64,000 nucleotides of DNA from an uncultured Gemmatimonadaceae bacterium. GTDB taxonomy: Bacteria; Gemmatimonadota; Gemmatimonadetes; Gemmatimonadales; GWC2-71-9. The notes under the pieces were generated by a model. That model saw only the letters and a list, made by a program, of their open reading frames with translations, was not told the DNA's origin and did not search any database. The position numbers were made by a program, and so were the translations under genes. The stretch covers positions 1,019 through 65,018 of the forward strand of contig CAZPER010000012.1 of NCBI GenBank assembly GCA_964585655.1. The letters are read 5' to 3'. Positions 1 through 64,000 of this stretch are shown in pieces. The stretch's first letter is position 1, and every line of letters begins with the position of its first letter.

Positions 1-42
1 CGTGAATTCCGTCTCTTCCGTGCTTCCGTGGTGAACGTGAGC
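1..42. repeat. CACGGAA/TTCCGTG-family element, right arm (truncated by window edge)
   Basis: 41/42 identical to 812..853. Confidence 0.85.
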
Positions 43-182
43 AGCCGGGGGTAGGGATGCTGCCGGTGGTGACGCGTACTCTGCGCCCCCCCAATGTCGG
101 GTCGTTGGATCGGATGCCGCATTCAGTGATAAGCCGGCCCCGCGGAGTGCGGAGCCGCTTCACACCGGATGCCGAGGAACCC

Positions 183-695
183 ATGTCTGCCCGCGCCAAC
201 CAGCTCGCCGACCGCATCGTGGAAGGGGCCGCCCTGCTTGCCGCGGCGGCCAAGGACTTCTCCAGGGAGCAGTGGGCCACCATCGTGCCCCGTGACGGCC
301 GCACCGTCGGGGTGATCGTGCATCACGTCGCCAACATGTACCCGATCGAGATGGATGTGGTGCGGCAGGCGGTCGCCGGAACCGCCATCACCGAGGTGAC
401 CTGGGAGCTGGTGGCGGAGATCAACGCCGCCCACGCCCGGGAGCAGGCGCAGGTATCCAAGACGGACGCGGTGGAGCTGCTGCTCCGCAACAGCCAGGCG
501 GCGGCGGCCGAGGTGCGGAAGCTGACCGACGCCGACCTGGAGCGGAGCGTCCCCTTTTCGCTCAGCTTCGGCGCCCCAATGACGGTGCAGTTCATCATCG
601 AGGACCATCCGCTGCGGCACGCCTGGCACCACCTGGCCCGGATCCGCGCCGCCCTCGCCAGCAGCGCGACAAAGCGCGGCGCCGCGGCTGCCTGA
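183..695 (+). CDS. DinB family protein
   Basis: ORF 57..695. Internal ATG at 183 (MSARANQLADRIVEG...) preferred over the Arg/Pro-rich leader. His-rich DinB-like segments (VIVHHVANMYPIE, HPLRHAWHH). Confidence 0.65.
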   Translation: MSARANQLADRIVEGAALLAAAAKDFSREQWATIVPRDGRTVGVIVHHVANMYPIEMDVVRQAVAGTAITEVTWELVAEINAAHAREQAQVSKTDAVELLLRNSQAAAAEVRKLTDADLERSVPFSLSFGAPMTVQFIIEDHPLRHAWHHLARIRAALASSATKRGAAAA

Positions 696-757
696 GCGCA
701 GGAGAACGACGAGGAGCGCCAGGGCGATTCCTGGCGCTTCTCCTCTACTCCCGGGAT

Positions 758-853
758 TCACCAAGGAAACACGGAAGACACGGAATGGCACGGAAAGACC
801 TGGAGTACTTTCGTGAATTCCGTCGCTTCCGTGCTTCCGTGGTGAACGTGAGC
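758..853. repeat. CACGGAA/TTCCGTG-family imperfect palindromic element
   Basis: Left arm CACCAAGGAAACACGGAAGACACGGAATGGCACGGAAAG faces right arm CTTTCGTGAATTCCGTCGCTTCCGTGCTTCCGTGGTG. It lies between convergent genes. Confidence 0.85.
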
Positions 854-863
854 TACTGGGGAA

Positions 864-3491
864 CTATCTCGCCGCCAGCCAGTAACTCATCTTCACCGCA
901 AGGAACTGCCCGCCATCGGCCTTGAAGGAATCGAAGAGCGACCGCGCTCCCACGCCCCGCTTGGCGTCCCCCGACTTGTCCTGCTGCCACACCACGAAGA
1001 GGGTGCTCCCCGGCCGCCACTCCCACCGGAGCACCAGGTTGCTCCGGAAGGAGAGGACGTTGAAGTCGCGGTCCTCGATGATGAAGCTCTGCGCCCCGTC
1101 GGTGACGGTGCGTGACCCGTCCGCCTGCCTGGTAATGGTGGTGCCGTCGGTGCCGTACTTCCGGATGCCGAAGCTCCGCGCCCGCGGCAGCTCGCCGAAG
1201 TCGTAGTACCGCCCGCTCGCCGCGAACGGCTCGCCGTAGAGCTCGAGGCTCAGGTCCGGGGTGAAGGCGTAGTTGACCCGGAACGCCGATGACAGGGTGG
1301 TCCGGTCCACGAAGGCGAAGACGTAGCGCTGTCCGTAAGTCGCCGCGCTGCCGCCGCCCACCTGGGTGACGTACTGCCGGCTGACCACGTCCTTCTCCCA
1401 CCCCGGCTCAAAGCTCACCAGCACCGCCGGGCTCGGCCGCACCGAGACTTCGGCCTCGAGCGAGCGCCGCGACCCCCCCGCCTGGTCCTCCCGCCAGCTG
1501 AACGCGCCCTGCCACAACACCGGCCGCCCCTCGCTTCCCTGCAGCTCCAGGTCTCCGCCGATACTTGCGACGTCTCCCATCAGCGGGCCGCCGCGGGTGA
1601 GGTCGTCGCTCTGGCCCCGGAGGCTGCCGAAGACGCCGACGAAGGCGCTCCAGTAGTTCTTGAAGGTGAAGCTGTTGCCGATGGAGCTCTCGGTCCACCG
1701 GGTGACGCCGCCATAGTTCCACCCCCGCCCCAGGAAGAAGTTGCTGCTCCACCGGTGGAAGAGCTTCCCCGGCTGGTTCTCCCGGTAGCGCAACTGGCCG
1801 AAGGTCTCGAAATCGTTGGCGCTCTGCAGCTGCCCCATGTCGTTGATGTCGAACTTGGGGGACTCGGTGGATGCCGTGACGCTCCAGAGCCAGTGCCTCC
1901 CCGCATTCTTCGCCGCGCGGAGGGAGGCCGCCCAGCCGGTGAGGCTGGTGGCGTTCGAGTCGAGGGAGAACTCGGTGGCGTCGGGCCGCTGGAAGAAGTG
2001 GGCCGGCGCCTGCTGCACCGCGAGCATCGCCTCCGGGGTGCCGGTCACGTGGCTGAAGCCGAGGAAGCCGCCCAGTTCGTAGGCGCCGCCCTTGAAGCGG
2101 AGGTTCCAGTCACCGCCGCCGGTGATGGCCCGGTTGGCCAGGAAGGTGCTCAGCGCCGAGTCGCCCAGCGAGCGCTCCATGTAGGTGAAGGAGAGGCCGG
2201 CCACCGACTGGCTGGCGCCGAACTCCTGCTGCACCCGCCCGATGCCGTAGCCGGTGAAGGGCTCGATCTCGCTCCGGGTGTAGCGGGCGCTGTCGGCGAG
2301 GTAGCCGCGTCCCACCTCGCGGTCGGTGAAGGCGGTGAGGAACCCCACCGAGGTGCCGCCCCGGAGCCGGCCGGTGACCTTGGCGGCGCCGAGGATGGTG
2401 GCGTTGTCGGGGCGGTCCACGTAGTCGCCGTTGATGTCGCCCCGCGGCGCGGTGCCGATGCGGCGGGAGTAGAAGTAGCCCGGCCCGCCGCCCCGAAGGA
2501 GCTGGGCCCCCTCGGTAAAGAACGGCCGCCGCTCGCTGAAGAAGGTCTCGAAGGCGGAGAGGTTCACTTCGGCGGGGTCGGCCTCGACCTGGCCGAAGTC
2601 GGGGTTGACCGTGGCGTCGAGGGTGAGGTTCGGGCCGAGTCCCATCTTGAAGTCGGCGCCGGCGCGGGCGGTGTAGTCGCTGCCGTCGTTGAACGGGTCG
2701 GCGGAGGGCGCATCCTCGAAGGTGGCGTTGGCGGCGACGTAGGGGAGCAGCTCCATCCGCCGCGAGGGGCGCACCCCGTCAATGCCGGTGAGCAGCCCGA
2801 AGCGGCTGGCCCAGCCGTTCTCGTTCTTGGGGATGACGATCCAGTAGACGTCCTCGTTGGCGTGCGGCATCCAGCGGTTGATCTGGATCCCCCAGGTCTG
2901 GGTCCCGGCGGCGGTGAAGCGGAGCTGGGAGAAGGGGATCCGCACCTCGGCGAACCAGCCGTCGCCGTTCACGTGGGTGCGCGCCTGCCAGATGGGGTCC
3001 CAGGTGTAGTCGCGGGAGCCTTCCGAGTCGCTGGGGTGGTAGTAGTCGCCGCGGACGCCGCCGCTGGAGATGACGAAGCTGTACGCGGTGCGCCGGTCGA
3101 GGTACGTGTCCAGCGCGATGACCAGGTGCTCGGCGTTGCTGAACTGGTCGCGACGGGTGACGGTGGTCGGGATCTTCGCGGCGTCGGCGGAGTGCATCCG
3201 GGCGCCGACGTAGAGGGCGTTGTCGTCGTAGAGGAAGGCGATCTCGGTGCGGCCGGAGGGCTCGCCCCCTTCGACGGGCTCTTTCTGGGTGAAGTCGGTG
3301 CGCCAGGCGGCGCGGGTCCAGGCGTCGTCATCGAGCCGGCCGTCGAGGACCAGGGAGCCCCCGGAGGGGAGGCGGGTGGCGTTGAACTCCTTGCCACTGG
3401 CGTTGGGGACGGTCACCGACTGGGCCTGGCCCGCGAGGGATGCGGCGGGGAGGGCCAGCGCGAGCAGCAGCGACCGGTGGCTGAGGGGCAC
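864..3491 (-). CDS. CBM9-like / DUF5916 carbohydrate-binding domain protein, secreted
   Basis: 875 aa ORF with GTG start and signal peptide (LLLALALPAASLAGQAQS). The N-terminal DGRLDDDAW...ALYVGARM pattern is typical of CBM9-like domains, followed by a long beta-rich C-terminal part. Confidence 0.75.
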   Translation of the reverse strand: MPLSHRSLLLALALPAASLAGQAQSVTVPNASGKEFNATRLPSGGSLVLDGRLDDDAWTRAAWRTDFTQKEPVEGGEPSGRTEIAFLYDDNALYVGARMHSADAAKIPTTVTRRDQFSNAEHLVIALDTYLDRRTAYSFVISSGGVRGDYYHPSDSEGSRDYTWDPIWQARTHVNGDGWFAEVRIPFSQLRFTAAGTQTWGIQINRWMPHANEDVYWIVIPKNENGWASRFGLLTGIDGVRPSRRMELLPYVAANATFEDAPSADPFNDGSDYTARAGADFKMGLGPNLTLDATVNPDFGQVEADPAEVNLSAFETFFSERRPFFTEGAQLLRGGGPGYFYSRRIGTAPRGDINGDYVDRPDNATILGAAKVTGRLRGGTSVGFLTAFTDREVGRGYLADSARYTRSEIEPFTGYGIGRVQQEFGASQSVAGLSFTYMERSLGDSALSTFLANRAITGGGDWNLRFKGGAYELGGFLGFSHVTGTPEAMLAVQQAPAHFFQRPDATEFSLDSNATSLTGWAASLRAAKNAGRHWLWSVTASTESPKFDINDMGQLQSANDFETFGQLRYRENQPGKLFHRWSSNFFLGRGWNYGGVTRWTESSIGNSFTFKNYWSAFVGVFGSLRGQSDDLTRGGPLMGDVASIGGDLELQGSEGRPVLWQGAFSWREDQAGGSRRSLEAEVSVRPSPAVLVSFEPGWEKDVVSRQYVTQVGGGSAATYGQRYVFAFVDRTTLSSAFRVNYAFTPDLSLELYGEPFAASGRYYDFGELPRARSFGIRKYGTDGTTITRQADGSRTVTDGAQSFIIEDRDFNVLSFRSNLVLRWEWRPGSTLFVVWQQDKSGDAKRGVGARSLFDSFKADGGQFLAVKMSYWLAAR

Positions 3492-3567
3492 CGTGAGCCT
3501 CGATGGGGGTTTCGGAATTAGATGCTACTACGGGTGTAATGGTTGGGGGTTTCAGGGGCTGGGGCTA

Positions 3568-3662
3568 CTCACGTTCACCACGGAAGCACGGAAACACGGA
3601 AGGGCCACGGAAGTTCATTCCGTGTATTCCGTGGTCTTCCGTGTTTCCGTGGTGGATTTTTT
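3568..3662. repeat. CACGGAA/TTCCGTG-family palindromic element followed by T6 on the plus strand
   Basis: Arms 3568-3613 and 3618-3655. It shares the 26-nt terminus TTCCGTGCTTCCGTGGTGAACGTGAG (inverted) with the 1-42 and 812-853 copies. Confidence 0.85.
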
Positions 3663-3699
3663 GGGGCGGCGGGGGTGGGGATCGGCGCGCGGCCGAGGG

Positions 3700-4551
3700 C
3701 TAGTTGATATCCCTCTGCTTCCGCTTGCTCACTTCGGCCAGGAACCGCTTCTCCTCCGCGGTCAGGCTCTCGATGCCGGTGGCGCTGATCTTGTCCAGCA
3801 CCCGGTCCACCTCGGCGGCGACGGGATCGGCGCCGGGGCGGGGAGCCAGGGGACGGATGGGGGTCGCGGGGCGCTCGGACTCGTGGCTCACCGCCGTCTG
3901 CTGCACCATGACGACCCGCTCCGGCTGCTCCCGGAGCGCCGGCACCGGCCGGCGGCGGGAGACATCCTGGATCTTGAAGAAGAGCCACCCCGCCAGCATG
4001 CCGCCCAGGTGGGCCTCATGGGCCACGCCCGACATCGCCGGCATCTGGGCCAGCACCAGCTCGATCACCGCCGCGGCCAGGACCAGCGTCCGGGCCTTGA
4101 TCGGCACCGGGATGGGGAAGACCATCAGCTCGGCGTCGGGCCAGAGCATCGCGAACGCAACCGAGACGCCGAAGACCGCCCCCGAGGCGCCGATCATCGG
4201 GCCCACCGGGACGAGGAAGCTCAGCATCAGGGAGACCAGAGCCGCCCCGACGCCGCAATAGAAGTAGAAGAGGAGGAAGCTCCGGGAGCCCAGCCGGTTC
4301 TCGACCGCGGTCCCCAGCAGGTAGAACCAGATCATGTTCGCGGCCAGGTGGATGAACCCGGAGTGCACGAACAGGTAGGTCACCGCCCCCCATGGCCGGG
4401 TGAGGAAGTTCCCCGGGTCCATGGCCAGGAGCTGGTGGATCTGGCCCGATGTGAAGATGGTTTCCAGCAGCAGCTGCACCACCGCGGTGACCGCGATGAT
4501 CCTCGCGACCCAAGGGGTCGGGCGGGGGAAAGTGGGGCTGCTGAAGGACAT
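3700..4551 (-). CDS. rhomboid family intramembrane serine protease
   Basis: ORF 3700..4596. ATG at 4551 avoids overlap with ddl. Rhomboid motifs HLAANMIWFY and GASGAVFG. Short C-terminal soluble tail. Confidence 0.85.
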   Translation of the reverse strand: MSFSSPTFPRPTPWVARIIAVTAVVQLLLETIFTSGQIHQLLAMDPGNFLTRPWGAVTYLFVHSGFIHLAANMIWFYLLGTAVENRLGSRSFLLFYFYCGVGAALVSLMLSFLVPVGPMIGASGAVFGVSVAFAMLWPDAELMVFPIPVPIKARTLVLAAAVIELVLAQMPAMSGVAHEAHLGGMLAGWLFFKIQDVSRRRPVPALREQPERVVMVQQTAVSHESERPATPIRPLAPRPGADPVAAEVDRVLDKISATGIESLTAEEKRFLAEVSKRKQRDIN

Positions 4552-4565
4552 ACGACGGTTCCCGG

Positions 4566-5579
4566 TTACGCCTGGCGCCCGGGAGTCCGGGCGCAACGAC
4601 AGATCTGGTCACAAAGTGCCGCAAAGTCGATGCCTACCGCGCGGGCGGACTGCGGCAGGAGGCTGGTCGCCGTCATTCCGGGCAGGGTATTGACCTCTAA
4701 ACAGAAGAGCCCGCCCGCCGGTGTCAAGCGAAAGTCCACCCGGGAATACCCACCCAGCCGGAGGGCCCGGTGCGCCGCCAGCCCCAGCCGCTGGCACTCC
4801 GCCGCCACCGCGGCCGGGAGGTCCGCCGGGAAGATCTCCTCCGACATCCCCGGGGTGTACTTGCACTCGTAGTCGAAGATCTCGTGCTGGGGGATGATCT
4901 CCCCCACCGCCAGGGCCCGGTCCTCCAGGATCCCCACGGTGAGCTCCCGCCCCGGCACGAAGGCCTCGACCATGACCTCGTCGTCGTACTCGGCCGCGAA
5001 CCAGACCGCCCGCTCGAAGTCCTCCGGCCGCTTGACCACCGTGAGCCCGACGGTGGAGCCCTGCTTGCTCGGTTTTACGACGACGGGCCAGCCAAGTTCC
5101 TTCCCCGCCTCCCCGGCCGTCACCGGCGTCATCCGCCACTTCGCTGTTGGTACCCCGGCATCCCGGAAAAGTCGCTTGGAGGCGTCCTTGTCCATGGCGA
5201 TGGCGCTGGCCATGGGGCCGCTGCCGGTGTAGCGGACGCCCAGGGTCTCGAGGATGGTCTGGATGGTGCCGTCCTCCCCCCGCCCCCCATGGAGGGCCAG
5301 GAAGACGGCGTCCGCCTCCCGCACCTCGGGGAGCGCCCCCAGCGCTGTGAGGAGGAACGTCCGCTCCCGGTCGGCCAGTTCCGCCACCGAGGGCCAGGTG
5401 CTGCCGACCTTGCCCAGGAGGTGGTCGGCCTCCCTCGATTCGGGGACGAATCCGGAGACGGTGTCCACCACCACCACGGCATGCCCCCCGGCCCGGAGCG
5501 CGGGGACGACCTGCCGCGCCGAGGCCAGGGCGACGTCACGCTCGGCGGAGGCGCCGCCGGTCAGGACGGTGATACGGAT
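4566..5579 (-). CDS. ddl: D-alanine--D-alanine ligase
   Basis: The ORF track starts at GTG 5477, but in-frame Ddl N-terminal homology (IRITVLTGGASAERDVALASARQVV...) continues upstream to 5579, where the codon is ATC. The 3' end is firm and the 5' end is uncertain. Confidence 0.85.
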   Translation of the reverse strand: MRITVLTGGASAERDVALASARQVVPALRAGGHAVVVVDTVSGFVPESREADHLLGKVGSTWPSVAELADRERTFLLTALGALPEVREADAVFLALHGGRGEDGTIQTILETLGVRYTGSGPMASAIAMDKDASKRLFRDAGVPTAKWRMTPVTAGEAGKELGWPVVVKPSKQGSTVGLTVVKRPEDFERAVWFAAEYDDEVMVEAFVPGRELTVGILEDRALAVGEIIPQHEIFDYECKYTPGMSEEIFPADLPAAVAAECQRLGLAAHRALRLGGYSRVDFRLTPAGGLFCLEVNTLPGMTATSLLPQSARAVGIDFAALCDQICRCARTPGRQA

Positions 5580-5613
5580 GGGGGGCTCGATTCTTAGGGT
5601 GAGTGAATCGTAA

Positions 5614-5703
5614 GGGGGAGAGGGGGAACGGGGAACGGGGAACAGAGAACGGGCCGACCGAGCCCCCGTACTCCGTTCCCCGTTCCCCGTTCTCCGTTCT
5701 CCG
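5614..5703. repeat. GGGGAAC/GTTCCCC-family palindromic heptamer-repeat element
   Basis: G-rich heptamer array 5614-5652 pairs with C-rich array 5673-5703: about 31 positions with a few mismatches or wobbles. Confidence 0.85.
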
Positions 5704-5707
5704 TCTT

Positions 5708-7096
5708 TTATCTGGTCCCAATCATCTGCTGGAGAATGTCGTACCGGCTCACGATGCCGATGAGCTTGCCGTCCTTCTGCACCAGCGCGGCGGGGCTCTC
5801 GCGGGTGAGGAGGGTCGCCAGGCGGTCGGTCTGGGTGAGGGCGTCCACCACCGGGAAGGCGCCGTCCATGACCTCCCGCACCGGGCGGTCGAGGAGGGCG
5901 GGCTGGGCCAGGGCGCGGGTCATGAGGGAGTTCTCGATGAGCCCCCCGACGCAGACGCCGTTCTCGAGCACCGGGATCTGGGAGACGCCCCAGGTGCTCA
6001 TGAGATTCAGGGCCTGGCGCACCGCGGCCGCCGCCGCGACGCTCACCAGCGCCGGGCTGTTGGCCGGCCGGTGCTGCAGCAGCTGCTCAACGGTGATGCG
6101 CGGGGCGTCGAGCAGCTGGTTCTCCTGCATCCACTCGTCGTTGAAGACCTTGGAGAGGTAGCGCTCGCCGGTGTCACACAGGATGGTGACGACACAGGCG
6201 CTGGGATCGTCCAGCTCCCGCGCGACGTCGAGCGCGAGCGCCACGTTGAGACCCGCCGAGCCGCCCACCAGCATTCCTTCTTCCCGCGCCAGGCGGCGGG
6301 CCATGACGAGGGCGTCGCGGTCGGAGAGCTGCCGGAACTCGTCGATGTACTGGAACCAGATGGTCTCCGGGATCTTGTCGCCGCCGATCCCCTCGACCTT
6401 GTAGGGATGGCCCTCCCCGAGCGTTTTGGTCTTGCTGTAGCCGGTGTAAAGCGAGCCCTGCGGTTCCCCGGCGATGACCCGGACCTTGGGGTTCTTCTCC
6501 TTGAGGAACTTCCCGGTGCCGCTCACGGTGCCGCCGGTGCCGGCTCCGGCCACGAAATGGGTGACTCGCCCCTCGGTCTGGGTCCAGATCTCGGGGCCGG
6601 TGGTCTCGTAGTGGGCCTGGGGGTTCACCTGGTTGTAGAACTGATTGGCCAGGATGGCGCCCGGGGTGTCCTTGACCAGCTGCTTGGCCTTGTTGACGTA
6701 GTTGTCGGGGTGGTCCGGGGGGACGGCGGTGGGGGTGATGACCACCTCGGCGCCGTAGGCCTTGAGCAGCCGCACCTTCTCCTGCGACATCTTGTCAGGC
6801 ATGGTGAAGATGCAGCGGTAGCCCTTGAGCGCCGCCGCCAGCGCGAGCCCCACGCCGGTGTTGCCGCTGGTGCCCTCGACGATCACGCCCCCCGGCTTGA
6901 GCTCCCCCCGCCGCTCCGCGTCCTCGATGATCCGGAGCCCGATCCGGTCCTTCACCGACCCGCCCGGGTTGGCGTATTCCGCCTTGCCGTACACGGGGGT
7001 CCGAAGGCCGGCCCCCACCCGCCCCAGGCGGATGAGCGGCGTCCAGCCGATGGTGGGGAGGACGGAGTCGTAGGCTTTGACGTGCGGGGGAGTCAC
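5708..7096 (-). CDS. cystathionine beta-synthase (PLP cysteine-synthase fold plus C-terminal CBS pair)
   Basis: 462 aa with GTG start. Motifs NPGGSVKDR and SGNTG, plus a C-terminal tandem CBS-domain region. Confidence 0.85.
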   Translation of the reverse strand: MTPPHVKAYDSVLPTIGWTPLIRLGRVGAGLRTPVYGKAEYANPGGSVKDRIGLRIIEDAERRGELKPGGVIVEGTSGNTGVGLALAAALKGYRCIFTMPDKMSQEKVRLLKAYGAEVVITPTAVPPDHPDNYVNKAKQLVKDTPGAILANQFYNQVNPQAHYETTGPEIWTQTEGRVTHFVAGAGTGGTVSGTGKFLKEKNPKVRVIAGEPQGSLYTGYSKTKTLGEGHPYKVEGIGGDKIPETIWFQYIDEFRQLSDRDALVMARRLAREEGMLVGGSAGLNVALALDVARELDDPSACVVTILCDTGERYLSKVFNDEWMQENQLLDAPRITVEQLLQHRPANSPALVSVAAAAAVRQALNLMSTWGVSQIPVLENGVCVGGLIENSLMTRALAQPALLDRPVREVMDGAFPVVDALTQTDRLATLLTRESPAALVQKDGKLIGIVSRYDILQQMIGTR

Positions 7097-7130
7097 TGGG
7101 CAGTCCTGGGAGACGGGGAGGTAATACTAC

Positions 7131-7186
7131 GGGGAAAGAGGGGAACGGGGAACGGGGGAACGGGGGAACGGGAGAACGGGAGAACC
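7131..7186 (+). repeat. GGGGAAC-family tandem array (no complementary arm)
   Basis: Seven G3-5 tracts spaced by AAC or AGAAC. Confidence 0.85.
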
Positions 7187-7286
7187 GCGATGGTCGGCCC
7201 GGTCGCGCCCTCGCGCCGGCGCCTGGCCGCAGAGCACGGGTGGGACTGCCGCGCGGCGCAGGCGCCTCTGCTCGTTCGCGACCGGA

Positions 7287-7346
7287 CCTCCCAACCTCCC
7301 AACCTCCCAACCGCCCATTCGCCTAATCGCCTAATCGCCCAATCGC
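7287..7346 (+). repeat. 8-nt tandem arrays: CCTCCCAA x3, then an AATCGCC-family array (CCTAATCG/CCCAATCG)
   Basis: Read directly. It abuts the TonB-like stop codon at 7347. Confidence 0.8.
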
Positions 7347-7784
7347 CTACGGTGTTACCCCCCCCGTCTCCGGATGCCGGAAGTGCACCGGCTGGAGGAA
7401 GGTGGCCGAGACGGCGGTGCCGTTTCGGAGCGCGGGGGCGAAGCGGAAGTTGGAGACCGCCGCGAGCGCCGCCGAGTCGAGGGCGGGATAGCCGGAGGAT
7501 TCGGCGACGCGGGTGGAATCGGAGCGGAGCTGGCCGGTCTCGTCCACGAAGAGCCGGAGCACGACCTTCCCCTCGATGCCGCGGGCGTAGAGCGCCGCGG
7601 GGTATTCCACCGGCGACTCGGGATTGACCATCACCGGCGCGTCGTCCCCCCGGCGGGAGGGAGATTCATCCGGCAACGCCACGGTGTCGGCGCTGGAACG
7701 GTTGCAGGTGGTGAGGACAAGAAGGGCCAGTGCCGCCGCCAACCAGGAGAGGGGAGGCGGGAGACGGGAAAAGCGGTCGCTCAT
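7347..7784 (-). CDS. energy transducer TonB-like protein (TonB C-terminal domain)
   Basis: ORF 7347..7850. ATG at 7784 (MSDRFSRLPPP...) overlaps the upstream stop as ATGA. It has a TM anchor and the C-terminal YPAALYARGIEGKVVLRLFVDETG pattern. Confidence 0.75.
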   Translation of the reverse strand: MSDRFSRLPPPLSWLAAALALLVLTTCNRSSADTVALPDESPSRRGDDAPVMVNPESPVEYPAALYARGIEGKVVLRLFVDETGQLRSDSTRVAESSGYPALDSAALAAVSNFRFAPALRNGTAVSATFLQPVHFRHPETGGVTP

Positions 7785-8107
7785 CGGCCGAGCTTTCCGA
7801 TATCGAAGATCAGCAACGCCAGTATCCCCAGTCCGGTGATGAGGAGCCACATGATGGCGCTCTTCGCCATGCGCGCGAAGAAGAGCGTCGCCGCCGCCAC
7901 GCCGAAGGCGATCGCCGCGTGGGTGCCGGCGGCGCCCGGCTCGTACCCCTGGCCCAGCGAGACCCCGCCCGCCATCCCGCCGAAGACCGCCGCGAAGAGG
8001 AGCACCCTCCCGATCTTGATCACCAGCAGCACCAGCAGGATCAGCACCACCGCGGCAATCATGGTGGGGACGTTGACGCCGGCGGCGAGGCGGTCGATCA
8101 GGTCCAT
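7781..8107 (-). CDS. hypothetical small membrane protein (about 3 TM helices)
   Basis: 108 aa hydrophobic ORF packed between mutS (3 nt gap) and the TonB-like gene (4 nt overlap). Confidence 0.55.
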   Translation of the reverse strand: MDLIDRLAAGVNVPTMIAAVVLILLVLLVIKIGRVLLFAAVFGGMAGGVSLGQGYEPGAAGTHAAIAFGVAAATLFFARMAKSAIMWLLITGLGILALLIFDIGKLGR

Positions 8108-8110
8108 CCC

Positions 8111-10684
8111 CTACGCTTCCGAGCGTCGCTTGAGATCCGCCAGCAGGTTGAGGGCCTCCAACGGGGTCATCCGCTCCAGGTCCATCCCCTTGAGCTCCTC
8201 CACCACCGGGTGGGGGCGGGCCTCGCCGGGGAGGAAGAGGCCGAGCTGGCTGGGATCGTCCTCGGGGGGCGGGCCGGGGACCATGCGGTGCTCTCCCTCG
8301 AGGGTCTTGAGCACCTCTCGGGCGCGGCGGACGACGGCATTGGGGAGGCCGGCGAGCTGCGCCACGTGCACCCCGTAGCTCCGGTCGGTGCCCCCTGCCT
8401 CCAACCGGTGCAGGAAGACCACCTGGTCCCCCGTCTCCCGCACCGCGACGTTGAGGTTGCGGGCGTGGGCCAGCTTCTCGGGGAGCTGCATCAGCTCGTG
8501 ATAATGGGTGGCGAACATGGTGCGGCAGCCGACGGCATCGTGCAGGTGCTCGCTCACCGCCCAGGCGATCGCCACGCCGTCGTAGGTCGAAGTGCCGCGG
8601 CCGATCTCGTCCAGCAGCACCAGGCTCCGCTTGGTCGCGTTATGCAGGATGGCGCTGGTCTCGCTCATCTCCACCATGAAGGTGGACTGGCCGCGGGCCA
8701 GGTTGTCGCTCGCGCCCACGCGGGTGAAGAGCCGGTCCACCACGCCGATCTCCGCCGCCTCCGCCGGGACGTAACTCCCCAGCTGCGCCAGGATCACGCA
8801 CAGCCCGATCTGCCGCAGGATGGTGCTCTTCCCCGCCATGTTGGGGCCGGTGACCAGCAGCAGCCGCTCGGCGGGATCGAAGCGCACGTCGTTGGGGATG
8901 AAGCTCTCCCGCGCCATGAGCCGCTCGATCACCGGGTGCCGGCACTGCCGGAGGGTGAGGGTGAGGCCGTCGTGCACCGCGGGTCGGACGTAGCGGTGCT
9001 GCACCGCGGTCTCCGCCAGCGCCGCCCAGACGTCGAGCCGCGCCAGCGCGGAGGCGGTGCGCTGCACCCGCGCGGTGGCTGCGCCGACCCGATCGCGCAG
9101 GGCGGTGAAGAGCCGTCCCTCCCGCTCGCCGATCTTCTCCTCCGCCCCCAGCACCTTGGCCTCGTAGCTCTTGAGCTCCGGGGTGACGTAGCGCTCGGCG
9201 CCGGTCAGCGTCTGCCGCCGCTCGTAGTCGGCGGGGACCTTCTCGGCGTGGGCATTGGTGATCTCCAGGTAGTACCCGAAGACCTTGTTGTATCCGACCT
9301 TGAGCGACGGAATCCCGGTGCGCTCCCGCTCCCGCTGCTGCAGCGTCGCGATGTACTGCTTGCCGCCGTCGCGCAGGTCCCGCAGCTCGTCGAGTTCGGC
9401 GTCGTAGCCGGGCTGGATCACGTCGCCATCGGCGAGGACGGCGGGGGGCCGCTCGGTGAGGGCGGCGGCAAGTTCCTGCGCCAGGTCGGCGAGGAGGTCG
9501 AAGTCCTCCACCACCTGGCCCAGCGCGGCGCTCCGGTCCCGGTCGGCGAGGGAAGTGAGCGCCTCGAGGACGTCGGGGAGGCGGAGGAAGCTGTCGCGGA
9601 GGGCGCCGAGCTCACGGGGGGTGGCGCGGCCGGCGGCGGCGCGGCCGGCGAGGCGCTCCAGGTCGCGGACGCCGAGCAGCGCCTCCCGGATGCGGGCGCG
9701 GCTCCGGGCGTCGGCCACGAGCACCTCGACCGCATCGAGTCGCTGGTTGATGGCGACGGGATCGGAGAGGGGCGAGAGCAGGAAGCGCCGCAGCAGCCGG
9801 GCGCCCATCGGGGTCATGGTGGTGTCCAGCACCTCGAACAGCGTGGTGTTGCGGGCGCCGGCGCGGAGCGGCTCCACCAGCTCGAGGTTGCGGCGGGTCA
9901 TCTCGTCCAGCCAGAGATGACCGGCGGAGCGGCGCACCGACGGCCGCTGCAGATGAGGCAGCCCGCTGGGCTGCAATTCCTGCACGTAGCGGAGCAGGGC
10001 GCCGGCGGCGCCGACCGCCGGCGCGTCCTCGGGGCCCAGGCCCAGGCCGTCGAGGCTCGCGAGCTGGAAGCGGCGGGCCAGCTCGGCGCGGGCCAGCTCG
10101 GGATCGAACTCCCAGCGTTCGCGCCGGGTCTGGAGCAGGCCGTCCTCGAGCCGGAGCTCGAGATCGTTCGGCAGCACCAGCTCCGCCGGCGCCAGCCGGG
10201 CGATGGCCTCCTGGAGGGTGCCGTCGGCGAGGGTCTCGAGCAGGAATTCGCCGGTGGAGAGGTCGATGGCGGCGAGGCCGCCCGCGGTGACCGCCACCAG
10301 GAAGTTGTTGCGCACCCCCGGCAGGCAATTCTCCTCCAGCACCGCGCCGGGGGTGATGGTCTCGATCACCTCGCGGCGGACGATGCCCTTGGCGAGCTTC
10401 GGATCCTCCACCTGCTCGCAGATGGCGACGCGGTGGCCGGCGGCGATGAGCTGGCGGAGATAGTCGGCCGCGGCCTTGACCGGCACCCCGGCGAGGGGCA
10501 CGCCGTCGCCGCGGGTGGTGAGGGTGATGTTGAGGACCCGCGCCCCGACTTCGGCGTCGTCGAAGAACATCTCGTAGAAGTCGCCCATGCGGAAAAAGAG
10601 GATCGAGTCCCGGTGCCGGGACTTGATCTCGCGGTACTGCTGCATGAGCGGCGTGCCGGAGGGGTCGGCGGCCCGTCCGCTCAC
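8111..10684 (-). CDS. mutS: DNA mismatch repair protein MutS
   Basis: GTG at 10684 gives VSGRAADPSGTPLMQQYREIK... The Walker A (GPNMAGKST) and the other MutS domains are present. The ORF-track extension to 11644 reads through the upstream gene in another frame context. Confidence 0.95.
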   Translation of the reverse strand: MSGRAADPSGTPLMQQYREIKSRHRDSILFFRMGDFYEMFFDDAEVGARVLNITLTTRGDGVPLAGVPVKAAADYLRQLIAAGHRVAICEQVEDPKLAKGIVRREVIETITPGAVLEENCLPGVRNNFLVAVTAGGLAAIDLSTGEFLLETLADGTLQEAIARLAPAELVLPNDLELRLEDGLLQTRRERWEFDPELARAELARRFQLASLDGLGLGPEDAPAVGAAGALLRYVQELQPSGLPHLQRPSVRRSAGHLWLDEMTRRNLELVEPLRAGARNTTLFEVLDTTMTPMGARLLRRFLLSPLSDPVAINQRLDAVEVLVADARSRARIREALLGVRDLERLAGRAAAGRATPRELGALRDSFLRLPDVLEALTSLADRDRSAALGQVVEDFDLLADLAQELAAALTERPPAVLADGDVIQPGYDAELDELRDLRDGGKQYIATLQQRERERTGIPSLKVGYNKVFGYYLEITNAHAEKVPADYERRQTLTGAERYVTPELKSYEAKVLGAEEKIGEREGRLFTALRDRVGAATARVQRTASALARLDVWAALAETAVQHRYVRPAVHDGLTLTLRQCRHPVIERLMARESFIPNDVRFDPAERLLLVTGPNMAGKSTILRQIGLCVILAQLGSYVPAEAAEIGVVDRLFTRVGASDNLARGQSTFMVEMSETSAILHNATKRSLVLLDEIGRGTSTYDGVAIAWAVSEHLHDAVGCRTMFATHYHELMQLPEKLAHARNLNVAVRETGDQVVFLHRLEAGGTDRSYGVHVAQLAGLPNAVVRRAREVLKTLEGEHRMVPGPPPEDDPSQLGLFLPGEARPHPVVEELKGMDLERMTPLEALNLLADLKRRSEA

Positions 10685-11580
10685 GGCTCCGGGACCACGA
10701 AGGGCGAGTGGCGGAGCTTGCGCCGGATCTGCTCGGCGGCGGCGGAGGCGCGGGCCCGGTCGGGGTAGGGGCCGGCGCGCACCTTGAAGAGGGCGCCCTC
10801 GCGCACGATGTAGGGGGTGAAGCCGGCGCCCTGGAGGTCGCCGGCGACCTTGTCGGCAGCGGCCTGGGTGTTCACCGCGGCGACCTGCACGCCGAAGCCG
10901 GTGCGGGCGGGGGCGGGGGCGGGTTGCGTGGGGGTGGTCGGGGCCGCGGTGGATTCGGGTACGGCGGGACGCACCGTGTCCACCGGCGCCGGCCCGGTGC
11001 AGCGGCCGTTCAGGAACTCGAGACGGTTCCGAAGCTCGATGTCTTCGGTGGCGCGTTCCATCCCGATGGCGAGCCAGGCGCAGGCCTCGTCCCGCCGGCG
11101 CTGATCGAACAACGACCGGGCGGCCCATTCCGCGGCGGGGCCGAGGACGGGGGAGTCGGGGTAGTCGTTGCGGATGCGCTCCAGCTGGCGGGTGGCGCCG
11201 GGGAGGTTGCCGCCGGCGTAGTCGAGCAGCGCCATGCGGTAGATCGCGTCGTCGGCCCAGGAGCTGTTGGCGAACTCCACCGAGACGCGGGTGTAGTTGC
11301 GGCGCATCTCCTCGATGTTCCGGCTTACCAGCCCCATGGTGTAGAGCACCTGGGGGTAGAGCGAGTCGGTGGGCGGGGTGGTGCGGAGCATGGTGGTGAC
11401 CAGCACCCGGGCGGAGTCGCTGCCCCCTTCCTGTGCGATACGGAGCGCGTCGAGGAGGCGGGGGTCGGACTGGGCCGCGGCGGCGGAGGGGCTCAGGGCC
11501 AGGGCGAGCAGGATGGCCGCCGTGACGATTGGGCGATTGGACGATTCGGCGATTGGGGACCAGGTGGCATGCAGGTTCAT
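10681..11580 (-). CDS. TPR-like / SPOR domain-containing periplasmic protein
   Basis: ATG at 11580 (MNLHATW...) with signal peptide AAILLALALSPSAAAAQ. C-terminal SPOR-like segment (FGVQVAAVNTQAAADKVAGDL...LFKVRAGPY). The stop overlaps the mutS start as GTGA. Confidence 0.75.
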   Translation of the reverse strand: MNLHATWSPIAESSNRPIVTAAILLALALSPSAAAAQSDPRLLDALRIAQEGGSDSARVLVTTMLRTTPPTDSLYPQVLYTMGLVSRNIEEMRRNYTRVSVEFANSSWADDAIYRMALLDYAGGNLPGATRQLERIRNDYPDSPVLGPAAEWAARSLFDQRRRDEACAWLAIGMERATEDIELRNRLEFLNGRCTGPAPVDTVRPAVPESTAAPTTPTQPAPAPARTGFGVQVAAVNTQAAADKVAGDLQGAGFTPYIVREGALFKVRAGPYPDRARASAAAEQIRRKLRHSPFVVPEP

Positions 11581-11649
11581 CGTCAGGCTCCAATCTCTCT
11601 CGTACGTGCCAACCGCCGAATCGCCGAATCGCCAGATCGCCCACTCGCC
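11527..11649. repeat. GCGATTGG/AATCGCC-family inverted repeat straddling the holA / SPOR-gene junction
   Basis: Arm 11527-11558 against the reverse complement of 11611-11649 gives about 26/32 matches. Both arms lie inside coding sequence. Confidence 0.8.
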
Positions 11650-12704
11650 GTGCCGACCAGCCGCAACGTCAGCCCCATCACCAGTCCCGCCTCGTCCGTG
11701 ATCCGGGTGCCCTTGAGCGCCTCGTCCGCCGCGAGGGTGGCGCGGAGGGCGGCGCGGAGCCGGGGCGCCGGCCACTGCTCGGCCCAGCGGCTCCAGTTCT
11801 TCGCCACGACCTTCCAGTCCCCGATGCCGAAGAGGCGGATGGTGCGGATCCGGTCGAAGAGCGCCCGTTCGAGCGCGGCGCCACGGGTCCCCTTCTCGTA
11901 GTGGGCGCGGGCCAGCCGGGTGCCGATCAGGGCGGTGCCCAGCACGCCCACCATCTTCACCCCGGACATCCCCGAATGCTCCAGCACCCGCCGGGCGAGG
12001 GTCACCGCCTTCGCGCCGTCACCATCGAGCACGGCGGTGACCCAGTCCTCGAGGGTCTCGCCGTGGTAGATGCCGACGAGCTCGCCGACCTGCTGCACGC
12101 TCACCGGGCCCTGGTCGGCCAGGGAGGCGAACTTCTCCAGCTCGGAGCGCAGGGCGCCGAGCCCGTAGTCCGCGGCGACGGCCAGGTGCTCGGCCGCGCC
12201 CTCGGCGAAGGTGACGCCGAGCCGTTTGGCCTGGTGCTGGATCCAGCGGGGGACGCGGTCGGGGTCCAGCGGCTTGAAGTCCACCGCGTAGCTGAGGGCG
12301 GCGATGGCCGCGTCCGGCTCCCAGTCCTTCAGCTTTTCCTCGTTGGGCGCGCCCTCCACCAGCACCAGCACCGTCTCGGGGGAGGGATTCTCCAGGTACT
12401 TCCGGAGCACCTCCTGCACCGTGGGCTTCCGCTTCCAGGCTTCGATGTCCCGCACCACCACCACGCGGCGGGTGGCCATCATGGGCAGGGTGTTGACGAG
12501 GGCGTGGAGCGCCTCGGGGTCCATCCCCTGGGCGCCGCGCAGGTCGAGGTTGAAGTCCCGTTCGTGCGGCTCCAGGGCACGGTCCACGATGGACCGGACC
12601 GCTTCATCCTTGAGGATGTCTTCGGAGCCGAAGAGGTAGTAGACGGGGGCCAGCTCACCCCGCCCCAGCGCGCGGAGGAGATCGTCGTTGGACCGGCTGG
12701 GCAT
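11583..12704 (-). CDS. holA: DNA polymerase III subunit delta
   Basis: 373 aa with the N-terminal APVYYLFGSEDILKDEAV pattern typical of HolA. The last ~20 aa are encoded by a repeat element. Confidence 0.8.
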   Translation of the reverse strand: MPSRSNDDLLRALGRGELAPVYYLFGSEDILKDEAVRSIVDRALEPHERDFNLDLRGAQGMDPEALHALVNTLPMMATRRVVVVRDIEAWKRKPTVQEVLRKYLENPSPETVLVLVEGAPNEEKLKDWEPDAAIAALSYAVDFKPLDPDRVPRWIQHQAKRLGVTFAEGAAEHLAVAADYGLGALRSELEKFASLADQGPVSVQQVGELVGIYHGETLEDWVTAVLDGDGAKAVTLARRVLEHSGMSGVKMVGVLGTALIGTRLARAHYEKGTRGAALERALFDRIRTIRLFGIGDWKVVAKNWSRWAEQWPAPRLRAALRATLAADEALKGTRITDEAGLVMGLTLRLVGTASGRSGDSAIRRLARTREIGA

Positions 12705-12710
12705 GGGGGG

Positions 12711-12716
12711 AGTATA
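12711..12716 (-). promoter_or_regulatory. candidate -10 box TATACT placed 6 nt upstream of the holA ATG (possible leaderless transcript)
   Basis: The minus strand reads TATACT-CCCCCC-ATG. Confidence 0.35.
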
Positions 12717-12759
12717 GCTGAGGGACTGCGGGAGGGGCAGAGAGATCGGGGCCCTGCAA

Positions 12760-12780
12760 GGGCGGCCCTCGTGGCCGCCC
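12760..12780 (-). terminator. GC-rich stem-loop 4 nt downstream of the anti-sigma gene
   Basis: GGGCGGCC-CTCGT-GGCCGCCC is a perfect 8-bp stem. Only a weak U stretch (UUG) follows on the minus-strand RNA. Confidence 0.4.
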
Positions 12781-12784
12781 GGAA

Positions 12785-13210
12785 TCAGGGCCTGGGGACC
12801 CGCTCGTACACCACGAACGGCATCCCGGGGAGGATCTTCGGCTGGGCGATGACCATCGGCTGCACCTCCGCCGCGACCGGCGGGGGGAGCACCATGAGGT
12901 CCTTGAGGCTGAGTCCCACCAGCAGGATGACGAGCGCGGTGGCCGCGGTCGCGACCCAGGGGGAGAGGCTCGGCGGGATGGGGTCGGGGACGGTCTCGCC
13001 GCTCTGGATGCGCGCTTCCAGCCGCGCGAGGAAGCCGGGCGAGGGGGTGATCGCCTCGCCGCGGAGCGTCTCCACCCCTTCACGGACCGCCCGATCGTAG
13101 GCCGCGCACGCCGCGCAGACTTCGAGATGGTCGTCCATCTCCGCCGCCAGTTCGGGGTCGTGCTGGTCACGATAGGCCGTGTACCGGCGACGGAAATCGC
13201 GGCAGTCCAT
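12785..13210 (-). CDS. anti-sigma factor (zf-HC2-type), single TM
   Basis: N-terminal H-x3-C-x2-C motif (DDHLEVCAACAAY), one TM helix, and a position directly downstream of the ECF sigma gene. Confidence 0.65.
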   Translation of the reverse strand: MDCRDFRRRYTAYRDQHDPELAAEMDDHLEVCAACAAYDRAVREGVETLRGEAITPSPGFLARLEARIQSGETVPDPIPPSLSPWVATAATALVILLVGLSLKDLMVLPPPVAAEVQPMVIAQPKILPGMPFVVYERVPRP

Positions 13211-13269
13211 GGGCTCGGCTGTTTCGGGTTGAACAGAGGGGCCGCCGCGCTCGGGCGGGATATCAGGCG

Positions 13270-13275
13270 ATTATA
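13270..13275 (-). promoter_or_regulatory. consensus TATAAT hexamer between the sigma and anti-sigma genes
   Basis: The minus strand reads CGTATAATCG. No convincing -35. Confidence 0.25.
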
Positions 13276-13304
13276 CGCCGAAAGGTGTCGAAGGTTCCCG
13301 GTGT

Positions 13305-13955
13305 TCAGTCCAAATGGGGAGCGATCAGCTCCGCGAAGCTCTGCCGGGCCCGGTTGAGGCGGCTCTTCACCGTGCCCAGGTTGCAGTGCATGATCTCGGC
13401 GATTTCCTCGTAGCTCTTCCCTTCCAGCTCCCGCAGCACGAAGACCTCGCGATGGTGGCTGGAGAGCCGGGCCACGGTCTGGTCCACCAGGGCGCGGAGG
13501 TGGCGCCGCTCGTAGAGGTCGTCGGGGCGGCTGGCGCTGTCCTCGAAGTCGAGGGTGCGGGGTTCGTCGTCGTCGCGGGGGCGGGCCTGCTCGAAGGTGA
13601 CCAGCGGGGAGCGGCTGCGGTTGCGCAGCTCGTTCTTGGCCAGGTTGCTGGCGATGGTATACACCCAGGTGGAGAACTTGCGGCTGCGGTCGAAGCGCTC
13701 GAGGTGCCGGTATACGCGCAGGAACGCCTCCTGCACCAGGTCCTCGGCCCGCTCCCGATCCCCGATCATCCGGTACACGAAGTTGAGCAGCCGCACCTGG
13801 TAGCGGGAGACGATCTGGGCGAAGGCCTTCGGGTCCCCGGCGAGATGGGCCTCGATGAGGGCGTTCATCTCGAGCTGGGGGCCGGCCAGCGGCTGGGCCG
13901 CCGGGGAGCGGCGGCCGAGACTCAGGGCCGACTTGAAGAACCGGAACAGCGCCAT
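13305..13955 (-). CDS. RNA polymerase ECF-type sigma-70 family factor
   Basis: Region 2 (DLVQEAFLRVYRHLERF, STWVYTIASN) and region 4 (SYEEIAEIMHCNLGTVKSRL). An alternative start at 13868 is possible. Confidence 0.85.
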   Translation of the reverse strand: MALFRFFKSALSLGRRSPAAQPLAGPQLEMNALIEAHLAGDPKAFAQIVSRYQVRLLNFVYRMIGDRERAEDLVQEAFLRVYRHLERFDRSRKFSTWVYTIASNLAKNELRNRSRSPLVTFEQARPRDDDEPRTLDFEDSASRPDDLYERRHLRALVDQTVARLSSHHREVFVLRELEGKSYEEIAEIMHCNLGTVKSRLNRARQSFAELIAPHLD

Positions 13956-13959
13956 CCCG

Positions 13960-14502
13960 TTACCTCGCCCGGCGGAAGGCCTGCACGTAGAGCAGTGACA
14001 CCAGGGTCTTGCCGTCCACGATCTCGCCCCGCTCGATCAGCCGCATCGCCTCGGACCAGGGGGTGGGGCGGAGCTCCATGAACTCGTCCACTTCCCGCCG
14101 ATGGTTCCCCTCTTCCAATCCGCCGGCCAGGAAGAGATGGATGCGTTCGTCGGTGAAGCCCGGCGTGGTGTAGATCGTGGTGAGCCGCTCCAGGCAGCCC
14201 GCCCGCATGCCGGTCTCCTCCGCCAGCTCCCGCCGGGCGCACGCTTCCGGGGTCTCTCCCGGATCGAGGCGGCCGGCCGGCACTTCCCAGATGACGCCAT
14301 CCGCCGCGTGGCGGAACTGCCGGATCAGGAGCACCCGCGGGTCGGGGCCGGCCGGGTCATCCAGCATGGGGACGACGGCCGAGGCGCCAGGATGACGGAT
14401 CATCTCGAGCTGGCCGGTGCTGCCGTCGGGGAAGCGAACGGTGTCCACGTCGAGGTGGATGATGCGCCCCTCGTAACGCCGCTCCGAACCGGTCAGGGTC
14501 AT
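13960..14502 (-). CDS. NUDIX hydrolase (ADP-ribose pyrophosphatase-like)
   Basis: ORF 13960..14565, with ATG at 14502 preferred. Nudix box GRLDPGETPEACARRELAEETG. Confidence 0.8.
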   Translation of the reverse strand: MTLTGSERRYEGRIIHLDVDTVRFPDGSTGQLEMIRHPGASAVVPMLDDPAGPDPRVLLIRQFRHAADGVIWEVPAGRLDPGETPEACARRELAEETGMRAGCLERLTTIYTTPGFTDERIHLFLAGGLEEGNHRREVDEFMELRPTPWSEAMRLIERGEIVDGKTLVSLLYVQAFRRAR

Positions 14503-14700
14503 GCGGGCAACATGGTGCCCATGCCCCGGGGGGACAAGAGTAGGTCCGGCATCGGGTGGGTGCAAGGATTGCCGGTGAAAGCTTGTACATGCCGGGTTCG
14601 GTTCCCGGCCTCGGGAGGGGCTGCCGGGGCCTAAAGGCGGGGGCGGTCCCGGCCGAAGCTTGAGGTACCCCCCAACCCAGGGGCCACCAAGGGTGCACCC

Positions 14701-16440
14701 ATGACCGCCCTCGCCGTCCGATCCGCGCCGCCCCGTTTCCGCCCAACCGGGCTCTGGCTGGGGCTGGCCATCGCGGCATTCGGGACGCTGGCGCTGGGGT
14801 TTGCGACGGGGGCGGCGGCGGGGTGGAGTTCGGCGGAGCGGTGGCTTGCCTTCGGGACGGGCGCCGCGGTGACGACCGGGTTATTCACCGCCGCGGCGCG
14901 GCGCCCGGAGCTCAATCGGCGGCTCCGCCAGGCGCTCGGGATCAACGCCGCCGCCTTCGGGCTCACCGCCGTGAGCTACCTCTACGCGGTGCTCACCGAG
15001 GTGACGCCCCTCCCCGCCGTCAGCGACAGCCTCGACGCCGTCGTGACCCTGCTGACCTACGCCGTGGCCCTGGTGGGGCTGCTGCGGTGGCCGATGACGC
15101 CGCTCCGGGGCGCACGGTGGTGGCACTTCGGGCTCGACGCGGCGATCGGCGCCGGCGGGATGGTGCTGTTCTTCGTGGTGGTGATCACCCTGCCGGGGAC
15201 GGCGGGGACGGTGCCGGCGGACTACCGCCGCTGGGTGATGACCTACGGCGCGGCGCTGCTGATCGACCTGGTGGCGATCAACATCCTCGTGGTGCGGGGG
15301 ATCGCGCTCCCCAGCCGCCGGGCGTTCTGGACCTTCATGTCGGCGCTCCTGCTCGAGATCGTGAGCCTGGTGGTCACCCAGTACCTCGCCATCTCCACCC
15401 CGCCGGGCGCCACGAACTACGGCGCCGACGCGATCTACGTCCTGGTGCAGCTGCTGTACCTCCTCTCCGGGGTGCTGTTCCTGCACGATGCGGTGGGGGA
15501 GCCGTCGCCCACGCCGGCCCCCTCGTGGATGCTCACCTTCAATCCGCTGCCGCTGCTCTCGATCATCGGGGTGGCGGGGCTGGTGATCGTGGAGGGACGG
15601 CACGGGAACGGGAAGCTGGCGGCGCTGGTCGCGGAGTGGCTGGTGGTGCTGGTGCTGCTGCTGGTGGTGCGCTACATGGCGACGGCATGGGAGAACCAGC
15701 AGCTGGTGCGGCAGGAGGCGGCGGCGCAGCGGGAGAAGCTCGAGGCGCTGCGCCGGATCGCGGGAGGGATTTCGCACGAGTTCAACAACATGCTCACCGC
15801 GGTGATCGGGCACGCGGAGCTGGGGCTGTCGGAAGTGGGCCCCTCCTCCCGGGTGAGCGGCGACCTCGAAGGGATCCGCGCCGCCGCGAACCGGGCGGCG
15901 GGGCTCACCCATGAGCTGCTGGCGTTCAGCGGCGGCCAGCCCCGGGGGGACCGGCCGGTGGACCTGGGGGCGCTGGTGCAGGCGCTGGACGCGGAAGTCC
16001 GGGAGGCGGCCGGGGCACGGGTGACGGTGGTGCCGGCGGTCCCGGCCGGTCCGGCGATGATCCGCGGCGATGCGGCCCAGCTGCGGGAGCTGCTGGTGAT
16101 GCTGGCGCGCTACGCCGGGCGCCGGATGCCGGAGGGGGGAACGCTGGAGCTGACGGTCCGGCCGGTGGTGCTCGAGACCCCTCTCGTGGCCGCCGCACTG
16201 GCGGCGCCAGCGGGGCGGTACCTCGCGCTCTTCGTGAGCGACGGCGGGCAGCGGCTCCCCGAGGCCGAGCTGGCGCACATCTTCGAGCCGTTCTTCCCCT
16301 CCGAGGGGAACGCCGGGGTGCCGATGATCGGGCTGGCGGGGGTGTACGGGGTGGTGGCCGCGCACCGCGGCGGGCTCACGGTAGGGAACCGGTTCGAGGG
16401 GGGGATCCGGATCGGGATCTATCTGCCGGTGGGGGAGTAG
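14701..16440 (+). CDS. membrane sensor histidine kinase
   Basis: Multi-TM N-terminus, H-box ISHEFNNMLTAVIGHAEL and a C-terminal HATPase region. The TAG stop is immediately followed by the first 8-nt repeat unit (16441). Confidence 0.85.
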   Translation: MTALAVRSAPPRFRPTGLWLGLAIAAFGTLALGFATGAAAGWSSAERWLAFGTGAAVTTGLFTAAARRPELNRRLRQALGINAAAFGLTAVSYLYAVLTEVTPLPAVSDSLDAVVTLLTYAVALVGLLRWPMTPLRGARWWHFGLDAAIGAGGMVLFFVVVITLPGTAGTVPADYRRWVMTYGAALLIDLVAINILVVRGIALPSRRAFWTFMSALLLEIVSLVVTQYLAISTPPGATNYGADAIYVLVQLLYLLSGVLFLHDAVGEPSPTPAPSWMLTFNPLPLLSIIGVAGLVIVEGRHGNGKLAALVAEWLVVLVLLLVVRYMATAWENQQLVRQEAAAQREKLEALRRIAGGISHEFNNMLTAVIGHAELGLSEVGPSSRVSGDLEGIRAAANRAAGLTHELLAFSGGQPRGDRPVDLGALVQALDAEVREAAGARVTVVPAVPAGPAMIRGDAAQLRELLVMLARYAGRRMPEGGTLELTVRPVVLETPLVAAALAAPAGRYLALFVSDGGQRLPEAELAHIFEPFFPSEGNAGVPMIGLAGVYGVVAAHRGGLTVGNRFEGGIRIGIYLPVGE

Positions 16441-16539
16441 GCGGTAGGGCGGTAGGGCGGTAGGGCGGTAGGGCGGTAGGGCGGTGGGGCGGTAGGGCGG
16501 TGGGGCGGTAGGGCGGTAGGGCGGTCCGTCGTCCTACCG
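16441..16539 (+). repeat. GCGGTAGG 8-nt tandem array (10 units) with a short inverted terminal unit
   Basis: Units were counted directly: 8 x GCGGTAGG and 2 x GCGGTGGG over 16441-16520, then GCGGTCCGTCGTCCTACCG. Confidence 0.9.
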
Positions 16540-17130
16540 ACTCACCCCCGCGATCACCAGCGGCACCTTCCACCCTTCCTGCAAGAAGAAGAACAGCTCG
16601 GAGCGCCGGCGCTCGGAGATGGGGCTGGTGCGGGTGGGGGAGGTGAAGGCTTCGAGGCCGGCGCGGGCGGTCTCGAGCCGGAGCCGGAGCATGTGGAAGG
16701 GGTCGCTGACCAGCAGCACCCGCTTCACCCCGCGGTCCGCGGCCCAGTCCGCCACCGATCGCACCGAGGCCTGGGTGGAGCGCCCCTCCGGCCGCACCAC
16801 CACCGCCGCTTCCGGCACGCCGCGTCCCACCAGGTACTGCCGTCCCACCGTGGCCTCGCTCACCCGGTCTCCCTCGCCGATGCCGCCGGTCACCACCACG
16901 GTGGCCGCGAGCCCTTCCTGGTAGAGCGTGAAGGCATGGTCCAGCCGGGCGCGCAGCACCGGCGACGGCTTGCCGTTGTACTGCGCTGCCCCCAGCACCA
17001 CGATCGCGTCCACCGGCCGCCGCTGGTCCTGCCGGCTGACCGCGAACACGGTGAGGATGGTCGCCAGGTAGAGCAGCGTCGGGGTGAGGACCGCCGCGAG
17101 GCCCAGCCGTCGCGCCCTACGACAGCTCAA
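16534..17130 (-). CDS. YdcF/DUF218 family protein
   Basis: ORF 16534..17211, with TTG at 17130 preferred. It has a TM anchor plus the DUF218 core (VVLGAAQYNGKPSPVLRARLDHA...VSDPFHMLR). Confidence 0.7.
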   Translation of the reverse strand: MSCRRARRLGLAAVLTPTLLYLATILTVFAVSRQDQRRPVDAIVVLGAAQYNGKPSPVLRARLDHAFTLYQEGLAATVVVTGGIGEGDRVSEATVGRQYLVGRGVPEAAVVVRPEGRSTQASVRSVADWAADRGVKRVLLVSDPFHMLRLRLETARAGLEAFTSPTRTSPISERRRSELFFFLQEGWKVPLVIAGVSR

Positions 17131-18508
17131 AACTCTCCCCCTGCCTCGGCTTGTCCACCTGCCGCACCCCCTCCTCCTTGAGGATCTGCACCATCGCGGT
17201 CGCGGCGTCACTCTCCCCGTGGACCACGAAGGCGCGGCGGATAGGGCCGCCCAGCCGGCGGATCCAGGCCCGGAGCTCGTTGCGGTCGGCGTGGGCGGAG
17301 TAGCCGCTGATGGTCTCCACCTCGGCCCGGACCGGCAGCTCCTCGCCGAAGATCTTGACCACCTTGGCGCCCTCCTGGATGCGGCGGCCGAGGGTGTGCT
17401 CCCCCTGGTAGCCGACGAAGAGGACGAGGGTCTTGTGATCGCCGATCCGGTTGCGGAGGTGGTGCAGGATCCGCCCCGACTCCGCCATGCCGCTCGCGGC
17501 GATGATCACCGCGGGGCCGGTGAGGTGGTTGAGTTTCTTCGAGTCCTGCGCGTCGCGGACGTACTGCACCAGGGGGAAGTCGAACAGCGCCGTGGTGTGC
17601 TCGATCATCTGCTCGCCCCGGTCGAAGAGATCGGGGTGCAGCCGGAAGACGGCGGTGGCGTCCACCGCGAGCGGGCTGTCCACGAAGATCGGGACGCCGG
17701 GGATCTTCCCCGCGCGGAACAGGGCGTGGAGGCTGTACACCAGCTCCTGGGTGCGCCCCACCGCGAACGAGGGGATCAGGAGCTTGCCTCCCCGTCCCGC
17801 CACCCGACGGACCAGGTCGCCGAGGTGGGTTTCGGCGTCGGCGATCGATTCGTGGGTGCGGTTGCCGTAGGTGGACTCGATGATCAGCGTGTCCACCGGG
17901 CCGGCGGGGGGGTCGGGGTCCCGGATGATGGGGAGCCCGGTGCGGCCGATGTCGCCGGAGAAGACCAGCCGGTGGGTCGGGGCCTCGGTGATCCGGAGAT
18001 CCACCGACGCCGAGCCGAGGATGTGGCCGGCGTCGGTGAACTCGAAGGCCAGGTGCTTCCGCAGGTGGTGCACCCGGCGGTAGGGGAGCCCGACGATGAG
18101 GTCCTGCACCGCGACGGCGTCGGCCAGGGTGTAGAGCGGCTCGCTCTCCGGCCCCACCTTGCCGCGGCGCGCCAGGAACTCGGCGTCCTTCTCCTGGATG
18201 TGCGCCGCGTCGGGGAGCATGACGGCGCAGAGGTCCCGGGTGCCGGGGGTGGCGAAGATGGGGCCGTGGTAGCCGCGATTCACCAGCAGCGGCAGCCGGC
18301 CGGCATGGTCGATGTGGGCGTGGCTCAGGATCACCGCGTCGAGGGTGCGCGGATCCACCGGCAGGTTGGCGTTGAGCGCGTGGCTCTCGGCCCGGCGCCC
18401 CTGGAAGAGTCCGGCATCAAGCAGCACCCGCGCGCCCGCCGTCTCCAGCAGGTGCATCGAGCCGGTGACTTGTCCGGCGGCGCCATGGAAAGTGATGCGA
18501 TGGGGCAT
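17117..18508 (-). CDS. MBL-fold metallo-hydrolase, beta-CASP RNA-metabolising family
   Basis: HAHIDHAG motif, beta-CASP region and C-terminal RMMBL-like HGE motif. 463 aa. Confidence 0.85.
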   Translation of the reverse strand: MPHRITFHGAAGQVTGSMHLLETAGARVLLDAGLFQGRRAESHALNANLPVDPRTLDAVILSHAHIDHAGRLPLLVNRGYHGPIFATPGTRDLCAVMLPDAAHIQEKDAEFLARRGKVGPESEPLYTLADAVAVQDLIVGLPYRRVHHLRKHLAFEFTDAGHILGSASVDLRITEAPTHRLVFSGDIGRTGLPIIRDPDPPAGPVDTLIIESTYGNRTHESIADAETHLGDLVRRVAGRGGKLLIPSFAVGRTQELVYSLHALFRAGKIPGVPIFVDSPLAVDATAVFRLHPDLFDRGEQMIEHTTALFDFPLVQYVRDAQDSKKLNHLTGPAVIIAASGMAESGRILHHLRNRIGDHKTLVLFVGYQGEHTLGRRIQEGAKVVKIFGEELPVRAEVETISGYSAHADRNELRAWIRRLGGPIRRAFVVHGESDAATAMVQILKEEGVRQVDKPRQGESFELS

Positions 18509-18672
18509 GGGGGCCTAATCTAGGGGTGAATGCGGGGGACGGGCAGGCGGGAGGCTCGCCGGGGCGACTGGGATTCCGCGCGCTGCAGTTCGCCCGGCAA
18601 TCCGGCGGCGCAATCCACCCGTCCGCTCACTGACGCGCGCTCCACCCCAGCCGCCCCGGCACCACTGCGACC

Positions 18673-19599
18673 CTACCGCCCTGCAGCGACCACCACCCAA
18701 TCCGCGACCTCGGGCTCCCCCGCGAAGGTCGCGGTCGGCATGCGCCGGGTCAGCGCCCAGCGGTGCAGCCAGCTGATGCCCGCGGGGCCGGTGTAGGTAT
18801 CCGGCGATTGATAGACCGGGTCTGCCAGGACTTCCGCCAGCGGCGCGAAGCGGTAGCCCCGGGCGCGGAGCATCGCGCAGAGCCGGTCGAAGGTCGCGGC
18901 ATTCAGCGCGTTGGCGTGCAGCAGCAGCACCTGGGGGATCTCCCGCCCGGCGATCGCCACCGACTGTCCCTCGTACCAGGAGACCACCCGCTCCATATAG
19001 TCCAGGTACTCGGTGGCGATGCGGGCCGCCTGGGCGGTGTCCCGCGCCTCCCGTGCCGTGAGATACGCGCTGGCGAAGACGTAGTCGGAGTTGTCGATCG
19101 TGACCGGCGCCACCCGGTAGCCGTGGGCGGCGAGGAAGGCGTGGAGCGAGTCCCGTACCGCCACGCTCCGGCCGGTGTGCAGGAAGGGGTGACGGAAGAA
19201 GCGGGGCGCCTGGTGTCGCGCGGCGAGGAGCGGGCGGAGCTGGCGTTCGCCGCGGAGCAGGTCGGCGGTGAACTCGGTGAGCGTCACCCGGTGGAGATCG
19301 GGGTGGCCCCAGGTGTGGTTGCCGAGCTCGAGCCCGGCGTCGAGCCAGCGCCGGAGCAGCGCCAGCTGCCGCGGGTCGGCGCGGCCGGCGGCGTCCTCGA
19401 GCTGCATCTCGTTCACGAAGCCGATCGCCGGCACCCGGTGCGTCCCGATGGCGCGGAGCAGGCTCGTGGTGACCGACTCGCGGGCGGCGATCGCCACGGC
19501 GCGGCCCGCCACCGGCAGGTCGTCGAAGGTCACCGCGACGGCGCGGCGGGTCGGGTCCTGCGCCGTCGCCAGCGCCAGCAGCAGCGCCAGCCGGATCAT
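18673..19599 (-). CDS. polysaccharide deacetylase family protein (NodB-type)
   Basis: ATG at 19599 ([13 protein letters not shown]...) overlaps the upp stop as ATGA. Motifs TFDD and NHTWGH. Confidence 0.8.
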
Positions 19600-20273
19600 C
19601 GGGTGCCGAAGAGGCGGTCGCCGGCGTCGCCCAGGCCGGGGACGATGTAGCCCTGGCCGTTGAGGCCCCGGTCGAGCGCGGCGGCGTAGATCCGCACGTC
19701 GGGGTGGCCGTCGAGCATCCGGCGCACCCCTTCCGGCGCGGCCACGATGCAGAGGAAGCGGATGCGGCGGGCGCCGGCGGTCTTGAGGGTGGTGACCGCC
19801 GCGGTGGCGGAGCCGCCGGTGGCGAGCATGGGATCGAGGATGAAGAAGTCGCGATCGGTGGCGCGCACCGCGAGGTCCGCGTTCGGCTCGCTGGGATCGC
19901 CCGGGATCTTGGCGTAGTAGCGGGTGGGCTCGAGGCTGGTCTCGTCCCGCGCCACGCCGATGTGCCCCACCCGCGCGGTGGGGAGCAGCTCGGAGACCCC
20001 GTCCACCATGCCGAGCCCGGCGCGGAGGATGGGGACCAGGGTGAGCTTCTTGTCGGAGACCATCCGGCCCTGCATCCGCTCCAGCGGGGTGTCGATCTCC
20101 ACCGCCTCGGTTGGGAGGTCCTTGGTGGCCTCGTAGGCCATGAGCATGGCGATCTCGCTCACCAGGTGCTTGAAGTCGCGGGTGCTGGTGGCGCGGTCGC
20201 GGAGCAGGGTCAGCTTGTGCTGGATGAGGGGATGATCCAGCACCAGGAGATTGGGCAGGGAGGGGTGGGACAT
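19596..20273 (-). CDS. upp: uracil phosphoribosyltransferase
   Basis: 225 aa with [13 protein letters not shown] at the N-terminus and a PRPP-binding loop (DPMLATGGS). Confidence 0.95.
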
Positions 20274-20290
20274 GGGGGTAAGATGGCGCC

Positions 20291-20335
20291 GGGGTCAGGG
20301 AGGGGGGAAGAGGGAACGGGGAACGGGGAACGGGG
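20291..20335 (+). repeat. GGGGAAC-family tandem array in a divergent spacer
   Basis: GGGGTCAGGGAGGGGGGAAGAGGGAACGGGGAACGGGGAACGGGG. Confidence 0.85.
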
Positions 20336-20445
20336 AAGTGACCAGGCACCCGGTCGTTGGGTCGGTTCAAGGGGGGAGCCGGCAGGGTCGCAGACCCCGG
20401 TAGGAAGCAACCACGGAGCACACACAGAACACGAAGGAGGCCAGG

Positions 20446-20895
20446 GTGAGGGAGGTGCGCATGCGTGGCTGGACGGCGGCGATTGGGATCGGACTGCTGG
20501 CCGGGTGCAGCGGGGGAGCGACGCCGGCCGAAGAGCCGGAAGCGGCCCTCGGCCCGCGGGAGGTAGTGCTCGCCATCGGGGAGCGGGTGGCGGTCCCGGA
20601 GGCGGGGCTGACGGTGGGATTCGAGGGAGTGCCGGAGGATCAGCGCTGCCCGATTCCCTGGCAGTGCTTCGCCGCGGGGAACGCCGATGTGGCGCTCCGG
20701 ATCGATCGCACCGGCTCCGAGCGGCCCGATACCGTGGTCGTGCTGAGTTCCGACCGGCCGGACCTGATCGTCGCGGTGGACGGGGTGCGCTTCGAGCTCC
20801 GGTCCCTGATTCCCCAACCCCGCGCTGAACGGCAGACTCCGCCGGGCGAGTACCGGGCGGGGATCCGGGTCAGCCGGCTGGCCTCCGGGCAGTAA
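20446..20895 (+). CDS. hypothetical lipoprotein
   Basis: Lipobox LLAGC. An alternative ATG at 20461 is possible. No recognisable domain. Confidence 0.5.
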   Translation: MREVRMRGWTAAIGIGLLAGCSGGATPAEEPEAALGPREVVLAIGERVAVPEAGLTVGFEGVPEDQRCPIPWQCFAAGNADVALRIDRTGSERPDTVVVLSSDRPDLIVAVDGVRFELRSLIPQPRAERQTPPGEYRAGIRVSRLASGQ

Positions 20896-20897
20896 AC

Positions 20898-20972
20898 TCA
20901 ACCACAAAGTTCACGAAGCCCACGAAGCGGTCCTGGGATACCCTTCGTGGTCTTCGTGGACTTCGTGGTTGA
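20898..20972. repeat. CACGAAG/CTTCGTG-family palindromic element
   Basis: TCAACCACAAAGTTCACGAAGCCCACGAAGCGG faces CCCTTCGTGGTCTTCGTGGACTTCGTGGTTGA. It lies between convergent lipoprotein genes. Confidence 0.85.
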
Positions 20973-20984
20973 TTCTTGCAGCGC

Positions 20985-21323
20985 CTAACGCAGCGTCAGG
21001 ATCTCCGCCTTGCAGACGAATTCGCCGGCGGGGCAGATGGACGCGACCAGGCGGCCGCGGGTGGAGCCGGAGACGACCAGCTCCGGCGGCTCGGTGAAGT
21101 ACGCGGAATCGGCGGTCAGGGCGGGGGAATCGAAGCGGAGCACGGTGCTGTCCGGCCGCTGGAGGGCCGGCTTCTGCTGGGCGTTGATCCGAACGCCCGG
21201 CGCCGGCTCGAGCCGGAGCCGGGTGCCGCCGGGCACCGGTTCCCGGACCACCGAGAAATAGGGGCTCACCTCGGCGGCGCAGGCGCCGAGGAGGAGCAGG
21301 AGGGCGCAGAGCAGGTTCCGCAT
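20985..21323 (-). CDS. hypothetical lipoprotein
   Basis: Lipobox LLLGAC. 112 aa with no recognisable domain. Confidence 0.5.
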   Translation of the reverse strand: MRNLLCALLLLLGACAAEVSPYFSVVREPVPGGTRLRLEPAPGVRINAQQKPALQRPDSTVLRFDSPALTADSAYFTEPPELVVSGSTRGRLVASICPAGEFVCKAEILTLR

Positions 21324-21410
21324 GGCCCCACCAGAATAGCCCGCCGAGCCCCAGCCGGGGAGCCGCTATCTGGTTCTCCGGGGGCCCTTTCCGCCCCTAC
21401 CCGGTATTCG

Positions 21411-21423
21411 TATATTCCCGCCC
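21411..21423 (+). promoter_or_regulatory. candidate -10 plus GC-rich discriminator TATATTCCCGCCC upstream of tRNA-Phe
   Basis: The hexamer ends 18 nt before the mature tRNA 5' end. An identical 13-mer occurs at 54439. Confidence 0.45.
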
Positions 21424-21434
21424 CTTCCCGTCCC

Positions 21435-21507
<73 letters not shown>

Positions 21508-21660
21508 CTAGATTGCCTCTGAGAGACTTGGGCCCCCTCGGCAGCACTGGGGGACCAGGCCTCCGCGGGCGCGCCGCCGGGCGCGCCTCGAGTTGCTCCC
21601 CCCGCCGGCGCCTCGCAGTAGGGTTCCCCGTCCTCGCCCGAGGGCAGTTGGTGGAGCGAC

Positions 21661-24642
21661 ATGAAAAAGAAGGCCGCGGCACCTGCACCCGCTTCCCCGC
21701 CTGCGCCTGATCCACCAGCCGCGGCGGAGCGCAGCTTCCCGATCATCGGCATCGGGGCCTCCGCGGGAGGACTGGGGGCGTTCGAGGAATTCTTCCGGGC
21801 GCTCCCGGCCCAGACCGAAGTGGACCTGGCGTTCGTGCTGGTGCAGCACCTCGCCCCCGACCATCCCAGCATCCTCGCGGAGCTGATCAAGCGCTACACC
21901 TCGTTGCCCGTGTTCGAGGTGACGGACGGGGTGACGGTGCAGCGCAACGCCATCTACGTCATCCCGCCCAACCGCGACCTGGCCTTCCTGAACGGCACCC
22001 TGCAGCTGCTCGAGCCGGCGGCGCCGCGGGGGCAGCGGCTGCCGATCGATTTCTTCTTCCGGTCGCTGGCGCAGGACCAGCATGAGCGGGCCATCGCCAT
22101 CGTGCTCTCCGGCACCGGCAGCGACGGCACGCTCGGGGTGCGCGCGATCAAGGGCGAGGGCGGGATGGTGATGGCGCAGGCGCCGGCGTCCACCGACTTC
22201 GACGGGATGCCGCGGAGCGCGATCGCCACCGGCATGGTGGACTTCGTGCTGCCCCCGGCCGAGATGCCCGGGGAGCTGCTGGCCTATTGCGGCCATGCCT
22301 TCGGGCGGGTGCCGGGCGGAACGGCCCGCACCAGCCCCGGCGCGGCGGAATCGCTGCAGAAGATCTTCGTGCTGCTCCGGGCCCAGACCGGGCATGACTT
22401 CTCCCAGTACAAGCAGAGCACGATCGCGCGCCGGGTGGAGCGGCGGCAGGCGGTGCACCGGATCCAGCAGGTGGACGGATACGTGCGCCTGCTCCAGCAG
22501 AACCCGGCCGAGGTGGAGGCGCTGTTTCTCGACCTGCTGATCGGCGTCACCAGCTTCTTTCGCGACCCGGAGGCGTTCGCCGCGCTGGAGCAGCAGGTGA
22601 TCCCGCAGCTCTTCGCGGACCGGCCCGCCGACGCCGCGGTGCGGGCGTGGGTGCCCGGGTGTTCGACCGGGGAGGAGGCGTATTCGATCGCCATCCTGCT
22701 GCTGGAGTACATGGAGGCGACGAAGCGCAGCTTCAAGCTGCAGCTGTTCGCCACCGACATCGACCGCCGGGCCATTGATACCGCGCGGGCCGGCGTCTAC
22801 CCGGCGAGCATCGCCGCCGATATCCCGGCGGAGCGGCTGGCCCGGTTCTTCATGCTCGAGGAAGATGGCCTGCACTACCGGGTGCAGAAGCGGCTGCGCG
22901 ACGTGCTGGTGTTTTCCGAGCAGGACGTCATCCGGGACCCGCCCTTTTCCCGGCTCGACCTGATCAGTTGCCGCAACCTGATGATCTACATGGGGCCGGA
23001 GCTGCAGCAGAAGCTGATGCCGCTGTTCGACTATGCCCTCCGCCCCGGTGGCTACCTCTTCCTCGGCACCTCGGAGTCGGTGGGGGACTTCGGCACCCTG
23101 TTCACCGTGGTGGATCGGAAGGCCAAGATCTACCAGGACCGGGATGACGGGCACGTCCGGCTCGCCGGGAACGCGCGCTTCCTGCCGCCGACGCCGCTGG
23201 CCGTGGGAGGGCGGCGGCCCACGGCCAGGGCCCTGCCCGGCGCGCAGGACCACCTGCGCTTCCTCACCGAGCGCACCCTGCTTGAGCACCAGGCGCTGGC
23301 GGGGGCGCTGGTGAACGACCGGGGTGACATCCTCTACCTGCACGGGCGGACCGGCCGGTACCTGGAGCTGGCGGCGGGCGAGGTCGAGGTGAACATCCTG
23401 AAGATGGCGCGGGAGGGGCTCCGCCGGCCGCTGACCGTCGCGCTCCGGCGGGCGGCCTCGAAGCAGGAACGGGTGCACGAGGCCGGGGTGCCGGTGAAGA
23501 CCAACGGGGACATCACCCTGGTGGATCTTACGGTGCAGCCGCTGGCGTCCGAGGCTGGCGACGCCGCCGATGCGACCCTGTGCCTGGTGATCCTCGAGGA
23601 CGCCGCGGCGCCACCAGGGGCCGGCGCCTATCCGGCGCCGGCGGCGGAGCTCGCGGAAACGGGTGAGCCGGTGGATGCCCGGATCGCGGCGCTCCGGCGC
23701 GAGCTGCGCCTCAAGGAGGAAAACCTCCGGATCATCAACGAGGAGCTGGAGACCTCCAACGAGGAGCTCAAGTCCTCCAACGAGGAGATGCAGTCGGTCA
23801 ACGAGGAGCTGCAGTCCACCAACGAAGAGATGGAGACGTCCAAGGAGGAGCTGCAGTCGGTGAACGAGGAACTCTCCACCGTCAATATCGAGCTGCAGGC
23901 CCGGGTCGCGGAACTGTCGCGGGCCAACAACGACATGAACAACCTGCTGGCCGGCACCGGCGTGGGGACGATCTTCGTGGACCATGCGCTGCACATCAAG
24001 CGCTACACGCCGACGGTGACCCAGCTGATCAACCTGATCCCGACCGACGTCGGGCGCTCGGTGGGGCACATCGTCTCCAACCTGCGGGGCTACGACCGGC
24101 TGGTGGAGGACGTCCAGCGGGTGCTGGACACCCTGGTGCCCGTCGAGGCCGAGGTCCAGAGCAAGGCGGGGAAGTGGTTCCTGCTCCGCATCCGGCCGTA
24201 TCGCACGCTGGAGAACCTGATCGAGGGGGCGGTGATCACCTTCACCGACGTGACGGAGATGAAGCAGGCCCAGGACGCGCTGACGGCGGCCCGGTCCCTC
24301 GAACGGCTGGCCGTCGTGGTGCGGGACGCGCACGACGCCATCACCGTGCAGGGGCTGGACGGCCGCATCCTGGCCTGGAATGCCGGCGCGACGCGAATGT
24401 ACGGCTGGAGCGAGGCGGAGGCGCTGGCCCTGAATGTCCGGGACCTGATCCCGGCGGCGGAGCGGGAGGCCGCGCTGGCCATGGTGCGGCAGCTCAGCGG
24501 GGCGGAGGTGCTGGCGCCGTACCGCACCCAGCGGATGGGGAAGGACGGCCGGGCGGTGGACGTCTGGCTCACCGCCACCACGCTGGTCGACGAGCGGGGC
24601 GAGGTGTACGCCATCGCCACCACCGAGCGGGCGGCACCATGA
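21661..24642 (+). CDS. CheB methylesterase-CheR methyltransferase fusion protein with coiled coil and PAS domains
   Basis: N-terminal CheB-type segment (FPIIGIGASAGGL), CheR segment (SFFRD...VPGCSTGEEAYS), NEEL heptad coiled coil and C-terminal PAS domains. Confidence 0.85.
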   Translation: MKKKAAAPAPASPPAPDPPAAAERSFPIIGIGASAGGLGAFEEFFRALPAQTEVDLAFVLVQHLAPDHPSILAELIKRYTSLPVFEVTDGVTVQRNAIYVIPPNRDLAFLNGTLQLLEPAAPRGQRLPIDFFFRSLAQDQHERAIAIVLSGTGSDGTLGVRAIKGEGGMVMAQAPASTDFDGMPRSAIATGMVDFVLPPAEMPGELLAYCGHAFGRVPGGTARTSPGAAESLQKIFVLLRAQTGHDFSQYKQSTIARRVERRQAVHRIQQVDGYVRLLQQNPAEVEALFLDLLIGVTSFFRDPEAFAALEQQVIPQLFADRPADAAVRAWVPGCSTGEEAYSIAILLLEYMEATKRSFKLQLFATDIDRRAIDTARAGVYPASIAADIPAERLARFFMLEEDGLHYRVQKRLRDVLVFSEQDVIRDPPFSRLDLISCRNLMIYMGPELQQKLMPLFDYALRPGGYLFLGTSESVGDFGTLFTVVDRKAKIYQDRDDGHVRLAGNARFLPPTPLAVGGRRPTARALPGAQDHLRFLTERTLLEHQALAGALVNDRGDILYLHGRTGRYLELAAGEVEVNILKMAREGLRRPLTVALRRAASKQERVHEAGVPVKTNGDITLVDLTVQPLASEAGDAADATLCLVILEDAAAPPGAGAYPAPAAELAETGEPVDARIAALRRELRLKEENLRIINEELETSNEELKSSNEEMQSVNEELQSTNEEMETSKEELQSVNEELSTVNIELQARVAELSRANNDMNNLLAGTGVGTIFVDHALHIKRYTPTVTQLINLIPTDVGRSVGHIVSNLRGYDRLVEDVQRVLDTLVPVEAEVQSKAGKWFLLRIRPYRTLENLIEGAVITFTDVTEMKQAQDALTAARSLERLAVVVRDAHDAITVQGLDGRILAWNAGATRMYGWSEAEALALNVRDLIPAAEREAALAMVRQLSGAEVLAPYRTQRMGKDGRAVDVWLTATTLVDERGEVYAIATTERAAP

Positions 24643-24654
24643 TCGAGGCGCGTC

Positions 24655-25638
24655 ATGCCTGACGCCGACGAGCGGCCCCGGATCGGCCCGACGCCGCGGA
24701 GCACCGCGGAGGCGCTGCGGCGGCGGGCGGCGGAGATCGCGGCGGCCCGGGACGCGGAGATTCCACCGGCCCCGGAGCCGCTCTCGGCCGAGGAGGCGCG
24801 GGAGATCATCCACGAGCTGCAGGTGTACCAGATCGAACTCGAGCTGCAGAACGACGAGCTGCGCCGCGCCCAGGAGTCGCTGGAGGCCGCCCGGGCCCGC
24901 TACTTCGACCTCTACGACCTGGCGCCGGTGGGCTACTTCACCCTGCGCCCGGACGGCGTGATCCTGGAGGTGAACGTGACGGGAGCCCGCCTGCTCGACG
25001 TGGCGCGCGCGGCGCTCATCGAGCGGCCGCTGAGCGTGTTCATCCTCCCCGAGGACCAGGACCGTTACTACCTGGCCTGCCGCAAGCTGGTGACGACCGG
25101 CGGCGACCACGCCTTCGAGCTGCGGATGGCGAGGCGGGACGGCCGGCCGTTCTGGGTCTCCATCGAGGCGACGGTGGCCCACGACGACGAGGGCGCGCCG
25201 GTGCTGCGCATGATGATGACCGACATCACCCCCCGGAAGGTGGCGGAGCAGGCGCAGCGGGCGGCGGATGCCCTGCGGGAGAGCTGGGTGTACTACCGGC
25301 AGATCGCCGAATCGCTGCCGCAGCTGGTCTGGGCCAGCGGTCCCGACGGCTCGTGGGACTACCTGGGCCCGCAATGGCTCACCTACACCGGGTTCCCGGC
25401 GGCGGAGCAGCTGGGGCTGGGGTGGCTGCGGCAGGTGCACCCCGACGACCGTCCCGCCGCGAGCGTCGGGTGGGACCGGGCGGTGGCGACCGGGGCGGTG
25501 TTCAACGCCGAGATTCGCCTCCGGCGGCACGACGGGATCTTTCACCGGTTCAAGTGGCGCGCGGTGCCGCTGCGGGCCGAATCCGGCGTCATCACCCGGT
25601 GGTTCGGGGTGAACACCGACCTCGAGGACGCCGGCTAG
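24655..25638 (+). CDS. PAS domain protein (two PAS domains, no output domain)
   Basis: HELQVYQIELELQNDELRRAQ coiled-coil leader and two PAS-like blocks. No HisKA/HATPase or other effector region. Confidence 0.8.
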   Translation: MPDADERPRIGPTPRSTAEALRRRAAEIAAARDAEIPPAPEPLSAEEAREIIHELQVYQIELELQNDELRRAQESLEAARARYFDLYDLAPVGYFTLRPDGVILEVNVTGARLLDVARAALIERPLSVFILPEDQDRYYLACRKLVTTGGDHAFELRMARRDGRPFWVSIEATVAHDDEGAPVLRMMMTDITPRKVAEQAQRAADALRESWVYYRQIAESLPQLVWASGPDGSWDYLGPQWLTYTGFPAAEQLGLGWLRQVHPDDRPAASVGWDRAVATGAVFNAEIRLRRHDGIFHRFKWRAVPLRAESGVITRWFGVNTDLEDAG

Positions 25639-26381
25639 GGGCGGACGGTAGCTCCCCCCCGCCACCCCGCCCCCACCAGGCTCGTCCGCGCCGCCTCCTG
25701 CAGCCGCCGGATCGTGAGCTCGGGGATGTTGCTCATCCCCGGGATGGACGGGGGCAGCGTCAGCGGGTCCACCCCCGCCACGGTGCCTAACAGCACCACC
25801 GCCGCCAGGTAGGTCCCCGCCGGCGACGGATGGAACCCATCTCCCGCCGCCACCGAGAGGGTCTGCCGCTCCGCCAGCGCCAGCTGCCACGCCTCCCCGA
25901 CCGGGGCGAAGCGTCCCTGCACCCCCGCCGCGGCCGCCGCGTACGAGGCGCGGCACGCGGCGAGCGGCCCCGGCTGGTCCACCCCCGGCCACACCATGTA
26001 GAGCACCGGTTCCGCCCCCGCCGCGCGGATGGGCGGCGCGAACTGCGTGGTCCACGCCACCAGCGAGTCCCGGCTCTCCGGCAGCGTCGAGGGCCCCTGC
26101 TGCATCACGACGAAGTCCCACCGCTCCCGCGCGAGGGTCGCCAGCGCGGTTCCCTCCACCAGGTGGTCCTGCAGCGCCGCGTTGGGGAAGGCGACCATCG
26201 CCGTCCTCGGTCGCGGCAGTCCGGCCTGCAGCGCCACCGCCTCGAACGCCGCCGGCAGGTCATTGGCATACGTGAACGAGTTGCCGATGAAGAGCACGCG
26301 GAGCGTCGCGTCGTCGGCCGGCGCCGGCGGGGCCTGGCAACCGAGCAGGACGAGGCAGGTGCTGAGGATCCGGAGGGGCAT
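25635..26381 (-). CDS. SGNH/GDSL-like hydrolase family lipoprotein
   Basis: Lipobox LLGC, block I-like FIGNSFT and block V-like DGFHPSPAG. Confidence 0.6.
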   Translation of the reverse strand: MPLRILSTCLVLLGCQAPPAPADDATLRVLFIGNSFTYANDLPAAFEAVALQAGLPRPRTAMVAFPNAALQDHLVEGTALATLARERWDFVVMQQGPSTLPESRDSLVAWTTQFAPPIRAAGAEPVLYMVWPGVDQPGPLAACRASYAAAAAGVQGRFAPVGEAWQLALAERQTLSVAAGDGFHPSPAGTYLAAVVLLGTVAGVDPLTLPPSIPGMSNIPELTIRRLQEAARTSLVGAGWRGGATVRP

Positions 26382-26569
26382 GGAGCGAACCTACGTCGGC
26401 CCGATGGCTCCGGATACCGGACCGGGGTTCGAGACCGGTAAGGCAGCGCTAAATCCATGTGGTGGTTGTTGTTGTGTGAGCATTCAACAACTTTCAGTAA
26501 CGTACAGCAATGTCTTATAACACTTTACCATTGACAATTGACCAGTGATTCAACAAGTTGTGCCCCCTT

Positions 26570-27238
26570 ATGGTGAAACCCGACTCCGATACCGACAATC
26601 CCCGCTGGCAGCGTCGCCCGACCGAGCGCCGCCGGGAGATTATCGACGCCGCCGCCAAGGTCTTCGGCGAGAGCGGGTACGACTGCGCCACCATCGCCGA
26701 GGTCGCCGAGCGGGCGGGCGTGAGCAGCGGCACGGTGCTCAACTACTTCGGCTCCAAGGGAGACCTCTTCGAGGCCACCCTCGCGGAGCGGTTCCTCACG
26801 GTGGTGGTGGAGAGCGAGGCGCTGACCGCCACCCACCAGGGGAGTTATCGGGAGCTGCTGCACGCGCTCCTCGCCCGGAAGTGGCAGCTGCTCACCGATT
26901 CCGCGACCGCCGACCTGATCCTCTTCGGCCTCGCCAAGGCGAAGACCTTTCCTGAGGCCACCGGCCTCATGTGCCGGGAGATCGGGCAGCGCTACCGCCG
27001 CCTGGTGATGGGGGCGCTGGCCGCCGGGGTCCGGAGCGGCGAGTTCCGCCCCCTCGACCCCGAGGTGCAGGCCCGCCTGCTCGGCGCCGGGCTCGCCGGC
27101 CTGATGCTCGAGGTCAAGCACTTCTCCCGCTTCGACTCGTCCTCCCCCGATGCCGAGACGCTCTTCGCGCAGTTCCTGGCGTCGGTGGATCATGCGCTCG
27201 CGGCGCCGGGGGCGGCGTTTCTGGGAGAGGGATTGTAG
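26570..27238 (+). CDS. TetR/AcrR family transcriptional regulator
   Basis: The ORF track starts at TTG 26558; ATG 26570 is preferred. HTH segment ATIAEVAERAGVSSGTVLNYF. It sits upstream of an RND operon. Confidence 0.85.
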   Translation: MVKPDSDTDNPRWQRRPTERRREIIDAAAKVFGESGYDCATIAEVAERAGVSSGTVLNYFGSKGDLFEATLAERFLTVVVESEALTATHQGSYRELLHALLARKWQLLTDSATADLILFGLAKAKTFPEATGLMCREIGQRYRRLVMGALAAGVRSGEFRPLDPEVQARLLGAGLAGLMLEVKHFSRFDSSSPDAETLFAQFLASVDHALAAPGAAFLGEGL

Positions 27239-27264
27239 GCGGTAGCGACGGTAGCGACGGCAGG
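27236..27264 (+). repeat. GGCGGTAG-family short array (CGGTAGCGA x2)
   Basis: It begins at the TetR stop codon TAG (27236-27238). Confidence 0.7.
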
Positions 27265-27295
27265 CCCACAACGTGAGCAACGAAACGAGAACGGT

Positions 27296-28390
27296 ATGGT
27301 TCGCGGCAGCCTGGTGATCGGGACGGTGGTCCTGCTGGTGACGGGGGTGAACGGCTGCGGCAAGGCCGGCGCGGCGGAGCGGCCGGCGCCGCCGCCCACC
27401 GAGGTGAGCGTGGTGACGATCGTCCCGGAGACGGTGCCCGAGGAGTTCGAGTTCGTGGGCACGGTGCAGGCCTACCGGCGGGTGGAGGTCCGGAGCCCGG
27501 TGATCGGCATCATCACCGCCCGCCCGTTCAGTGAGGGCGCCACCGTGAGCCCGGGCCAGGTGCTCTACCAGATCGACAGGACGGTGTACGAGGCCGCCTT
27601 CCGGAGCGCGGAGGCGGGGCTGCAGAACGCCCAGCGCACCGTGAACCGGCTCACGCCGCTGCTCGCGGATCACGCGGTGGCGCAGAAGGACGTGGACGAC
27701 GCCGAGACCGCGCTGCTGCAGGCGCAGGCGACGTACGACCAGGCGAAGAAGAACCTGGACGACACCACCGTCCGGGCCGAGATCTTCGGCCGGGTGGGCA
27801 AGGCCAACCTGGAGCTGGGCGGGCGGGTGTCGGGCTCCGCCGACCTGCTCACCACCATCGACCAGCTCGATCCGGTCTACGTCTCCTTCCGCCCCTCGAG
27901 CCAGCAGCTGCTCGCCTGGCGGTCCTCGCCGCGCACATCCACGCTGCTCCGGCCCGGCAGCGCGCTGGGCATCGAGGTGGTGCTCCCCGACGGGCAGGTG
28001 ATCCCCCAGAAGGGGGTGCTGGACTACATCGACCCGGTGCTCGAGGCGGGGACCGGCACCCAGGAGTTCCGGGCCCGGTTCACCAACCAGGACCGGCGGC
28101 TGGTGCCGGGCCAGTTCACCCGGGTGCGGATCTCCGGCATCGCGCGGCCGCAGGCCATCGCGATCCCGCAGCGCGCGGTGCAGCAGCAGATGGGGCGGCG
28201 CCTGGTCTACGTCGTGGGCCAGGGCGACACGGTCTCGGTGCGGGACATCGTGGTCGGCCCGTGGACCGGTGACCGCTGGATCGTGGAGCAGGGGCTGGCG
28301 GCCGGGGACCGGGTGATCGTGGATGGGTTCCAGAAGACCGGCCCCGGCGCGGTGGTGCGCCCGGTGCCGTTCGGGGAGACCGCCCGGTGA
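27296..28390 (+). CDS. efflux RND transporter periplasmic adaptor subunit
   Basis: Lipobox VNGC with HlyD/AcrA-like coiled-coil and beta-barrel regions. 4 nt overlap with the permease gene. Confidence 0.9.
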   Translation: MVRGSLVIGTVVLLVTGVNGCGKAGAAERPAPPPTEVSVVTIVPETVPEEFEFVGTVQAYRRVEVRSPVIGIITARPFSEGATVSPGQVLYQIDRTVYEAAFRSAEAGLQNAQRTVNRLTPLLADHAVAQKDVDDAETALLQAQATYDQAKKNLDDTTVRAEIFGRVGKANLELGGRVSGSADLLTTIDQLDPVYVSFRPSSQQLLAWRSSPRTSTLLRPGSALGIEVVLPDGQVIPQKGVLDYIDPVLEAGTGTQEFRARFTNQDRRLVPGQFTRVRISGIARPQAIAIPQRAVQQQMGRRLVYVVGQGDTVSVRDIVVGPWTGDRWIVEQGLAAGDRVIVDGFQKTGPGAVVRPVPFGETAR

Positions 28391-31300
28391 GCGAGCCCGA
28401 GATCAAGTACTTCTTCATCCGGCGGCCGGTGCTGGCCGCCGTGCTGAGCATCACCATCACGCTGCTCGGGCTCTTCGCCCTGCAGCGGCTGCCGGTCAAC
28501 CGCTACCCGCTGATCACCCCGCCGGCGGTGAGCGTGTCGGCGGTGTACCCCGGCGCGACCGCGGAGGACGTGGCCCAGGCGGTGGCGGCGCCGATCGAGC
28601 AGCAGCTCTCGGGGCTGAACGGCCTGCTGTACTTCAAGTCCACCAACAGCGCCGACGGCGCCCTCAACCTGCAGGTCTATTTCGACATCAGCCGCGACCA
28701 GGACCTGGCCGCGGTGGACGTGCAGAACGCGGTGAAGCTGGCGGAGCCGCAGCTGCCGGAGGCGGTGCGGACCAACGGCATCGTGGTGACCAAGGCGCAG
28801 AGCGACATCCTGTTCGCCACCGCGCTCTTCTCCGATGACCCGCGCTACGACGCGGCGTACCTCACCAACTACGCCAAGCTCTACATCGAGGACGAGATCA
28901 AGCGGATTCCCGGCGTGGGCAACGCCCGGGTGTTCGGCCAGCTCGAGTTCTCGATGCTCATCTCCCTCGACCCGGACAAGCTGGCGCAGCTGGGCCTGAC
29001 CGTGGGCGACGTCGCCGCCGCGGTGCGGGAGCAGAACACCACCAACCCCGCCGGCCGGCTGGGCCGGGAGCCCTCGCCGAGCGGCACGGAATTCACCGTG
29101 CCCGTCACCACCCAGGGGCGGCTCACCACGCCGGAGGAGTTCGGCGACATCATCCTCCGCGCCCGCCCCGACGGCTCCCTGGTCCGGGTGAAGGACGTGG
29201 CCCGGGTGACGCTGGGGGCGCGGAACTACGACCAGGTGGCGCGGGTGGACGGCAAGCCCACGACCTTCCTGCTGGTCTACCTCCGCACCGGCGCCAACGC
29301 GCTCGACGTGCGGCAGGCGTTCGAGACCCGGATGAACGAGCTCCAGCGCGGCTTCCCCGAGGGGGTCCGCTGGGTCATGCCCTACGACACGACGCCGTTC
29401 ATCACCGAGTCCATCCGCGAGGTGGTGAAGACCCTGGCGGAGGCGATGTTCCTGGTGACGCTGGTGGTGTTCCTCTTCCTGCAGAGCTGGCGCGCCACCC
29501 TGATCCCGGTGCTGGCGGTCCCGGTCTCGGTGATCGGGACCTTCCTCGGGCTGCTGCTGATCGGCTTCTCGGTGAACGTGCTGACGCTGTTCGGGCTGGT
29601 GCTGGCCATCGGCATCGTGGTGGACGACGCCATCGTGGTGCTCGAGAACGTCGAGCGCATCATGGCGGAGGAGAAGGTCTCGGCAAAGGTGGCCGCCGAC
29701 CGCGCCATGCGGCAGGTGGGGGGCGCGCTGATCGCGATCGTGCTGGTGCTCTGCGCCGTGTTCATCCCGGTGGCCTTCCTGGGCGGCATCACCGGCGAGA
29801 TGTACAAGCAGTTCGCGGTGACGATCGTGCTCTCGGTGGTGATCTCCGGCATCGTGGCGCTGACGCTCACCCCCGCGCTCTGCGCCCTGCTGCTCAAGGA
29901 AGACACCACCCCGGACCACTCGACCAACCGGTTCTTCTGCTGGTTCAACGCGGCCTTCGGCAAGGTCACCGACCGCTACATCGGCGGCGTCACCCGGATC
30001 CTGGGGCGCCCGCGCACCACGCTGGCGGTGTTCGCCACGATCCTGGCGCTCACCGTGGTGCTGTTCCAGCGCACCCCGCGGGCGTTCATCCCCTCGGAGG
30101 ACAAGGGCTTCTTCGCCATCGCGGTGCAGCTGCCGGACGGCGCCTCCAAGCAGCGCACCGAGGCGGTGGTCAGCGAGATCGAGCAGTTCCTCCTCAAGGA
30201 CGAGGGGGTGGCCCACGTGGGCGCGCTGGTCGGCGTGGACGCGCTCAGCTTCGCGGCCCAGACCAACAGCGCCATCATCTTCATCAACCTAAAGCCGTGG
30301 GAAGAGCGCAACCGTCCCGACCTGGCGCTCGAGGCCATCGTCGGCCGCGCCAACGGCCAGCTGTGGCAGATGAAGGAGGCGCTCGCCTTCGCCTTCAACT
30401 TCCCCGAGATCCCCGGGCTCGGCACCACCAGCGGCCTGGAGATGAACCTGCAGGCGCGAGGCGGCCAGACGTTCGCGCAGTTCGCCGGCGAGGTGCAGGC
30501 CTTCATCCAGGACGCCAACAAGCTCCCCGAGTTCGGCGGGGTGCAGACCACCTTCCGCGCCGACGTGCCGCAGCTCTACCTGCACGTGGACCGGGAGGCG
30601 GCCAAGGCCCGGGGCGTGGCGCTCACCGACCTGTTCCAGACCCTGCAGGCGATGCTGTCCACGCTCTACATCAACGACTTCAACCTCTACGGCAAGACCT
30701 ACCGGGTGCAGGCGGAGGCGCAGGCGGCGTTCCGGCAGCGGCCCGAGGACATCGGGCGGCTCTACGTCCGCAGCAACCGCGGCGAGATGGTGCCGGTGGG
30801 CGCGCTCACCCGCACCGAGTTCCGCGGCGGGCCGAGCATCCAGTCCCGCTTCAACGGCTTCACCTCCGCCCTCATCACCGGCGTCCCGGCGGCGGGCAAG
30901 AGCTCCGGCGAGCTGCTGGACGCGGTGGAGAAGCTGGTGGCCGACAAGTACGAGTCCCAGGGGGTCGGCTACGGCTACAGCGGCCAATCGTTCCAGGAGC
31001 GGGCCTCGAGCGGCGACAGTGGGCTGGTCTTCGCACTGGGGCTGGTGCTGGTGTTCCTGGTGCTCGCGGCCCAGTACGAGAGCTGGTCCATCCCGTTCGC
31101 GGTACTGCTCGGCATTCCCTTCGGCATCTTCGGGGCGTTCGTCGGGGTCTACTTCCGCGGCATGGCGAGCGACGTCTATTTCCAGGTGGGGCTGCTCACG
31201 GTGGTGGGGCTCGCGGCCAAGAACGCGATCCTGATCGTCGAGTTCGCCACCGAGCTGCGCAACCGGGGGGCGAGCATCGCGGAGGCCGCCGCCGAGGCGG

Positions 31301-31563
31301 CCCGGGAGCGGTTCCGGCCCATCCTGATGACCTCCTTCGCCTTCATTCTCGGGGTGCTGCCGCTGGCGATCGCCAGCGGGGCCGGGGCGGCCAGCCGGCG
31401 CTCCCTCGGTACCGGCGTCTTCGCCGGGATGCTGACCGCCACGCTGGTCGGCATCTTCTTCATCCCGCTCTTCTTCGCCCTCATCCGCCGCTTCAGCGAG
31501 CGCGGCCTCGGGAGCCGCGCCCCGCTCGCCGCCACGCCCGCGCCCGCGGTGGAGGGCCACTGA
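28387..31563 (+). CDS. efflux RND transporter permease (AcrB/HAE1-like)
   Basis: 1058 aa with the N-terminal FFIRRPVLAAVLSI pattern and 12-TM RND architecture. Confidence 0.95.
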   Translation: MSEPEIKYFFIRRPVLAAVLSITITLLGLFALQRLPVNRYPLITPPAVSVSAVYPGATAEDVAQAVAAPIEQQLSGLNGLLYFKSTNSADGALNLQVYFDISRDQDLAAVDVQNAVKLAEPQLPEAVRTNGIVVTKAQSDILFATALFSDDPRYDAAYLTNYAKLYIEDEIKRIPGVGNARVFGQLEFSMLISLDPDKLAQLGLTVGDVAAAVREQNTTNPAGRLGREPSPSGTEFTVPVTTQGRLTTPEEFGDIILRARPDGSLVRVKDVARVTLGARNYDQVARVDGKPTTFLLVYLRTGANALDVRQAFETRMNELQRGFPEGVRWVMPYDTTPFITESIREVVKTLAEAMFLVTLVVFLFLQSWRATLIPVLAVPVSVIGTFLGLLLIGFSVNVLTLFGLVLAIGIVVDDAIVVLENVERIMAEEKVSAKVAADRAMRQVGGALIAIVLVLCAVFIPVAFLGGITGEMYKQFAVTIVLSVVISGIVALTLTPALCALLLKEDTTPDHSTNRFFCWFNAAFGKVTDRYIGGVTRILGRPRTTLAVFATILALTVVLFQRTPRAFIPSEDKGFFAIAVQLPDGASKQRTEAVVSEIEQFLLKDEGVAHVGALVGVDALSFAAQTNSAIIFINLKPWEERNRPDLALEAIVGRANGQLWQMKEALAFAFNFPEIPGLGTTSGLEMNLQARGGQTFAQFAGEVQAFIQDANKLPEFGGVQTTFRADVPQLYLHVDREAAKARGVALTDLFQTLQAMLSTLYINDFNLYGKTYRVQAEAQAAFRQRPEDIGRLYVRSNRGEMVPVGALTRTEFRGGPSIQSRFNGFTSALITGVPAAGKSSGELLDAVEKLVADKYESQGVGYGYSGQSFQERASSGDSGLVFALGLVLVFLVLAAQYESWSIPFAVLLGIPFGIFGAFVGVYFRGMASDVYFQVGLLTVVGLAAKNAILIVEFATELRNRGASIAEAAAEAARERFRPILMTSFAFILGVLPLAIASGAGAASRRSLGTGVFAGMLTATLVGIFFIPLFFALIRRFSERGLGSRAPLAATPAPAVEGH

Positions 31564-31565
31564 CC

Positions 31566-33038
31566 ATGCCCAATATTCGCCTGACATCCGCGCTGCTCCT
31601 GCTCACAGCGGCCTGCGCGGTCGGCCCGACCATTGATCCCGCGCCCGCCCCGGCGCCCATCATCCAGCGGAGCGCCCCGACCGGCGCCCCCGCGCGGGCG
31701 TTCTTCGATTCGCTCGCAGCGGCGCGGCAGGGGCAGCCGGCGGAGAGCGCCGGGGTGGCGCGCACCCCGGACGCCGAGCCCACCCTCGACGCCACCGGGG
31801 ACCTGGCGTGGCTCACGGTGCTCAACGATCCGGCGCTGGTGGAGCTGGTGCGGACCGCGGTGGCCAACAACCGGGAGCTGCGGGTCGCGGTGGCCCGGGT
31901 GCGGGAGTACCGCGCGCAGCTCGGCGTGGCGCGGGCGGATCTCTTTCCCCAGCTCAGCGCCAACGGCACCGCCAGCACCAACCAGAGCATCTTCGGCGCC
32001 TTTCCGCCGCAGAAGTTCGACGCGGTCCGCATCACCGCCGACCTGTCATGGGAGCTGGATTTCTGGGGCAAGCTGCGGCGCCAGGGGCAGGCCGCGCGGT
32101 TCGACTACGCGGCGCGGGAGTCGGACCAGCGCGCCACGGTGCTCTCCCTGGTGAGCGATGTGGCCACCGCCTACCTCGAGCTGCGCGAGCTCGACGAGGA
32201 CCAGCGCATCGCCGAGGAGACCCTCGCCAGCCGGCGGGCCACGCTGTCGCTGGCGGAGCAGCGCTTCGCGCAGGGGCTGATCTCGGAGCTGGACGTGCGC
32301 CAGTTCGAGGCGGAGGTGGCCGAGCCGGCGGGGCGGGTGGCGGAGTTCTCCCGCCGCCGGGTGCAGAAGGAGAACCAGCTCCGGCTGCTGCTCGGCGAGG
32401 ATCCGGGCGCGATCACCCGCGGGGGCCCGCTGGCGTCGGTGGTGCTCGCGGTGACGGTGCCGGACTCGATCCCGTCCACGCTCATCATGCGCCGGCCCGA
32501 CGTGCGGCGCGCGGAACAGGAGTGGGCGGCGGCCACCGCGCGGATCGGGGTGGCCATCGGCAACCGGCTCCCCCGGGTCAGCATCACCGGGCAGTACGGC
32601 ACCCAGCGTCCCGACTTCTCGGGGCTCTTCGGGAGCCAGGCGGAGGTGTACACCTTGCAGGGGGGGATCTCGATCCCGCTCTTCACCGGCGGGCGGCTGG
32701 TCAACCAGGAGCGAGCGGCACGCGCGCGGGCGGAGCAGGGGCAGGCCCGCTACGAGCAGGCAGTGCTCTCCGCGCTGCGCGAGGCCAACGACGCGCTGGT
32801 CGGGGTGCGGACCTCACGGGACCAGCTGGTGGCGCAGGAGACCCAGGTACGCGCCCTCCGGCGGGCCACCGCGCTGGCGGGGCGGCGGTACGAGAGCGGC
32901 GTCTCGAGCTACCTGGAGGTGCTGGACGCGCAGCGCGGGCTGTTCACCGCGGAGCTGGCGCTGGCGGCGGTCCAGCGGCTGTACCTGGGGAGCACGGTGC
33001 AGCTGTACAAGGCGCTGGGGGGCGGCTGGACGGAGTAG
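31566..33038 (+). CDS. efflux transporter outer membrane factor lipoprotein (NodT family)
   Basis: ATG at 31566 (MPNIRLTSALLLLTAACAV) lies 2 nt after the permease stop. The sequence has OMF repeats. Confidence 0.9.
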   Translation: MPNIRLTSALLLLTAACAVGPTIDPAPAPAPIIQRSAPTGAPARAFFDSLAAARQGQPAESAGVARTPDAEPTLDATGDLAWLTVLNDPALVELVRTAVANNRELRVAVARVREYRAQLGVARADLFPQLSANGTASTNQSIFGAFPPQKFDAVRITADLSWELDFWGKLRRQGQAARFDYAARESDQRATVLSLVSDVATAYLELRELDEDQRIAEETLASRRATLSLAEQRFAQGLISELDVRQFEAEVAEPAGRVAEFSRRRVQKENQLRLLLGEDPGAITRGGPLASVVLAVTVPDSIPSTLIMRRPDVRRAEQEWAAATARIGVAIGNRLPRVSITGQYGTQRPDFSGLFGSQAEVYTLQGGISIPLFTGGRLVNQERAARARAEQGQARYEQAVLSALREANDALVGVRTSRDQLVAQETQVRALRRATALAGRRYESGVSSYLEVLDAQRGLFTAELALAAVQRLYLGSTVQLYKALGGGWTE

Positions 33039-33054
33039 CCGCGAGCACTACATA

Positions 33055-33128
33055 CCACAAAGAGCACAAAGAGCACAAAGAGCACAAAGGGACTTCACCG
33101 CCCTTCGTGTCCTTGGTGCCCTTCGTGG
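33055..33128. repeat. CACAAAG/CTTCGTG-family palindromic element (9-nt GCACAAAGA repeats in the left arm)
   Basis: Arms 33055-33091 and 33101-33128. It lies between convergent genes. Confidence 0.85.
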
Positions 33129-33158
33129 TTGCCCTCTTGGTACTCTCAAGGGCACCGG

Positions 33159-33734
33159 TCAGGCAGTATAGGCGAGTTCCTTAAACCGGCGGCGCCAGCC
33201 GCCCTCGACCGGCTCGTACACATGGCAGGCGGTGAGCTCCCCGCCATACACGTGCAGGGTCACGGCGGGCTCGGCGCCGGCGTTCTTCAGGATGTGATAC
33301 TCGAACGGCGGGATCAGCGCCCCCGCCTCTCCCACGCCCGCCACCACGGTCTGCTCCGGGGTGAAGTGCACCAGGCCCCGCTCGGGGTCTCCCCCGCAGA
33401 TGGAATAGCTGGTCACCTCGATGGTGCCACGGTAGACGCACTCCACGCACCAGGTGCCCCCGTGGTCGTGGAGCATCGTCCCCTGGCCCCGGTCCCAGAC
33501 CATGACCAGCACGCTGAACCGGCCCTGCGGATCGCGATGCAGCAGGCGGCGGGCATAGGTCCCCTGCGCGGGCACCAGCCACTCCGCCCCCAGGTTGATC
33601 TCGCCGGCGCTCAGGGCACTCTTGAGCACCTGCTTCACGTCCTGGACGATGGTCTCATCGTCGCGAATGCGCGTCGCGTCGTCGAGGCGGCGCAGCAGCT
33701 CGGCGGTGGTGGTGGATTGGGTGGCGGTCGACAT
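33159..33734 (-). CDS. cysteine dioxygenase-like cupin protein
   Basis: 191 aa with a cupin His motif (MLHDHGGTWCVECVYRG) and a later HxL motif, resembling type I cysteine dioxygenase family proteins. Confidence 0.65.
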   Translation of the reverse strand: MSTATQSTTTAELLRRLDDATRIRDDETIVQDVKQVLKSALSAGEINLGAEWLVPAQGTYARRLLHRDPQGRFSVLVMVWDRGQGTMLHDHGGTWCVECVYRGTIEVTSYSICGGDPERGLVHFTPEQTVVAGVGEAGALIPPFEYHILKNAGAEPAVTLHVYGGELTACHVYEPVEGGWRRRFKELAYTA

Positions 33735-33954
33735 CGGGCCTCCGGGCGCGCCCGGTCGGGAGGGCGCAAGGGGTTGGCGAAACGGCGGTTGCCCGGCGAA
33801 GCGCCGGAGCGGAGTGGAGACGCCGGAAGTCCGGTGGTCAGCGATAGTCTAGCGTTTCTCTAGGCTACGCAGAATGTGTGCCGCCCGCCAGCCCGGCGGT
33901 GCCGCACCCCGTCCCGGAAATCAGCCGTGCCCTTCGTCGCTGATATGACGCCGC

Positions 33955-34668
33955 TCAGTCCTCTCCCCTCTCACCCCCCTCGTGCTCGTCCGCCGACCGG
34001 TGGCAGCGGGCGCAGTCGGCCAGATTCCGGACACCCTCCTCCCGGTGCTCCCGCGCCATGTTCTCCGGAGTGTGTTCGTGGCAGCCGTAGCAGGTGTACG
34101 CCCGGAAGCTGCCTGGCTGGTCGTGACAGGTGGCGCACCGGACGTCGTGGTCGCTGTCCAGCACGAAGTACTGCTGGTGCTCGAAGTCGGCCGGGGTCCA
34201 GGCCCGGGTGGTGTGACAGGCGGCGCAGTCGTTCGCGGCCTGGGTGTGGAGCCCGTCGTCCGGCCGGTTACCGTCGTGACAGGCGGCACAGCGGGCGCGC
34301 TCGGCATCGGCCAGCGCCTCGTGCTCGAACTCCCGGGTGGCGCTGGCGGGGTCAGCGCCGGCGTGGTCGGTGTGGCAGGCCATGAAGTCGGTCGCCTGGA
34401 CCGAGCGATGGACCCCCGCCAGCCCGGGGCGCGGCGCCCACCCCGCGGGGCGCACCGTCCGCGCCAGCCCGATGCTGTCCGGCGCGTGGCACTCGGCGCA
34501 GCGGGACGCCGGCGTGCCGCGGAAGGGCGCATGGCAGGCCAGGCAGTTGTTGACCAGGTCCGCATGGCCCGCCACCATCGGGCCGGGGAGGAGCGCCGTC
34601 CGCGGCGTGAGCAGCGCGAGGCCGGCACCCAGCAGCAGCGTGAGCAGGAAGACGAGGCGCGCGGGCAT
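33955..34668 (-). CDS. multiheme c-type cytochrome (seven CxxCH motifs)
   Basis: ATG at 34668 (MPARLVFLLTLLLGAG...). CxxCH motifs: CLACH, CAECH, CAACH, CAACH, CATCH, CYGCH, CARCH. One single-Cys FMACH is also present. Confidence 0.8.
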   Translation of the reverse strand: MPARLVFLLTLLLGAGLALLTPRTALLPGPMVAGHADLVNNCLACHAPFRGTPASRCAECHAPDSIGLARTVRPAGWAPRPGLAGVHRSVQATDFMACHTDHAGADPASATREFEHEALADAERARCAACHDGNRPDDGLHTQAANDCAACHTTRAWTPADFEHQQYFVLDSDHDVRCATCHDQPGSFRAYTCYGCHEHTPENMAREHREEGVRNLADCARCHRSADEHEGGERGED

Positions 34669-34673
34669 GGCGG

Positions 34674-35225
34674 CTACCAGTGCCAGAAGAAGGCGACGGC
34701 GGCGATGTGCACCAGGGCCAGCGCCGCGAAGATCGCGTTGAGCGGCATGTGCACCACGCGCCACCGCCGCATGAGGTCCACCGTCGCGGCGTTGAGCACC
34801 CGGTTGTCCTCGGAGTCCGGCGTCGCCTCCTCCGCCTTGACCACCTCGATGGCGCGGCGGAGCAGCACCGCGCCGGTGAGCCCGCTCGCCACCACGATGA
34901 GCATCGCTCCGAGCGCCAGCCAGGGCAGCACCGCGCTGAAGTGAATCCCGCTGTGCAGCACCAGGCAGAGCGAGCCCGCCCAGGCCAGCGACTCATGCAG
35001 CGCGAGGAGTCCCTTGGGAGAGCCGGCGCGGATCAGCTTCCGCTTGCGGAGGGAGTAGAGCAGCGAGAGCAGCAGGAGGATGGTGCCGATCGGCCCGAGG
35101 TAGAGTCCCACCCAGGCCAGGCCGGCCCGGTGCAGCGCATAGTCAAAGGTGATGCCCGCGAGGATCAGTCCCGCGAAGAGCCCGGCGCTGGGGAGCACCT
35201 GGCGGACCAGCAGTGAGCGGTGCAT
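34674..35225 (-). CDS. His-rich polytopic membrane protein (possible b-type haem / electron-transfer subunit)
   Basis: About 5 predicted TM helices with conserved-looking His in TM3 and TM5. It ends 5 nt upstream of the multiheme cytochrome gene. A GTG start at 35231 is also possible. Confidence 0.55.
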   Translation of the reverse strand: MHRSLLVRQVLPSAGLFAGLILAGITFDYALHRAGLAWVGLYLGPIGTILLLLSLLYSLRKRKLIRAGSPKGLLALHESLAWAGSLCLVLHSGIHFSAVLPWLALGAMLIVVASGLTGAVLLRRAIEVVKAEEATPDSEDNRVLNAATVDLMRRWRVVHMPLNAIFAALALVHIAAVAFFWHW

Positions 35226-35294
35226 CGGCACATCTCCCGGAGCTTGCAGGACCGAAGCTAGTCCCGGGGGATGAATCCACGATGAGCGGCGCCG

Positions 35295-36170
35295 CTACCG
35301 CCGCTCCACCACCAGGCCGAGGGGCACCTTGCGCCACCCCTGCCAGGCGCGCCACCCCTCGGTGTCGGTGCGCACCGCGAGCTGGGCCGAGATGCCGCCA
35401 TCCAGCGCCACCGCCCGGCGACAGCCCTGGCGCCGGAGCAGGTCGGCGGTCTCCGCCAGCGTCAGCCCGAAGGGGATGCTCTCCCCGACCGCTCCCAGGC
35501 CGTCGAACCGCGTGAGCAGGGTGAGCAGCCGGCCGTCCCCGAGCTGGCACAGCGCCAGCCGGGCATCGCGATGGGTAATGCCGACGCCCTGCCCCGCGGT
35601 GGTGAGCGCGGCGGGGATCTCGCCGTCCTGCACCAGCAGCGAGGGATACGACTGGAACGCCATGGCCACGCCGCCGCGCGCCCGTACCTCCCCGATGCTG
35701 TCCGGCGGAACGAACCGCACCGCCCCCGCCGTATCCACCACCACCGCGGTGGAGAGCGGCCCCACACCGGGGGGTCGGATCTCCAGCCCGTCCATCACGG
35801 TCCAGCCCCACGGCACAATCCCGCTGAACTGGCCGGCGTTGAACGCGGCGATGGCGCCGGGGGGCGCGGCCTCCACCGTCCACGCCCCCTGGGTGAACTC
35901 CGGGTTGAGCCGGGACGCGAGCCGGAGCCGCACCGCGTCCGGGTCCATCCGGAGCAGGATGACCCGGGTCCATCGGCCCTCCCCCTGGCCCCGGATGCTC
36001 AGGCTGCCGAGCTCCACCCCCGGCGCGACCGCTTCCCAGGTCGCGCCGGCGCGGGAGTCGAGACCGTTCCCCAGGCGGCCCGGGGGGCCACCGGATGCAC
36101 CGGTCCCCGCGGCGCCAGAGAAGAACAGGCTCGCTCCCGCCAGCAGGTGGCCCAGCGGCGCCCGGCGCAT
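35295..36170 (-). CDS. phosphodiester glycosidase family protein (DUF2233)
   Basis: ATG at 36170 (MRRAPLGHLL...), inside the longer ORF 35295..36590. The sequence has the DUF2233-like pattern (AFNAGQFSG...ALDGGISAQL). Confidence 0.7.
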   Translation of the reverse strand: MRRAPLGHLLAGASLFFSGAAGTGASGGPPGRLGNGLDSRAGATWEAVAPGVELGSLSIRGQGEGRWTRVILLRMDPDAVRLRLASRLNPEFTQGAWTVEAAPPGAIAAFNAGQFSGIVPWGWTVMDGLEIRPPGVGPLSTAVVVDTAGAVRFVPPDSIGEVRARGGVAMAFQSYPSLLVQDGEIPAALTTAGQGVGITHRDARLALCQLGDGRLLTLLTRFDGLGAVGESIPFGLTLAETADLLRRQGCRRAVALDGGISAQLAVRTDTEGWRAWQGWRKVPLGLVVERR

Positions 36171-36172
36171 GC

Positions 36173-36895
36173 TCAGCCCAGGCCCACGGCCTTGAGCCGG
36201 TCGCGCAGCTCCCGCTTCTTCGCCTCGATGGCCTGCTGCTCCTTCTCGGCCAGCCCCGCCCGCTTGGGCGACTGGAAGTAGGTGTACACCAGCTCCTTGA
36301 ACTGAGCGTAGTCCTGCGCCGACATCCCCGCCGCCTGCGCCCCGGCCGACTCCGGGCTGCCGCTGGCCTGCTGCATCGCCTGCTGTTCCGCGCTCGGCTG
36401 GGCGGACTGGGCAGGCTGAGCGCACGCGGCCTGAACCCGGTTCTGCAGGTCCATCATCTTCACCCCCATCTGCTGCGCGATCTGGCCGGCCTTGTCGTAG
36501 TCGCCCTTGTCCGCCGCGGTCTTCCCCTGCTCCTGCAGCCGCTGGATCTCGGGCCAGGCCGGGTCGCTGTTCTGCTTGTCCTCGTAGCACTGCGACTGCC
36601 GGTCGGTGGCGTTCCGCGCGGCGCGCGCCTGTTCCTGCCGCTGGCGCTCGGCCGCGGCCTGCCGCTCCGCCGCCGCCGCCTCAGCCTTAAGGCCGGCGAG
36701 GAGCTGGTCCACTGACCCGGAGGTCACTTCCGGGCCCGCCATCCGGGCCGGCTGGTCGGTGGAGGGGACTCCCGCCGTCTCCGACACCCGCTGGCGGGCC
36801 TTCTTGGCCAGGCCCCCCAGCTGGGCCTCCGCCGGGGTCGCAAGAAACGAGAGGGCCAGCAGGGTGCTGGCCAGACCGAGGGCACGGCGAGACAT
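36173..36895 (-). CDS. hypothetical secreted Gln/Ala-rich coiled-coil protein
   Basis: ATG at 36895 with signal peptide LLALSFLATPAEAQ. No recognised domain. Confidence 0.5.
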   Translation of the reverse strand: MSRRALGLASTLLALSFLATPAEAQLGGLAKKARQRVSETAGVPSTDQPARMAGPEVTSGSVDQLLAGLKAEAAAAERQAAAERQRQEQARAARNATDRQSQCYEDKQNSDPAWPEIQRLQEQGKTAADKGDYDKAGQIAQQMGVKMMDLQNRVQAACAQPAQSAQPSAEQQAMQQASGSPESAGAQAAGMSAQDYAQFKELVYTYFQSPKRAGLAEKEQQAIEAKKRELRDRLKAVGLG

Positions 36896-37136
36896 GGACC
36901 GACTCCGAGGTTGAGGTGACGGGTGAAAGGTACGCGGGGGCATCACCCGCGGTTCACCCCCCGATCACTTGAGGCGCAGTCCCGTAAACCAGCCTCGGGT
37001 AACAGTTTGGGACGAAGCTTGTCGGCCTCACAGGGCCGCTAGTAACCCCGCGGACCCCGTATTCGTCTCCTACCGTATCCCTGGAACGGAGCTTCGCCTG
37101 AGCCGCTCGTCGCGATGCTGTCGCATCAGTCTCTCC

Positions 37137-38432
37137 ATGCTGTCGCTTCTGATGGGGCTTCAGGCCCCAACCGGTGCAGCCGGTCAGGCACCGCTTGAGC
37201 CCGGCCAGGTCCACGAGCGGCTCCAGAGCGCCACCGACTCGACGCAGTCCTACGCTCTCTACCTTCCGACCCGGCTCCCGGCGGTCGGCCGGCTGCCAGC
37301 GCTGCTCCTCATGGACCCCCGAGGCCGGGCGCTGGTCCCGCTGGGACTGGTGCGGGAGAGCGCGGAGCGGCTGGGCTACATCGTGATCAGCTCCTACAAC
37401 AGCGCCAGCGACACCGACCAGCCGGTGAACATCCCGGCCGTGAACGCGATGATCGCCGAGCTACAGGGCCGCCGGATCCTGGACGAGCGACGGATCTATC
37501 TCGTGGGATTTTCCGGCACCGCGCGGGACGGCTGGCTCTTCGCCCAGCAGCTCCGGGGTCACGTCGCCGGGCTGATCGGGGTGGGGGCCGGGCTCTCCGC
37601 GGGGATGCGGCTCACCCCGCCCGCCGCGGGGGATTCGAGTTCGTTCGTCTTCTTCGGCAGCGCCGGCAACACCGACTTCAACTTCGACGAGATGCGCGGG
37701 CTGGATCAGCACCTGGATTCGGTGGGGATCCCGCATCGGGTCCGCTATTTCGAGGGGCCGCACTCCTGGCCCCCGGCCAATGTCATGGCGGAAGCGGTGG
37801 AGTGGATGGAGCTGCAGGCGATGCGGCGGCGGCTGATCCCGCTCCGGGAGGGGTGGGTGGATTCGCTCTTCCGGCGGGATGTGGCGGTGGCGGAGAGCCT
37901 TGAGGCCACGGGCGACGGGTTCGAAGCGTGGCGGCGATACTCCGCGGTCGCGGCGGACTACCCGGGGCTGCTGGATGTCGCCGCGGCGGCCCAGCAGGCG
38001 GAGCGGCTGGGCCGGGATCGGCGGGTTCGGCAGGCGGTGGATCGGTATCGGGAGGTGGACCGGGTCTATGCCCGGTACCTCACGCGGGTTCGCGAGTTCC
38101 TGCTGCGGGTGCAGGCAGGGGATCGTCCGCCGGGCGTGAAAGAGGGCCTGCAGCAGCTCGAGGTGGAAAAGCTCCGCCGGCAGGCGGCGGACAGCGGCGA
38201 CCCGATCGGGCGCGGGGTCGCCATCCGGCAGCTGGAGCAGGCGTTCATTGCGGTGGCGTTCTACGAGCCGCGGGGGTACCTGGCCCGCGGTGAAGCGGCG
38301 AAGGCCCTGGCCCTGCTGGAGCTTGCCGAGGCGATCCGGCCGGGACGTTCGTCGGTCTGCGCCGCCCGGCAGCAGGCGCTGCGGCTCCTGGGCCGGGCCG
38401 CGGAGGCGGGGGCGCTCAGCTGCGGTGGGTGA
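37137..38432 (+). CDS. alpha/beta hydrolase-like protein with C-terminal helical-repeat region
   Basis: ATG at 37137 inside ORF 36969..38432. Esterase-like GFSGTARDG nucleophile elbow (GxSxG). The helical C-terminus resembles TPR. Confidence 0.6.
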   Translation: MLSLLMGLQAPTGAAGQAPLEPGQVHERLQSATDSTQSYALYLPTRLPAVGRLPALLLMDPRGRALVPLGLVRESAERLGYIVISSYNSASDTDQPVNIPAVNAMIAELQGRRILDERRIYLVGFSGTARDGWLFAQQLRGHVAGLIGVGAGLSAGMRLTPPAAGDSSSFVFFGSAGNTDFNFDEMRGLDQHLDSVGIPHRVRYFEGPHSWPPANVMAEAVEWMELQAMRRRLIPLREGWVDSLFRRDVAVAESLEATGDGFEAWRRYSAVAADYPGLLDVAAAAQQAERLGRDRRVRQAVDRYREVDRVYARYLTRVREFLLRVQAGDRPPGVKEGLQQLEVEKLRRQAADSGDPIGRGVAIRQLEQAFIAVAFYEPRGYLARGEAAKALALLELAEAIRPGRSSVCAARQQALRLLGRAAEAGALSCGG

Positions 38433-38601
38433 GGCGGTCGTTTCATCCTTTCAGTTGAAAACAACCAGTTGTGACTCGGTTCACGCGCCGGATCGCGACC
38501 GCGGTGGAGGCGCCGACAGGGGTCCGGCCGGCGGTCCGGAGGGGGCAGGGCATCACTGGTTTGCTCTCCTGGCGTGATCGGGCCGTGACGTTGGTCCCGT
38601 C

Positions 38602-39153
38602 TTGTTGGGCATGATCACACTTGCCGATACCCTGCCCCCGCTGGCCATCCTCGCGGCAGTCGCCGCGCTCGGCCTGCAGGCGCGCGCCATCACCGCGCTC
38701 CGTGCCTCGATCGAGGAACTCAAGGAGGCGCGGCGCCCGGCGCCGCCACCCCGCCCGGGGCGCCCCTCCGCCCCCACCTTCGGCGGCCTGTACGAGGCGC
38801 GGCCGAATCCGGTCTCCCAACTCGGTGAGATCCCGGGCGGCGCGCCGCTCGCCGCAGCCGGGCTGCTCGGGCTCGCGGGGCTCGTCCTCGGCCTGCTCGC
38901 GTCCGACCCGGCCGCGCCACCGGCGGTGGATGCCGCTCCGGTGGTCGGGCTGCGCCAGACGGTGGATTCCCTCACCAGCGAGGTGCGCACCATCCAGGAT
39001 TCGCTGCGCCAGCTCCGCAGCGCACCCGTCGCTGCGACTGCCGCGCGCCAGGTGCCGGCCCGGCGGGAGACGCAACGCGCGGCGATCGTCCCGCCTCCCC
39101 CGGCCATCCTCCCAGCGCCGGTGCTGACTCCGATCGGCAGCGTGACCCCGTAA
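38602..39153 (+). CDS. hypothetical membrane protein (two TM segments, Pro-rich linker, short coiled coil)
   Basis: ORF only. Coding is plausible from position and hydrophobic segments, but there is no domain match. Confidence 0.4.
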   Translation: MLGMITLADTLPPLAILAAVAALGLQARAITALRASIEELKEARRPAPPPRPGRPSAPTFGGLYEARPNPVSQLGEIPGGAPLAAAGLLGLAGLVLGLLASDPAAPPAVDAAPVVGLRQTVDSLTSEVRTIQDSLRQLRSAPVAATAARQVPARRETQRAAIVPPPPAILPAPVLTPIGSVTP

Positions 39154-39313
39154 GCCGCCGGGCGCCCCCGGCAGGTGGCGTTTCGAGCCGGGAACGCGTG
39201 GCTGACTGGAACGCGACGCGATTCGCGCTGCGCAGGGAGGCAGTTCGGAACCCGTTCATCAGTGACTCCGTAGATGGGGGCGAACTTCCGCACGCAACCC
39301 TTCCGGAGGCACC

Positions 39314-40366
39314 ATGTCGATCCGCCGTACGGCTTTCCTGCTGGCCGCCCTTCCACTCTCCATCGTGACTCGTCCCGGGACCGCGCAGCAGGGGGCGCCG
39401 GTCATGGTGGTGCCGCGCGAAAGCCAGCATGCGCGCGCCTCGCAGACCATCGGTCTCACGGATCTCTCGGTGGACTACAGCCGGCCGGCGGTAAAGGGGC
39501 GGAAGATCTGGGGTGCCCTGGTCCCCTTCGACTCGGTCTGGCGGGCCGGGGCCAACGAGAACACGGTGCTGGCGGTGTCCTCCCCATTCACCATCGGCGG
39601 GATCCGTCTCCCGGCCGGCCGGTATGGGGTGCACACGATCCCGACCGCCACCAAGTGGACCTTCATCCTGAGCCGTGAGGCGAACAACTGGGGCAGCTTC
39701 AGCTACGATCCGGCCGCCGACGCTGCGCGGTTCAGCGTGACGCCGCAGACCGCGGATCACGTGGAGTGGCTGCGCTACACCTTCGAGGACCCGGCGGACT
39801 CCTCGGTGGCGCTCACCCTGCGCTGGGAAAAGCTCGCGGTCGCCGTGCCGATCACGGTCTCCACCAATCAGGTCGTGATCGACAGCCTGACCCACCAGCT
39901 CGCCGGGCTGCAGCAGTTCTGGCCCACCGGGTGGCTGGAGGCGGCGCGCTGGGCGATCGCGCACAACACCGGGCTGGACCGTGCTTCCCAGTGGGCCGAC
40001 CGCGCCCTCGCGATCGCGCCCACCTTCGCCGCGCTCCGTACCAAGGCGGTGATCCTGGACCGACAGGGGAACAAGGTCGCAGCCGATTCGCTCCGTGCCC
40101 GGGCGCTTGCCATTGCCACGGAGCCGGAGGTGAACGCGCTGGGGTACCAGTACCTGGGGGAGCGGCGGGTGGACGAGGCGATCGCCCTGTTCCGGCAGAA
40201 CGTGCGGGACTATCCCCGGTCCTGGAACGTGTACGACAGCCTGGGCGAGGCGCTGGCCATCAAGGGGAACAAGCGGGAGGCGCTGGTGATGTACCAGAAG
40301 GCGCTGGACCTGGCGCCGCCGGGCCAGCATGGGCGGATCCGCAGCGCCATGGCGGCGCTGCGCTAG
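39314..40366 (+). CDS. DUF2911 domain protein with C-terminal TPR repeats
   Basis: GGAGG lies 5 nt upstream of the ATG. Signal peptide present. DUF2911-like pattern (YSRPAVKGRKIWGALVPFDSVWRAGANENT) and a TPR-like C-terminus. Confidence 0.75.
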   Translation: MSIRRTAFLLAALPLSIVTRPGTAQQGAPVMVVPRESQHARASQTIGLTDLSVDYSRPAVKGRKIWGALVPFDSVWRAGANENTVLAVSSPFTIGGIRLPAGRYGVHTIPTATKWTFILSREANNWGSFSYDPAADAARFSVTPQTADHVEWLRYTFEDPADSSVALTLRWEKLAVAVPITVSTNQVVIDSLTHQLAGLQQFWPTGWLEAARWAIAHNTGLDRASQWADRALAIAPTFAALRTKAVILDRQGNKVAADSLRARALAIATEPEVNALGYQYLGERRVDEAIALFRQNVRDYPRSWNVYDSLGEALAIKGNKREALVMYQKALDLAPPGQHGRIRSAMAALR

Positions 40367-40689
40367 GCGAAGAGCTTCTTCCGGGTGTGCGCCTCCTTCT
40401 CCAGGCGGCCGCACATCAGTTCGCAGAGCTTGAAGACGTCGTTGTCCGCCAGGCGGTAGTAGGTGCTGACCCCCTCCTTCCGGCGCTCCACGAACCCGGC
40501 GGCGTGGAGCACCCGGAGGTGCTTGGAGACGTTGGCCTGGCCCAGGCCGGTCTTCTCCAGGATCTCGCCGACGTTTCGTTCGCCCGCCTTGAGCGCCTGC
40601 AGGATATCGAGGCGGGAGGGCTCGGCGAGCGCCTTGAATCGCTCGGCCACGTGCAGCAGCTGATCGGGAGAAAGTGCCTTGGCAGCCAT
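40363..40689 (-). CDS. ArsR/SmtB family transcriptional regulator
   Basis: wHTH segment FKALAEPSRLDILQAL...NVSKHLRVLHAAGFV. The start could be 40689, 40722 or the TTG at 40737. Confidence 0.85.
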   Translation of the reverse strand: MAAKALSPDQLLHVAERFKALAEPSRLDILQALKAGERNVGEILEKTGLGQANVSKHLRVLHAAGFVERRKEGVSTYYRLADNDVFKLCELMCGRLEKEAHTRKKLFA

Positions 40690-40720
40690 GGGATCCGGGC
40701 AGACTCTGGAGTGGTTGACC

Positions 40721-40732
40721 ATATCATGATAT
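40721..40732. promoter_or_regulatory. perfect 12-bp palindrome ATATCATGATAT (candidate ArsR-family operator)
   Basis: AT-rich palindrome in the ArsR/efflux divergent spacer. Confidence 0.45.
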
Positions 40733-40783
40733 AGCAAAGGCTGACCGCCGGGTATGCAGCCCCGCTCGCGGCCTGGGCGGGGC

Positions 40784-40812
40784 TTGACGTTGTGTATATA
40801 TGACTATATGGT
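40784..40812 (+). promoter_or_regulatory. candidate sigma70-type promoter TTGACG-N17-TATGGT for the TolC-adaptor-RND operon
   Basis: The spacing was counted directly. The spacer contains TATATA-TGAC-TATAT, a second AT-rich dyad. Confidence 0.4.
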
Positions 40813-40844
40813 TATCAAGTCTTTCGCAAGGGCCTGCCGCCCGG

Positions 40845-42224
40845 ATGCCGCCGATGCGCACCATGACACTACGCCTGAGATTCCCGATCGCCGTTGCCGC
40901 ACTCGCGCTGGCGGCGGGCCCCGCCACCGCCCAGGCGCCGCTCCGTCTGGAACAGGCCCTGGCCCGGGCCGAGTCCTCGGCCTATGCCAACCGGATCGCG
41001 GCGGGGCAGACCCGGGAACGGGCCGGCCAGGCGCTGGCGCCCTACCGCGGCATCCTGCCCACGGTGCGCCTCGAGTCGTCATACCTCCGCACCACTGATC
41101 CGCTCAACAGTTTCGGCTTCCTGCTCCGCCAGCGGGGAGTGACGCCCGCGGCCTTTGCCCCGGCCTCCCTCAACGATCCGGCGGCCATCGGAAACCTGAT
41201 GACCGGCGTGGTGGTGGAGCAACCGCTCTTCAACGCCGATGCATGGCTGGGACGGAGCGCCGCGGCGGCGGCGCGGGACGCCTCCGCCGCCACGGAGCAG
41301 TGGACCCGGAACGGCACTGCGGTGGAGGTGGTCCGCGCCTACTACGGTGCGGTGCTGGCGCGGGAGCAGGTACTGACGCTCGAGACCGCCCACCAGGCGG
41401 CGCAGGCCCATGTCCGCCAGGCCGAATCGATGGTGCGGCAGGGGATGGCGACCCGTTCGGACGCCCTGCTCGCCTCGGTGAAGGCCGGGGAAGTGGAGAC
41501 ACGCCTGCTCGAGGCGCGGAGCAGCGAGCGCCTGGCGCGGCGCGGACTTGCCACGCTGCTCGGCGCCCCTTCCGATTCCGCCTGGAGCCTCCCCGATTCG
41601 CTTCCTCGCGCCGAGTGGGCGCAGCTCGTCGCCGGCCACGCCAGCGGGGACACCGGGGCGGCGGAACTCCGGGCCGACGTGCACGCGGCCCGGAAGGGGC
41701 GGAAGGCGGCCGAGGCGGATGCCCGCCGCGCGGCGTCGCTCTACCTGCCGCGGCTGAACGGCTTCGGGCGGGTGGACTGGAATACCCCGGACCGGCCCTT
41801 CGGTGGCAAGAGCGCCTGGACGGTTGGCGTGATGCTCTCCTGGTCTCCCTTTGCGGGGGCCGAGGAGCTGGCTGAGCGGCGGAGCGCCAGCGGGCGGCGC
41901 GAGTCGGCCGTGGCCATGGCGGATGCGGCCGTGGCGCAGGCGGCGTTCGAGATCGCGGATGCGCGGGACCGCCGGCAGCTGGCGCTGGAGCGGCTGGTGA
42001 TCGCGGAACGCGCGGTGAGCCAGGCGGTGGAGGCGCATCGCATTGTGGCGCGGAAGTACGACGGAGGACTCGCCACCGTGAGCGAACTGCTGGATGCGGG
42101 GGCGGTGGAGACGATGACCGCCCTCAGCGCGTCGGCCGCGCGCTACGGCGTGATCGTGGCGGTGGCGGAGGCGCGGCGGGCGGAGGGGCTCGACCTCTCG
42201 GTGATCCTGGACCTGGAACAGTAG
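40845..42224 (+). CDS. TolC family outer membrane efflux protein
   Basis: ORF 40800..42224, with candidate ATGs at 40845, 40854 and 40863. Signal peptide AVAALALAAGPATAQ. Two OEP repeats. Confidence 0.85.
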   Translation: MPPMRTMTLRLRFPIAVAALALAAGPATAQAPLRLEQALARAESSAYANRIAAGQTRERAGQALAPYRGILPTVRLESSYLRTTDPLNSFGFLLRQRGVTPAAFAPASLNDPAAIGNLMTGVVVEQPLFNADAWLGRSAAAAARDASAATEQWTRNGTAVEVVRAYYGAVLAREQVLTLETAHQAAQAHVRQAESMVRQGMATRSDALLASVKAGEVETRLLEARSSERLARRGLATLLGAPSDSAWSLPDSLPRAEWAQLVAGHASGDTGAAELRADVHAARKGRKAAEADARRAASLYLPRLNGFGRVDWNTPDRPFGGKSAWTVGVMLSWSPFAGAEELAERRSASGRRESAVAMADAAVAQAAFEIADARDRRQLALERLVIAERAVSQAVEAHRIVARKYDGGLATVSELLDAGAVETMTALSASAARYGVIVAVAEARRAEGLDLSVILDLEQ

Positions 42225-42259
42225 ACCATTCACCGGGCCAGTGGCCTGGGAGCAAGGCA

Positions 42260-43294
42260 ATGCGACAACTGACGGCGGTGGCACTCCTGGTGGCGGGTGG
42301 GCTCGCGGCGTGCGGCGGTGAATCGCCCCATCGCCCGATCGCCCAATCGCCTGCCGGCTCGACCGGCCCCACCCTCGCCATCCAGGAAACCACCATCAGC
42401 GCCACCTTCGAGGCAACGGGGATCGCGGAGCCGGTGGAGCGCGCGACGCTCAGCACCCGGCTCATGGGGAGTGTCACCCAGGTCCTGGTGCAGGAGGGGG
42501 ACCGGGTCCGGGTGGGTCAGGTGCTCGCGCGGATTGATGCCCGTGAGGTGGAAGCGAAACGGGCCCAGGTGGAGGCGGGGATCGCCGCGGCGGAGGTGAT
42601 GTACGCCGACGCGGAGACCCAGGCGGGGCGGTTCCGCGCCCTCTACGCCGACAGCGCCGCCACCCGCTACCAGCTGGATCAGGTGGAGACCGGGCTGGCC
42701 CGCGCCGAAGCGGGACTGCGGACCGCGAAGGCGGCACGGAGTGAACTGGATGCGGTGGGTGCCTACGCCACGATCACGGCGCCGTTCGCCGGGGTGGTCA
42801 CGATGCGCTACGTGGATCCCGGGGCGATGGCCGCGCCGGGCTCCCCCGTGGTCGAGGTGCAGAACGACCGCCGCCTGCGCATCGGGGTGACGGTGCCGCC
42901 GTCCGTGGCGCAGGGGCTCAAGCCGGGGATGACGATCGCCGCGGTGGTGGAGGGCGCCAGCGTTCCCGCGGTGATCGAAGGCGTGGTGCCCGCCCCCGGG
43001 GGCGGGGTGTACACGGTGAACGCGATGATCCCCAATCCCACCGGCGCCTTCCTTCCCGGCAGCTCGGCGACGCTCGCCATCCCCACCGGAACCCGCCGCG
43101 CGATTCTGGTCCCGACGGGCGCGCTGGTGCGGGAGGGCGACCTGGTCGGGGTGCGGATGCGCGCCGGGGCTGGCACCGAGCTCCGCTGGGTGCGTATCGG
43201 CAGCATGCCGCCGCTGACGGCGCCGGAACCGCGGCTGGTCGAGGTGATCGCGGGGCTCCGGGCCGGGGATGTCATCCTCAGCGGGGACAACTGA
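42260..43294 (+). CDS. efflux RND transporter periplasmic adaptor subunit
   Basis: Lipobox LAAC with HlyD_D23-like barrel regions. The N-terminal linker is encoded by an 8-nt repeat array. Confidence 0.85.
   Translation: MRQLTAVALLVAGGLAACGGESPHRPIAQSPAGSTGPTLAIQETTISATFEATGIAEPVERATLSTRLMGSVTQVLVQEGDRVRVGQVLARIDAREVEAKRAQVEAGIAAAEVMYADAETQAGRFRALYADSAATRYQLDQVETGLARAEAGLRTAKAARSELDAVGAYATITAPFAGVVTMRYVDPGAMAAPGSPVVEVQNDRRLRIGVTVPPSVAQGLKPGMTIAAVVEGASVPAVIEGVVPAPGGGVYTVNAMIPNPTGAFLPGSSATLAIPTGTRRAILVPTGALVREGDLVGVRMRAGAGTELRWVRIGSMPPLTAPEPRLVEVIAGLRAGDVILSGDN
42321..42352 (+). repeat. AATCGCC-family 8-nt array (4 units) inside a CDS
   Basis: AATCGCCC CATCGCCC GATCGCCC AATCGCCT, translated as ESPHRPIAQSPA in the adaptor lipoprotein linker. 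Confidence 0.8.
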
Positions 43295-43295
43295 C

Positions 43296-46200
43296 ATGGG
43301 CTTCGCCGGACGCCTGGCCCAGCGGTTCCTCCACTCCCGGCTGACGCCGCTGCTCATCATCGCGTCGCTGGCGGTGGGCGCGATCGCGATCGTGGGGACG
43401 CCGCGGGAGGAAGAGCCGCAGATCTCGGTGCCGATGATCGACGTCATCGCGGCGCTGCCGGGGGCGAGTCCCGCCGAAGTGGAGAACCTGCTCACCCGTC
43501 CCCTGGAACAGCGGATGTGGGAGATCCCTGCGGTGGACCATGTCTACTCCATGGCCGGCGAGGGCTTCACCCTGGTGACGGTCCGCTTCAAGGTCGGGGA
43601 GGACCAGGAGCGGAGCATCACCCGGGTGCATGCCAAGCTGTTCGCGGACATGGACCGGATGCCGGCCGGCGCGCTCCCGCCGCTGGTCAAGCCGCACTCC
43701 ATCGACGACGTCCCGATCCTGACCCTGACACTGTCCTCGGGACGCTACTCCTCGAACGAGCTGCGCCAGCTCGCGGTGCACCTCGAGGACGAGATCCGCA
43801 CCGTGACGGACGTGGCGGCCACCACGGTGACCGGCGGCGCGCCCCGCCAGGTGCGAGTGGATCTCGACCCGGCGCGGCTCACCGCCGCCGGCGTCACCCC
43901 GGGTGAGGTGGCGCAGGCGCTCAAGGGCGCCAACGCCCGGCTGGACGCGGGAGAGATGCAGAGCGCCGGCGCCAGTTACCGGGTGCAGGTGGGGGCGCCG
44001 CTCGCCACGGCAGCGGAGGTGGCCGCGGTGGTGGTGAGCGCGCGGCGCGGCGTGCCGGTCTACCTGCGGAACGTGGCCACGGTGCGGGAGGACTTCGGCG
44101 AGCGGGAGAGCTACGTCAGCCATGGCGCGGGGGATTCCGGCGCCGCGGCGGCGGTCACCATCAGCGTGGCCAAGCGGAAGGGCGCCAACGCCACCGTCGT
44201 GGCGCACCGGGTGCTGGAACGGGTGGAACAGGCCCGGGCACGGCTGCTGCCGGCGGAGGTCTCGGTCACCGAGACCCGGAACTACGGCGAGACCGCGCGG
44301 GAGAAGGCCAGCGAGCTGATCCTGCACCTCGTGATCGCGACGCTCTCGGTGGCGGTGCTGATCTGGCTCTTCCTCGGCTGGCGCGAGGCGGTGGTGGTGC
44401 TGGTGGCGGTTCCGGTGACGCTGGCCCTGACCCTGTTCAGCTACTACGCCCTGGGGTACACCCTCAACCGCATCACCCTGTTCGCGCTGATCTTCTCGAT
44501 CGGCATCCTGGTGGACGACGCGATCGTGGTGGTCGAGAACATCTACCGCCACATGCAGCTCGGGCTCAAGCCGCCGGCCGAGGCCGCAGTGGAGGGGGTG
44601 GACGAGGTCGGCAACCCGACCATCCTGGCCACCTTCACCGTCATCGCCGCCATTCTGCCGATGGCGTTTGTGAGCGGCCTGATGGGCCCCTACATGCGGC
44701 CGATCCCGGTGGGCGCCAGCGTCGCGATGCTGGCGAGCCTGGCGGTGGCGTTCATCGTCACGCCATACATCGCGCTCCGGCTGCTGCGGGGACATGTGAA
44801 GGCTCTGGATCACCAGCCCGCTGGCCCGGCGCACCAGCCTGAGGAGGAGGGCCGCTTCGCCCGGTTCTACCGGCCGATGATGCAGGGGTTGATGGCGCGC
44901 GCCGGCACCCGGCGGATGTTCTACGGGGTGGTCGTCCTGCTGCTCTTCGCGTCCATGGGCCTGGTCGCCCTGAAGCTGGTGCAGGTCAAGATGCTCCCCT
45001 TCGACAACAAGTCGGAGTTCCAGGTGATCCTGGACCTCCCCGAAGGCACCACGCTCGAGACCAGCGCCGCGCTCGGCGCCGAGGTCGCCGGCTACCTGCG
45101 GACCATCCCCGAGGTGCGGCACACCCAGGTGTACGCCGGCGCCGCCGCTCCCTTCAACTTCAACGGCCTGGTGCGGCACTACTTCCTGCGCCAGGGCAGC
45201 GCGGTCGCCGACGTGCAGGTGAACCTGGTGCCCGGGGATGACCGGGACCGGCAGAGCCACGCCATCGCGGTCGCCGTGCGGCCGGCGGTGGATTCGATCG
45301 CGCGGCGCTACGGGGCCAGCGCCAAGATCGCCGAGATCCCGCCGGGGCCGCCGGTGCTCGCCACCCTGGTGGCGGAGATCTACGCCGGCAGCGACAGCGC
45401 CCGGCTGGAGGCGGCGCGGCGGGTGAAGCAGGTCTTCGAGCAGACGCCCGGCGTGGTGGATGTGGACTGGACGGTGGAGGCGCCGGAGGGGCGGCTCCGC
45501 TTCCGGGTGGACCGGGCCCGCGCAGCGCAGGCGGGCGCGAGCGTGGAGCAGATCGTCCAGACGGTCTACCTGGCGCAGGCGGGGGCGCCGGCCGGACTGG
45601 CGGCGAGCGCCACGGCCCGGGAACCAGTGGCGATCGTGCCCCGGCTGCCGCTCGAGCGCCGGAGCTCGGTGGGGGCGCTGCTCGCGGTGCCGGTGCCCAC
45701 GGTCACCGGGCCGCAGCCGCTGGGGCGGTTCGTGACGGTGGACTCGGGGGTCCGGGAGCAGAGCCGGCACCGTCGCGACCTGCGGCCGGTGATCTACGTG
45801 ACCGGGGACGTCGCCGGGAGCATCGAGAGCCCGGTGTACGCCATCCTCGCCATGAATGCCGCCCTCGACACGGTGCGGGTGCATGGGTCGGCGATCCAGC
45901 GCTACAACGCGGTGCAGCCGGAGCGCCTCGACGAGGTGGCGCTCAAGTGGGACGGCGAGTGGCACATCACCATCGAGGTCTTCCGCGACCTGGGCCTCGC
46001 CTTCGCCGCGGTGCTGGTGCTGATCTACGTGCTGGTGGTCTGGTGGTTCGAGTCGTTCGCGATTCCGCTGGTCATCATGGCCCCCATCCCGCTCACCCTG
46101 GTGGGGATCCTGCCGGGACACGCGCTGACCGGCGCCTTCTTCACCGCCACCAGCATGATCGGCATGATCGCGCTGGCGGGCATCATCGTGCGGAACTCGA

Positions 46201-46478
46201 TCCTGCTGGTGGACTTCATCCAGATCTCCGAGCGGCGCGGGGTGCCGCTGGCGGAGGCGGTGATCGAGGCGGGGGCGGTACGCTTCCGGCCCATCGCGCT
46301 GACCGCGGCGGCGGTGGTCGTGGGCGGGCTGGTGATGGTGCTGGACCCGATCTTCCAGGGGCTCGCAGTGGCGCTGATCAGCGGGGCCATCGTGGCGACC
46401 CTGCTCACGATGGTGGTGGTGCCGTTGCTGTACTGGGAGCTGCAGCGGCGGACGCAGCCCGGTTCCCCACGGCCTTGA
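43296..46478 (+). CDS. efflux RND transporter permease
   Basis: ATG at 43296, 1 nt after the adaptor stop. 12-TM RND architecture. Subfamily not assigned. Confidence 0.9.
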   Translation: MGFAGRLAQRFLHSRLTPLLIIASLAVGAIAIVGTPREEEPQISVPMIDVIAALPGASPAEVENLLTRPLEQRMWEIPAVDHVYSMAGEGFTLVTVRFKVGEDQERSITRVHAKLFADMDRMPAGALPPLVKPHSIDDVPILTLTLSSGRYSSNELRQLAVHLEDEIRTVTDVAATTVTGGAPRQVRVDLDPARLTAAGVTPGEVAQALKGANARLDAGEMQSAGASYRVQVGAPLATAAEVAAVVVSARRGVPVYLRNVATVREDFGERESYVSHGAGDSGAAAAVTISVAKRKGANATVVAHRVLERVEQARARLLPAEVSVTETRNYGETAREKASELILHLVIATLSVAVLIWLFLGWREAVVVLVAVPVTLALTLFSYYALGYTLNRITLFALIFSIGILVDDAIVVVENIYRHMQLGLKPPAEAAVEGVDEVGNPTILATFTVIAAILPMAFVSGLMGPYMRPIPVGASVAMLASLAVAFIVTPYIALRLLRGHVKALDHQPAGPAHQPEEEGRFARFYRPMMQGLMARAGTRRMFYGVVVLLLFASMGLVALKLVQVKMLPFDNKSEFQVILDLPEGTTLETSAALGAEVAGYLRTIPEVRHTQVYAGAAAPFNFNGLVRHYFLRQGSAVADVQVNLVPGDDRDRQSHAIAVAVRPAVDSIARRYGASAKIAEIPPGPPVLATLVAEIYAGSDSARLEAARRVKQVFEQTPGVVDVDWTVEAPEGRLRFRVDRARAAQAGASVEQIVQTVYLAQAGAPAGLAASATAREPVAIVPRLPLERRSSVGALLAVPVPTVTGPQPLGRFVTVDSGVREQSRHRRDLRPVIYVTGDVAGSIESPVYAILAMNAALDTVRVHGSAIQRYNAVQPERLDEVALKWDGEWHITIEVFRDLGLAFAAVLVLIYVLVVWWFESFAIPLVIMAPIPLTLVGILPGHALTGAFFTATSMIGMIALAGIIVRNSILLVDFIQISERRGVPLAEAVIEAGAVRFRPIALTAAAVVVGGLVMVLDPIFQGLAVALISGAIVATLLTMVVVPLLYWELQRRTQPGSPRP

Positions 46479-46496
46479 GATACAAGGAGCAGAACC

Positions 46497-46715
46497 ATGT
46501 GCAACGAACTCGTCATCCGCCGCTTCGCCGGCTCCTTCATCCTGCTGTCGCTCGCGCTGGGGCACTGGGTGAATCCCTACTGGTTCCTCTTCACCGCCTT
46601 CGTGGGGGTGAACCTGATCCAGTCGAGCCTCACCGGGTTCTGCCCCCTGGAGCGGATCCTGGGCCGCTTCGGGCTGTTCGGCTGCCGGCCCCATGCCGGG
46701 GGCAAGGGGGGCTGA
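46497..46715 (+). CDS. DUF2892 (YgaP-like) small membrane protein
   Basis: 72 aa with the characteristic RFAGSFILLSL...NLIQSSLTGFCPLE pattern. Confidence 0.7.
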   Translation: MCNELVIRRFAGSFILLSLALGHWVNPYWFLFTAFVGVNLIQSSLTGFCPLERILGRFGLFGCRPHAGGKGG

Positions 46716-46724
46716 CCCCCGGCG

Positions 46725-47285
46725 CTACGGCTTCGGCACGAGCACCGCGTCCAGGATGATGACCATCCCGTTGCTGGCCGGCGCGGCGCCGAGGACCTTG
46801 GCGCCATCCACAAAGATGTCGTTCCCCTGCCGGGTCACCTTGGTGGGGCCGCCATCCAGCATCGAAAGCTGGAGACCGTCGGTGAGGTCCGCGAGCTGGT
46901 AGGCGGAAAGCATGACGTGGTGGCGCAGGATGGTCCGGAGCTGGACCAGGCTCTCCGGCTTGAGGAGCGTCTCCACGGTTCCGGCCGGCAGCTTGTCGAA
47001 GGCGCCGTTGGTCGGCGCGAATACCGTCAGCGGCCCGGGCGTGGCGAGGGCGTCGACCAGGTTGGCCGCCTTGAGCGCCGCGACCAGCGTGGTGTGGTCC
47101 TTGGAGCCCACGGCGATCCCCACGATCGAGCCCGGATCGGCGATGGCGGCCTGGCCGGCATCGGTGGCCCCGGCAGCAGCAGCGATCACCGGCGTCCCCT
47201 CCTTCGCCTTGCAGGCCAGTGCGGGGATCAGCAGCAGCAGGGCGAGCGCCAGGAATCCACGGGTGCGCATAAAGGAATACCTCAT
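46725..47285 (-). CDS. fasciclin (FAS1) domain lipoprotein
   Basis: Lipobox-like ALAC. FAS1 motifs TLVAALKAANL and TVFAPTNGAF. Confidence 0.85.
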   Translation of the reverse strand: MRYSFMRTRGFLALALLLLIPALACKAKEGTPVIAAAAGATDAGQAAIADPGSIVGIAVGSKDHTTLVAALKAANLVDALATPGPLTVFAPTNGAFDKLPAGTVETLLKPESLVQLRTILRHHVMLSAYQLADLTDGLQLSMLDGGPTKVTRQGNDIFVDGAKVLGAAPASNGMVIILDAVLVPKP

Positions 47286-47516
47286 ACAGGGGTGAGATAT
47301 AGCGACGGGAGGACCCTAGGGCCGGGAGGCTGAAGCGGAGATGAACCCGGGGTGAGAGATCGCTTCGGGAGCCGGCCGGCGGGGGACCCGGCCTCCACTG
47401 GCACGGGGCGGGAAGCCGGGGAAGGGGCGGGTGCCAGGTGTGACCTGGGTCACCTCTTAACGCCCGCTGGCGCGTTACGTCTCTCCCCGTGAAGACTGGC
47501 CGCGACTCGACAACCC

Positions 47517-48443
47517 ATGAAGGAGTGCCCCATGAAGTCTTTCCGTTCCCCCCTGGCCGCCGCCCTGTTCGCGGCGCTGGCGCTCGGACTCGGCGCCTGT
47601 TCCGATAGCAGCGATCCTTCCGGCGGTTCCGCCAACACCCTGTCGCAGGTGCAGGCCAACGACATGAGTTCCGACATCGCCCAGGACCTGGATGAACTCG
47701 CGGAGCTTTCGACGTTCGATGCCTCGAATGGCGTCCCCCTGTCGGCCCAGGCCGCGATCCATGGCGCGCCGCCGGCTCCGTGCGTGACCATTACCCCGAC
47801 GCCCGTAGTGAACAGCGATGGCGACGCGGTGCCGGACTCGGCCCGCTTCACCTTTGACGCCTGCGTCTTCACCCGTGGCAATGGCGCCATGACCGACTCG
47901 CTCGGCGGCACCATCGATTTCATCGACCCGCTGCCGCTGGCCGCGAGCATCGGTGTCCGGCACATCTTCACCAACTTCACCCGGGCCCGGATCAACACCG
48001 TCATGCCGGCGCGGAGCTTCATGGCGGTGCACAACGGCACCCGCGAGTGGGGCGGCAACGCCGACACGCTGGGCCACACGATCACGGGCTTCGAAACCGC
48101 CTGGACCCATCCGAGCGGCCGCACCACCACCAATGAGAAGAACTGGGTCGCCAAGTTCACGGCGACGACGCCGGGGACCATCTCGCTGCTCACCCCGCTC
48201 CCGGCCGGCAGCATCACGGTGAACGGCACCGGTAACTGGACCACGGCAAACCGGACCTGGGCGGTCGCGGTCACCACCGTGACCCCGCTGGCCTACGATC
48301 CGGCCTGCAATGCCGCACCGCGGTTCACCGCCGGCGAGATTACCCTGGTAGTGTCGCGGAACGGCGAGGTGACCAACGTGGACATCGTATTCACGGCGTG
48401 CGGGCAATACACCGTGACGCGGACGCCGGGCGTGGCGGTCTGA
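47517..48443 (+). CDS. hypothetical lipoprotein
   Basis: Lipobox LGLGAC. An alternative ATG at 47532 is possible. No domain recognised. Confidence 0.5.
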   Translation: MKECPMKSFRSPLAAALFAALALGLGACSDSSDPSGGSANTLSQVQANDMSSDIAQDLDELAELSTFDASNGVPLSAQAAIHGAPPAPCVTITPTPVVNSDGDAVPDSARFTFDACVFTRGNGAMTDSLGGTIDFIDPLPLAASIGVRHIFTNFTRARINTVMPARSFMAVHNGTREWGGNADTLGHTITGFETAWTHPSGRTTTNEKNWVAKFTATTPGTISLLTPLPAGSITVNGTGNWTTANRTWAVAVTTVTPLAYDPACNAAPRFTAGEITLVVSRNGEVTNVDIVFTACGQYTVTRTPGVAV

Positions 48444-48505
48444 CGGTAGGGCGGTAGGGGAGGTAAGGCGGTAGGGCGGTAGGGAGAACTCCCCCTACCG
48501 CCCTG
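48444..48505. repeat. GGCGGTAG-family array with short inverted arm
   Basis: CGGTAGGGCGGTAGGGGAGGTAAGGCGGTAGGGCGGTAGGG ... CCCCCTACCGCCCTG. It lies between convergent genes. Confidence 0.85.
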
Positions 48506-48510
48506 TCGTT

Positions 48511-48942
48511 TCAGGGGGTGGTCATCTCCCAGAGCACATTCACGATCCTCCACTCGCCGTTCCACCGCCCCAGGTGCATGTAGTCCACCCAGTCGGACAT
48601 CGTCAGCTTCACGCTGGCGGCTCCATTGGTGATGCTCAGGATCTCCACCGTCTTGAGCTGGCGGGCCGGAGGGGTCTCCTTGCCGTAGCCCTTGCCAGCG
48701 GCACCGACGAGCTGTGCCGCCGTCATGGAACCGAGCCGGCTCTTGCCGGTGCTGTCGGTGCGGACGATGCGCTTGGCCAGGTCGGGGTGCACCGCCCGAG
48801 CCATCCGGGTGGAGTCGCCGGTGTACCACCCCTCGGCGTAGTCGAGCGCGGCGGCGCGGATGGCGGTGGAGTCGGCACGGGTCTGGGCCGCAAGCGGTGA
48901 GGCCGCGAGGGCTAGCAGGGCGACGGTGACCGGGAGTCGCAT
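48511..48942 (-). CDS. NTF2-like (SnoaL / lumazine-binding-like) family protein, secreted
   Basis: Signal peptide plus the AALDYAEGWYTGD...WRIVNVLWE pattern typical of NTF2-fold proteins. Confidence 0.6.
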   Translation of the reverse strand: MRLPVTVALLALAASPLAAQTRADSTAIRAAALDYAEGWYTGDSTRMARAVHPDLAKRIVRTDSTGKSRLGSMTAAQLVGAAGKGYGKETPPARQLKTVEILSITNGAASVKLTMSDWVDYMHLGRWNGEWRIVNVLWEMTTP

Positions 48943-49032
48943 GAGGGGCTCGCTGGGAGAGGGATTCGTGCCGGACGGGCGCCCCGGCGGGCCAGTTTCA
49001 GGCGTGGCCCCGCGGGGCGCACCACAGGTTTG

Positions 49033-49064
49033 TACCGCCTTACCGCCTTACCGTCCTACCGCCG
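49033..49064 (-). repeat. GGCGGTAG-family array (4 units, C-rich on the plus strand) overlapping a gene 3' end
   Basis: TACCGCCT TACCGCCT TACCGTCC TACCGCCG. The NDH-2-CNB gene ends inside it. Confidence 0.8.
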
Positions 49065-50664
49065 TGCCGTCCTCGCCCGGCTTCCGCGTGATCGCCTCAC
49101 CGAAGGGCCGGATGGTCTCGCTCAGGGTGCGGGCCTCCTGGCCTCCCACCGCGACCACCTCCACCCGGGTGAGCGCCCGCACCGTGGCGGTGCGGCGGGT
49201 GTTCTGGAACACCGCCATCTCGCCGAAGTGCTGCCCGGCGCCGAGCCGGGCGAGCACCTCGGGGCCGGCGGGTCCCTCGCGGGTGACTTCGACCTCCCCC
49301 TGCCAGATGAGATAGAGCTTCTGCCCCAACTCCCCTTCCCGGACGATCGGCTGGCCCGCCTCGTAGTGTTCCCGGCGCAACCCGAAGGGCTCCCGCACCC
49401 GCACCTCGACGATATCCCGCCCGAGGATCGGAGTGAGGATCCAGTCAAAGAGAATGCGGATCTGCCGTTCGAAGGTGGGGACGAAGTACATGAAGATGGA
49501 GCGCCAGACGATCCACGCCGGGATCCCCGTCAGCTCGATGCCCCACAGCTGGGCGATGGCGCGCCGTCGGCCCAGCCCGCAGGCATCGCCCAGGCCGGTG
49601 AACCGGAACCGCTTCGGCTCCTGGCCCCGGATGCTGCGCAGGATGTTGCGGCCCACCTGGCGACCGGTCATCATCGCGAAGATCGCGAGGGTGGGGCAGG
49701 TGCCACCCTTGGGGTGCGGCACCGCCGCGCAGTCGCCGGCGGCCCAGGTGTTCTCCGCCCCGGGCACGCGGGTGAACTCGTCGGTGACGAGCCGCCCCCG
49801 GTCGTCCCGCTCGTACGGCAGCTGGTTGAGGAGGGGTGAGAGCGCGATGCCGGCCGAGCTGATGATCGTGCGGGTGGCGATCCGCTCGCCGTTGGAGAGC
49901 ACCGCCTCCTCCGGCGTGGCGGCGCTGAGCCGCACCCCCGTCCGCAGGTCCAGCCCGCGGGAGCGGAGGTAGCGCTCGGCGTAGTCCACCAGCTTCGGGT
50001 GTTCCTTCACCAGCTCCGGGAGGATCCGGTCCCCGCTGTGGGCCACGATGACCCGCGACTCGGCCGGGTTGATGCGGGGATACTCCTTCCGCGCCAGGAT
50101 CCGGACGTAGTCCTCCAGCTCCGCCGCTACCTCGATCCCGCCGTAGTTCCCGCCCACGATCACGAAGGTCAGCAGCCGCTGCCGCTCCGCGGGATCGGTC
50201 TCGATCTCCGCCAGCTCCAGCATGGAGAGAATGTGGTTCCGGACCTTGAAGCAGTCCCAGTAGGTCTTGAGCTTGAGCGCGTGCTCCGCCAGGCCGGGAT
50301 AGCGCGACAGGTCGTCAATCGAGCCGAGGGTCACGACCAGGTGGTCGTAGGGGAGCTCGTAGCGCTTGCCGTCCAGGTGGCGGGCGGTGACGATGACCTT
50401 GCGCTCCAGGTCGATCTGCTCGATCTCGGCGTTGTGGAACCGGGCGGGGGGAAACATCCGGCGGGCGGGGCTGGTGATCTGCCCCGGCTGGATCCGGCCG
50501 GTGAGCATCTCCGCGATGAAGCCGTGGAAGGTGTGGAAGTTGTCGCGCCCGATGACGCTGACGTCCACCTCGCCGCGGCGGATGGCGCCGCGGAGGGCGC
50601 GCACGCAGTAGAAGCTGGACCAGCCGCCGCCGAGACAGACCACCCTGGGCACGGTTCGCGTCAT
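49048..50664 (-). CDS. type II NADH dehydrogenase-like FAD/NAD(P) oxidoreductase with C-terminal cyclic-nucleotide-binding domain
   Basis: Two dinucleotide folds (VVCLGGGWSS, FVIVGGNYGGIE). The C-terminal CNB beta-roll has a phosphate-binding cassette (FGEMAVFQNTRRTATVRA). Confidence 0.85.
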   Translation of the reverse strand: MTRTVPRVVCLGGGWSSFYCVRALRGAIRRGEVDVSVIGRDNFHTFHGFIAEMLTGRIQPGQITSPARRMFPPARFHNAEIEQIDLERKVIVTARHLDGKRYELPYDHLVVTLGSIDDLSRYPGLAEHALKLKTYWDCFKVRNHILSMLELAEIETDPAERQRLLTFVIVGGNYGGIEVAAELEDYVRILARKEYPRINPAESRVIVAHSGDRILPELVKEHPKLVDYAERYLRSRGLDLRTGVRLSAATPEEAVLSNGERIATRTIISSAGIALSPLLNQLPYERDDRGRLVTDEFTRVPGAENTWAAGDCAAVPHPKGGTCPTLAIFAMMTGRQVGRNILRSIRGQEPKRFRFTGLGDACGLGRRRAIAQLWGIELTGIPAWIVWRSIFMYFVPTFERQIRILFDWILTPILGRDIVEVRVREPFGLRREHYEAGQPIVREGELGQKLYLIWQGEVEVTREGPAGPEVLARLGAGQHFGEMAVFQNTRRTATVRALTRVEVVAVGGQEARTLSETIRPFGEAITRKPGEDGTAVGR

Positions 50665-50665
50665 G

Positions 50666-52513
50666 TCACACCTTGATCATGGTGCTGCGGCGCCCGGGAC
50701 GGCGGGGGGCGTTCCGCGCCGCCCACCAGGGGCCCAGGGACTCCAGCGCCGCGCGGTACCCGAGGGCGACGATTTCGTCCACCCGCTCGAACTCGAAGAT
50801 GCCGATGCTCTCCACCGGCGGATGCACGTAGAGGTCCGCCGTTTCCTTTACCCGCCGGGTCTCCTGGGTGCTGCCGAGCACCGCCACCCGGGAGAGGGTC
50901 TCGAACAGGGTGGGGTAGGTGGGGGCGCGGCCGCGGCGGAAGAACCGGTCCCGCATCACCTGCCAGGTGCTGGGGGTGTCCGGATAGCCGGAGCGGGCCT
51001 CCTCCGACGGGGACACGTCGGAGGCGAGGATCGCGCCCTGCGCGCCCCGCGTGAGGAGCGCCGCCGGCAGGTTGTTGACCACGCCGCCATCCACCAGCAG
51101 CGCGCCGTCGGCGGCGACGATCGGCGGCGCCACCCCGGGGATCGCCATGCTCGCGAGGCACCCCTCCGCCACCGGGCCGCTCCGGTGCACCCGCATGGCG
51201 GAGTGGGTGAGGCTGGCGCTGACAGCGAAGGCCTCGAGCCAGCAGTCGGCGAAGTCGAGATCGCCGAACATGTGGCGCAGCATGCCGGCGGCGGCGCGGT
51301 GGGTCACCAGGGAGATGAAGGGCAGGGTGTACGCCTTGTGCGGCTTGTAGCCGTTCCAGCCGTGGCGATTGAGTTCCACCATGTCCGGCAGCGGCATCCC
51401 GGCGGCGTACTGGGCGGCGACGACCGAGCCGGCGCTGGTGCCGCCGATCTCGTCCACCGGGATCCCCAGTTCCTCCATGGCGCGCAGGAAGCCCAGGTGC
51501 GCCATGCCGCGCGCCCCACCGCCGCTCAACGCCACCCCGATGCCCCGCCCGGTCACCCGCCGCGCCAGCCGCGCGAAGTCGGCGAGATCCCCGAGCCGCA
51601 CATGATGGCGCCGCTGGTAGGTCCGTCCAGCGAGCCAGCGGGTAGTGCCGGCGGGGCGCGTCACTCCCGTGCCGTGAACGAGGACGAGGTCCACCGCGGT
51701 CCAGCGTTCGCCCACCGGGGCCGCCTCGGCGGGATCGGGGGCGGTATCGCCGTGCACCACATCGAGGATCAGGTCCGCCTGGCGCAGGCAGCGCTCCGTC
51801 CAGGCGTTGGCGTCGGCGTCGGCGAGATAGATCACCTCGGCGTGGTCCGCCTCCAGCCGGTCGAGCCACTGGATCGTGGCGGCGTGGCGCGGATCGCCGT
51901 GGGGCGCGAGCGCGGCGCCCGCGCCAAGGGCGGCGTCCACCGTCACGCTGGAGACCAGGATGGCGTCGCCATAGCCGGTCAGGGCGGCGAGGAGCGCCTC
52001 GGCGACCGCGCGGGCGGGTGCGTCCCACCCGCGCGGGCGCACCGCGATCGTGCCCACCCCCGCGCCGCCCTCGGGAATGGCGGCCGGCGCGGCGAGCTGC
52101 CCAGCCAGCATCCGGGTGATCTCGAGCGCGAGCGGCGGATGCGCGGCGAGCAGCGCCTCGAACCGGTCCCGCGGCATCCGGCCGAGCTCGGAATCGCGGA
52201 CGGCGCGGATGGCGGCGGAGCGGGGCGCGCCGGTGAGCAGGGAGAGCTCGCCCACGAGTTCTCCACGGCCCACCTCGCGGATCATCTCGGTGCGGGCGCC
52301 GCGGGTCCGCTCGATGCGGAGCCGCCCGCCAAGCACCAGGTAGGCGGCGTCCCCCGCGTCTCCCTGGGCGAAGAGCCGCTCCCCGCCGGAGATGCGGATG
52401 ATGTCGAGCGCCGCCACCAGGGCGTCGAGGGTGGCGTCGTCCAGGCCCCCGAAGAGGGCCGTGGCCGCGAGCCGGCCCCGGACCTGGAGGGTGTCGGAGC
52501 GCCGTTCAGGCAT
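50666..52513 (-). CDS. cyclic-nucleotide-binding domain / patatin-like phospholipase fusion (NTE-like)
   Basis: N-terminal CNB (GELSLLTGAPRSAAIRA). Patatin oxyanion GGGARG, nucleophile GTSAG and catalytic Asp in VDGG. Confidence 0.85.
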   Translation of the reverse strand: MPERRSDTLQVRGRLAATALFGGLDDATLDALVAALDIIRISGGERLFAQGDAGDAAYLVLGGRLRIERTRGARTEMIREVGRGELVGELSLLTGAPRSAAIRAVRDSELGRMPRDRFEALLAAHPPLALEITRMLAGQLAAPAAIPEGGAGVGTIAVRPRGWDAPARAVAEALLAALTGYGDAILVSSVTVDAALGAGAALAPHGDPRHAATIQWLDRLEADHAEVIYLADADANAWTERCLRQADLILDVVHGDTAPDPAEAAPVGERWTAVDLVLVHGTGVTRPAGTTRWLAGRTYQRRHHVRLGDLADFARLARRVTGRGIGVALSGGGARGMAHLGFLRAMEELGIPVDEIGGTSAGSVVAAQYAAGMPLPDMVELNRHGWNGYKPHKAYTLPFISLVTHRAAAGMLRHMFGDLDFADCWLEAFAVSASLTHSAMRVHRSGPVAEGCLASMAIPGVAPPIVAADGALLVDGGVVNNLPAALLTRGAQGAILASDVSPSEEARSGYPDTPSTWQVMRDRFFRRGRAPTYPTLFETLSRVAVLGSTQETRRVKETADLYVHPPVESIGIFEFERVDEIVALGYRAALESLGPWWAARNAPRRPGRRSTMIKV

Positions 52514-54287
52514 TGAGGGGCGGCATCACGTGGGCGACCCGCTTGATGTTCAGCAGGTGCCGGAAGCTCACATTGTCGGTGGTGGAGTTGCCGCCGAAGG
52601 TGCCGCAGCCGAGGGTGAAGGAGGGCTCCAGCCGGCTGGTCAGCCCGACCACCCCCTGCACCGACGGGCTGTTCACCAGGATGCGGCCCGCCGGCACCAG
52701 CCTCCCGAAGCGCTCGATCAGCGCCGGGTTCCGGGTGTGGATTCCCGCCGTATGGCCGGCGCCGTGGGCCTCGAGCAGCCGCCGCGCGAGGGTGATCCCC
52801 GCCTCGGCATTTTCCACGGTGAAGAGCGAGAGCACCGGAAAGATCTTCTCCCCCGCCAGCGGATTCTGGGGCGCGGCGTCCTCGGTCGGGGCGACGATGA
52901 GCCGGATCGGGTAGCCGCGGCTGATCTTCATGAAGCCGGCGATGGCCTCCGCCGACTGGCCCACGATCTGCCCCCGCCACCCCTTCGTCTCCGGATCCAC
53001 CGCGGTCTTGAGCAGGCGCCTGGTTTCCTCCTCGGTGAGCACCGCGGCGCCGGCCCGCTCGAAGGCGGCAATCAGCGCCTCGCGCAGCGGCCGCTCGACG
53101 ATGAGGTTGTGCTCCGCCCCGCAGATGAGGCCGTTGTCGAACGACTTGCTGAGCACCACCGCCTGCGCCACCTGGTCGGGGTCGGCGTCGGCGCAGATGA
53201 GCGTCGGGGTGTTGGCCGGCCCCACCCCGATGGCCGGGGTGCCGGAGGAGTAGGCCGCCTTGACCATCGCCGATCCGCCGGTGGCGAGGACCAGCGAGAC
53301 CCCCGGATGGGAGAGGAACATCGCGGTCTTCTTCCGGCTGGTGCGCTTGGGGATCCACTGCACCAGGTCGGGCGGGGCGCCGGCCGCGGTCAGCACTGTA
53401 CGGATCAGGGCGCCGACTTCATTCCCCACCTGCAGGGCGGCGCGGTGGAAGGAAAGGATGAGGGCGTTCCCGCCCTTGAGGGCGATCAGGGTCTTGAACA
53501 CCGCCGTCGCCACCGGGTTGGTCATGGGGATCAGCGCGAAGATCACGCCCGCCGGGCTCCCGATCTCGGTGACCTGGCGGTCGCTGAAGGTCTGCAGGAC
53601 GCCGCGGCCGGGGCGGCCGGCGAGCGACCGGTAGACCCCGAGGCTCGCCATCTGGTTCTTGGTGGTCTTGTCGGGGACGTTGCCGAGCTTGGTCTCCGCG
53701 ACGGTGGCGCGGGCGAGCGGTTCCGCCGCCGCCGCGACGGCCTGGGCGATCTGCCCCAGCAGGGCGTCGATCCGGTCGTCGGGCCAGTCGGCGAAGGCGG
53801 CGAGCGCCGCCTGGGCGCGGGCCACGGTCTCGTTGACGTCCGGATCGGGCTCCGAGGCGGCGAACTCCGTCAGGCGGTGGGTGGTGGCGCGGAGCTTGAG
53901 GGCGGCGTCGCGGCCCAGGGCGCGGATGACCTGCACCCCGATCCGCGGGTGGTCCGACACCAGCCGGTCGATGGCCGCGGCGGAGAGCCGCCGGGCGGTG
54001 ACGTCGGAGCTGCTGAAGGCGCTGGCGGAGCGGGGCTGGCGGTCGAGCAGGGAGAGTTCGCCGAGGATCGTGCCCGGCTCGAGGAAGCCGAGCACGCCGT
54101 CGGTGTCCACCTCGGGGCGGGCCACTTCCAGCCGCACCTCCCCGGCGTCGATGATGTAGCAGCCGTCCCCGGCGCTGCCCTCCTCGAAGATCTGCGCTCC
54201 CGCGGGGAACTGGACCGGCTCGAGGTAGCCCTCGAGGGTGCGGAGTTCGTCGGGGGACAGCGTGTCGAGGGGTTCTGGCAGCGGCAT
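52506..54287 (-). CDS. cyclic-nucleotide-binding domain / CoA-acylating aldehyde dehydrogenase fusion (AdhE/EutE-type ALDH)
   Basis: N-terminal CNB (GELSLLDRQPRSASAFS). The ALDH core has the catalytic Cys context SFDNGLICGAEHN. Confidence 0.85.
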   Translation of the reverse strand: MPLPEPLDTLSPDELRTLEGYLEPVQFPAGAQIFEEGSAGDGCYIIDAGEVRLEVARPEVDTDGVLGFLEPGTILGELSLLDRQPRSASAFSSSDVTARRLSAAAIDRLVSDHPRIGVQVIRALGRDAALKLRATTHRLTEFAASEPDPDVNETVARAQAALAAFADWPDDRIDALLGQIAQAVAAAAEPLARATVAETKLGNVPDKTTKNQMASLGVYRSLAGRPGRGVLQTFSDRQVTEIGSPAGVIFALIPMTNPVATAVFKTLIALKGGNALILSFHRAALQVGNEVGALIRTVLTAAGAPPDLVQWIPKRTSRKKTAMFLSHPGVSLVLATGGSAMVKAAYSSGTPAIGVGPANTPTLICADADPDQVAQAVVLSKSFDNGLICGAEHNLIVERPLREALIAAFERAGAAVLTEEETRRLLKTAVDPETKGWRGQIVGQSAEAIAGFMKISRGYPIRLIVAPTEDAAPQNPLAGEKIFPVLSLFTVENAEAGITLARRLLEAHGAGHTAGIHTRNPALIERFGRLVPAGRILVNSPSVQGVVGLTSRLEPSFTLGCGTFGGNSTTDNVSFRHLLNIKRVAHVMPPLNA

Positions 54288-54304
54288 GTCGGCCTTGGGA
54301 TGTT

Positions 54305-54416
54305 GGGGGATGCGGGAAGATCATGGGGGACGGGGGAAACGGGAAGCGGGAGCGGGGAGACAGGAGAGAGGGGACGGGCGTCATTGCGCCGGCCCGTCCC
54401 CTCTCTCCCGTCTCCC
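54305..54416. repeat. GGGGAAC-family G-run followed by a long near-perfect hairpin, in a divergent spacer
   Basis: Stem 54355-54379 pairs with 54392-54416: 25 positions with 1 mismatch. The loop is 12 nt. Confidence 0.85.
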
Positions 54417-54438
54417 TCCCCCAGCCGGGCCTCCCGGC

Positions 54439-54451
54439 TATATTCCCGCCC
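54439..54451 (+). promoter_or_regulatory. candidate -10 plus discriminator TATATTCCCGCCC upstream of the FKBP isomerase gene
   Basis: Identical 13-mer to 21411-21423, located 47 nt upstream of the ATG. Confidence 0.4.
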
Positions 54452-54491
54452 GTCCAAGCAGTCCCTCGAGACCCCTGATTTGGGAGTACCC

Positions 54492-55184
54492 ATGAAGATC
54501 CTGGCCCTCGCCGCAGCCGGGGCGCTCGCGCTCGGCGCCTGCCAGTCGGCGGCCCCGGGTGGCGGCAAGCTGTCCACCCAGGACGACAGCGTCAGCTACA
54601 TCCTCGGCTTCAAGATGGGCGAGAACCTCAAGCAGCAGTCGGTTCCGGTGAAGCCGGAGCTCATCTTCCGGGGTCTCAAGGAAGGGATGGCGGGGACGGC
54701 GGCGATGATCCCCGATTCGACCATGCAGGCGACGATGATGGCCTTCCAGGTGCGCATGATGGGCATCCAGCGCCAGAAGGACTCAGCGGACGCCATCACC
54801 CAGAAGGCGGACGGCGAGAAGTTCCTCGCCGACAACAAGGGGAAGGACGGCGTGAAGACCACGGCGAGCGGGCTCCAGTACAAGGTGATCACCGAAGGCA
54901 CCGGTCCCCGTCCCAAGGCGACCAGCCAGGTGACCGTGCACTACCGCGGCACGCTGCTCGACGGCAAGCAGTTCGACTCCTCCTACGACCGCGGCCAGCC
55001 CGCGACCTTTGCGCTCAACCAGGTGATCCCCGGGTGGACCGAGGGGGTGCAGCTGATGAACGTCGGCTCCAAGTACCAGTTCTGGATCCCCGGCGACCTG
55101 GCCTACGGCCCGCAGGGCTCCCCGCCGACGATTCCGCCGAACGCGACGCTGTCGTTCGAGGTGGAGCTGATCTCGTTCAAGTGA
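54492..55184 (+). CDS. FKBP-type peptidyl-prolyl cis-trans isomerase (FkpA-like lipoprotein)
   Basis: GGGAG lies 5 nt upstream of the ATG. Lipobox LGAC. FKBP_N and FKBP_C segments (VHYRGTLLDGKQFDSSYDRG...FALNQVIPGW). Confidence 0.9.
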   Translation: MKILALAAAGALALGACQSAAPGGGKLSTQDDSVSYILGFKMGENLKQQSVPVKPELIFRGLKEGMAGTAAMIPDSTMQATMMAFQVRMMGIQRQKDSADAITQKADGEKFLADNKGKDGVKTTASGLQYKVITEGTGPRPKATSQVTVHYRGTLLDGKQFDSSYDRGQPATFALNQVIPGWTEGVQLMNVGSKYQFWIPGDLAYGPQGSPPTIPPNATLSFEVELISFK

Positions 55185-55205
55185 CCGGACCGAGGCCCGC
55201 CGGCC

Positions 55206-56768
55206 ATGGCTGAGGCCATTCCGTCGCATTTCAACGACGCGCTCGCGGGGCGGTACGCCCTGGAGCGCGTCGTTGGCCGTGGGGGGATGGCCGTGGTGTT
55301 CCGGGCCCGCGACCTGCGCCACGACCGTCCGGTGGCCATCAAGGTGCTGCACGAGGAGCTGTCGGCCACGCTCGGCGCCGAGCGGTTCCAGCGGGAGATC
55401 CAGATCGCGGCGCGGCTGGTGCACCCCCACATCCTGCCACTGCTCGATTCGGGCACGGTGCCGGCGCCCTCCCCCGAGGGCCCGGCCCGGCTGTTCTACG
55501 TGATGCCGTTCGTCGATGGGGAATCCCTCCGTCAGCGGACCATCCGGGAGCGAACCCTCCCCACCGACCAGGTGGTGGCGCTGGTGGGGGAGATCGCCAG
55601 CGCCCTCGACTATGCCCACCGGCAGGGCGTCATCCACCGGGACATCAAGCCCGAGAACATCCTGCTCTCCGCCGGCCACGCCCTGGTGGCGGATTTCGGC
55701 GTGGCGAAGGCGGTGAGCAGCGCCACGGACCAGGCGATCACCCGCACCGGCTTCCCGGTCGGCACCGTCGGCTACATGAGCCCGGAGCAGGCGGCCGGCC
55801 TGGCCGACCTCAACGAGCGGAGCGACGTCTACAGCCTCGCCGCGTTGACCTTCGAGATGCTGGTGGGCGAGCTGCCGGGGATGTGGCCGGGGGAGGAAGC
55901 GGCGCGGCTCAAGCAGTTCGTGGATGCGACGCCCCGGGTCCGCGCGGCGCTCGACCTCCTTCCCGGCGCGGTCGAGGCGGTGCTGGTGCGGGGCCTCCTG
56001 CTCCGCGACCAGATGCGCTGCCCCACGCCCGGCGCCTTCGCGCGGGAGCTGGCCCAGGCGCTCGGCCCCTCGCCCCGTTTCAACACGACGGACGCGGACC
56101 AGATCCTGGCCCGCGCCGCGGAGCTGGACGCCGGGCTCCCCGCCGACGACCGCGGACTCTCGTTAGGCGGGCTGACCCGCATCGCCGGCGAAGTGGGCAT
56201 CCCCCCGGAGCATGTGGAGCGCGCGGCCCGCGAGGTGGCGCAGCGCGCGGCGCCGCTCCCGATGCATCCGTTCATCGGGGCCCCGACCCGGATCGTGGTG
56301 GAGCGGGTGGCCCGGCGCGAGTTCGGTGAGGGAGAGGCCGGCGACCTGGTGGACCAGATCCGCCAGACCATCGGCAACATGGGCCAGGTGTCGCGGCTGG
56401 GGCGGGAGCTGTCGTGGCAGACGGTGTCGTACGGCGGCACCCCGGGGCGACAGCTCTTCATCTCCTTCCGCCCCGCAGCCGGCCAGACGGTGATCCGCAT
56501 GGAGGAGAACCTCCGGCAGCAGGCCGGCGCGTACTATGGCGGGTTCATGGGTGGGCTCGGCGGCGGAACCACGGGGATCTGGATGGGGGTCGGGCTCGGC
56601 GTCTTCCATTCGGCGCTGGCCGCGGCGGCGATGGGCATCTCCGCCATCGGTGGCGCCTATCTGCTCGCCCGGAAGCTGTTCACCGGGCTCCGGGCCAAGC
56701 GGGCCACCGAACTCGATGGCCTGGCGGACCGGCTGGTGGACCGGATCGAGTCGGGTGGGCGGCAGTAG
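55206..56768 (+). CDS. serine/threonine protein kinase with C-terminal membrane-associated domain
   Basis: Hanks kinase motifs GRGGMAVV, AIK, HRDIKPEN and DFG. Gly-rich TM segments near the C-terminus. Confidence 0.9.
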   Translation: MAEAIPSHFNDALAGRYALERVVGRGGMAVVFRARDLRHDRPVAIKVLHEELSATLGAERFQREIQIAARLVHPHILPLLDSGTVPAPSPEGPARLFYVMPFVDGESLRQRTIRERTLPTDQVVALVGEIASALDYAHRQGVIHRDIKPENILLSAGHALVADFGVAKAVSSATDQAITRTGFPVGTVGYMSPEQAAGLADLNERSDVYSLAALTFEMLVGELPGMWPGEEAARLKQFVDATPRVRAALDLLPGAVEAVLVRGLLLRDQMRCPTPGAFARELAQALGPSPRFNTTDADQILARAAELDAGLPADDRGLSLGGLTRIAGEVGIPPEHVERAAREVAQRAAPLPMHPFIGAPTRIVVERVARREFGEGEAGDLVDQIRQTIGNMGQVSRLGRELSWQTVSYGGTPGRQLFISFRPAAGQTVIRMEENLRQQAGAYYGGFMGGLGGGTTGIWMGVGLGVFHSALAAAAMGISAIGGAYLLARKLFTGLRAKRATELDGLADRLVDRIESGGRQ

Positions 56769-56800
56769 TGGGAAGGGGGGAGAGGGAAGCGGGAAGAGTG
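56768..56800 (+). repeat. G-rich GGGAAG-type short array
   Basis: GTGGGAAGGGGGGAGAGGGAAGCGGGAAGAGTG fills the 33-nt spacer between convergent genes. Confidence 0.6.
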
Positions 56801-56801
56801 T

Positions 56802-57374
56802 TCATCGACGCGCCGGTTCCGCCGCACGCCGGTACCCGAGGGAGAGCGTCCAGCGCCCGGCGGCCGGGTCGTCATCCATGGGGTGGAGGGACCAGTCGGT
56901 GATCTCCCAGCCGGGGTGACTCAGCGCCATGCCGTCCACCCCGGGCATGGTCCACTGGTGCCCGTCGCGTTCCGCCTGCCGGGTGAAGTGGCCAGCGGCG
57001 TCAGGGGTGAACACCGAAGTGTCGCCGAGCGCGATCGGATTGCCGCCCGCGAAGCGGTAGAGGTCCGCGGTGTAGAGCCAGCGAGAGCCCAGGAAGGGCA
57101 GCTCCGCGCCCACCCGCAGGAACTCGGTGCGCCGCGGCAAGCTGGCCAGGCTCGTAACGAAGTTGGTCGGAAGCTTTCGCCACCGCCGTTCGAGGTGGAG
57201 GCTGGTGGTGAAGCGGGCCCCTCCGGCGGCGTCGGTCACCAGGCGGGTGCCAGCCGTCGGATCCGGCAAGGCCCGATCGGCGCCGAACACCACGCGCGCG
57301 GCGATGCCCGCGAGCGGCTCCGATGCCGGGCCGATGAGCGCGAGGTGAACGTCGAGGGTGATCGCGCGGCTCAC
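56802..57374 (-). CDS. hypothetical protein
   Basis: GTG at 57374 overlaps the CbrC stop as GTGA. The upstream part of ORF 56802..57611 is an Arg/Pro-rich shadow. No domain recognised. Confidence 0.45.
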   Translation of the reverse strand: MSRAITLDVHLALIGPASEPLAGIAARVVFGADRALPDPTAGTRLVTDAAGGARFTTSLHLERRWRKLPTNFVTSLASLPRRTEFLRVGAELPFLGSRWLYTADLYRFAGGNPIALGDTSVFTPDAAGHFTRQAERDGHQWTMPGVDGMALSHPGWEITDWSLHPMDDDPAAGRWTLSLGYRRAAEPARR

Positions 57375-57910
57375 GGCCCGTCGATATGGAACTTCGACAT
57401 GGTGCAGGACAGGCAGCGGAACAGGTAGGCGGTGGGGCCGTGGTCGCGGTTGAGGCTCTGGAGCAGGCGGGTCGCGGCGCCGCCGGAGATCTGCATCTCG
57501 TAGATGATGTGATTGAGCGCGACGCCTTCGAGCGCGCGATCCGTCGCGCGCAGCTCCGCGATCCCCGCCGGCATCACGAACGCCATCGCCTCGCCGCAGC
57601 AGGCCGGCCATCCCTCCCGCTGCCAGGTGGCGAAACCCGGCGTGCGCCGGGAGATCTCTTCGATGCTCTCCTCCGGGACCTCGTCCGCGATGCCGTCGGC
57701 GTCCACGAAGGTGGCGTCATACATCTCCTGGGCCGAGCCGTCGGCGATGCACCAGGGACAGAGGCACTCGGGCACCTCCTCCTCGGAGTAGATCGGCCCG
57801 TCGTAGCGGAAGCCGCGGGCCTCGCCGCAGCAGTCACAGGTGTCCCGGGTCGGGACCACGCTTCCGCTGGCGACGGGGTCGGGGTGGAAGCGAAAGACGG
57901 GGAGGGTCAT
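57371..57910 (-). CDS. CbrC (UPF0167) family protein
   Basis: N-terminal FRFHPDPVASGSV...CDCCGEARGFRYDGPIY pattern characteristic of the CbrC family. Confidence 0.7.
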   Translation of the reverse strand: MTLPVFRFHPDPVASGSVVPTRDTCDCCGEARGFRYDGPIYSEEEVPECLCPWCIADGSAQEMYDATFVDADGIADEVPEESIEEISRRTPGFATWQREGWPACCGEAMAFVMPAGIAELRATDRALEGVALNHIIYEMQISGGAATRLLQSLNRDHGPTAYLFRCLSCTMSKFHIDGP

Positions 57911-57922
57911 CGCGGGCGGGCC

Positions 57923-58699
57923 TCAGCAGGCCAGGACATGACGCGGGGACCGGGAGCTGTACTCTGCCCGCCACCAGTGCGGATCGTTGAGCTCCGTGAA
58001 GGTTAGCTCCCCCGGGACCGGGTCCGGACGGGTGCGGAACTGGTCCCGCAGCCGCACGAAGATGCTGTCCCCATCGGGCCAGCCGCCGCCGGTCTCCACG
58101 ACCTCGTTGCCGGCCGCCAGCTCGGCGTCGAGGATCTGCCGCAGCAGCGGATGCAGCTGCGCCAGCGCCGGCCCGTCGCGGTGGGCCTGCCACTCCGCAC
58201 GGGTGATGCGCAGGTGGACCACCGGCTCCCCCACGGCATGCAGGGCGGGGTCGGTGTTGGGCCGCACCGCGATCCGCCGGAAGCCGTTCTTCTCCAGCAC
58301 CCGCACCGACGCAGGGTTGCCTTCCAGTGAACGCGCCCCGACTTCATCCAGCCGCAGGTTGGTGAAGATGAACTCGAGCAGCATCCGCACCCCGAAGGTG
58401 GCATACCCCCGCCCCCAGAACGGGGCCCCGATCCAGTAGCCCAGCTCCGGACGCTCTCCCGCACCGAGCCCCTCCACGCCACAGACCCCGACCAGCTCGG
58501 CGCGGTCGATGATGGCGAACACCCATGCCCGGCCCGCGGCGCGGTCCTCCAGTTGTTGCGCGACGAAGTGCCGGGCGCCGTGTTCCGGGTACGGATGGGG
58601 GATGCTGGTGGTGGCGGCGATCCGCGGATCGGCCGCGAGTCGCTGGATGGGCCCGGCGTGCTCGGGGGCGAGCAGGTAGATGCCGGTGGTGGAGGACAT
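57923..58699 (-). CDS. GNAT family N-acetyltransferase (RimJ/RimL-like) with ~85 aa unassigned C-terminal extension
   Basis: GNAT core (ELGYWIGAPFWGRGYAT...NPASVRVLEKNGF). The C-terminal extension has no domain I recognise. Confidence 0.8.
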   Translation of the reverse strand: MSSTTGIYLLAPEHAGPIQRLAADPRIAATTSIPHPYPEHGARHFVAQQLEDRAAGRAWVFAIIDRAELVGVCGVEGLGAGERPELGYWIGAPFWGRGYATFGVRMLLEFIFTNLRLDEVGARSLEGNPASVRVLEKNGFRRIAVRPNTDPALHAVGEPVVHLRITRAEWQAHRDGPALAQLHPLLRQILDAELAAGNEVVETGGGWPDGDSIFVRLRDQFRTRPDPVPGELTFTELNDPHWWRAEYSSRSPRHVLAC

Positions 58700-58721
58700 G
58701 CGCAGCCCAGGGTCTGGTGGC

Positions 58722-58785
58722 GGGGAGACGGGAGAACGGAGACGGGAACCGCAGCGGTGCTCCCCGTCTCCTGTCTCCGTTGTTC
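58722..58785. repeat. GGGAGAC/GTCTCCC-type imperfect palindromic element
   Basis: GGGGAGACGGGAGAACGGAGACGGGAACC faces CTCCCCGTCTCCTGTCTCCGTTGTTC. Confidence 0.7.
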
Positions 58786-58786
58786 G

Positions 58787-59902
58787 TTAGAACGTCACCT
58801 TGGTGATGCGCCCCCCGGGCCCAACCATCCACCCCGCGCGTGCCGAGGCGAACGAGACGCTCCAGTACGAGAGCGAGTCGAGCGCGGCCCAGGTGCGGCC
58901 ATCATCGCGGGAGACGCTGGCCCCGCCCGGCCCCACGGCGACGACGGTGCCGCGGGCATCGGGGACGTACGCCAGGCCGTAGGCCGGCCCGGCGAAGGTC
59001 GGCTGGCCGCCCAGGGCCCAGCTGCGCCCGCCATTGGCGGTGATGATCACCCGTTCGGTGGCCCGCTTGGCATCACCGATGTCGCCGCCGACGGCCACCC
59101 CGACCTGCGCATCGCGGAAGGCGATGCCCGTGTGCCCGGTCGTCGCGCTTCCCTGCACCATGGGTGTATCGAAGCTGCTCCAGGTCCGGCCCCGGTCGGG
59201 GGTGAACAGGATCCGGCTCCGGGTCCCCGCGCCGGTCGCGATGTAGGCGGCGTTCTTCCCCACCGTGGCGACGCAGGTGCCGCTCGCGGCGAAGGCGCCC
59301 TCGCCCTGGGTGGCCGCGGGGACGGGGCGCTTGCCGGGGTTCGCCGGGTCGCTCAGCAGGTGCCAGTCGAGCCCGCCGTCGGTGGTGACCCGGACGGGGA
59401 AGGTGCCGCCCACGTTGTCGCTGAAGGCGATGCCGGAGAGCGGATCCCAGAAGGCGAAGCAGTCGTAGAAGGCGGTGCTGTCGCGGTTGATGAACTGGAG
59501 CTGCCAGTTCTGCCCCGCATCGGTGGTCTTGTAGATGCGGCTCGCGGTGCCGTTGCCGGCGCTCAGGAGGTACGCGGTCTTCTCGTCCACCCCGTGCACG
59601 TCGCGGAACTCGAGGCTGTCGGCACCGGCCACGACGCCGCTCCGCCAGCTCGCGCCACCGTTGGTGGTCACCGTGAAGCTGCCGCCGGTGCCGGAGGCCC
59701 AGACGATTTTCTCATTGACCGCGCTCACCGCCTGGAGCCGGCCAGGGACCTTCGATTTCTGCTCCTGCAGGCTGGCGCCAGAGGGCGCCACGCGCGGCGG
59801 GGGCAGGGTATCGGCGGGGGGGGACGGGGGCAGGGGGGCCTGGTAGGGGCCGCAAGCCGCAAGCGCCAGGAGGCACGCGGCGGTCGGGAAGAGGGTGCGC
59901 AT
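58787..59902 (-). CDS. BNR/Ycf48-like beta-propeller lipoprotein
   Basis: Lipobox LAACG. Repeated S/TxDxGxxW BNR-like motifs (TTNGGASW, TTDAGQNW, TTDGGLDW, PDRGRTW, ANGGRSW, RDDGRTW). Confidence 0.7.
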   Translation of the reverse strand: MRTLFPTAACLLALAACGPYQAPLPPSPPADTLPPPRVAPSGASLQEQKSKVPGRLQAVSAVNEKIVWASGTGGSFTVTTNGGASWRSGVVAGADSLEFRDVHGVDEKTAYLLSAGNGTASRIYKTTDAGQNWQLQFINRDSTAFYDCFAFWDPLSGIAFSDNVGGTFPVRVTTDGGLDWHLLSDPANPGKRPVPAATQGEGAFAASGTCVATVGKNAAYIATGAGTRSRILFTPDRGRTWSSFDTPMVQGSATTGHTGIAFRDAQVGVAVGGDIGDAKRATERVIITANGGRSWALGGQPTFAGPAYGLAYVPDARGTVVAVGPGGASVSRDDGRTWAALDSLSYWSVSFASARAGWMVGPGGRITKVTF

Positions 59903-59932
59903 GGGCGAAAGCTATCCGCACAAGGGTGAACA

Positions 59933-59998
59933 TCAACCACGAAGGGCACGAAGCACACGAAGCGCCGTCCTTCGTGCCCTTGGTGTCCTTCGTGGTTG
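59933..59998. repeat. CACGAAG/CTTCGTG-family palindromic element
   Basis: TCAACCACGAAGGGCACGAAGCACACGAAGCG faces TCCTTCGTGCCCTTGGTGTCCTTCGTGGTTG. Its termini match the 20898 copy. Confidence 0.85.
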
Positions 59999-60006
59999 CC
60001 CATCAG

Positions 60007-61125
60007 TCAGCGGCCGAGGAGTGCCAGCGCCGCCACCTCATCGGCATGGATGGCGCGGATCCGGGCGGCGAGCGCGCCACGGAGCTCCGCCGCCGCCGCG
60101 GCACTGAGCGGGAACTGCTTCCGCGCCGCCTTCGCCAGCCTGTCCAGGCGTTCCCAGCAGGAACGCACTTCCGCGGCGGGTGCGCCACTCCGGACCAGTT
60201 CCGCTCTCCGGGCGATCAGCTCCCGCGCCTCCCGGCATGGCGCCACCTCGTCCGGGAGTGCGGCGGCCGCGGCCTCGCTCCAGGCCCGCGCCAGGGCGGC
60301 GTAGGCCTTGGCGGGTTCAGCCTGCCCCACGTCCTTGAGGCCCTCCGCGAAGATGGCGCGGCAGAGCCCGCCGCCGGTGCCGTAATGCTCGACGTACTGG
60401 TACAGCGAGGTGAGCGCCGTCCAGAGCCGATGCCCCGGGGGGAACATCTCCTCCCAGCTTTCCTTGCCCTTCGTTGCCTCCATCCGCTCCGCCAGCTCCG
60501 CGAAGGCATCCAGCCGGAAGTTGGCCATCTTCGCCTTGGTGAGGGTGGTGACGCAGCTCTTGAGCGCGTCGGCCAGGGCGGCCTCGGGCTTGGGCGGCTT
60601 GGCGGCGCGGCCATCGAGGCGGAGCAGCCGGTTGCGGAACTTGGCGATGCGGCCGCGGGCAGTGGACAAGTCGCGCAGCGAGATCTCCATCGGCGTCGTC
60701 GCCGCATCGCGGACGACGGCGGTGTCTCCGCGGATCTCGAGGACGGTCATGACGTGGTACCCGCCCCCGCTGTAGAACGGGGGCATGGCCCGCCAGGGCA
60801 GGTGGGCGCTGTCCAGCCACGCGATGACCGGAGCCCCCGGCTCCAGCAACTTCCGCAGCTCCTGCTCCGCCGCTTTCACGCCGGTGGATTCCCTCGTGAC
60901 CGTCTTCCATCCCAGCCGCTTGCAGGCGGCGGTGAGGTAGGCGTGGTCATCGGCCCAGAGATGCCGGCCGGCGAGGAAGAGGCTGGCGAAGTCTTCCTTC
61001 TCATACTGGAACGCGAACACCCCGGCGCCGATCCCTCCGGCCCGGACAAACAGTGCGGCCTCGCCGTGCTGTTCTCCGGCGTGGGCCAGGAGAGTTCGGA
61101 GTGCGGCGGTGGCGGGGACGATCAT
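60007..61125 (-). CDS. BtrH N-terminal domain / DUF4872 family protein
   Basis: 372 aa with a pattern consistent with BtrH_N (C39-like fold) plus a DUF4872 C-terminal half. The assignment is from memory of family features. Confidence 0.55.
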   Translation of the reverse strand: MIVPATAALRTLLAHAGEQHGEAALFVRAGGIGAGVFAFQYEKEDFASLFLAGRHLWADDHAYLTAACKRLGWKTVTRESTGVKAAEQELRKLLEPGAPVIAWLDSAHLPWRAMPPFYSGGGYHVMTVLEIRGDTAVVRDAATTPMEISLRDLSTARGRIAKFRNRLLRLDGRAAKPPKPEAALADALKSCVTTLTKAKMANFRLDAFAELAERMEATKGKESWEEMFPPGHRLWTALTSLYQYVEHYGTGGGLCRAIFAEGLKDVGQAEPAKAYAALARAWSEAAAAALPDEVAPCREARELIARRAELVRSGAPAAEVRSCWERLDRLAKAARKQFPLSAAAAAELRGALAARIRAIHADEVAALALLGR

Positions 61126-61147
61126 GGTGAGATTGTACGGCGTGGAC

Positions 61148-61252
61148 GGGGAGGGCGGTAGGGCGATTCGGCGATTGGGCGATTGAGCGATTAGCTCATA
61201 CCATCTTGCCCGTCGGCCCGTCCGCCCGTCGGCCCGCCTACCGCCCCTCCCC
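61148..61252. repeat. composite element: GGCGGTAG-type outer inverted repeat enclosing GCGATTNG x4 and CCCGTCGG-type x4 8-nt arrays
   Basis: 61148-61165 pairs with 61235-61252 with a 1-nt bulge. Internal arrays at 61163-61194 and 61209-61240. Confidence 0.75.
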
Positions 61253-61295
61253 GCCCACCCGTAACTTCACCCGTCCCTTACCCCGGTACCCGCCC

Positions 61296-64000
<2,705 letters not shown>

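What the first reader, a model, noticed from the sequence alone, without database searches (positions are those of the whole stretch)
16438..16539. 8-nt GCGGTAGG arrays begin at gene ends, and stop triplets within or flanking the units terminate several ORFs
**Read directly**
- The histidine kinase ends at TAG 16438-16440, which abuts the first of 10 tandem 8-nt units (16441).
- The convergent DUF218 gene ends at CGG-TAG (16534-16536, minus strand) in the short inverted terminal unit of the same element.
- The TetR gene ends at TAG 27236-27238, which abuts a CGGTAGCGA x2 array.
- The deacetylase ends at GGG-CGG-TAG (18673-18675, minus strand) in an isolated CAGGGCGGTAGGG unit.
- The NDH-2-CNB gene reads two units into the 49033-49064 array (GCG GTA GGA CGG TAA) before stopping.
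- The lipoprotein stop (48441-48443) abuts another array.

**Arithmetic.** The period is 8, which is 2 mod 3. Three successive units therefore place TAG in all three frames on the G-rich strand. The complementary CCTACCGC strand has no stops.

**Inference.** These arrays act as three-frame translational barriers. The extreme C-termini of several proteins are probably element-derived, either through insertion into or next to gene 3' ends or through a target preference for stop regions.
Basis: partly seen in the sequence, partly recalled or inferred. Interest (0 to 1): 0.5.

Follow-up and report, generated by a model that had tools for sequence, protein, structure and literature searches.

The report
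Stop-codon-bearing repeat arrays at gene ends
In this soil bacterium (Gemmatimonadales), short 8-base repeats that contain the stop signal TAG sit directly against the ends of about 45 genes and often supply the gene's stop codon and last few amino acids, but this looks like a side effect of a fast-changing class of repeat elements that follow genes, not a purpose-built translation barrier.

Summary
All six cited junctions are as described, and the pattern holds genome-wide.

- **Position:** 45 of 58 GGCGGTAG/GGCGGTAA arrays begin within -24 to +10 nt of a same-sense stop, against 4.2 expected.
- **Register:** the stop lies in the array's register, or one base off it, in 30 of 38 cases.
- **Read-in:** 20 genes read 1-3 units into an array. 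AVGR is the commonest C-terminal tetrapeptide in the proteome.

- **Array-derived ends:** NDH-2, a Ser/Thr kinase, and probably the histidine kinase and DUF218.
- **Native stops:** the lipoprotein TGA, and a convergent gene pair on contig C83 whose TAG stops persist across the genus whatever repeat follows.

A selected "barrier" is unlikely. Stop-free repeat families show the same position and polarity. Sister genomes carry stop-free units such as GACGGCAG or GGGCGATT at several of the same sites.

The arrays are one family of hypervariable 7-9-nt tandem-repeat elements. They are often the arms of hairpins, and the larger copies enclose a PF05635 (23S-rRNA-IVS protein) gene.

The closest precedent is the GGGNATC repeats of Xanthomonas and Nostoc (PMC4692102). 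This scan has noted the class before in other Gemmatimonadota genomes. I rate it a new variant of a known kind.

The parts
14701..16440 (+). Histidine kinase gene. Its stop TAG (16438-16440) is one base out of register with the array (TAG GCGG TAG GGCGG).
   Evidence: ORF. HisKA and HATPase_c matched to residue 577 of 579. Junction read.
16440..16525 (+). (GGCGGTAG)x10.8 tandem array. The G-rich strand, which carries TAG, is the sense strand of the kinase. It fills the whole gap between the two convergent genes.
   Evidence: TRF score 158 with 94% matches. Nine TAGs in three frames. It folds no better than shuffled sequence, z = -0.3 and +0.6.
16533..16539 (-). Single inverted unit (CCTACCG on the + strand, CGGTAGG on the - strand) that holds the DUF218 stop TAG at 16534-16536.
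   Evidence: In G219 and G008 the same gene ends TCG AAA TAG followed by a different repeat, so the last two or three codons are replaced in G000.
16534..17211 (-). DUF218 gene. The start is uncertain (17130 or 17211).
   Evidence: PF02698, E = 6e-28.
18672..18684 (-). Isolated unit CAGGGCGGTAGGG holding the deacetylase stop (18673-18675). It looks like a collapsed array.
   Evidence: G219 and G008 have full arrays at this point, (GGCGGTTG)n after TAA and (GACGGCAG)n after TAG, with the stop in register.
27236..27260 (+). TetR stop TAG followed by the 9-nt array (CGGTAGCGA)x2.3.
   Evidence: G219 has the same stop with 5 copies.
48441..48503 (+). Lipoprotein-like ORF stop TGA (48441-48443), a 5-unit GGCGGTAG-type array (48444-48484) and an inverted unit CCCTACCGCCC (48493-48503).
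   Evidence: The TGA is conserved in G008, where the array is (GGACGGCA)n, so this stop is native.
49033..49064 (-). Array read by the NDH-2/cNMP-binding gene (49048-50643, -). The tail ...TAVGR is array-coded and the stop TAA at 49048-49050 lies inside the array.
   Evidence: The tail is conserved in G219 and G008 and absent from the array-less G012 orthologue.

Best explanation
**What the arrays are**
- The GCGGTAGG arrays are one unit-family of a genome-wide class of hypervariable tandem-repeat elements with 7-9-nt units.
- These elements occupy the space directly after stop codons. The G-rich strand is always in the direction of the gene.
- Often a G-rich arm is followed by an inverted C-rich arm around a central hairpin. 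Full-size copies enclose a small PF05635 gene.

**How they change (inferred)**
- The arms expand, contract and are replaced quickly.
- The inferred mechanisms are replication slippage, template switching between arms, and exchange between arrays or re-seeding from the gene-carrying copies.
- On the gene side, the arms are limited only by selection on the protein.

**Why this family supplies stops**
- This unit contains TAG and its period is 8. Any fusion of an ORF into the array therefore ends within three units (24 nt).
- Such fusions are nearly harmless, so this family, unlike stop-free families, often overruns the gene end and supplies the stop and the last 1-7 residues (R, VGR, AVGR).
- The three-frame stop property is a passive consequence that makes these arrays tolerable. 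It is not a selected barrier.

**Status of each claim**
- Shown: position, polarity, register, array-coded tails and rapid turnover.
- Inferred: the mutational mechanisms, and any role in RNA 3'-end formation.
For: **Position and polarity**
- About 64% of period-7/8 arrays are mostly intergenic, against 9% of the genome.
- G-sense 152 against C-sense 12 near stops.
- For TAG-unit arrays the stop lies inside the array in 39 of 63 cases. For stop-free units it does so in 17 of 165.

**Register and tails**
- AVGR is the top C-terminal tetrapeptide and 24 proteins end in VGR.

**Turnover at fixed positions between genomes 90-95% identical in DNA**
- At the kinase site: GGCGGTAG x10 in G000, GGGCGGAT/GGGCGATT in G219 and GGGCGATT in G008.
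- Mean ungapped identity of the 60 nt after the stop is 0.42 beside arrays and 0.70 elsewhere, while the last 10 codons are equally conserved.
- At one convergent junction, nearly every one of 19 genomes has a different unit family around a partly conserved central hairpin.
- Counts of (GGCGGTAG)3 are 89, 22 and 3 in G000, G008 and G219. Counts of (GACGGCAG)3 are 3, 137 and 86.
- An indel inside an array shifts the tail to the next in-frame stop: RTVGR* becomes KTVGGVRR*.

**Link to PF05635 genes**
- All 3 PF05635 genes of G000, and most of the 16 copies examined in other genomes, lie between inverted arrays. In G145 and G053 these are GGCGGTAG arms that start at the upstream gene's TAG.
Against: - Only 15 of 45 stop-adjacent TAG-unit arrays have an inverted partner.
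- The window's own array folds no better than shuffled sequence. The hairpin picture therefore does not cover every copy.
- In-situ slippage alone does not explain two results:
  - dozens of dispersed loci in one genome share one unit while a sister genome shares another;
  - TAG is enriched at stops next to stop-free families, with 58% TAG beside arrays and 30% elsewhere (odds ratio 3.3, p = 1.5e-17).
- No PF05635 gene with GGCGGTAG arms was found in G000 itself.
Confidence: 0.5

Rival explanations
1. The arrays are the arms of a mobile, foldback-type element. The autonomous form carries the PF05635 gene and the gene-less forms resemble MITEs. The element inserts site-specifically at or next to stop codons, preferring TAG, so the stops mark its target site or its termini.
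For: - PF05635 genes are enclosed by inverted arrays of the genome's dominant family: G145 and G053 with GGCGGTAG arms, G008 and G219 with GACGGCAG arms.
- Which family dominates is specific to each genome.
- A whole 112-nt element is present in G000 and absent in G008.
- In about 17 junctions the array begins exactly at the T of TAG, after unrelated coding sequence.
- TAG is enriched beside all families.
Against: - No Y1 or RAYT transposase was found in G000.
- The empty site shows no clean target duplication.
- The empty site in G008 is a derived deletion, because almost all other genomes of the genus are occupied at that locus.
- Copy number varies in place, and some arrays show gradients of one-base unit variants.
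- PF05635 proteins have no known transposition activity. This last point rests on my own knowledge.
Confidence: 0.2
2. The arrays are functional nucleic-acid structures or protein-binding sites, such as G-quadruplexes in the non-template DNA strand or in the mRNA just after the stop. Their position next to the stop is selected for 3'-end formation or for coupling to translation termination. The TAG content is incidental.
For: - GGG-N5-GGG repeats satisfy the G4 motif.
- Median copy number is about 4.5, close to the four-unit preference reported for Xanthomonas and Nostoc repeats that form G4 in vitro (PMC4692102).
- The strict G-sense polarity applies to all families.
- Many copies have no hairpin partner.
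Against: - Several abundant families have only GG runs (CGGCGGCT, GACGGCAG).
- TRF's score threshold truncates the copy-number distribution at about 3, so the four-unit preference is not established here.
- There are no structural or expression data.
Confidence: 0.15
3. The arrays are maintained because they act as three-frame translational barriers that stop read-through or frameshifted ribosomes at gene ends.
For: - TAG occurs in all three frames on the sense strand only.
- 45 of 58 arrays abut gene ends in that orientation.
Against: - Stop-free families have identical placement and polarity.
- The sister genomes G008 and G219 have stop-free units at several of the same loci.
- The family is patchy even within the genus, with no hits in many genomes.
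- A single in-frame stop already terminates translation efficiently. This last point is general knowledge.
Confidence: 0.08
4. The pattern is an artefact: any ORF running into a TAG-rich repeat must end there, or the arrays are misassembled.
For: - ORF ends are defined by stops, so spurious ORFs would also end at the arrays.
- The arrays break contigs in this draft genome.
Against: - The abutting genes have strong coding scores and Pfam domains.
- Their orthologues end at the same junctions in independent assemblies.
- Stop-free families show the same polarity.
Confidence: 0.02

Closest known systems
G-rich heptamer SSR arrays of Xanthomonas (GGGAATC) and Nostoc PCC 7120 (GGGGAYT), Rehm et al. 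2015, PLoS One, PMC4692102
   Same: - Head-to-tail G-rich units of non-triplet period.
- Strong excess in non-coding DNA.
- G-rich strand on the coding strand within 0-50 bp of the stop, or overlapping it.
- Convergent inverted pairs.
- Length and sequence differ between close relatives while the position is kept.
- Function unknown.
   Different: - The period here is 8.
- Dozens of unit families coexist in one genome.
- The dominant family contains TAG and supplies stops and C-terminal residues.
- The family found at orthologous sites differs between sister genomes.
- The larger copies enclose a PF05635 gene.
Intervening-sequence (IVS) elements of 23S rRNA genes that carry a PF05635 ORF inside a long inverted-repeat stem. 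The description of these elements rests on my own knowledge and the Pfam family name.
   Same: A small four-helix-bundle PF05635 gene sits in the loop of a long stem formed by inverted repeats.
   Different: - Here the elements follow protein-coding genes and are not inside rRNA.
- The stems are tandem 7-8-nt arrays.
- Most copies, including all those in the window, carry no gene.
- Excision by RNase III was not tested.
REP/REPIN elements with RAYT transposases, and REP sequences close to stop codons. The description rests on my own knowledge; the literature search did not retrieve the primary paper.
   Same: - Abundant extragenic palindromic repeats at gene 3' ends.
- Families are specific to a genome.
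- Close proximity to stop codons.
   Different: - No RAYT (PF01797) is present in this genome.
- The units are tandem 8-mers rather than 20-40-nt palindromes.
Cyanobacterial STRR heptamer repeats and the TAACTGA repeats of Beggiatoaceae (PMC4679880)
   Same: - Intergenic tandem heptamers of unknown function.
- The TAACTGA unit also contains stop triplets.
   Different: - TAACTGA arrays lie just upstream of start codons.
- They are AT-rich and belong to a single family.

Membership tests
G-rich 6-9-nt SSR arrays at gene ends (Rehm et al. 2015 type) | Tandem head-to-tail G-rich units of non-triplet period, over-represented in non-coding DNA | tested here: met
   The period is 8, with 10.8 copies in the window array. 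296 of 455 period-8 arrays are mostly intergenic, against 9% non-coding DNA in the genome.
G-rich 6-9-nt SSR arrays at gene ends (Rehm et al. 2015 type) | G-rich strand on the coding strand within 50 bp of the stop, or overlapping it | tested here: met
   152 G-sense against 12 C-sense arrays lie near stops. 45 of 58 arrays of this family abut a stop.
G-rich 6-9-nt SSR arrays at gene ends (Rehm et al. 2015 type) | G-quadruplex formation and a preference for four units | tested here: inconclusive
   The G3N5 motif is present and the median is 4.5 copies. TRF's threshold truncates the distribution. Folding into G4 cannot be tested with these tools.
G-rich 6-9-nt SSR arrays at gene ends (Rehm et al. 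2015 type) | Position kept but length and sequence variable between close relatives | tested here: met
   Comparisons of G000, G008 and G219.
REP/REPIN-RAYT system | A Y1 (RAYT) transposase gene in the genome, flanked by the repeats | tested here: not met
   PF01797 has no match in G000, which is 95.8% complete. The positive controls did match.
MITE / transposon-derived foldback element | Terminal inverted repeats with target-site duplication at an empty-versus-filled site | tested here: inconclusive
   Inverted arms are present. The one empty site (G008, C83 locus) shows TAG-ACGC-CTA with no clean duplication, and it is a derived deletion.
IVS-type element carrying PF05635 | PF05635 ORF enclosed by a long inverted-repeat stem | tested here: met
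   Met for the larger copies. All 3 genes in G000 are enclosed, with arms of other unit families. GGCGGTAG arms enclose the gene in G145 and G053. Not met for the window's own arrays, which carry no gene.
IVS-type element carrying PF05635 | Location inside 23S rRNA and excision by RNase III | not tested
   The copies seen follow protein genes.
Intrinsic (Rho-independent) terminator | Stable GC-rich hairpin followed by a U-tract | tested here: not met
   The window element folds no better than shuffles (z = -0.3 and +0.6) and has no T-run. Other loci do have a central GC hairpin.
Any curated RNA family (Rfam) | Match at gathering score | tested here: not met
   The only hit in the window is a tRNA at 21435-21507.

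The most novel reading that the evidence does not exclude
The arrays are the working ends of an active element system in which a PF05635 (Avd-like) protein recognises its own 7-8-nt repeat unit. This system copies or converts arrays at many gene ends at once. A change of the dominant unit, for example between GGCGGTAG and GACGGCAG in sister species, would then rewrite the 3' ends of dozens of genes and, with TAG-bearing units, their stop codons and C-termini.
Probability: 0.2. Interest if true: 0.8.

Novelty: new variant of a known kind. Interest (0 to 1): 0.5.

Why it matters
- A non-coding repeat class can routinely redefine where proteins end. About 20-30 genes in one genome carry repeat-coded tails or stops, and the junctions change between species that are only 5-10% diverged.
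- This matters for annotating Gemmatimonadota genomes. C-terminal residues such as AVGR are repeat-derived, and contigs break at these arrays.
- It also provides a tractable system for the unresolved question of what G-rich 7-9-nt repeats after stop codons do, and how they spread.
- The link to PF05635 genes and the genome-specific switches of unit family give concrete hypotheses to test.

Tried and rejected
- **Rfam:** no family matches the arrays.
- **RAYT:** none found.
- **Hairpin or terminator reading of the window's own array:** rejected, because it folds no better than shuffled sequence.
- **Collapsed-array footprints as the cause of the genome's 30% TAG usage:** not supported. TAG stops away from arrays show no G-rich or array-like context.
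- **Array-less relatives that keep the same TAG as proof that the stop is native (C83):** weakened. The genus-wide view shows that the empty site in G008 is a derived deletion. The TAG is nonetheless kept across many unit families, so I still count it as native.
- **Seeding of the array from each gene's own stop region:** rejected as a general origin, because 50 or more loci share one unit.
- **My first greedy gene caller:** too crude. It was replaced.
- **DNA-level synteny searches:** those for contigs C27 and C89 gave little usable orthology.
- **Cognate pairing of PF05635 proteins with arm units:** only suggestive. An 8-mer-armed clade separates from a 7-mer-armed clade, but two GGCGGTAG-armed copies are only 59% identical, and relatedness confounds the comparison.
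Full report
**Check of the observation**

The window is G000:C12:1019-65018 of a 4.13-Mb, 70.8% GC draft genome in 195 contigs. Earlier notes of this scan place it in the Gemmatimonadales.

- The histidine kinase ORF (14701-16440, +) carries HisKA and HATPase_c. The HATPase_c match runs to residue 577 of 579. The ORF ends at TAG 16438-16440.
- TRF reports (GGCGGTAG)x10.8 at 16440-16525.
- The + strand of 16438-16539 holds nine TAGs spread over all three frames. The - strand holds a single stop, 16534-16536, which ends the DUF218 ORF inside the inverted unit CCTACCG.
- The TetR, deacetylase, lipoprotein-like and NDH-2/cNMP junctions were also read and their gene identities checked.

**Genome-wide picture**

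TRF on the whole genome finds hundreds of period-7 and period-8 arrays in many unit families. GGCGGTAG is the commonest octamer, with 50 arrays, plus 8 of the GGCGGTAA variant.

About 64% of these arrays lie mostly in non-coding DNA, although only 9% of the genome is non-coding. I called genes with my own codon-log-odds caller, which gave 3,699 genes.
- For all period-7/8 arrays, 152 have a stop codon within -24..+10 nt of the array start when read on the G-rich strand. Only 12 do when read on the C-rich strand (p = 5e-32).
- Random placement in non-coding DNA gives 40.5 +/- 6.2.
- For the TAG/TAA-unit family the figures are 45 of 58 observed against 4.2 +/- 2.0 expected.

Polarity and adjacency are therefore properties of the whole class, including families with no stop triplet. 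What is special to the TAG-unit family is overlap with the ORF. The stop lies inside the array in 39 of 63 cases, against 17 of 165 for stop-free units.

**Junction anatomy**

- Of 38 junctions with a definable register, the gene's stop is in register with the array's TAGs in 21. It is one base off (TAG GCGG TAG GGCGG, as at the kinase) in 9. About 9.5 would be expected for these two phases together.
- Twenty of 45 genes read one to three array-like units before stopping. In 25 the stop is the first array-like triplet or precedes the array.
- The array-coded tails are visible in the proteome. AVGR is the commonest C-terminal tetrapeptide, with 10 proteins against 5 for the next commonest. Twenty-four proteins end in VGR, most of them long genes with high coding scores.
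- Stops beside arrays are TAG in 58% of cases, against 30% elsewhere (odds ratio 3.3, p = 1.5e-17). This enrichment also holds for stop-free families. I cannot fully explain it. In-register G-to-A variants of the first unit (TGGGCG to TAGGCG) are one visible source.

**Orthologue tests**

Two genomes of the same genus, G008 and G219, are 90-95% identical to G000 in DNA over syntenic stretches.

*Junctions where the gene end changes with the array, or reads into it*
- **Kinase.** G000 ends ...PVGE-TAG followed by (GGCGGTAG)10. G219 ends ...PVG-TGA, with the TGA inside a variant first unit GGGTGATT of a GGGCGGAT/GGGCGATT array. G008 ends ...PAVE-TAG followed by (GGGCGATT)n. More distant orthologues without arrays end 2-10 residues after the conserved YLP motif, with TGA.
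- **DUF218.** It ends TCG AAA TAG in G219 and G008 but AGT CGG TAG in G000. That is a replacement of the last codons, not point change.
- **NDH-2.** It ends ...AITRKPGEDGTAVGR* in G000 and G008, and ...TAAGR* in G219. The array-less G012 orthologue ends ...AITRES*.
- **Ser/Thr-kinase/TPR gene that runs off the window end (G000:C12:62224-65454).**
  - It ends ...LAAEPVGR* (G008 ...LAGEPVGR*) in G000, G219 and G008. Orthologues without a GGCGGTAG-type array (G001, G006, G012, G145, G227, G009, G119, G053) end at ...LAGE* or at most a few residues beyond it.
  - The repeat after the stop has since changed family in G219 and G008 while the coded units persist.
- **An indel inside an array.** It shifts a tail from RTVGR* to KTVGGVRR*, using the next in-frame stop.

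*Junctions with a native stop*
- The lipoprotein TGA is conserved next to a different family.
- The TetR TAG is conserved while the array's copy number differs, 2 against 5.
- At a convergent pair on contig C83, both TAG stops are kept in most of 19 genomes, whatever repeat family follows. They are also kept in G008, where the whole 112-nt element is missing. Genus-wide occupancy of the locus shows this is a derived deletion.

Over 102 orthologous gene ends, stop position and the last ten codons are as conserved beside arrays as elsewhere. The 60 nt after the stop are far less conserved beside arrays, at 0.42 against 0.70 ungapped identity.

**What the arrays are**

- At the C83 junction nearly every genome has a G-rich array, a central GC-rich hairpin (partly conserved) and the inverted C-rich array. 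The unit differs from genome to genome, and both arms change together.
- Only 15 of 45 stop-adjacent TAG-unit arrays have such a partner. The window's own array has just one inverted unit and folds no better than shuffled sequence.
- The family is patchy. (GGCGGTAG)3 occurs in 15 of 201 genomes sampled from the phylum, and in quantity only in some genomes of this genus.
- Among the three close relatives the dominant unit flips. GGCGGTAG counts are 89, 22 and 3 in G000, G008 and G219. GACGGCAG counts are 3, 137 and 86. This is hard to explain by independent slippage at each locus.

- All three PF05635 (23S-rRNA-IVS protein) genes of G000 lie between a G-rich array upstream and its inverted C-rich array downstream. 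Each has a different unit family.
- In other genomes such genes are enclosed by that genome's dominant family. The arms are GGCGGTAG in G145 and G053, starting at the upstream gene's TAG, and GACGGCAG in G008 and G219.
- A motif GGTTGA-n-TTGGTTGA precedes the gene.
- No RAYT transposase is present and no Rfam family matches.

**Interpretation**

The most economical reading is that the arrays are the arms, or remnants of arms, of hypervariable elements that settle directly after stop codons. The TAG-bearing octamer can overrun gene ends because it closes every frame within 24 nt.

The barrier property is real as arithmetic and is used in practice, but nothing indicates that it is selected.
- Stop-free families behave identically.
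- Sister genomes carry stop-free units (GACGGCAG, GGGCGATT) at several of the same sites.

How the elements come to lie exactly at the stop remains open. Three possibilities stand:
- targeted insertion;
- microhomology-mediated loss of the spacer between a native TAGG and an array TAGG;
- selection for a function next to the terminating ribosome.

**Comparison with what is known**

Rehm et al. 2015 (PMC4692102) described G-rich GGGNATC heptamer arrays in Xanthomonas and Nostoc. These lie on the coding strand within 50 bp of the stop or overlap it. They form convergent inverted pairs, show a four-unit preference and G4 formation in vitro, vary between close species and have no known function.

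The present case shares those features and adds four things.
- An 8-nt TAG-bearing unit supplies stops and tails.
- Many families coexist in one genome.
- The dominant family flips between sister genomes.
- The elements are linked to PF05635 genes.

This scan has already noted the same class in at least eight other Gemmatimonadota or Acidobacteria genomes. One of those was a heptamer with all-frame stops, judged a by-product. My tests here agree with that.

**Limits**

- Gene calls are heuristic.
- The assemblies are drafts that break at the arrays.
- Polarity of change was inferred from few genomes.
- No RNA or protein data were available.

Noticed in passing
G000:C4:12964-13254 (-), G000:C4:39108-39404 (+), G000:C50:229-519 (+); outside the window: Each of the genome's three PF05635 (23S-rRNA-IVS protein, Avd-like) genes sits between a long G-rich tandem array upstream and its inverted C-rich array downstream. 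Each has a different unit family. A motif GGTTGA-n-TTGGTTGA lies about 40 nt before the start codon.
   Followed up: partly
Whole genomes G000, G008 and G219: Three genomes 90-95% identical in DNA differ sharply in their dominant repeat unit. (GGCGGTAG)3 gives 89, 22 and 3 hits. (GACGGCAG)3 gives 3, 137 and 86 hits. The differences often occur at orthologous gene ends, which implies some genome-wide homogenising or spreading process.
   Followed up: partly
window 20896-20984, between the ORF 20446-20895 (+) and the ORF 20985-21323 (-): A hairpin built of CACGAAG-type 9-mers is replaced in G008 by one built of CCGCCAAGA-type 9-mers. Both arms changed together and the flanking genes are conserved.
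   Followed up: partly
G000:C83:8068-8185 compared with G008:C168 (L133): A 112-nt composite element (array, central hairpin GCGACCCTCCGG...CCGGAGGGTCGC, inverted array) lies between two convergent TAG stops in G000. It is missing in G008, which has only TAG-ACGC-CTA. The other 17 genomes examined in the genus are occupied there by elements of many different unit families.
   Followed up: yes
G000 proteome: AVGR is the most frequent C-terminal tetrapeptide, with 10 proteins. Twenty-four proteins end in VGR, some with only one or two remnant units that TRF does not call as arrays.
   Followed up: partly
G000:C12:65441-65583, just beyond the window end: A Ser/Thr-kinase/TPR gene reads two units into a (GGCGGTAG)6 array. 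That array runs directly into a second array of (CGGGACGR)n up to the contig end. Arrays of different families are often concatenated, and contigs end in them.
   Followed up: partly
window 21435-21507 (+): A tRNA gene is the only Rfam match in the window.
   Followed up: no

What the first reader, a model, noticed from the sequence alone, without database searches (positions are those of the whole stretch)
49048..54287. Translationally coupled operon of three different enzymes, each fused to a cyclic-nucleotide-binding domain
**Seen in sequence.** Three consecutive minus-strand genes are packed with an 8-nt overlap (ATGCCTGA, 52506-52513) and a 1-nt gap (50664/50666).
- Gene 1 (593 aa): N-terminal CAP/Crp-type CNB domain plus a CoA-acylating AdhE/EutE-type aldehyde dehydrogenase (catalytic context SFDNGLICGAEHN).
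- Gene 2 (615 aa): N-terminal CNB plus a patatin lipase (GGGARG, GTSAG, VDGG).
- Gene 3 (538 aa): an NDH-2-like flavoenzyme plus a C-terminal CNB.

All three CNB domains keep the phosphate-binding cassette Gly-Glu ... Arg-Ser/Thr-Ala: GELSLLDRQPRSAS, GELSLLTGAPRSAA and GEMAVFQNTRRTAT. They therefore look ligand-competent. I see no nucleotide cyclase, phosphodiesterase or Crp-type regulator anywhere in the window.

**Established.** CNB-patatin fusions (NTE-like) exist on their own. Cyclic-nucleotide-activated patatins and CNB-fused effectors are effector types in CBASS and Pycsar defence.

**Inference.** One diffusible cNMP could switch on three catalytic activities at once: phospholipid deacylation, aldehyde/acyl-CoA conversion, and NADH-to-quinone electron transfer. 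That would be either a second-messenger-gated lipid remodelling or catabolic module, or a suicide-type membrane/redox effector set whose cyclase is encoded elsewhere. I know of no described system with this triad.
Basis: partly seen in the sequence, partly recalled or inferred. Interest (0 to 1): 0.7.

Follow-up and report, generated by a model that had tools for sequence, protein, structure and literature searches.

The report
Conserved operon of cyclic-nucleotide-sensing enzymes
Three tightly packed genes for an aldehyde dehydrogenase, a phospholipase and an NADH dehydrogenase, each carrying its own intact cyclic-nucleotide sensor domain, form an operon kept in the same order in distantly related bacteria; it most likely lets one second messenger switch redox and lipid metabolism directly, not fight phages.

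Summary
Three minus-strand genes, g1 (52506-54287), g2 (50666-52513) and g3 (49048-50664), are joined by an 8-nt overlap and a 1-nt gap. They encode CNB+CoA-acylating ALDH, CNB+NTE_Ploop+patatin and NDH-2+CNB. All domains pass Pfam's curated cut-offs.

The adjacency is not chance.
- The same triad in the same order, with overlapping or nearly abutting ends, occurs in seven other loci. These include cultured Nocardioides (Actinomycetota).
- A Thermomicrobiales MAG has all three in another order.
- The ALDH+NDH-2 pair alone occurs in Xanthobacteraceae and Ignavibacteria.

The phosphate-binding Gly, Glu and Arg are invariant in about 120 homologs each of g1 and g3.

I found no cyclase, phosphodiesterase or Crp in the window. 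In Nocardioidaceae, however, a class III cyclase homolog with an FHA domain abuts the triad.

Best reading: a self-contained metabolic cassette gated by a cyclic nucleotide. Its conserved core would link NADH-producing aldehyde oxidation to NADH oxidation by the NDH-2-like enzyme.

The suicide/defence reading is poorly supported:
- PADLOC hits are at domain level only.
- The chromosomal context is stable, with no mobile or defence neighbours.
- The fusion is absent from plasmids.

I found no paper describing the operon. Ligand and activities are untested. Verdict: a new variant of a known kind.

The parts
52506..54287 (-). g1: CNB + CoA-acylating (EutE/AdhE-N-type) aldehyde dehydrogenase, 593 aa
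   Evidence: ORF. Pfam PF00027 + PF00171. NCBIfam AdhE-N 1.3e-128 and EutE-type TIGR02518 6.7e-110, both below the equivalog cut-offs. PDB acetylating ACDH 5j78 5e-87. AF2 pLDDT 87.
53952..54215 (-). g1 CNB domain (aa 25-112); PBC GELSLLDRQPRSAS at aa 76-89
   Evidence: Pfam. G76, E77 and R86 invariant in 119 homologs. The model shows a beta-rich domain, a PBC helix at 77-82 and a long C-helix at 114-143.
52530..53846 (-). g1 ALDH catalytic region (aa 148-586); catalytic Cys389
   Evidence: NCBIfam alignment range. C389 invariant 119/119.
52506..52513 (-). g1 stop / g2 start overlap, ATGCCTGA (8 nt)
   Evidence: Sequence read directly. Comparable junctions in six other triad loci: g1/g2 overlaps of 1 to 20 nt.
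50666..52513 (-). g2: CNB + NTE P-loop-like + patatin (bacterial NTE/PNPLA6-like esterase), 615 aa
   Evidence: Pfam PF00027, PF24179, PF01734. NCBIfam RssA 6.8e-17, below cut-off. PDB PlpD 5fqu.
52139..52393 (-). g2 CNB domain (aa 41-125); PBC GELSLLTGAPRSAA at aa 88-101
   Evidence: Pfam. The GE...R[STKA]A pattern is kept in 8 of 9 g2 homologs; the Arg is His in L001.
51056..51532 (-). g2 patatin domain (aa 328-486); GGGARG oxyanion loop, GTSAG nucleophile, DGG Asp
   Evidence: Pfam. Motifs conserved in 9 homologs.
50664..50666 (-). g2 stop / g3 start junction, TGA-C-ATG (1-nt gap)
   Evidence: Sequence read directly.
49048..50664 (-). g3: NDH-2-like flavoenzyme + C-terminal CNB, 538 aa
   Evidence: Pfam PF07992, PF22366, PF00027. 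PDB mycobacterial NDH-2 9mqy 7e-42. AF2 pLDDT 87, pTM 0.82. Foldseek vs 9mqy: target-normalised TM 0.84.
49414..50646 (-). g3 NDH-2 body (aa 7-417): FAD motif GGGWSS, NADH motif GGNYGGIE (E178), GD (310-311), atypical AIFAMM in place of AQxAxQ, NDH2_C amphipathic helices
   Evidence: Alignment to 9mqy and 4nwz. Family conservation. Motif frequencies in NDH-2s from PMC5299459.
49123..49371 (-). g3 CNB domain (aa 432-514); PBC GEMAVFQNTRRTAT at aa 481-494
   Evidence: Pfam 5.3e-22. G481, E482 and R491 invariant 121/121, T492 113/121, A493 119/121. Model pLDDT about 85-93.
54288..54491 (.). Divergent intergenic region (g1 vs FKBP gene) that should hold the operon promoter; contains a long hairpin at 54346-54425
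   Evidence: Sequence. Inverted repeat with 34-nt arms. RNA fold z = -4.7. No sigma-70-like site found. Role unknown; not conserved upstream of g1 in distant loci.

Best explanation
This is a conserved, self-contained operon of three enzymes. Each enzyme is regulated allosterically and post-translationally by its own canonical cyclic-nucleotide-binding domain, so one diffusible cNMP can switch the three activities together. The cNMP is most likely cAMP made by a class III cyclase encoded elsewhere.

**Shown**
- The gene set, its tight junctions and its conservation across phyla.
- Intact catalytic residues.
- Invariant phosphate-binding-cassette residues.

**Inferred: how the core works**
- The conserved core is the acylating ALDH plus the NDH-2-like flavoenzyme, linked through NAD(H).
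- Step 1: aldehyde + CoA + NAD+ gives acyl-CoA + NADH.
- Step 2: the NDH-2-like enzyme re-oxidises that NADH and passes the electrons to a membrane acceptor (quinone).
- Together the two enzymes would form a cofactor-balanced route from short-chain aldehydes to acyl-CoA and the respiratory chain.

**Inferred: the third member and the gating**
- The NTE-type patatin esterase is a frequent third member. It ties the switch to (lyso)phospholipid deacylation and lipid turnover.
- Ligand binding would move the B/C-helix region of each CNB and relieve, or impose, autoinhibition of the attached catalytic domain. Mycobacterial cAMP-regulated acetyltransferase Pat (Rv0998) works this way (background knowledge).

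The module is metabolic and chromosomal, not an abortive-infection system.
For: **Conservation of the gene set**
- Same order ALDH>patatin>NDH-2 in L081, L089, L168, L172 and three Nocardioidaceae genomes: L165, L169, L170.
- A permuted triad occurs in Thermomicrobiales L001.
- The ALDH+NDH-2 pair alone occurs in Xanthobacteraceae L082-84, Ignavibacteria L002 and L086.
- 14 contig lengths are shared between the top-120 hit lists of g1 and g3. One was checked and is a full triad.

**Co-inheritance and coupling**
- The identity matrices of the three genes agree with one another.
- Junctions are overlapping or within 3 nt in all seven loci measured.

**Sensor and catalytic residues**
- PBC Gly/Glu/Arg are invariant in 119 g1 and 121 g3 homologs. 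Catalytic Cys389 and the NDH-2 Glu178 and Gly-Asp are also invariant.
- In g1 the CNB is as conserved as the catalytic domain: 59% vs 62%.
- The three CNBs are only 23-25% identical to each other, but each is 38-52% identical to its Nocardioides ortholog. These are three old, separately maintained fusions.

**Structure**
- AF2 models are confident and show the expected CNB secondary-structure pattern.
- The g3 fold matches solved NDH-2s.

**Cyclase link and acyl-CoA neighbours**
- A Guanylate_cyc+FHA gene overlaps the 3' end of the NDH-2 gene convergently in Nocardioides antri and N. humilatus. Its homolog in the MAG L170 carries only the FHA hit on record.
- The nearest solved relatives of that cyclase are mycobacterial adenylyl cyclases Ma1120 and Rv1900c.
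- Acetyl-CoA synthetase or CoA-transferase genes follow it.

**Ordinary chromosomal setting**
- The window context is ordinary chromosome and GC is uniform.
Against: - No ligand binding or enzyme activity has been measured for any member of these families.
- I found no paper on them.
- The direction of the ALDH reaction is unknown. The NAD(H) coupling is inference from cofactor logic and co-occurrence only.
- The NDH-2 family lacks the AQxAxQ motif: it has A-I-[YF]-A-M-x. In 76 of 121 members the second GxGxxG is GGN[FY]GG. The electron acceptor may therefore not be a standard quinone.
- Many CNB-ALDH genes stand alone or sit with other partners (L091, L095, L096, L103, L173). NDH2-CNB also occurs without the ALDH (L166, L167, L171).
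- A cyclase is adjacent only in one family. That cyclase has non-canonical substrate and catalytic residues: Asp/Ser at the Lys/Asp positions and Asp for the catalytic Asn.
- Some CNB-type domains elsewhere bind other ligands or none.
Confidence: 0.55

Rival explanations
1. The CNB domains are not cAMP/cGMP receptors here. They bind another small molecule (a nucleoside, or a different cyclic or linear nucleotide), or they act as constitutive dimerisation or scaffolding modules. The three enzymes would then be linked by operon expression and perhaps by assembly, not by a shared second messenger.
For: - CNB folds with other ligands are documented. Trypanosome PKA binds nucleosides (abstract of PMC10959531, listed). 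Kannan et al. list families with non-canonical cassettes.
- g1 has a 30-residue C-helix like the CRP dimerisation helix.
- The only adjacent cyclase homolog is non-canonical at its substrate and catalytic positions.
- One g2 ortholog has His in place of the PBC Arg.
Against: - The cyclic-phosphate-contacting Gly-Glu...Arg-Ser/Thr-Ala set aligns to CRP G71/E72/R82/S83/A84. It is invariant or nearly so in about 250 sequences of three separately evolving CNB lineages. That is hard to explain without a cyclic-phosphate ligand.
Confidence: 0.2
2. Same cNMP-gated module, but it works as a reductive redox valve. On signal, the ALDH runs as an acyl-CoA reductase (acyl-CoA + NADH gives aldehyde). The NDH-2-like enzyme also drains NADH. 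Both would be NADH sinks that reset NADH/NAD+ under hypoxia or overflow, and the aldehyde or alcohol produced would feed lipid or wax-type metabolism.
For: - EutE/AdhE-type enzymes are reversible (established enzymology).
- An 886-aa homolog fuses an SDR reductase to CNB-ALDH, an AdhE-like two-step layout (P0093).
- Lipid-related neighbours recur: patatin, alpha/beta hydrolases, PAP2 and DAGK_cat.
Against: - No alcohol dehydrogenase lies in or beside the triad in the window or in most loci. A free toxic aldehyde would accumulate.
- Acetyl-CoA synthetase or CoA-transferase neighbours in Nocardioides fit acyl-CoA formation equally well.
- Nothing here fixes the direction.
Confidence: 0.15
3. The triad is an abortive-infection effector set of a Pycsar/CBASS-like anti-phage system. 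A phage-triggered cyclase made elsewhere (adjacent in Nocardioides) would activate membrane-degrading and redox-collapsing effectors.
For: - Pycsar effectors carry CNB domains and CBASS uses patatin effectors (established knowledge).
- PADLOC gives weak hits to PycTIR/effector and phospholipase models.
- A PF00211-family cyclase abuts the triad in Nocardioides.
Against: - PADLOC hits cover only the generic CNB or patatin domain, at E 1e-7 to 1e-11.
- The CBASS lipase model scores 29.8 bits against a cut-off of 200.
- The Nocardioides cyclase scores 14 bits on PycC. It resembles mycobacterial adenylyl cyclases and carries an FHA domain.
- g1 and g3 are 53-64% identical between the window and the Actinomycetota and Alphaproteobacteria loci, and three Nocardioidaceae genomes share the same conserved core neighbourhood: CNNM, pgsA-like, DUF881, gcvH.
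- No CD-NTase, mobile-element or defence genes lie nearby in the window.
- No plasmid carries the fusion.
- ALDH and NDH-2 are not known effector types.
Confidence: 0.06
4. Chance adjacency of three unrelated CNB-containing genes with no functional link.
For: Soil bacteria encode many CNB proteins. Flanking genes differ between lineages.
Against: - The same three architectures are adjacent in at least eight independent loci and in a permuted form in another phylum.
- Their divergence patterns agree with one another and their junctions are overlapping or within 3 nt.
- No other CNB gene was found among about 43 window ORFs.
Confidence: 0.02

Closest known systems
Mycobacterial cAMP-regulated protein acetyltransferase Pat (Rv0998/MSMEG_5458; NCBIfam NF058543)
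   Same: A bacterial enzyme with a fused CNB domain that gates catalysis directly, with no transcription factor involved. All three window CNBs hit this model through the CNB region at E 3.5e-8 to 2.7e-10. It acts on acyl-CoA/acetate metabolism. This is the best mechanistic analogue.
   Different: - The catalytic domain is different (GNAT).
- It is a single gene, not an operon of several CNB enzymes.
- Scores are far below the family cut-off (33-40 bits vs 460), so this is not membership.
NTE/PNPLA6-type CNB-patatin esterases, including bacterial homologs such as M. tuberculosis Rv2565 (recalled from background knowledge) and RssA-type patatins
   Same: g2 has the CNB + NTE_Ploop + patatin architecture with the GXGXXG, GXSXG and DG[GA] motifs.
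   Different: - g2 has one CNB rather than the several found in eukaryotic NTE.
- Here it is embedded in an operon with two other CNB enzymes.
- It scores below the RssA equivalog cut-off (61.6 vs 272 bits).
Type II NADH:quinone oxidoreductase (NDH-2), e.g. mycobacterial Ndh (PDB 9mqy), C. thermarum (4nwz), S. aureus (5na1)
   Same: - Fold: target-normalised TM 0.84-0.89.
- Two dinucleotide-binding domains, Glu178 (equivalent to S. aureus E172), the Gly-Asp pair, and the C-terminal amphipathic NDH2_C helices.
   Different: - A C-terminal CNB domain is added.
- The AQxAxQ quinone-site motif is replaced family-wide by A-I-[YF]-A-M-x.
- The NADH motif is GGN[FY]GG in most members.
- The published NDH-2 family analysis excluded proteins with extra fused domains (PMC5299459).
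EutE/AdhE-N/PduP-type CoA-acylating aldehyde dehydrogenases (PDB 5j78, 3k9d, AdhE 6tqh)
   Same: About 38-40% identity over the whole catalytic domain; invariant catalytic Cys in the GLICGAEHN context.
   Different: - An N-terminal CNB plus a long helix is added.
- No microcompartment genes and no fused or adjacent alcohol dehydrogenase.
- Below the equivalog cut-offs.
- Substrate unknown.
Pycsar (PycC cyclase + CNB-TIR/TM effector) and CBASS (CD-NTase + CapV patatin)
   Same: The general logic: a cyclase-made nucleotide activates an effector that carries a nucleotide sensor. Patatin and CNB domains both occur in those systems.
   Different: - No PycC or CD-NTase is present.
- The 'effectors' here are metabolic enzymes.
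- Matches are at domain level only.
- Strong vertical conservation in core chromosome.
'Bact_Pyrredox' CNB family of Kannan et al. 2007 (PMC2246266)
   Same: A pyridine-nucleotide-disulphide-oxidoreductase domain N-terminal to CNB, with a GEM...RR..AT-type cassette.
   Different: - That family is described as having tandem CNB domains; g3 has a single CNB after an NDH2_C domain.
- The paper reports only the architecture, with no function or gene neighbourhood.
- Whether the two are the same family was not tested.

Membership tests
Cyclic-nucleotide-binding domain (PF00027, CAP/PKA-R type) | HMM match above the curated cut-off | tested here: met
   59.7, 72.3 and 78.0 bits against a cut-off of 27.5 for g1, g2 and g3.
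Cyclic-nucleotide-binding domain (PF00027, CAP/PKA-R type) | Phosphate-binding cassette Gly-Glu ... Arg-Ser/Thr-Ala | tested here: met
   Aligned to CRP G71/E72/R82/S83/A84 in all 20 domains compared, with Pro for Ser in L082 g1. Invariant G/E/R in 119 g1 and 121 g3 homologs. 8 of 9 g2 homologs keep the Arg.
Cyclic-nucleotide-binding domain (PF00027, CAP/PKA-R type) | Beta-sandwich with a short PBC helix and a C-terminal helix | tested here: met
   AF2 secondary structure and pLDDT for g3 residues 429-526 and g1 residues 23-143. g2 was not modelled.
Cyclic-nucleotide-binding domain (PF00027, CAP/PKA-R type) | Actual binding of cAMP/cGMP and allosteric effect | not testable with these tools
   Needs ITC/DRaCALA and enzyme assays.
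CoA-acylating aldehyde dehydrogenase (EutE/AdhE-N type) | Family HMM / equivalog score | tested here: inconclusive
   Strong similarity (NF010378 430 bits, TIGR02518 368 bits, SauS 308 bits), but all below the equivalog cut-offs of 951, 620 and 600. PF00171 is above its cut-off. This places g1 in the superfamily and subfamily; it is not a named equivalog.
CoA-acylating aldehyde dehydrogenase (EutE/AdhE-N type) | Catalytic cysteine in a conserved context | tested here: met
   C389 invariant in 119 homologs.
NTE/patatin-like phospholipase | Patatin HMM plus oxyanion GXGXXG, GXSXG nucleophile and DG[GA] Asp | tested here: met
   PF01734 94.6 bits and PF24179 76.1 bits. Motifs conserved in 9 homologs.
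Type II NADH:quinone oxidoreductase (NDH-2) | Two dinucleotide-binding domains plus C-terminal membrane-anchoring helices; NDH-2 fold | tested here: met
   PF07992 99.4 bits. PF22366 28.9 bits against a cut-off of 27.7, which is marginal. Foldseek top hits are all NDH-2s, target-normalised TM 0.84-0.89.
Type II NADH:quinone oxidoreductase (NDH-2) | Second GxGxxG(xE) NADH motif and conserved Glu (S. aureus E172) | tested here: inconclusive
   E178 is invariant. The middle Gly is Asn in the window protein and in 76 of 121 family members, and Gly in 45 of 121.
Type II NADH:quinone oxidoreductase (NDH-2) | Quinone-site motif AQxAxQ (or AQxAxR / APxAxQ) | tested here: not met
   The window has AIFAMM and the family consensus is A-I-[YF]-A-M-x. 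Those three motifs cover 87% of the 1762 curated NDH-2s, and about 30% of the wider family lacks them (PMC5299459). I therefore file g3 as NDH-2-like, with the acceptor unverified.
Pycsar anti-phage system | PycC pyrimidine cyclase adjacent to a CNB-TIR or CNB-TM effector | tested here: not met
   No cyclase in the window. The Nocardioides neighbour scores 14 bits on PycC. No TIR or TM effector domain; PADLOC hits cover only the CNB.
CBASS anti-phage system | CD-NTase plus a cGAMP-activated CapV-type patatin | tested here: not met
   No CD-NTase among the scanned ORFs. The NF041079 CBASS lipase model scores 29.8 bits against a cut-off of 200.

The most novel reading that the evidence does not exclude
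A self-contained, possibly horizontally spread 'second-messenger metabolic switch cassette'. In it a cyclic nucleotide directly gates electron entry into the respiratory chain through a CNB-fused NDH-2-like enzyme, together with aldehyde/acyl-CoA conversion and phospholipid deacylation.

It would belong to a wider, undescribed guild of CNB-fused enzymes that cluster in shifting combinations: ALDH, NDH-2, NTE-patatin, Methyltransf_20 and GMC-oxidoreductase neighbours. Together these would form a post-translational cAMP regulon in soil bacteria, independent of CRP.
Probability: 0.35. Interest if true: 0.7.

Novelty: new variant of a known kind. Interest (0 to 1): 0.55.

Why it matters
Direct control of bacterial enzymes by cAMP, without a transcription factor, is documented for only a handful of proteins (background knowledge). 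Outside enterics and mycobacteria, what the many class III cyclases of soil bacteria regulate is largely unknown.

This is a conserved cross-phylum operon in which three enzymes of redox, acyl-CoA and lipid metabolism each carry an intact sensor. It gives a concrete, testable output for that signalling.

- It would be the first case I am aware of where a respiratory NADH dehydrogenase is gated by a second messenger.
- It offers a cultured model, Nocardioides antri or N. humilatus, in which the operon sits beside a candidate cyclase.
- It is also a caution for defence-system mining. A CNB domain plus a patatin next to a PF00211 cyclase is not by itself Pycsar or CBASS.

Tried and rejected
- **Genome-collection scan with the full-length g1 alignment.** The patterns fell in the generic ALDH core. 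78 of 80 loci were ordinary EutE/AdhE genes; only L001 and L002 were useful. I redid the scan on metagenomes with an alignment of the CNB+linker only, which worked.
- **Defence reading.** PADLOC on the three proteins and on the Nocardioides cyclases gave weak, domain-level hits only. Rejected as the main explanation.
- **Plasmid carriage.** tblastn of g1 against PLSDB found no record covering at least 80% of the query.
- **Promoter and terminator scan of 48400-54700.** No sigma-70-like site and no minus-strand terminator. Uninformative for this phylum.
- **Upstream hairpin as a known RNA.** Only sub-threshold miRNA-precursor matches, as any long hairpin gives. It is not repeated in the window and not conserved upstream of g1 in distant loci. 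I did not count it as part of the mechanism.
- **Literature.** Seven full-text searches and three papers read found no description of CNB-ALDH, NDH2-CNB function or the triad. The only related item is the 2007 'Bact_Pyrredox' architecture listing.
- **Not run.** I ran no further search on g2 or the representative-library search, because the conclusions do not depend on them.

Full report
**1. Observation**

| Gene | Coordinates | Length |
|---|---|---|
| g1 | 52506-54287 | 593 aa |
| g2 | 50666-52513 | 615 aa |
| g3 | 49048-50664 | 538 aa |

- Their third-position GC is 0.93-0.95, like other genes of this roughly 71% GC window.
- The g1/g2 junction is an 8-nt ATGCCTGA overlap.
- The g2/g3 junction is TGA-C-ATG.
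- Pfam places every claimed domain above its curated cut-off:
  - g1: cNMP_binding + Aldedh.
  - g2: cNMP_binding + NTE_Ploop + Patatin.
  - g3: Pyr_redox_2 + NDH2_C + cNMP_binding.
- NCBIfam refines g1 to the CoA-acylating AdhE-N/EutE type. The matches are strong but below the equivalog cut-offs.
- The closest solved relatives:
  - g1: acetylating acetaldehyde dehydrogenase 5j78 and AdhE.
  - g2: PlpD.
  - g3: mycobacterial NDH-2 9mqy.
  - The CNB parts match PKA-R, PKG and CRP-family structures.
- AlphaFold models of g3 (pLDDT 87, pTM 0.82) and g1 (pLDDT 87, pTM 0.73) are confident.
  - Both CNB regions show the expected strands, the short PBC helix and a C-terminal helix.
  - Foldseek puts g3 with solved NDH-2s, target-normalised TM 0.84-0.89.

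**2. Surroundings**

I scanned about 43 ORFs across the 64 kb with Pfam.

- The window is ordinary chromosome. It holds MutS, a DNA polymerase III delta-like gene, an ECF sigma factor, a histidine kinase, a beta-CASP nuclease, UPRTase, a CheB-CheR-PAS fusion, two TetR/ArsR-controlled RND efflux systems and two Ser/Thr kinases.
- An FKBP isomerase gene (ATG at 54492, + strand) is divergent from g1.
- A Lumazine_bd_2 ORF lies 105 nt downstream of g3.
- I found no nucleotidyl cyclase, phosphodiesterase, Crp-type regulator or further CNB domain.
- The best named homolog of g3 (79% identity) is from a Gemmatimonadales MAG. The window is probably Gemmatimonadota; that is an inference.

**3. The adjacency is conserved, not accidental**

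*Both fusion families are large.*
- All 120 best g1 hits carry PF00027+PF00171 at 54-96% identity.
- All 120 best g3 hits carry PF07992+PF00027.
- Named sources span Gemmatimonadota, Actinomycetota, Chloroflexota (Thermomicrobiales), Alphaproteobacteria (Xanthobacteraceae) and Acidobacteriota (Vicinamibacterales).

*Loci with the same triad in the same order:*
- L081, a 1.14-Mb MAG contig.
- L089.
- L168.
- L172.
- Three Nocardioidaceae genomes: cultured N. antri and N. humilatus, plus a MAG.

*Variants:*
- A Thermomicrobiales MAG has NDH2-CNB > CNB-ALDH > CNB-patatin.
- The ALDH+NDH-2 pair without a patatin occurs in Xanthobacteraceae, Ignavibacteria and L086.

*Further support:*
- 14 contig lengths are shared between the g1 and g3 top-120 lists. 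The one I checked is a full triad.
- Pairwise identity matrices of the three genes agree with one another. g1 and g3 are slow-evolving (53-78%) and g2 is faster (37-59%).
- In all seven measured loci the junctions overlap by 1 to 20 nt or are separated by at most 3 nt.

*The linkage is not universal.*
- Several CNB-ALDH genes stand alone or sit with other partners.
- NDH2-CNB also occurs without the ALDH.
- In those loci other CNB proteins recur:
  - CNB-Methyltransf_20 lies beside CNB-ALDH in L092 and beside NDH2-CNB in L167.
  - A standalone CNB protein lies beside a GMC oxidoreductase in L166.

**4. Are the sensors intact?**

The one exception is Pro for Ser in L082 g1.
- Across 119 g1 homologs, G76, E77 and R86 are invariant.
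- Across 121 g3 homologs, G481, E482 and R491 are invariant, T492 is 113/121 and A493 is 119/121.
- g2 keeps the pattern in 8 of 9 homologs; the Thermomicrobiales copy has His for Arg.
- In g1 the CNB is as conserved as the catalytic domain, 59% vs 62%.
- The three window CNBs are only 23-25% identical to one another, but 38-52% identical to their Nocardioides orthologs. These are three old, separately maintained fusions, not recent duplications.
- Together this is strong evidence of selection for binding a cyclic phosphate. It does not tell which nucleotide.

**5. Catalytic sites**

- g1: catalytic Cys389 is invariant.
- g2: the GGGARG, G-[TSC]-S-x-G and DG[GA] motifs are conserved.
- g3:
  - It keeps the FAD motif, the invariant Glu178 (equivalent to S. 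aureus E172) and Gly310-Asp311.
  - The family has replaced the AQxAxQ quinone-site motif by A-I-[YF]-A-M-x.
  - Most members have GGN[FY]GG as the second dinucleotide motif.
  - In the published analysis, AQxAxQ and its two variants cover 87% of 1762 curated NDH-2s. Proteins with extra fused domains were excluded from that analysis (PMC5299459).
  - I therefore call g3 NDH-2-like with an unverified acceptor.

**6. The missing cyclase**

- None lies in the window or within 8-10 kb of the triad in L081, L168 or L172.
- In N. antri and N. humilatus, a roughly 300-aa Guanylate_cyc+FHA gene converges on the NDH-2 gene and overlaps its 3' end by 17 nt. The MAG L170 has a homologous gene there with only the FHA hit on record.
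- Its nearest solved relatives are the mycobacterial adenylyl cyclases Ma1120 and Rv1900c. It scores only 14 bits against the Pycsar cyclase model.
- Aligned to Ma1120, whose K/D/A to E/G/Y variant is in the PDB, it has Asp/Ser/Ala at the substrate-specifying positions. It also has Asp in place of the catalytic Asn. Its product, or even its activity, is uncertain.
- Acetyl-CoA synthetase (N. antri) or CoA-transferase subunits (N. humilatus) follow it. That is a hint towards acyl-CoA metabolism.

**7. Interpretation**

The data best fit a self-contained metabolic cassette. Its enzymes are each gated post-translationally by a fused cNMP sensor, in the manner of mycobacterial Pat.

- The conserved core pair makes cofactor sense. 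An acylating ALDH produces NADH, and an NDH-2-like enzyme re-oxidises it and passes the electrons to the membrane.
- The NTE-type esterase links this to lipid turnover.
- This coupling and its direction are inferences.
- A reductive 'NADH valve' version is not excluded. An SDR-CNB-ALDH fusion (P0093) hints at aldehyde/alcohol chemistry.
- A non-cNMP ligand remains possible.

The defence reading is unlikely:
- Only domain-level PADLOC and NCBIfam matches.
- No CD-NTase or PycC.
- g1 and g3 are 53-64% identical between the window and the Actinomycetota and Alphaproteobacteria loci.
- A stable core neighbourhood in Nocardioidaceae.
- Uniform composition.
- No carriage on plasmids.

**8. Novelty**

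- The individual architectures are in databases under generic names such as 'cyclic nucleotide-binding domain-containing protein'.
- A Pyr_redox+CNB family was listed in 2007.
- I found no functional study of CNB-ALDH or NDH2-CNB and no description of the operon. The searchable library omits most subscription journals.
- I rate it a new variant of a known kind: enzymes regulated directly by a fused CNB domain.
- It is of moderate interest. It offers a tractable model for what cAMP does in soil bacteria, and a possible first case of second-messenger control of a respiratory NADH dehydrogenase.

Noticed in passing
window 54346-54425: A long inverted repeat (34-nt arms, 85% complementary, 12-nt loop) lies in the 204-nt divergent region between the FKBP gene and g1.
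- RNA fold z-score is -4.7.
- It is unique in the window and gets only sub-threshold miRNA-hairpin Rfam hits.
- A near-identical strain (L085) has the same region with indels and extra GGGAGAC units.
- It is absent upstream of g1 in L081, L165 and L172.
- Role unknown.
   Followed up: partly
L165 9646-10551 (-), L169 9625-10521 (-), L170 9646-10512 (-): A class III cyclase homolog with a C-terminal FHA domain converges on the NDH2-CNB gene in Nocardioidaceae. Aligned to Ma1120 it has Asp/Ser/Ala at the Lys/Asp/Ala substrate positions and Asp for the catalytic Asn. That points to altered specificity or a pseudo-cyclase. The FHA domain implies control by Ser/Thr phosphorylation.
   Followed up: partly
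L092 12802-14313; L167 5109-6617: A fourth CNB fusion, CNB + Methyltransf_20 (about 500 aa), lies near CNB-ALDH in one locus and near NDH2-CNB in a Gemmatimonadaceae locus. This suggests a wider guild of co-clustering CNB enzymes.
   Followed up: partly
P0182, P0185, P0227; P0093: Longer fusions exist. One type is NDH2-CNB with an added ketopantoate-reductase/ApbA-like region (about 910 aa). Another is an 886-aa protein combining a short-chain dehydrogenase with CNB-ALDH.
   Followed up: no
L171 6931-12785; L173 8001-11860: Lipid-flavoured neighbours recur. In L171, NDH2-CNB overlaps an upstream alpha/beta hydrolase gene and converges on P450 and animal-haem-peroxidase genes. In L173, a lone CNB-ALDH sits beside PAP2 and a DAGK_cat lipid kinase.
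   Followed up: no
window 49048-50664 (g3) and its family: The whole NDH2-CNB family lacks the AQxAxQ quinone-site motif (it has A-I-[YF]-A-M-x). 76 of 121 members have Asn for the middle Gly of the NADH GxGxxG. The acceptor or kinetics may differ from textbook NDH-2.
   Followed up: partly
window 21622-25638: A 1006-aa CheB methylesterase + CheR methyltransferase + PAS fusion is followed immediately by a 331-aa multi-PAS protein.
   Followed up: no
window 54492-56768 and 61131-64000: The FKBP gene divergent from the triad is followed directly by a Ser/Thr kinase gene, and a second kinase with TPR repeats runs off the window end. This is of possible interest because the Nocardioides cyclase carries a phospho-Thr-binding FHA domain. 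No link was tested.
   Followed up: no
window 47450-48443: Two long overlapping ORFs on opposite strands (47517-48443 + and 47450-48277 -) have similar GC3. The + strand one has a lipoprotein-like N-terminus and no Pfam match. Which strand is coding was not resolved.
   Followed up: no
L001 8650-10590: The Thermomicrobiales CNB-patatin has His instead of the phosphate-binding Arg (GEMSLLTGEPHSAT). It is the only PBC Arg loss seen among the triad-associated proteins.
   Followed up: no
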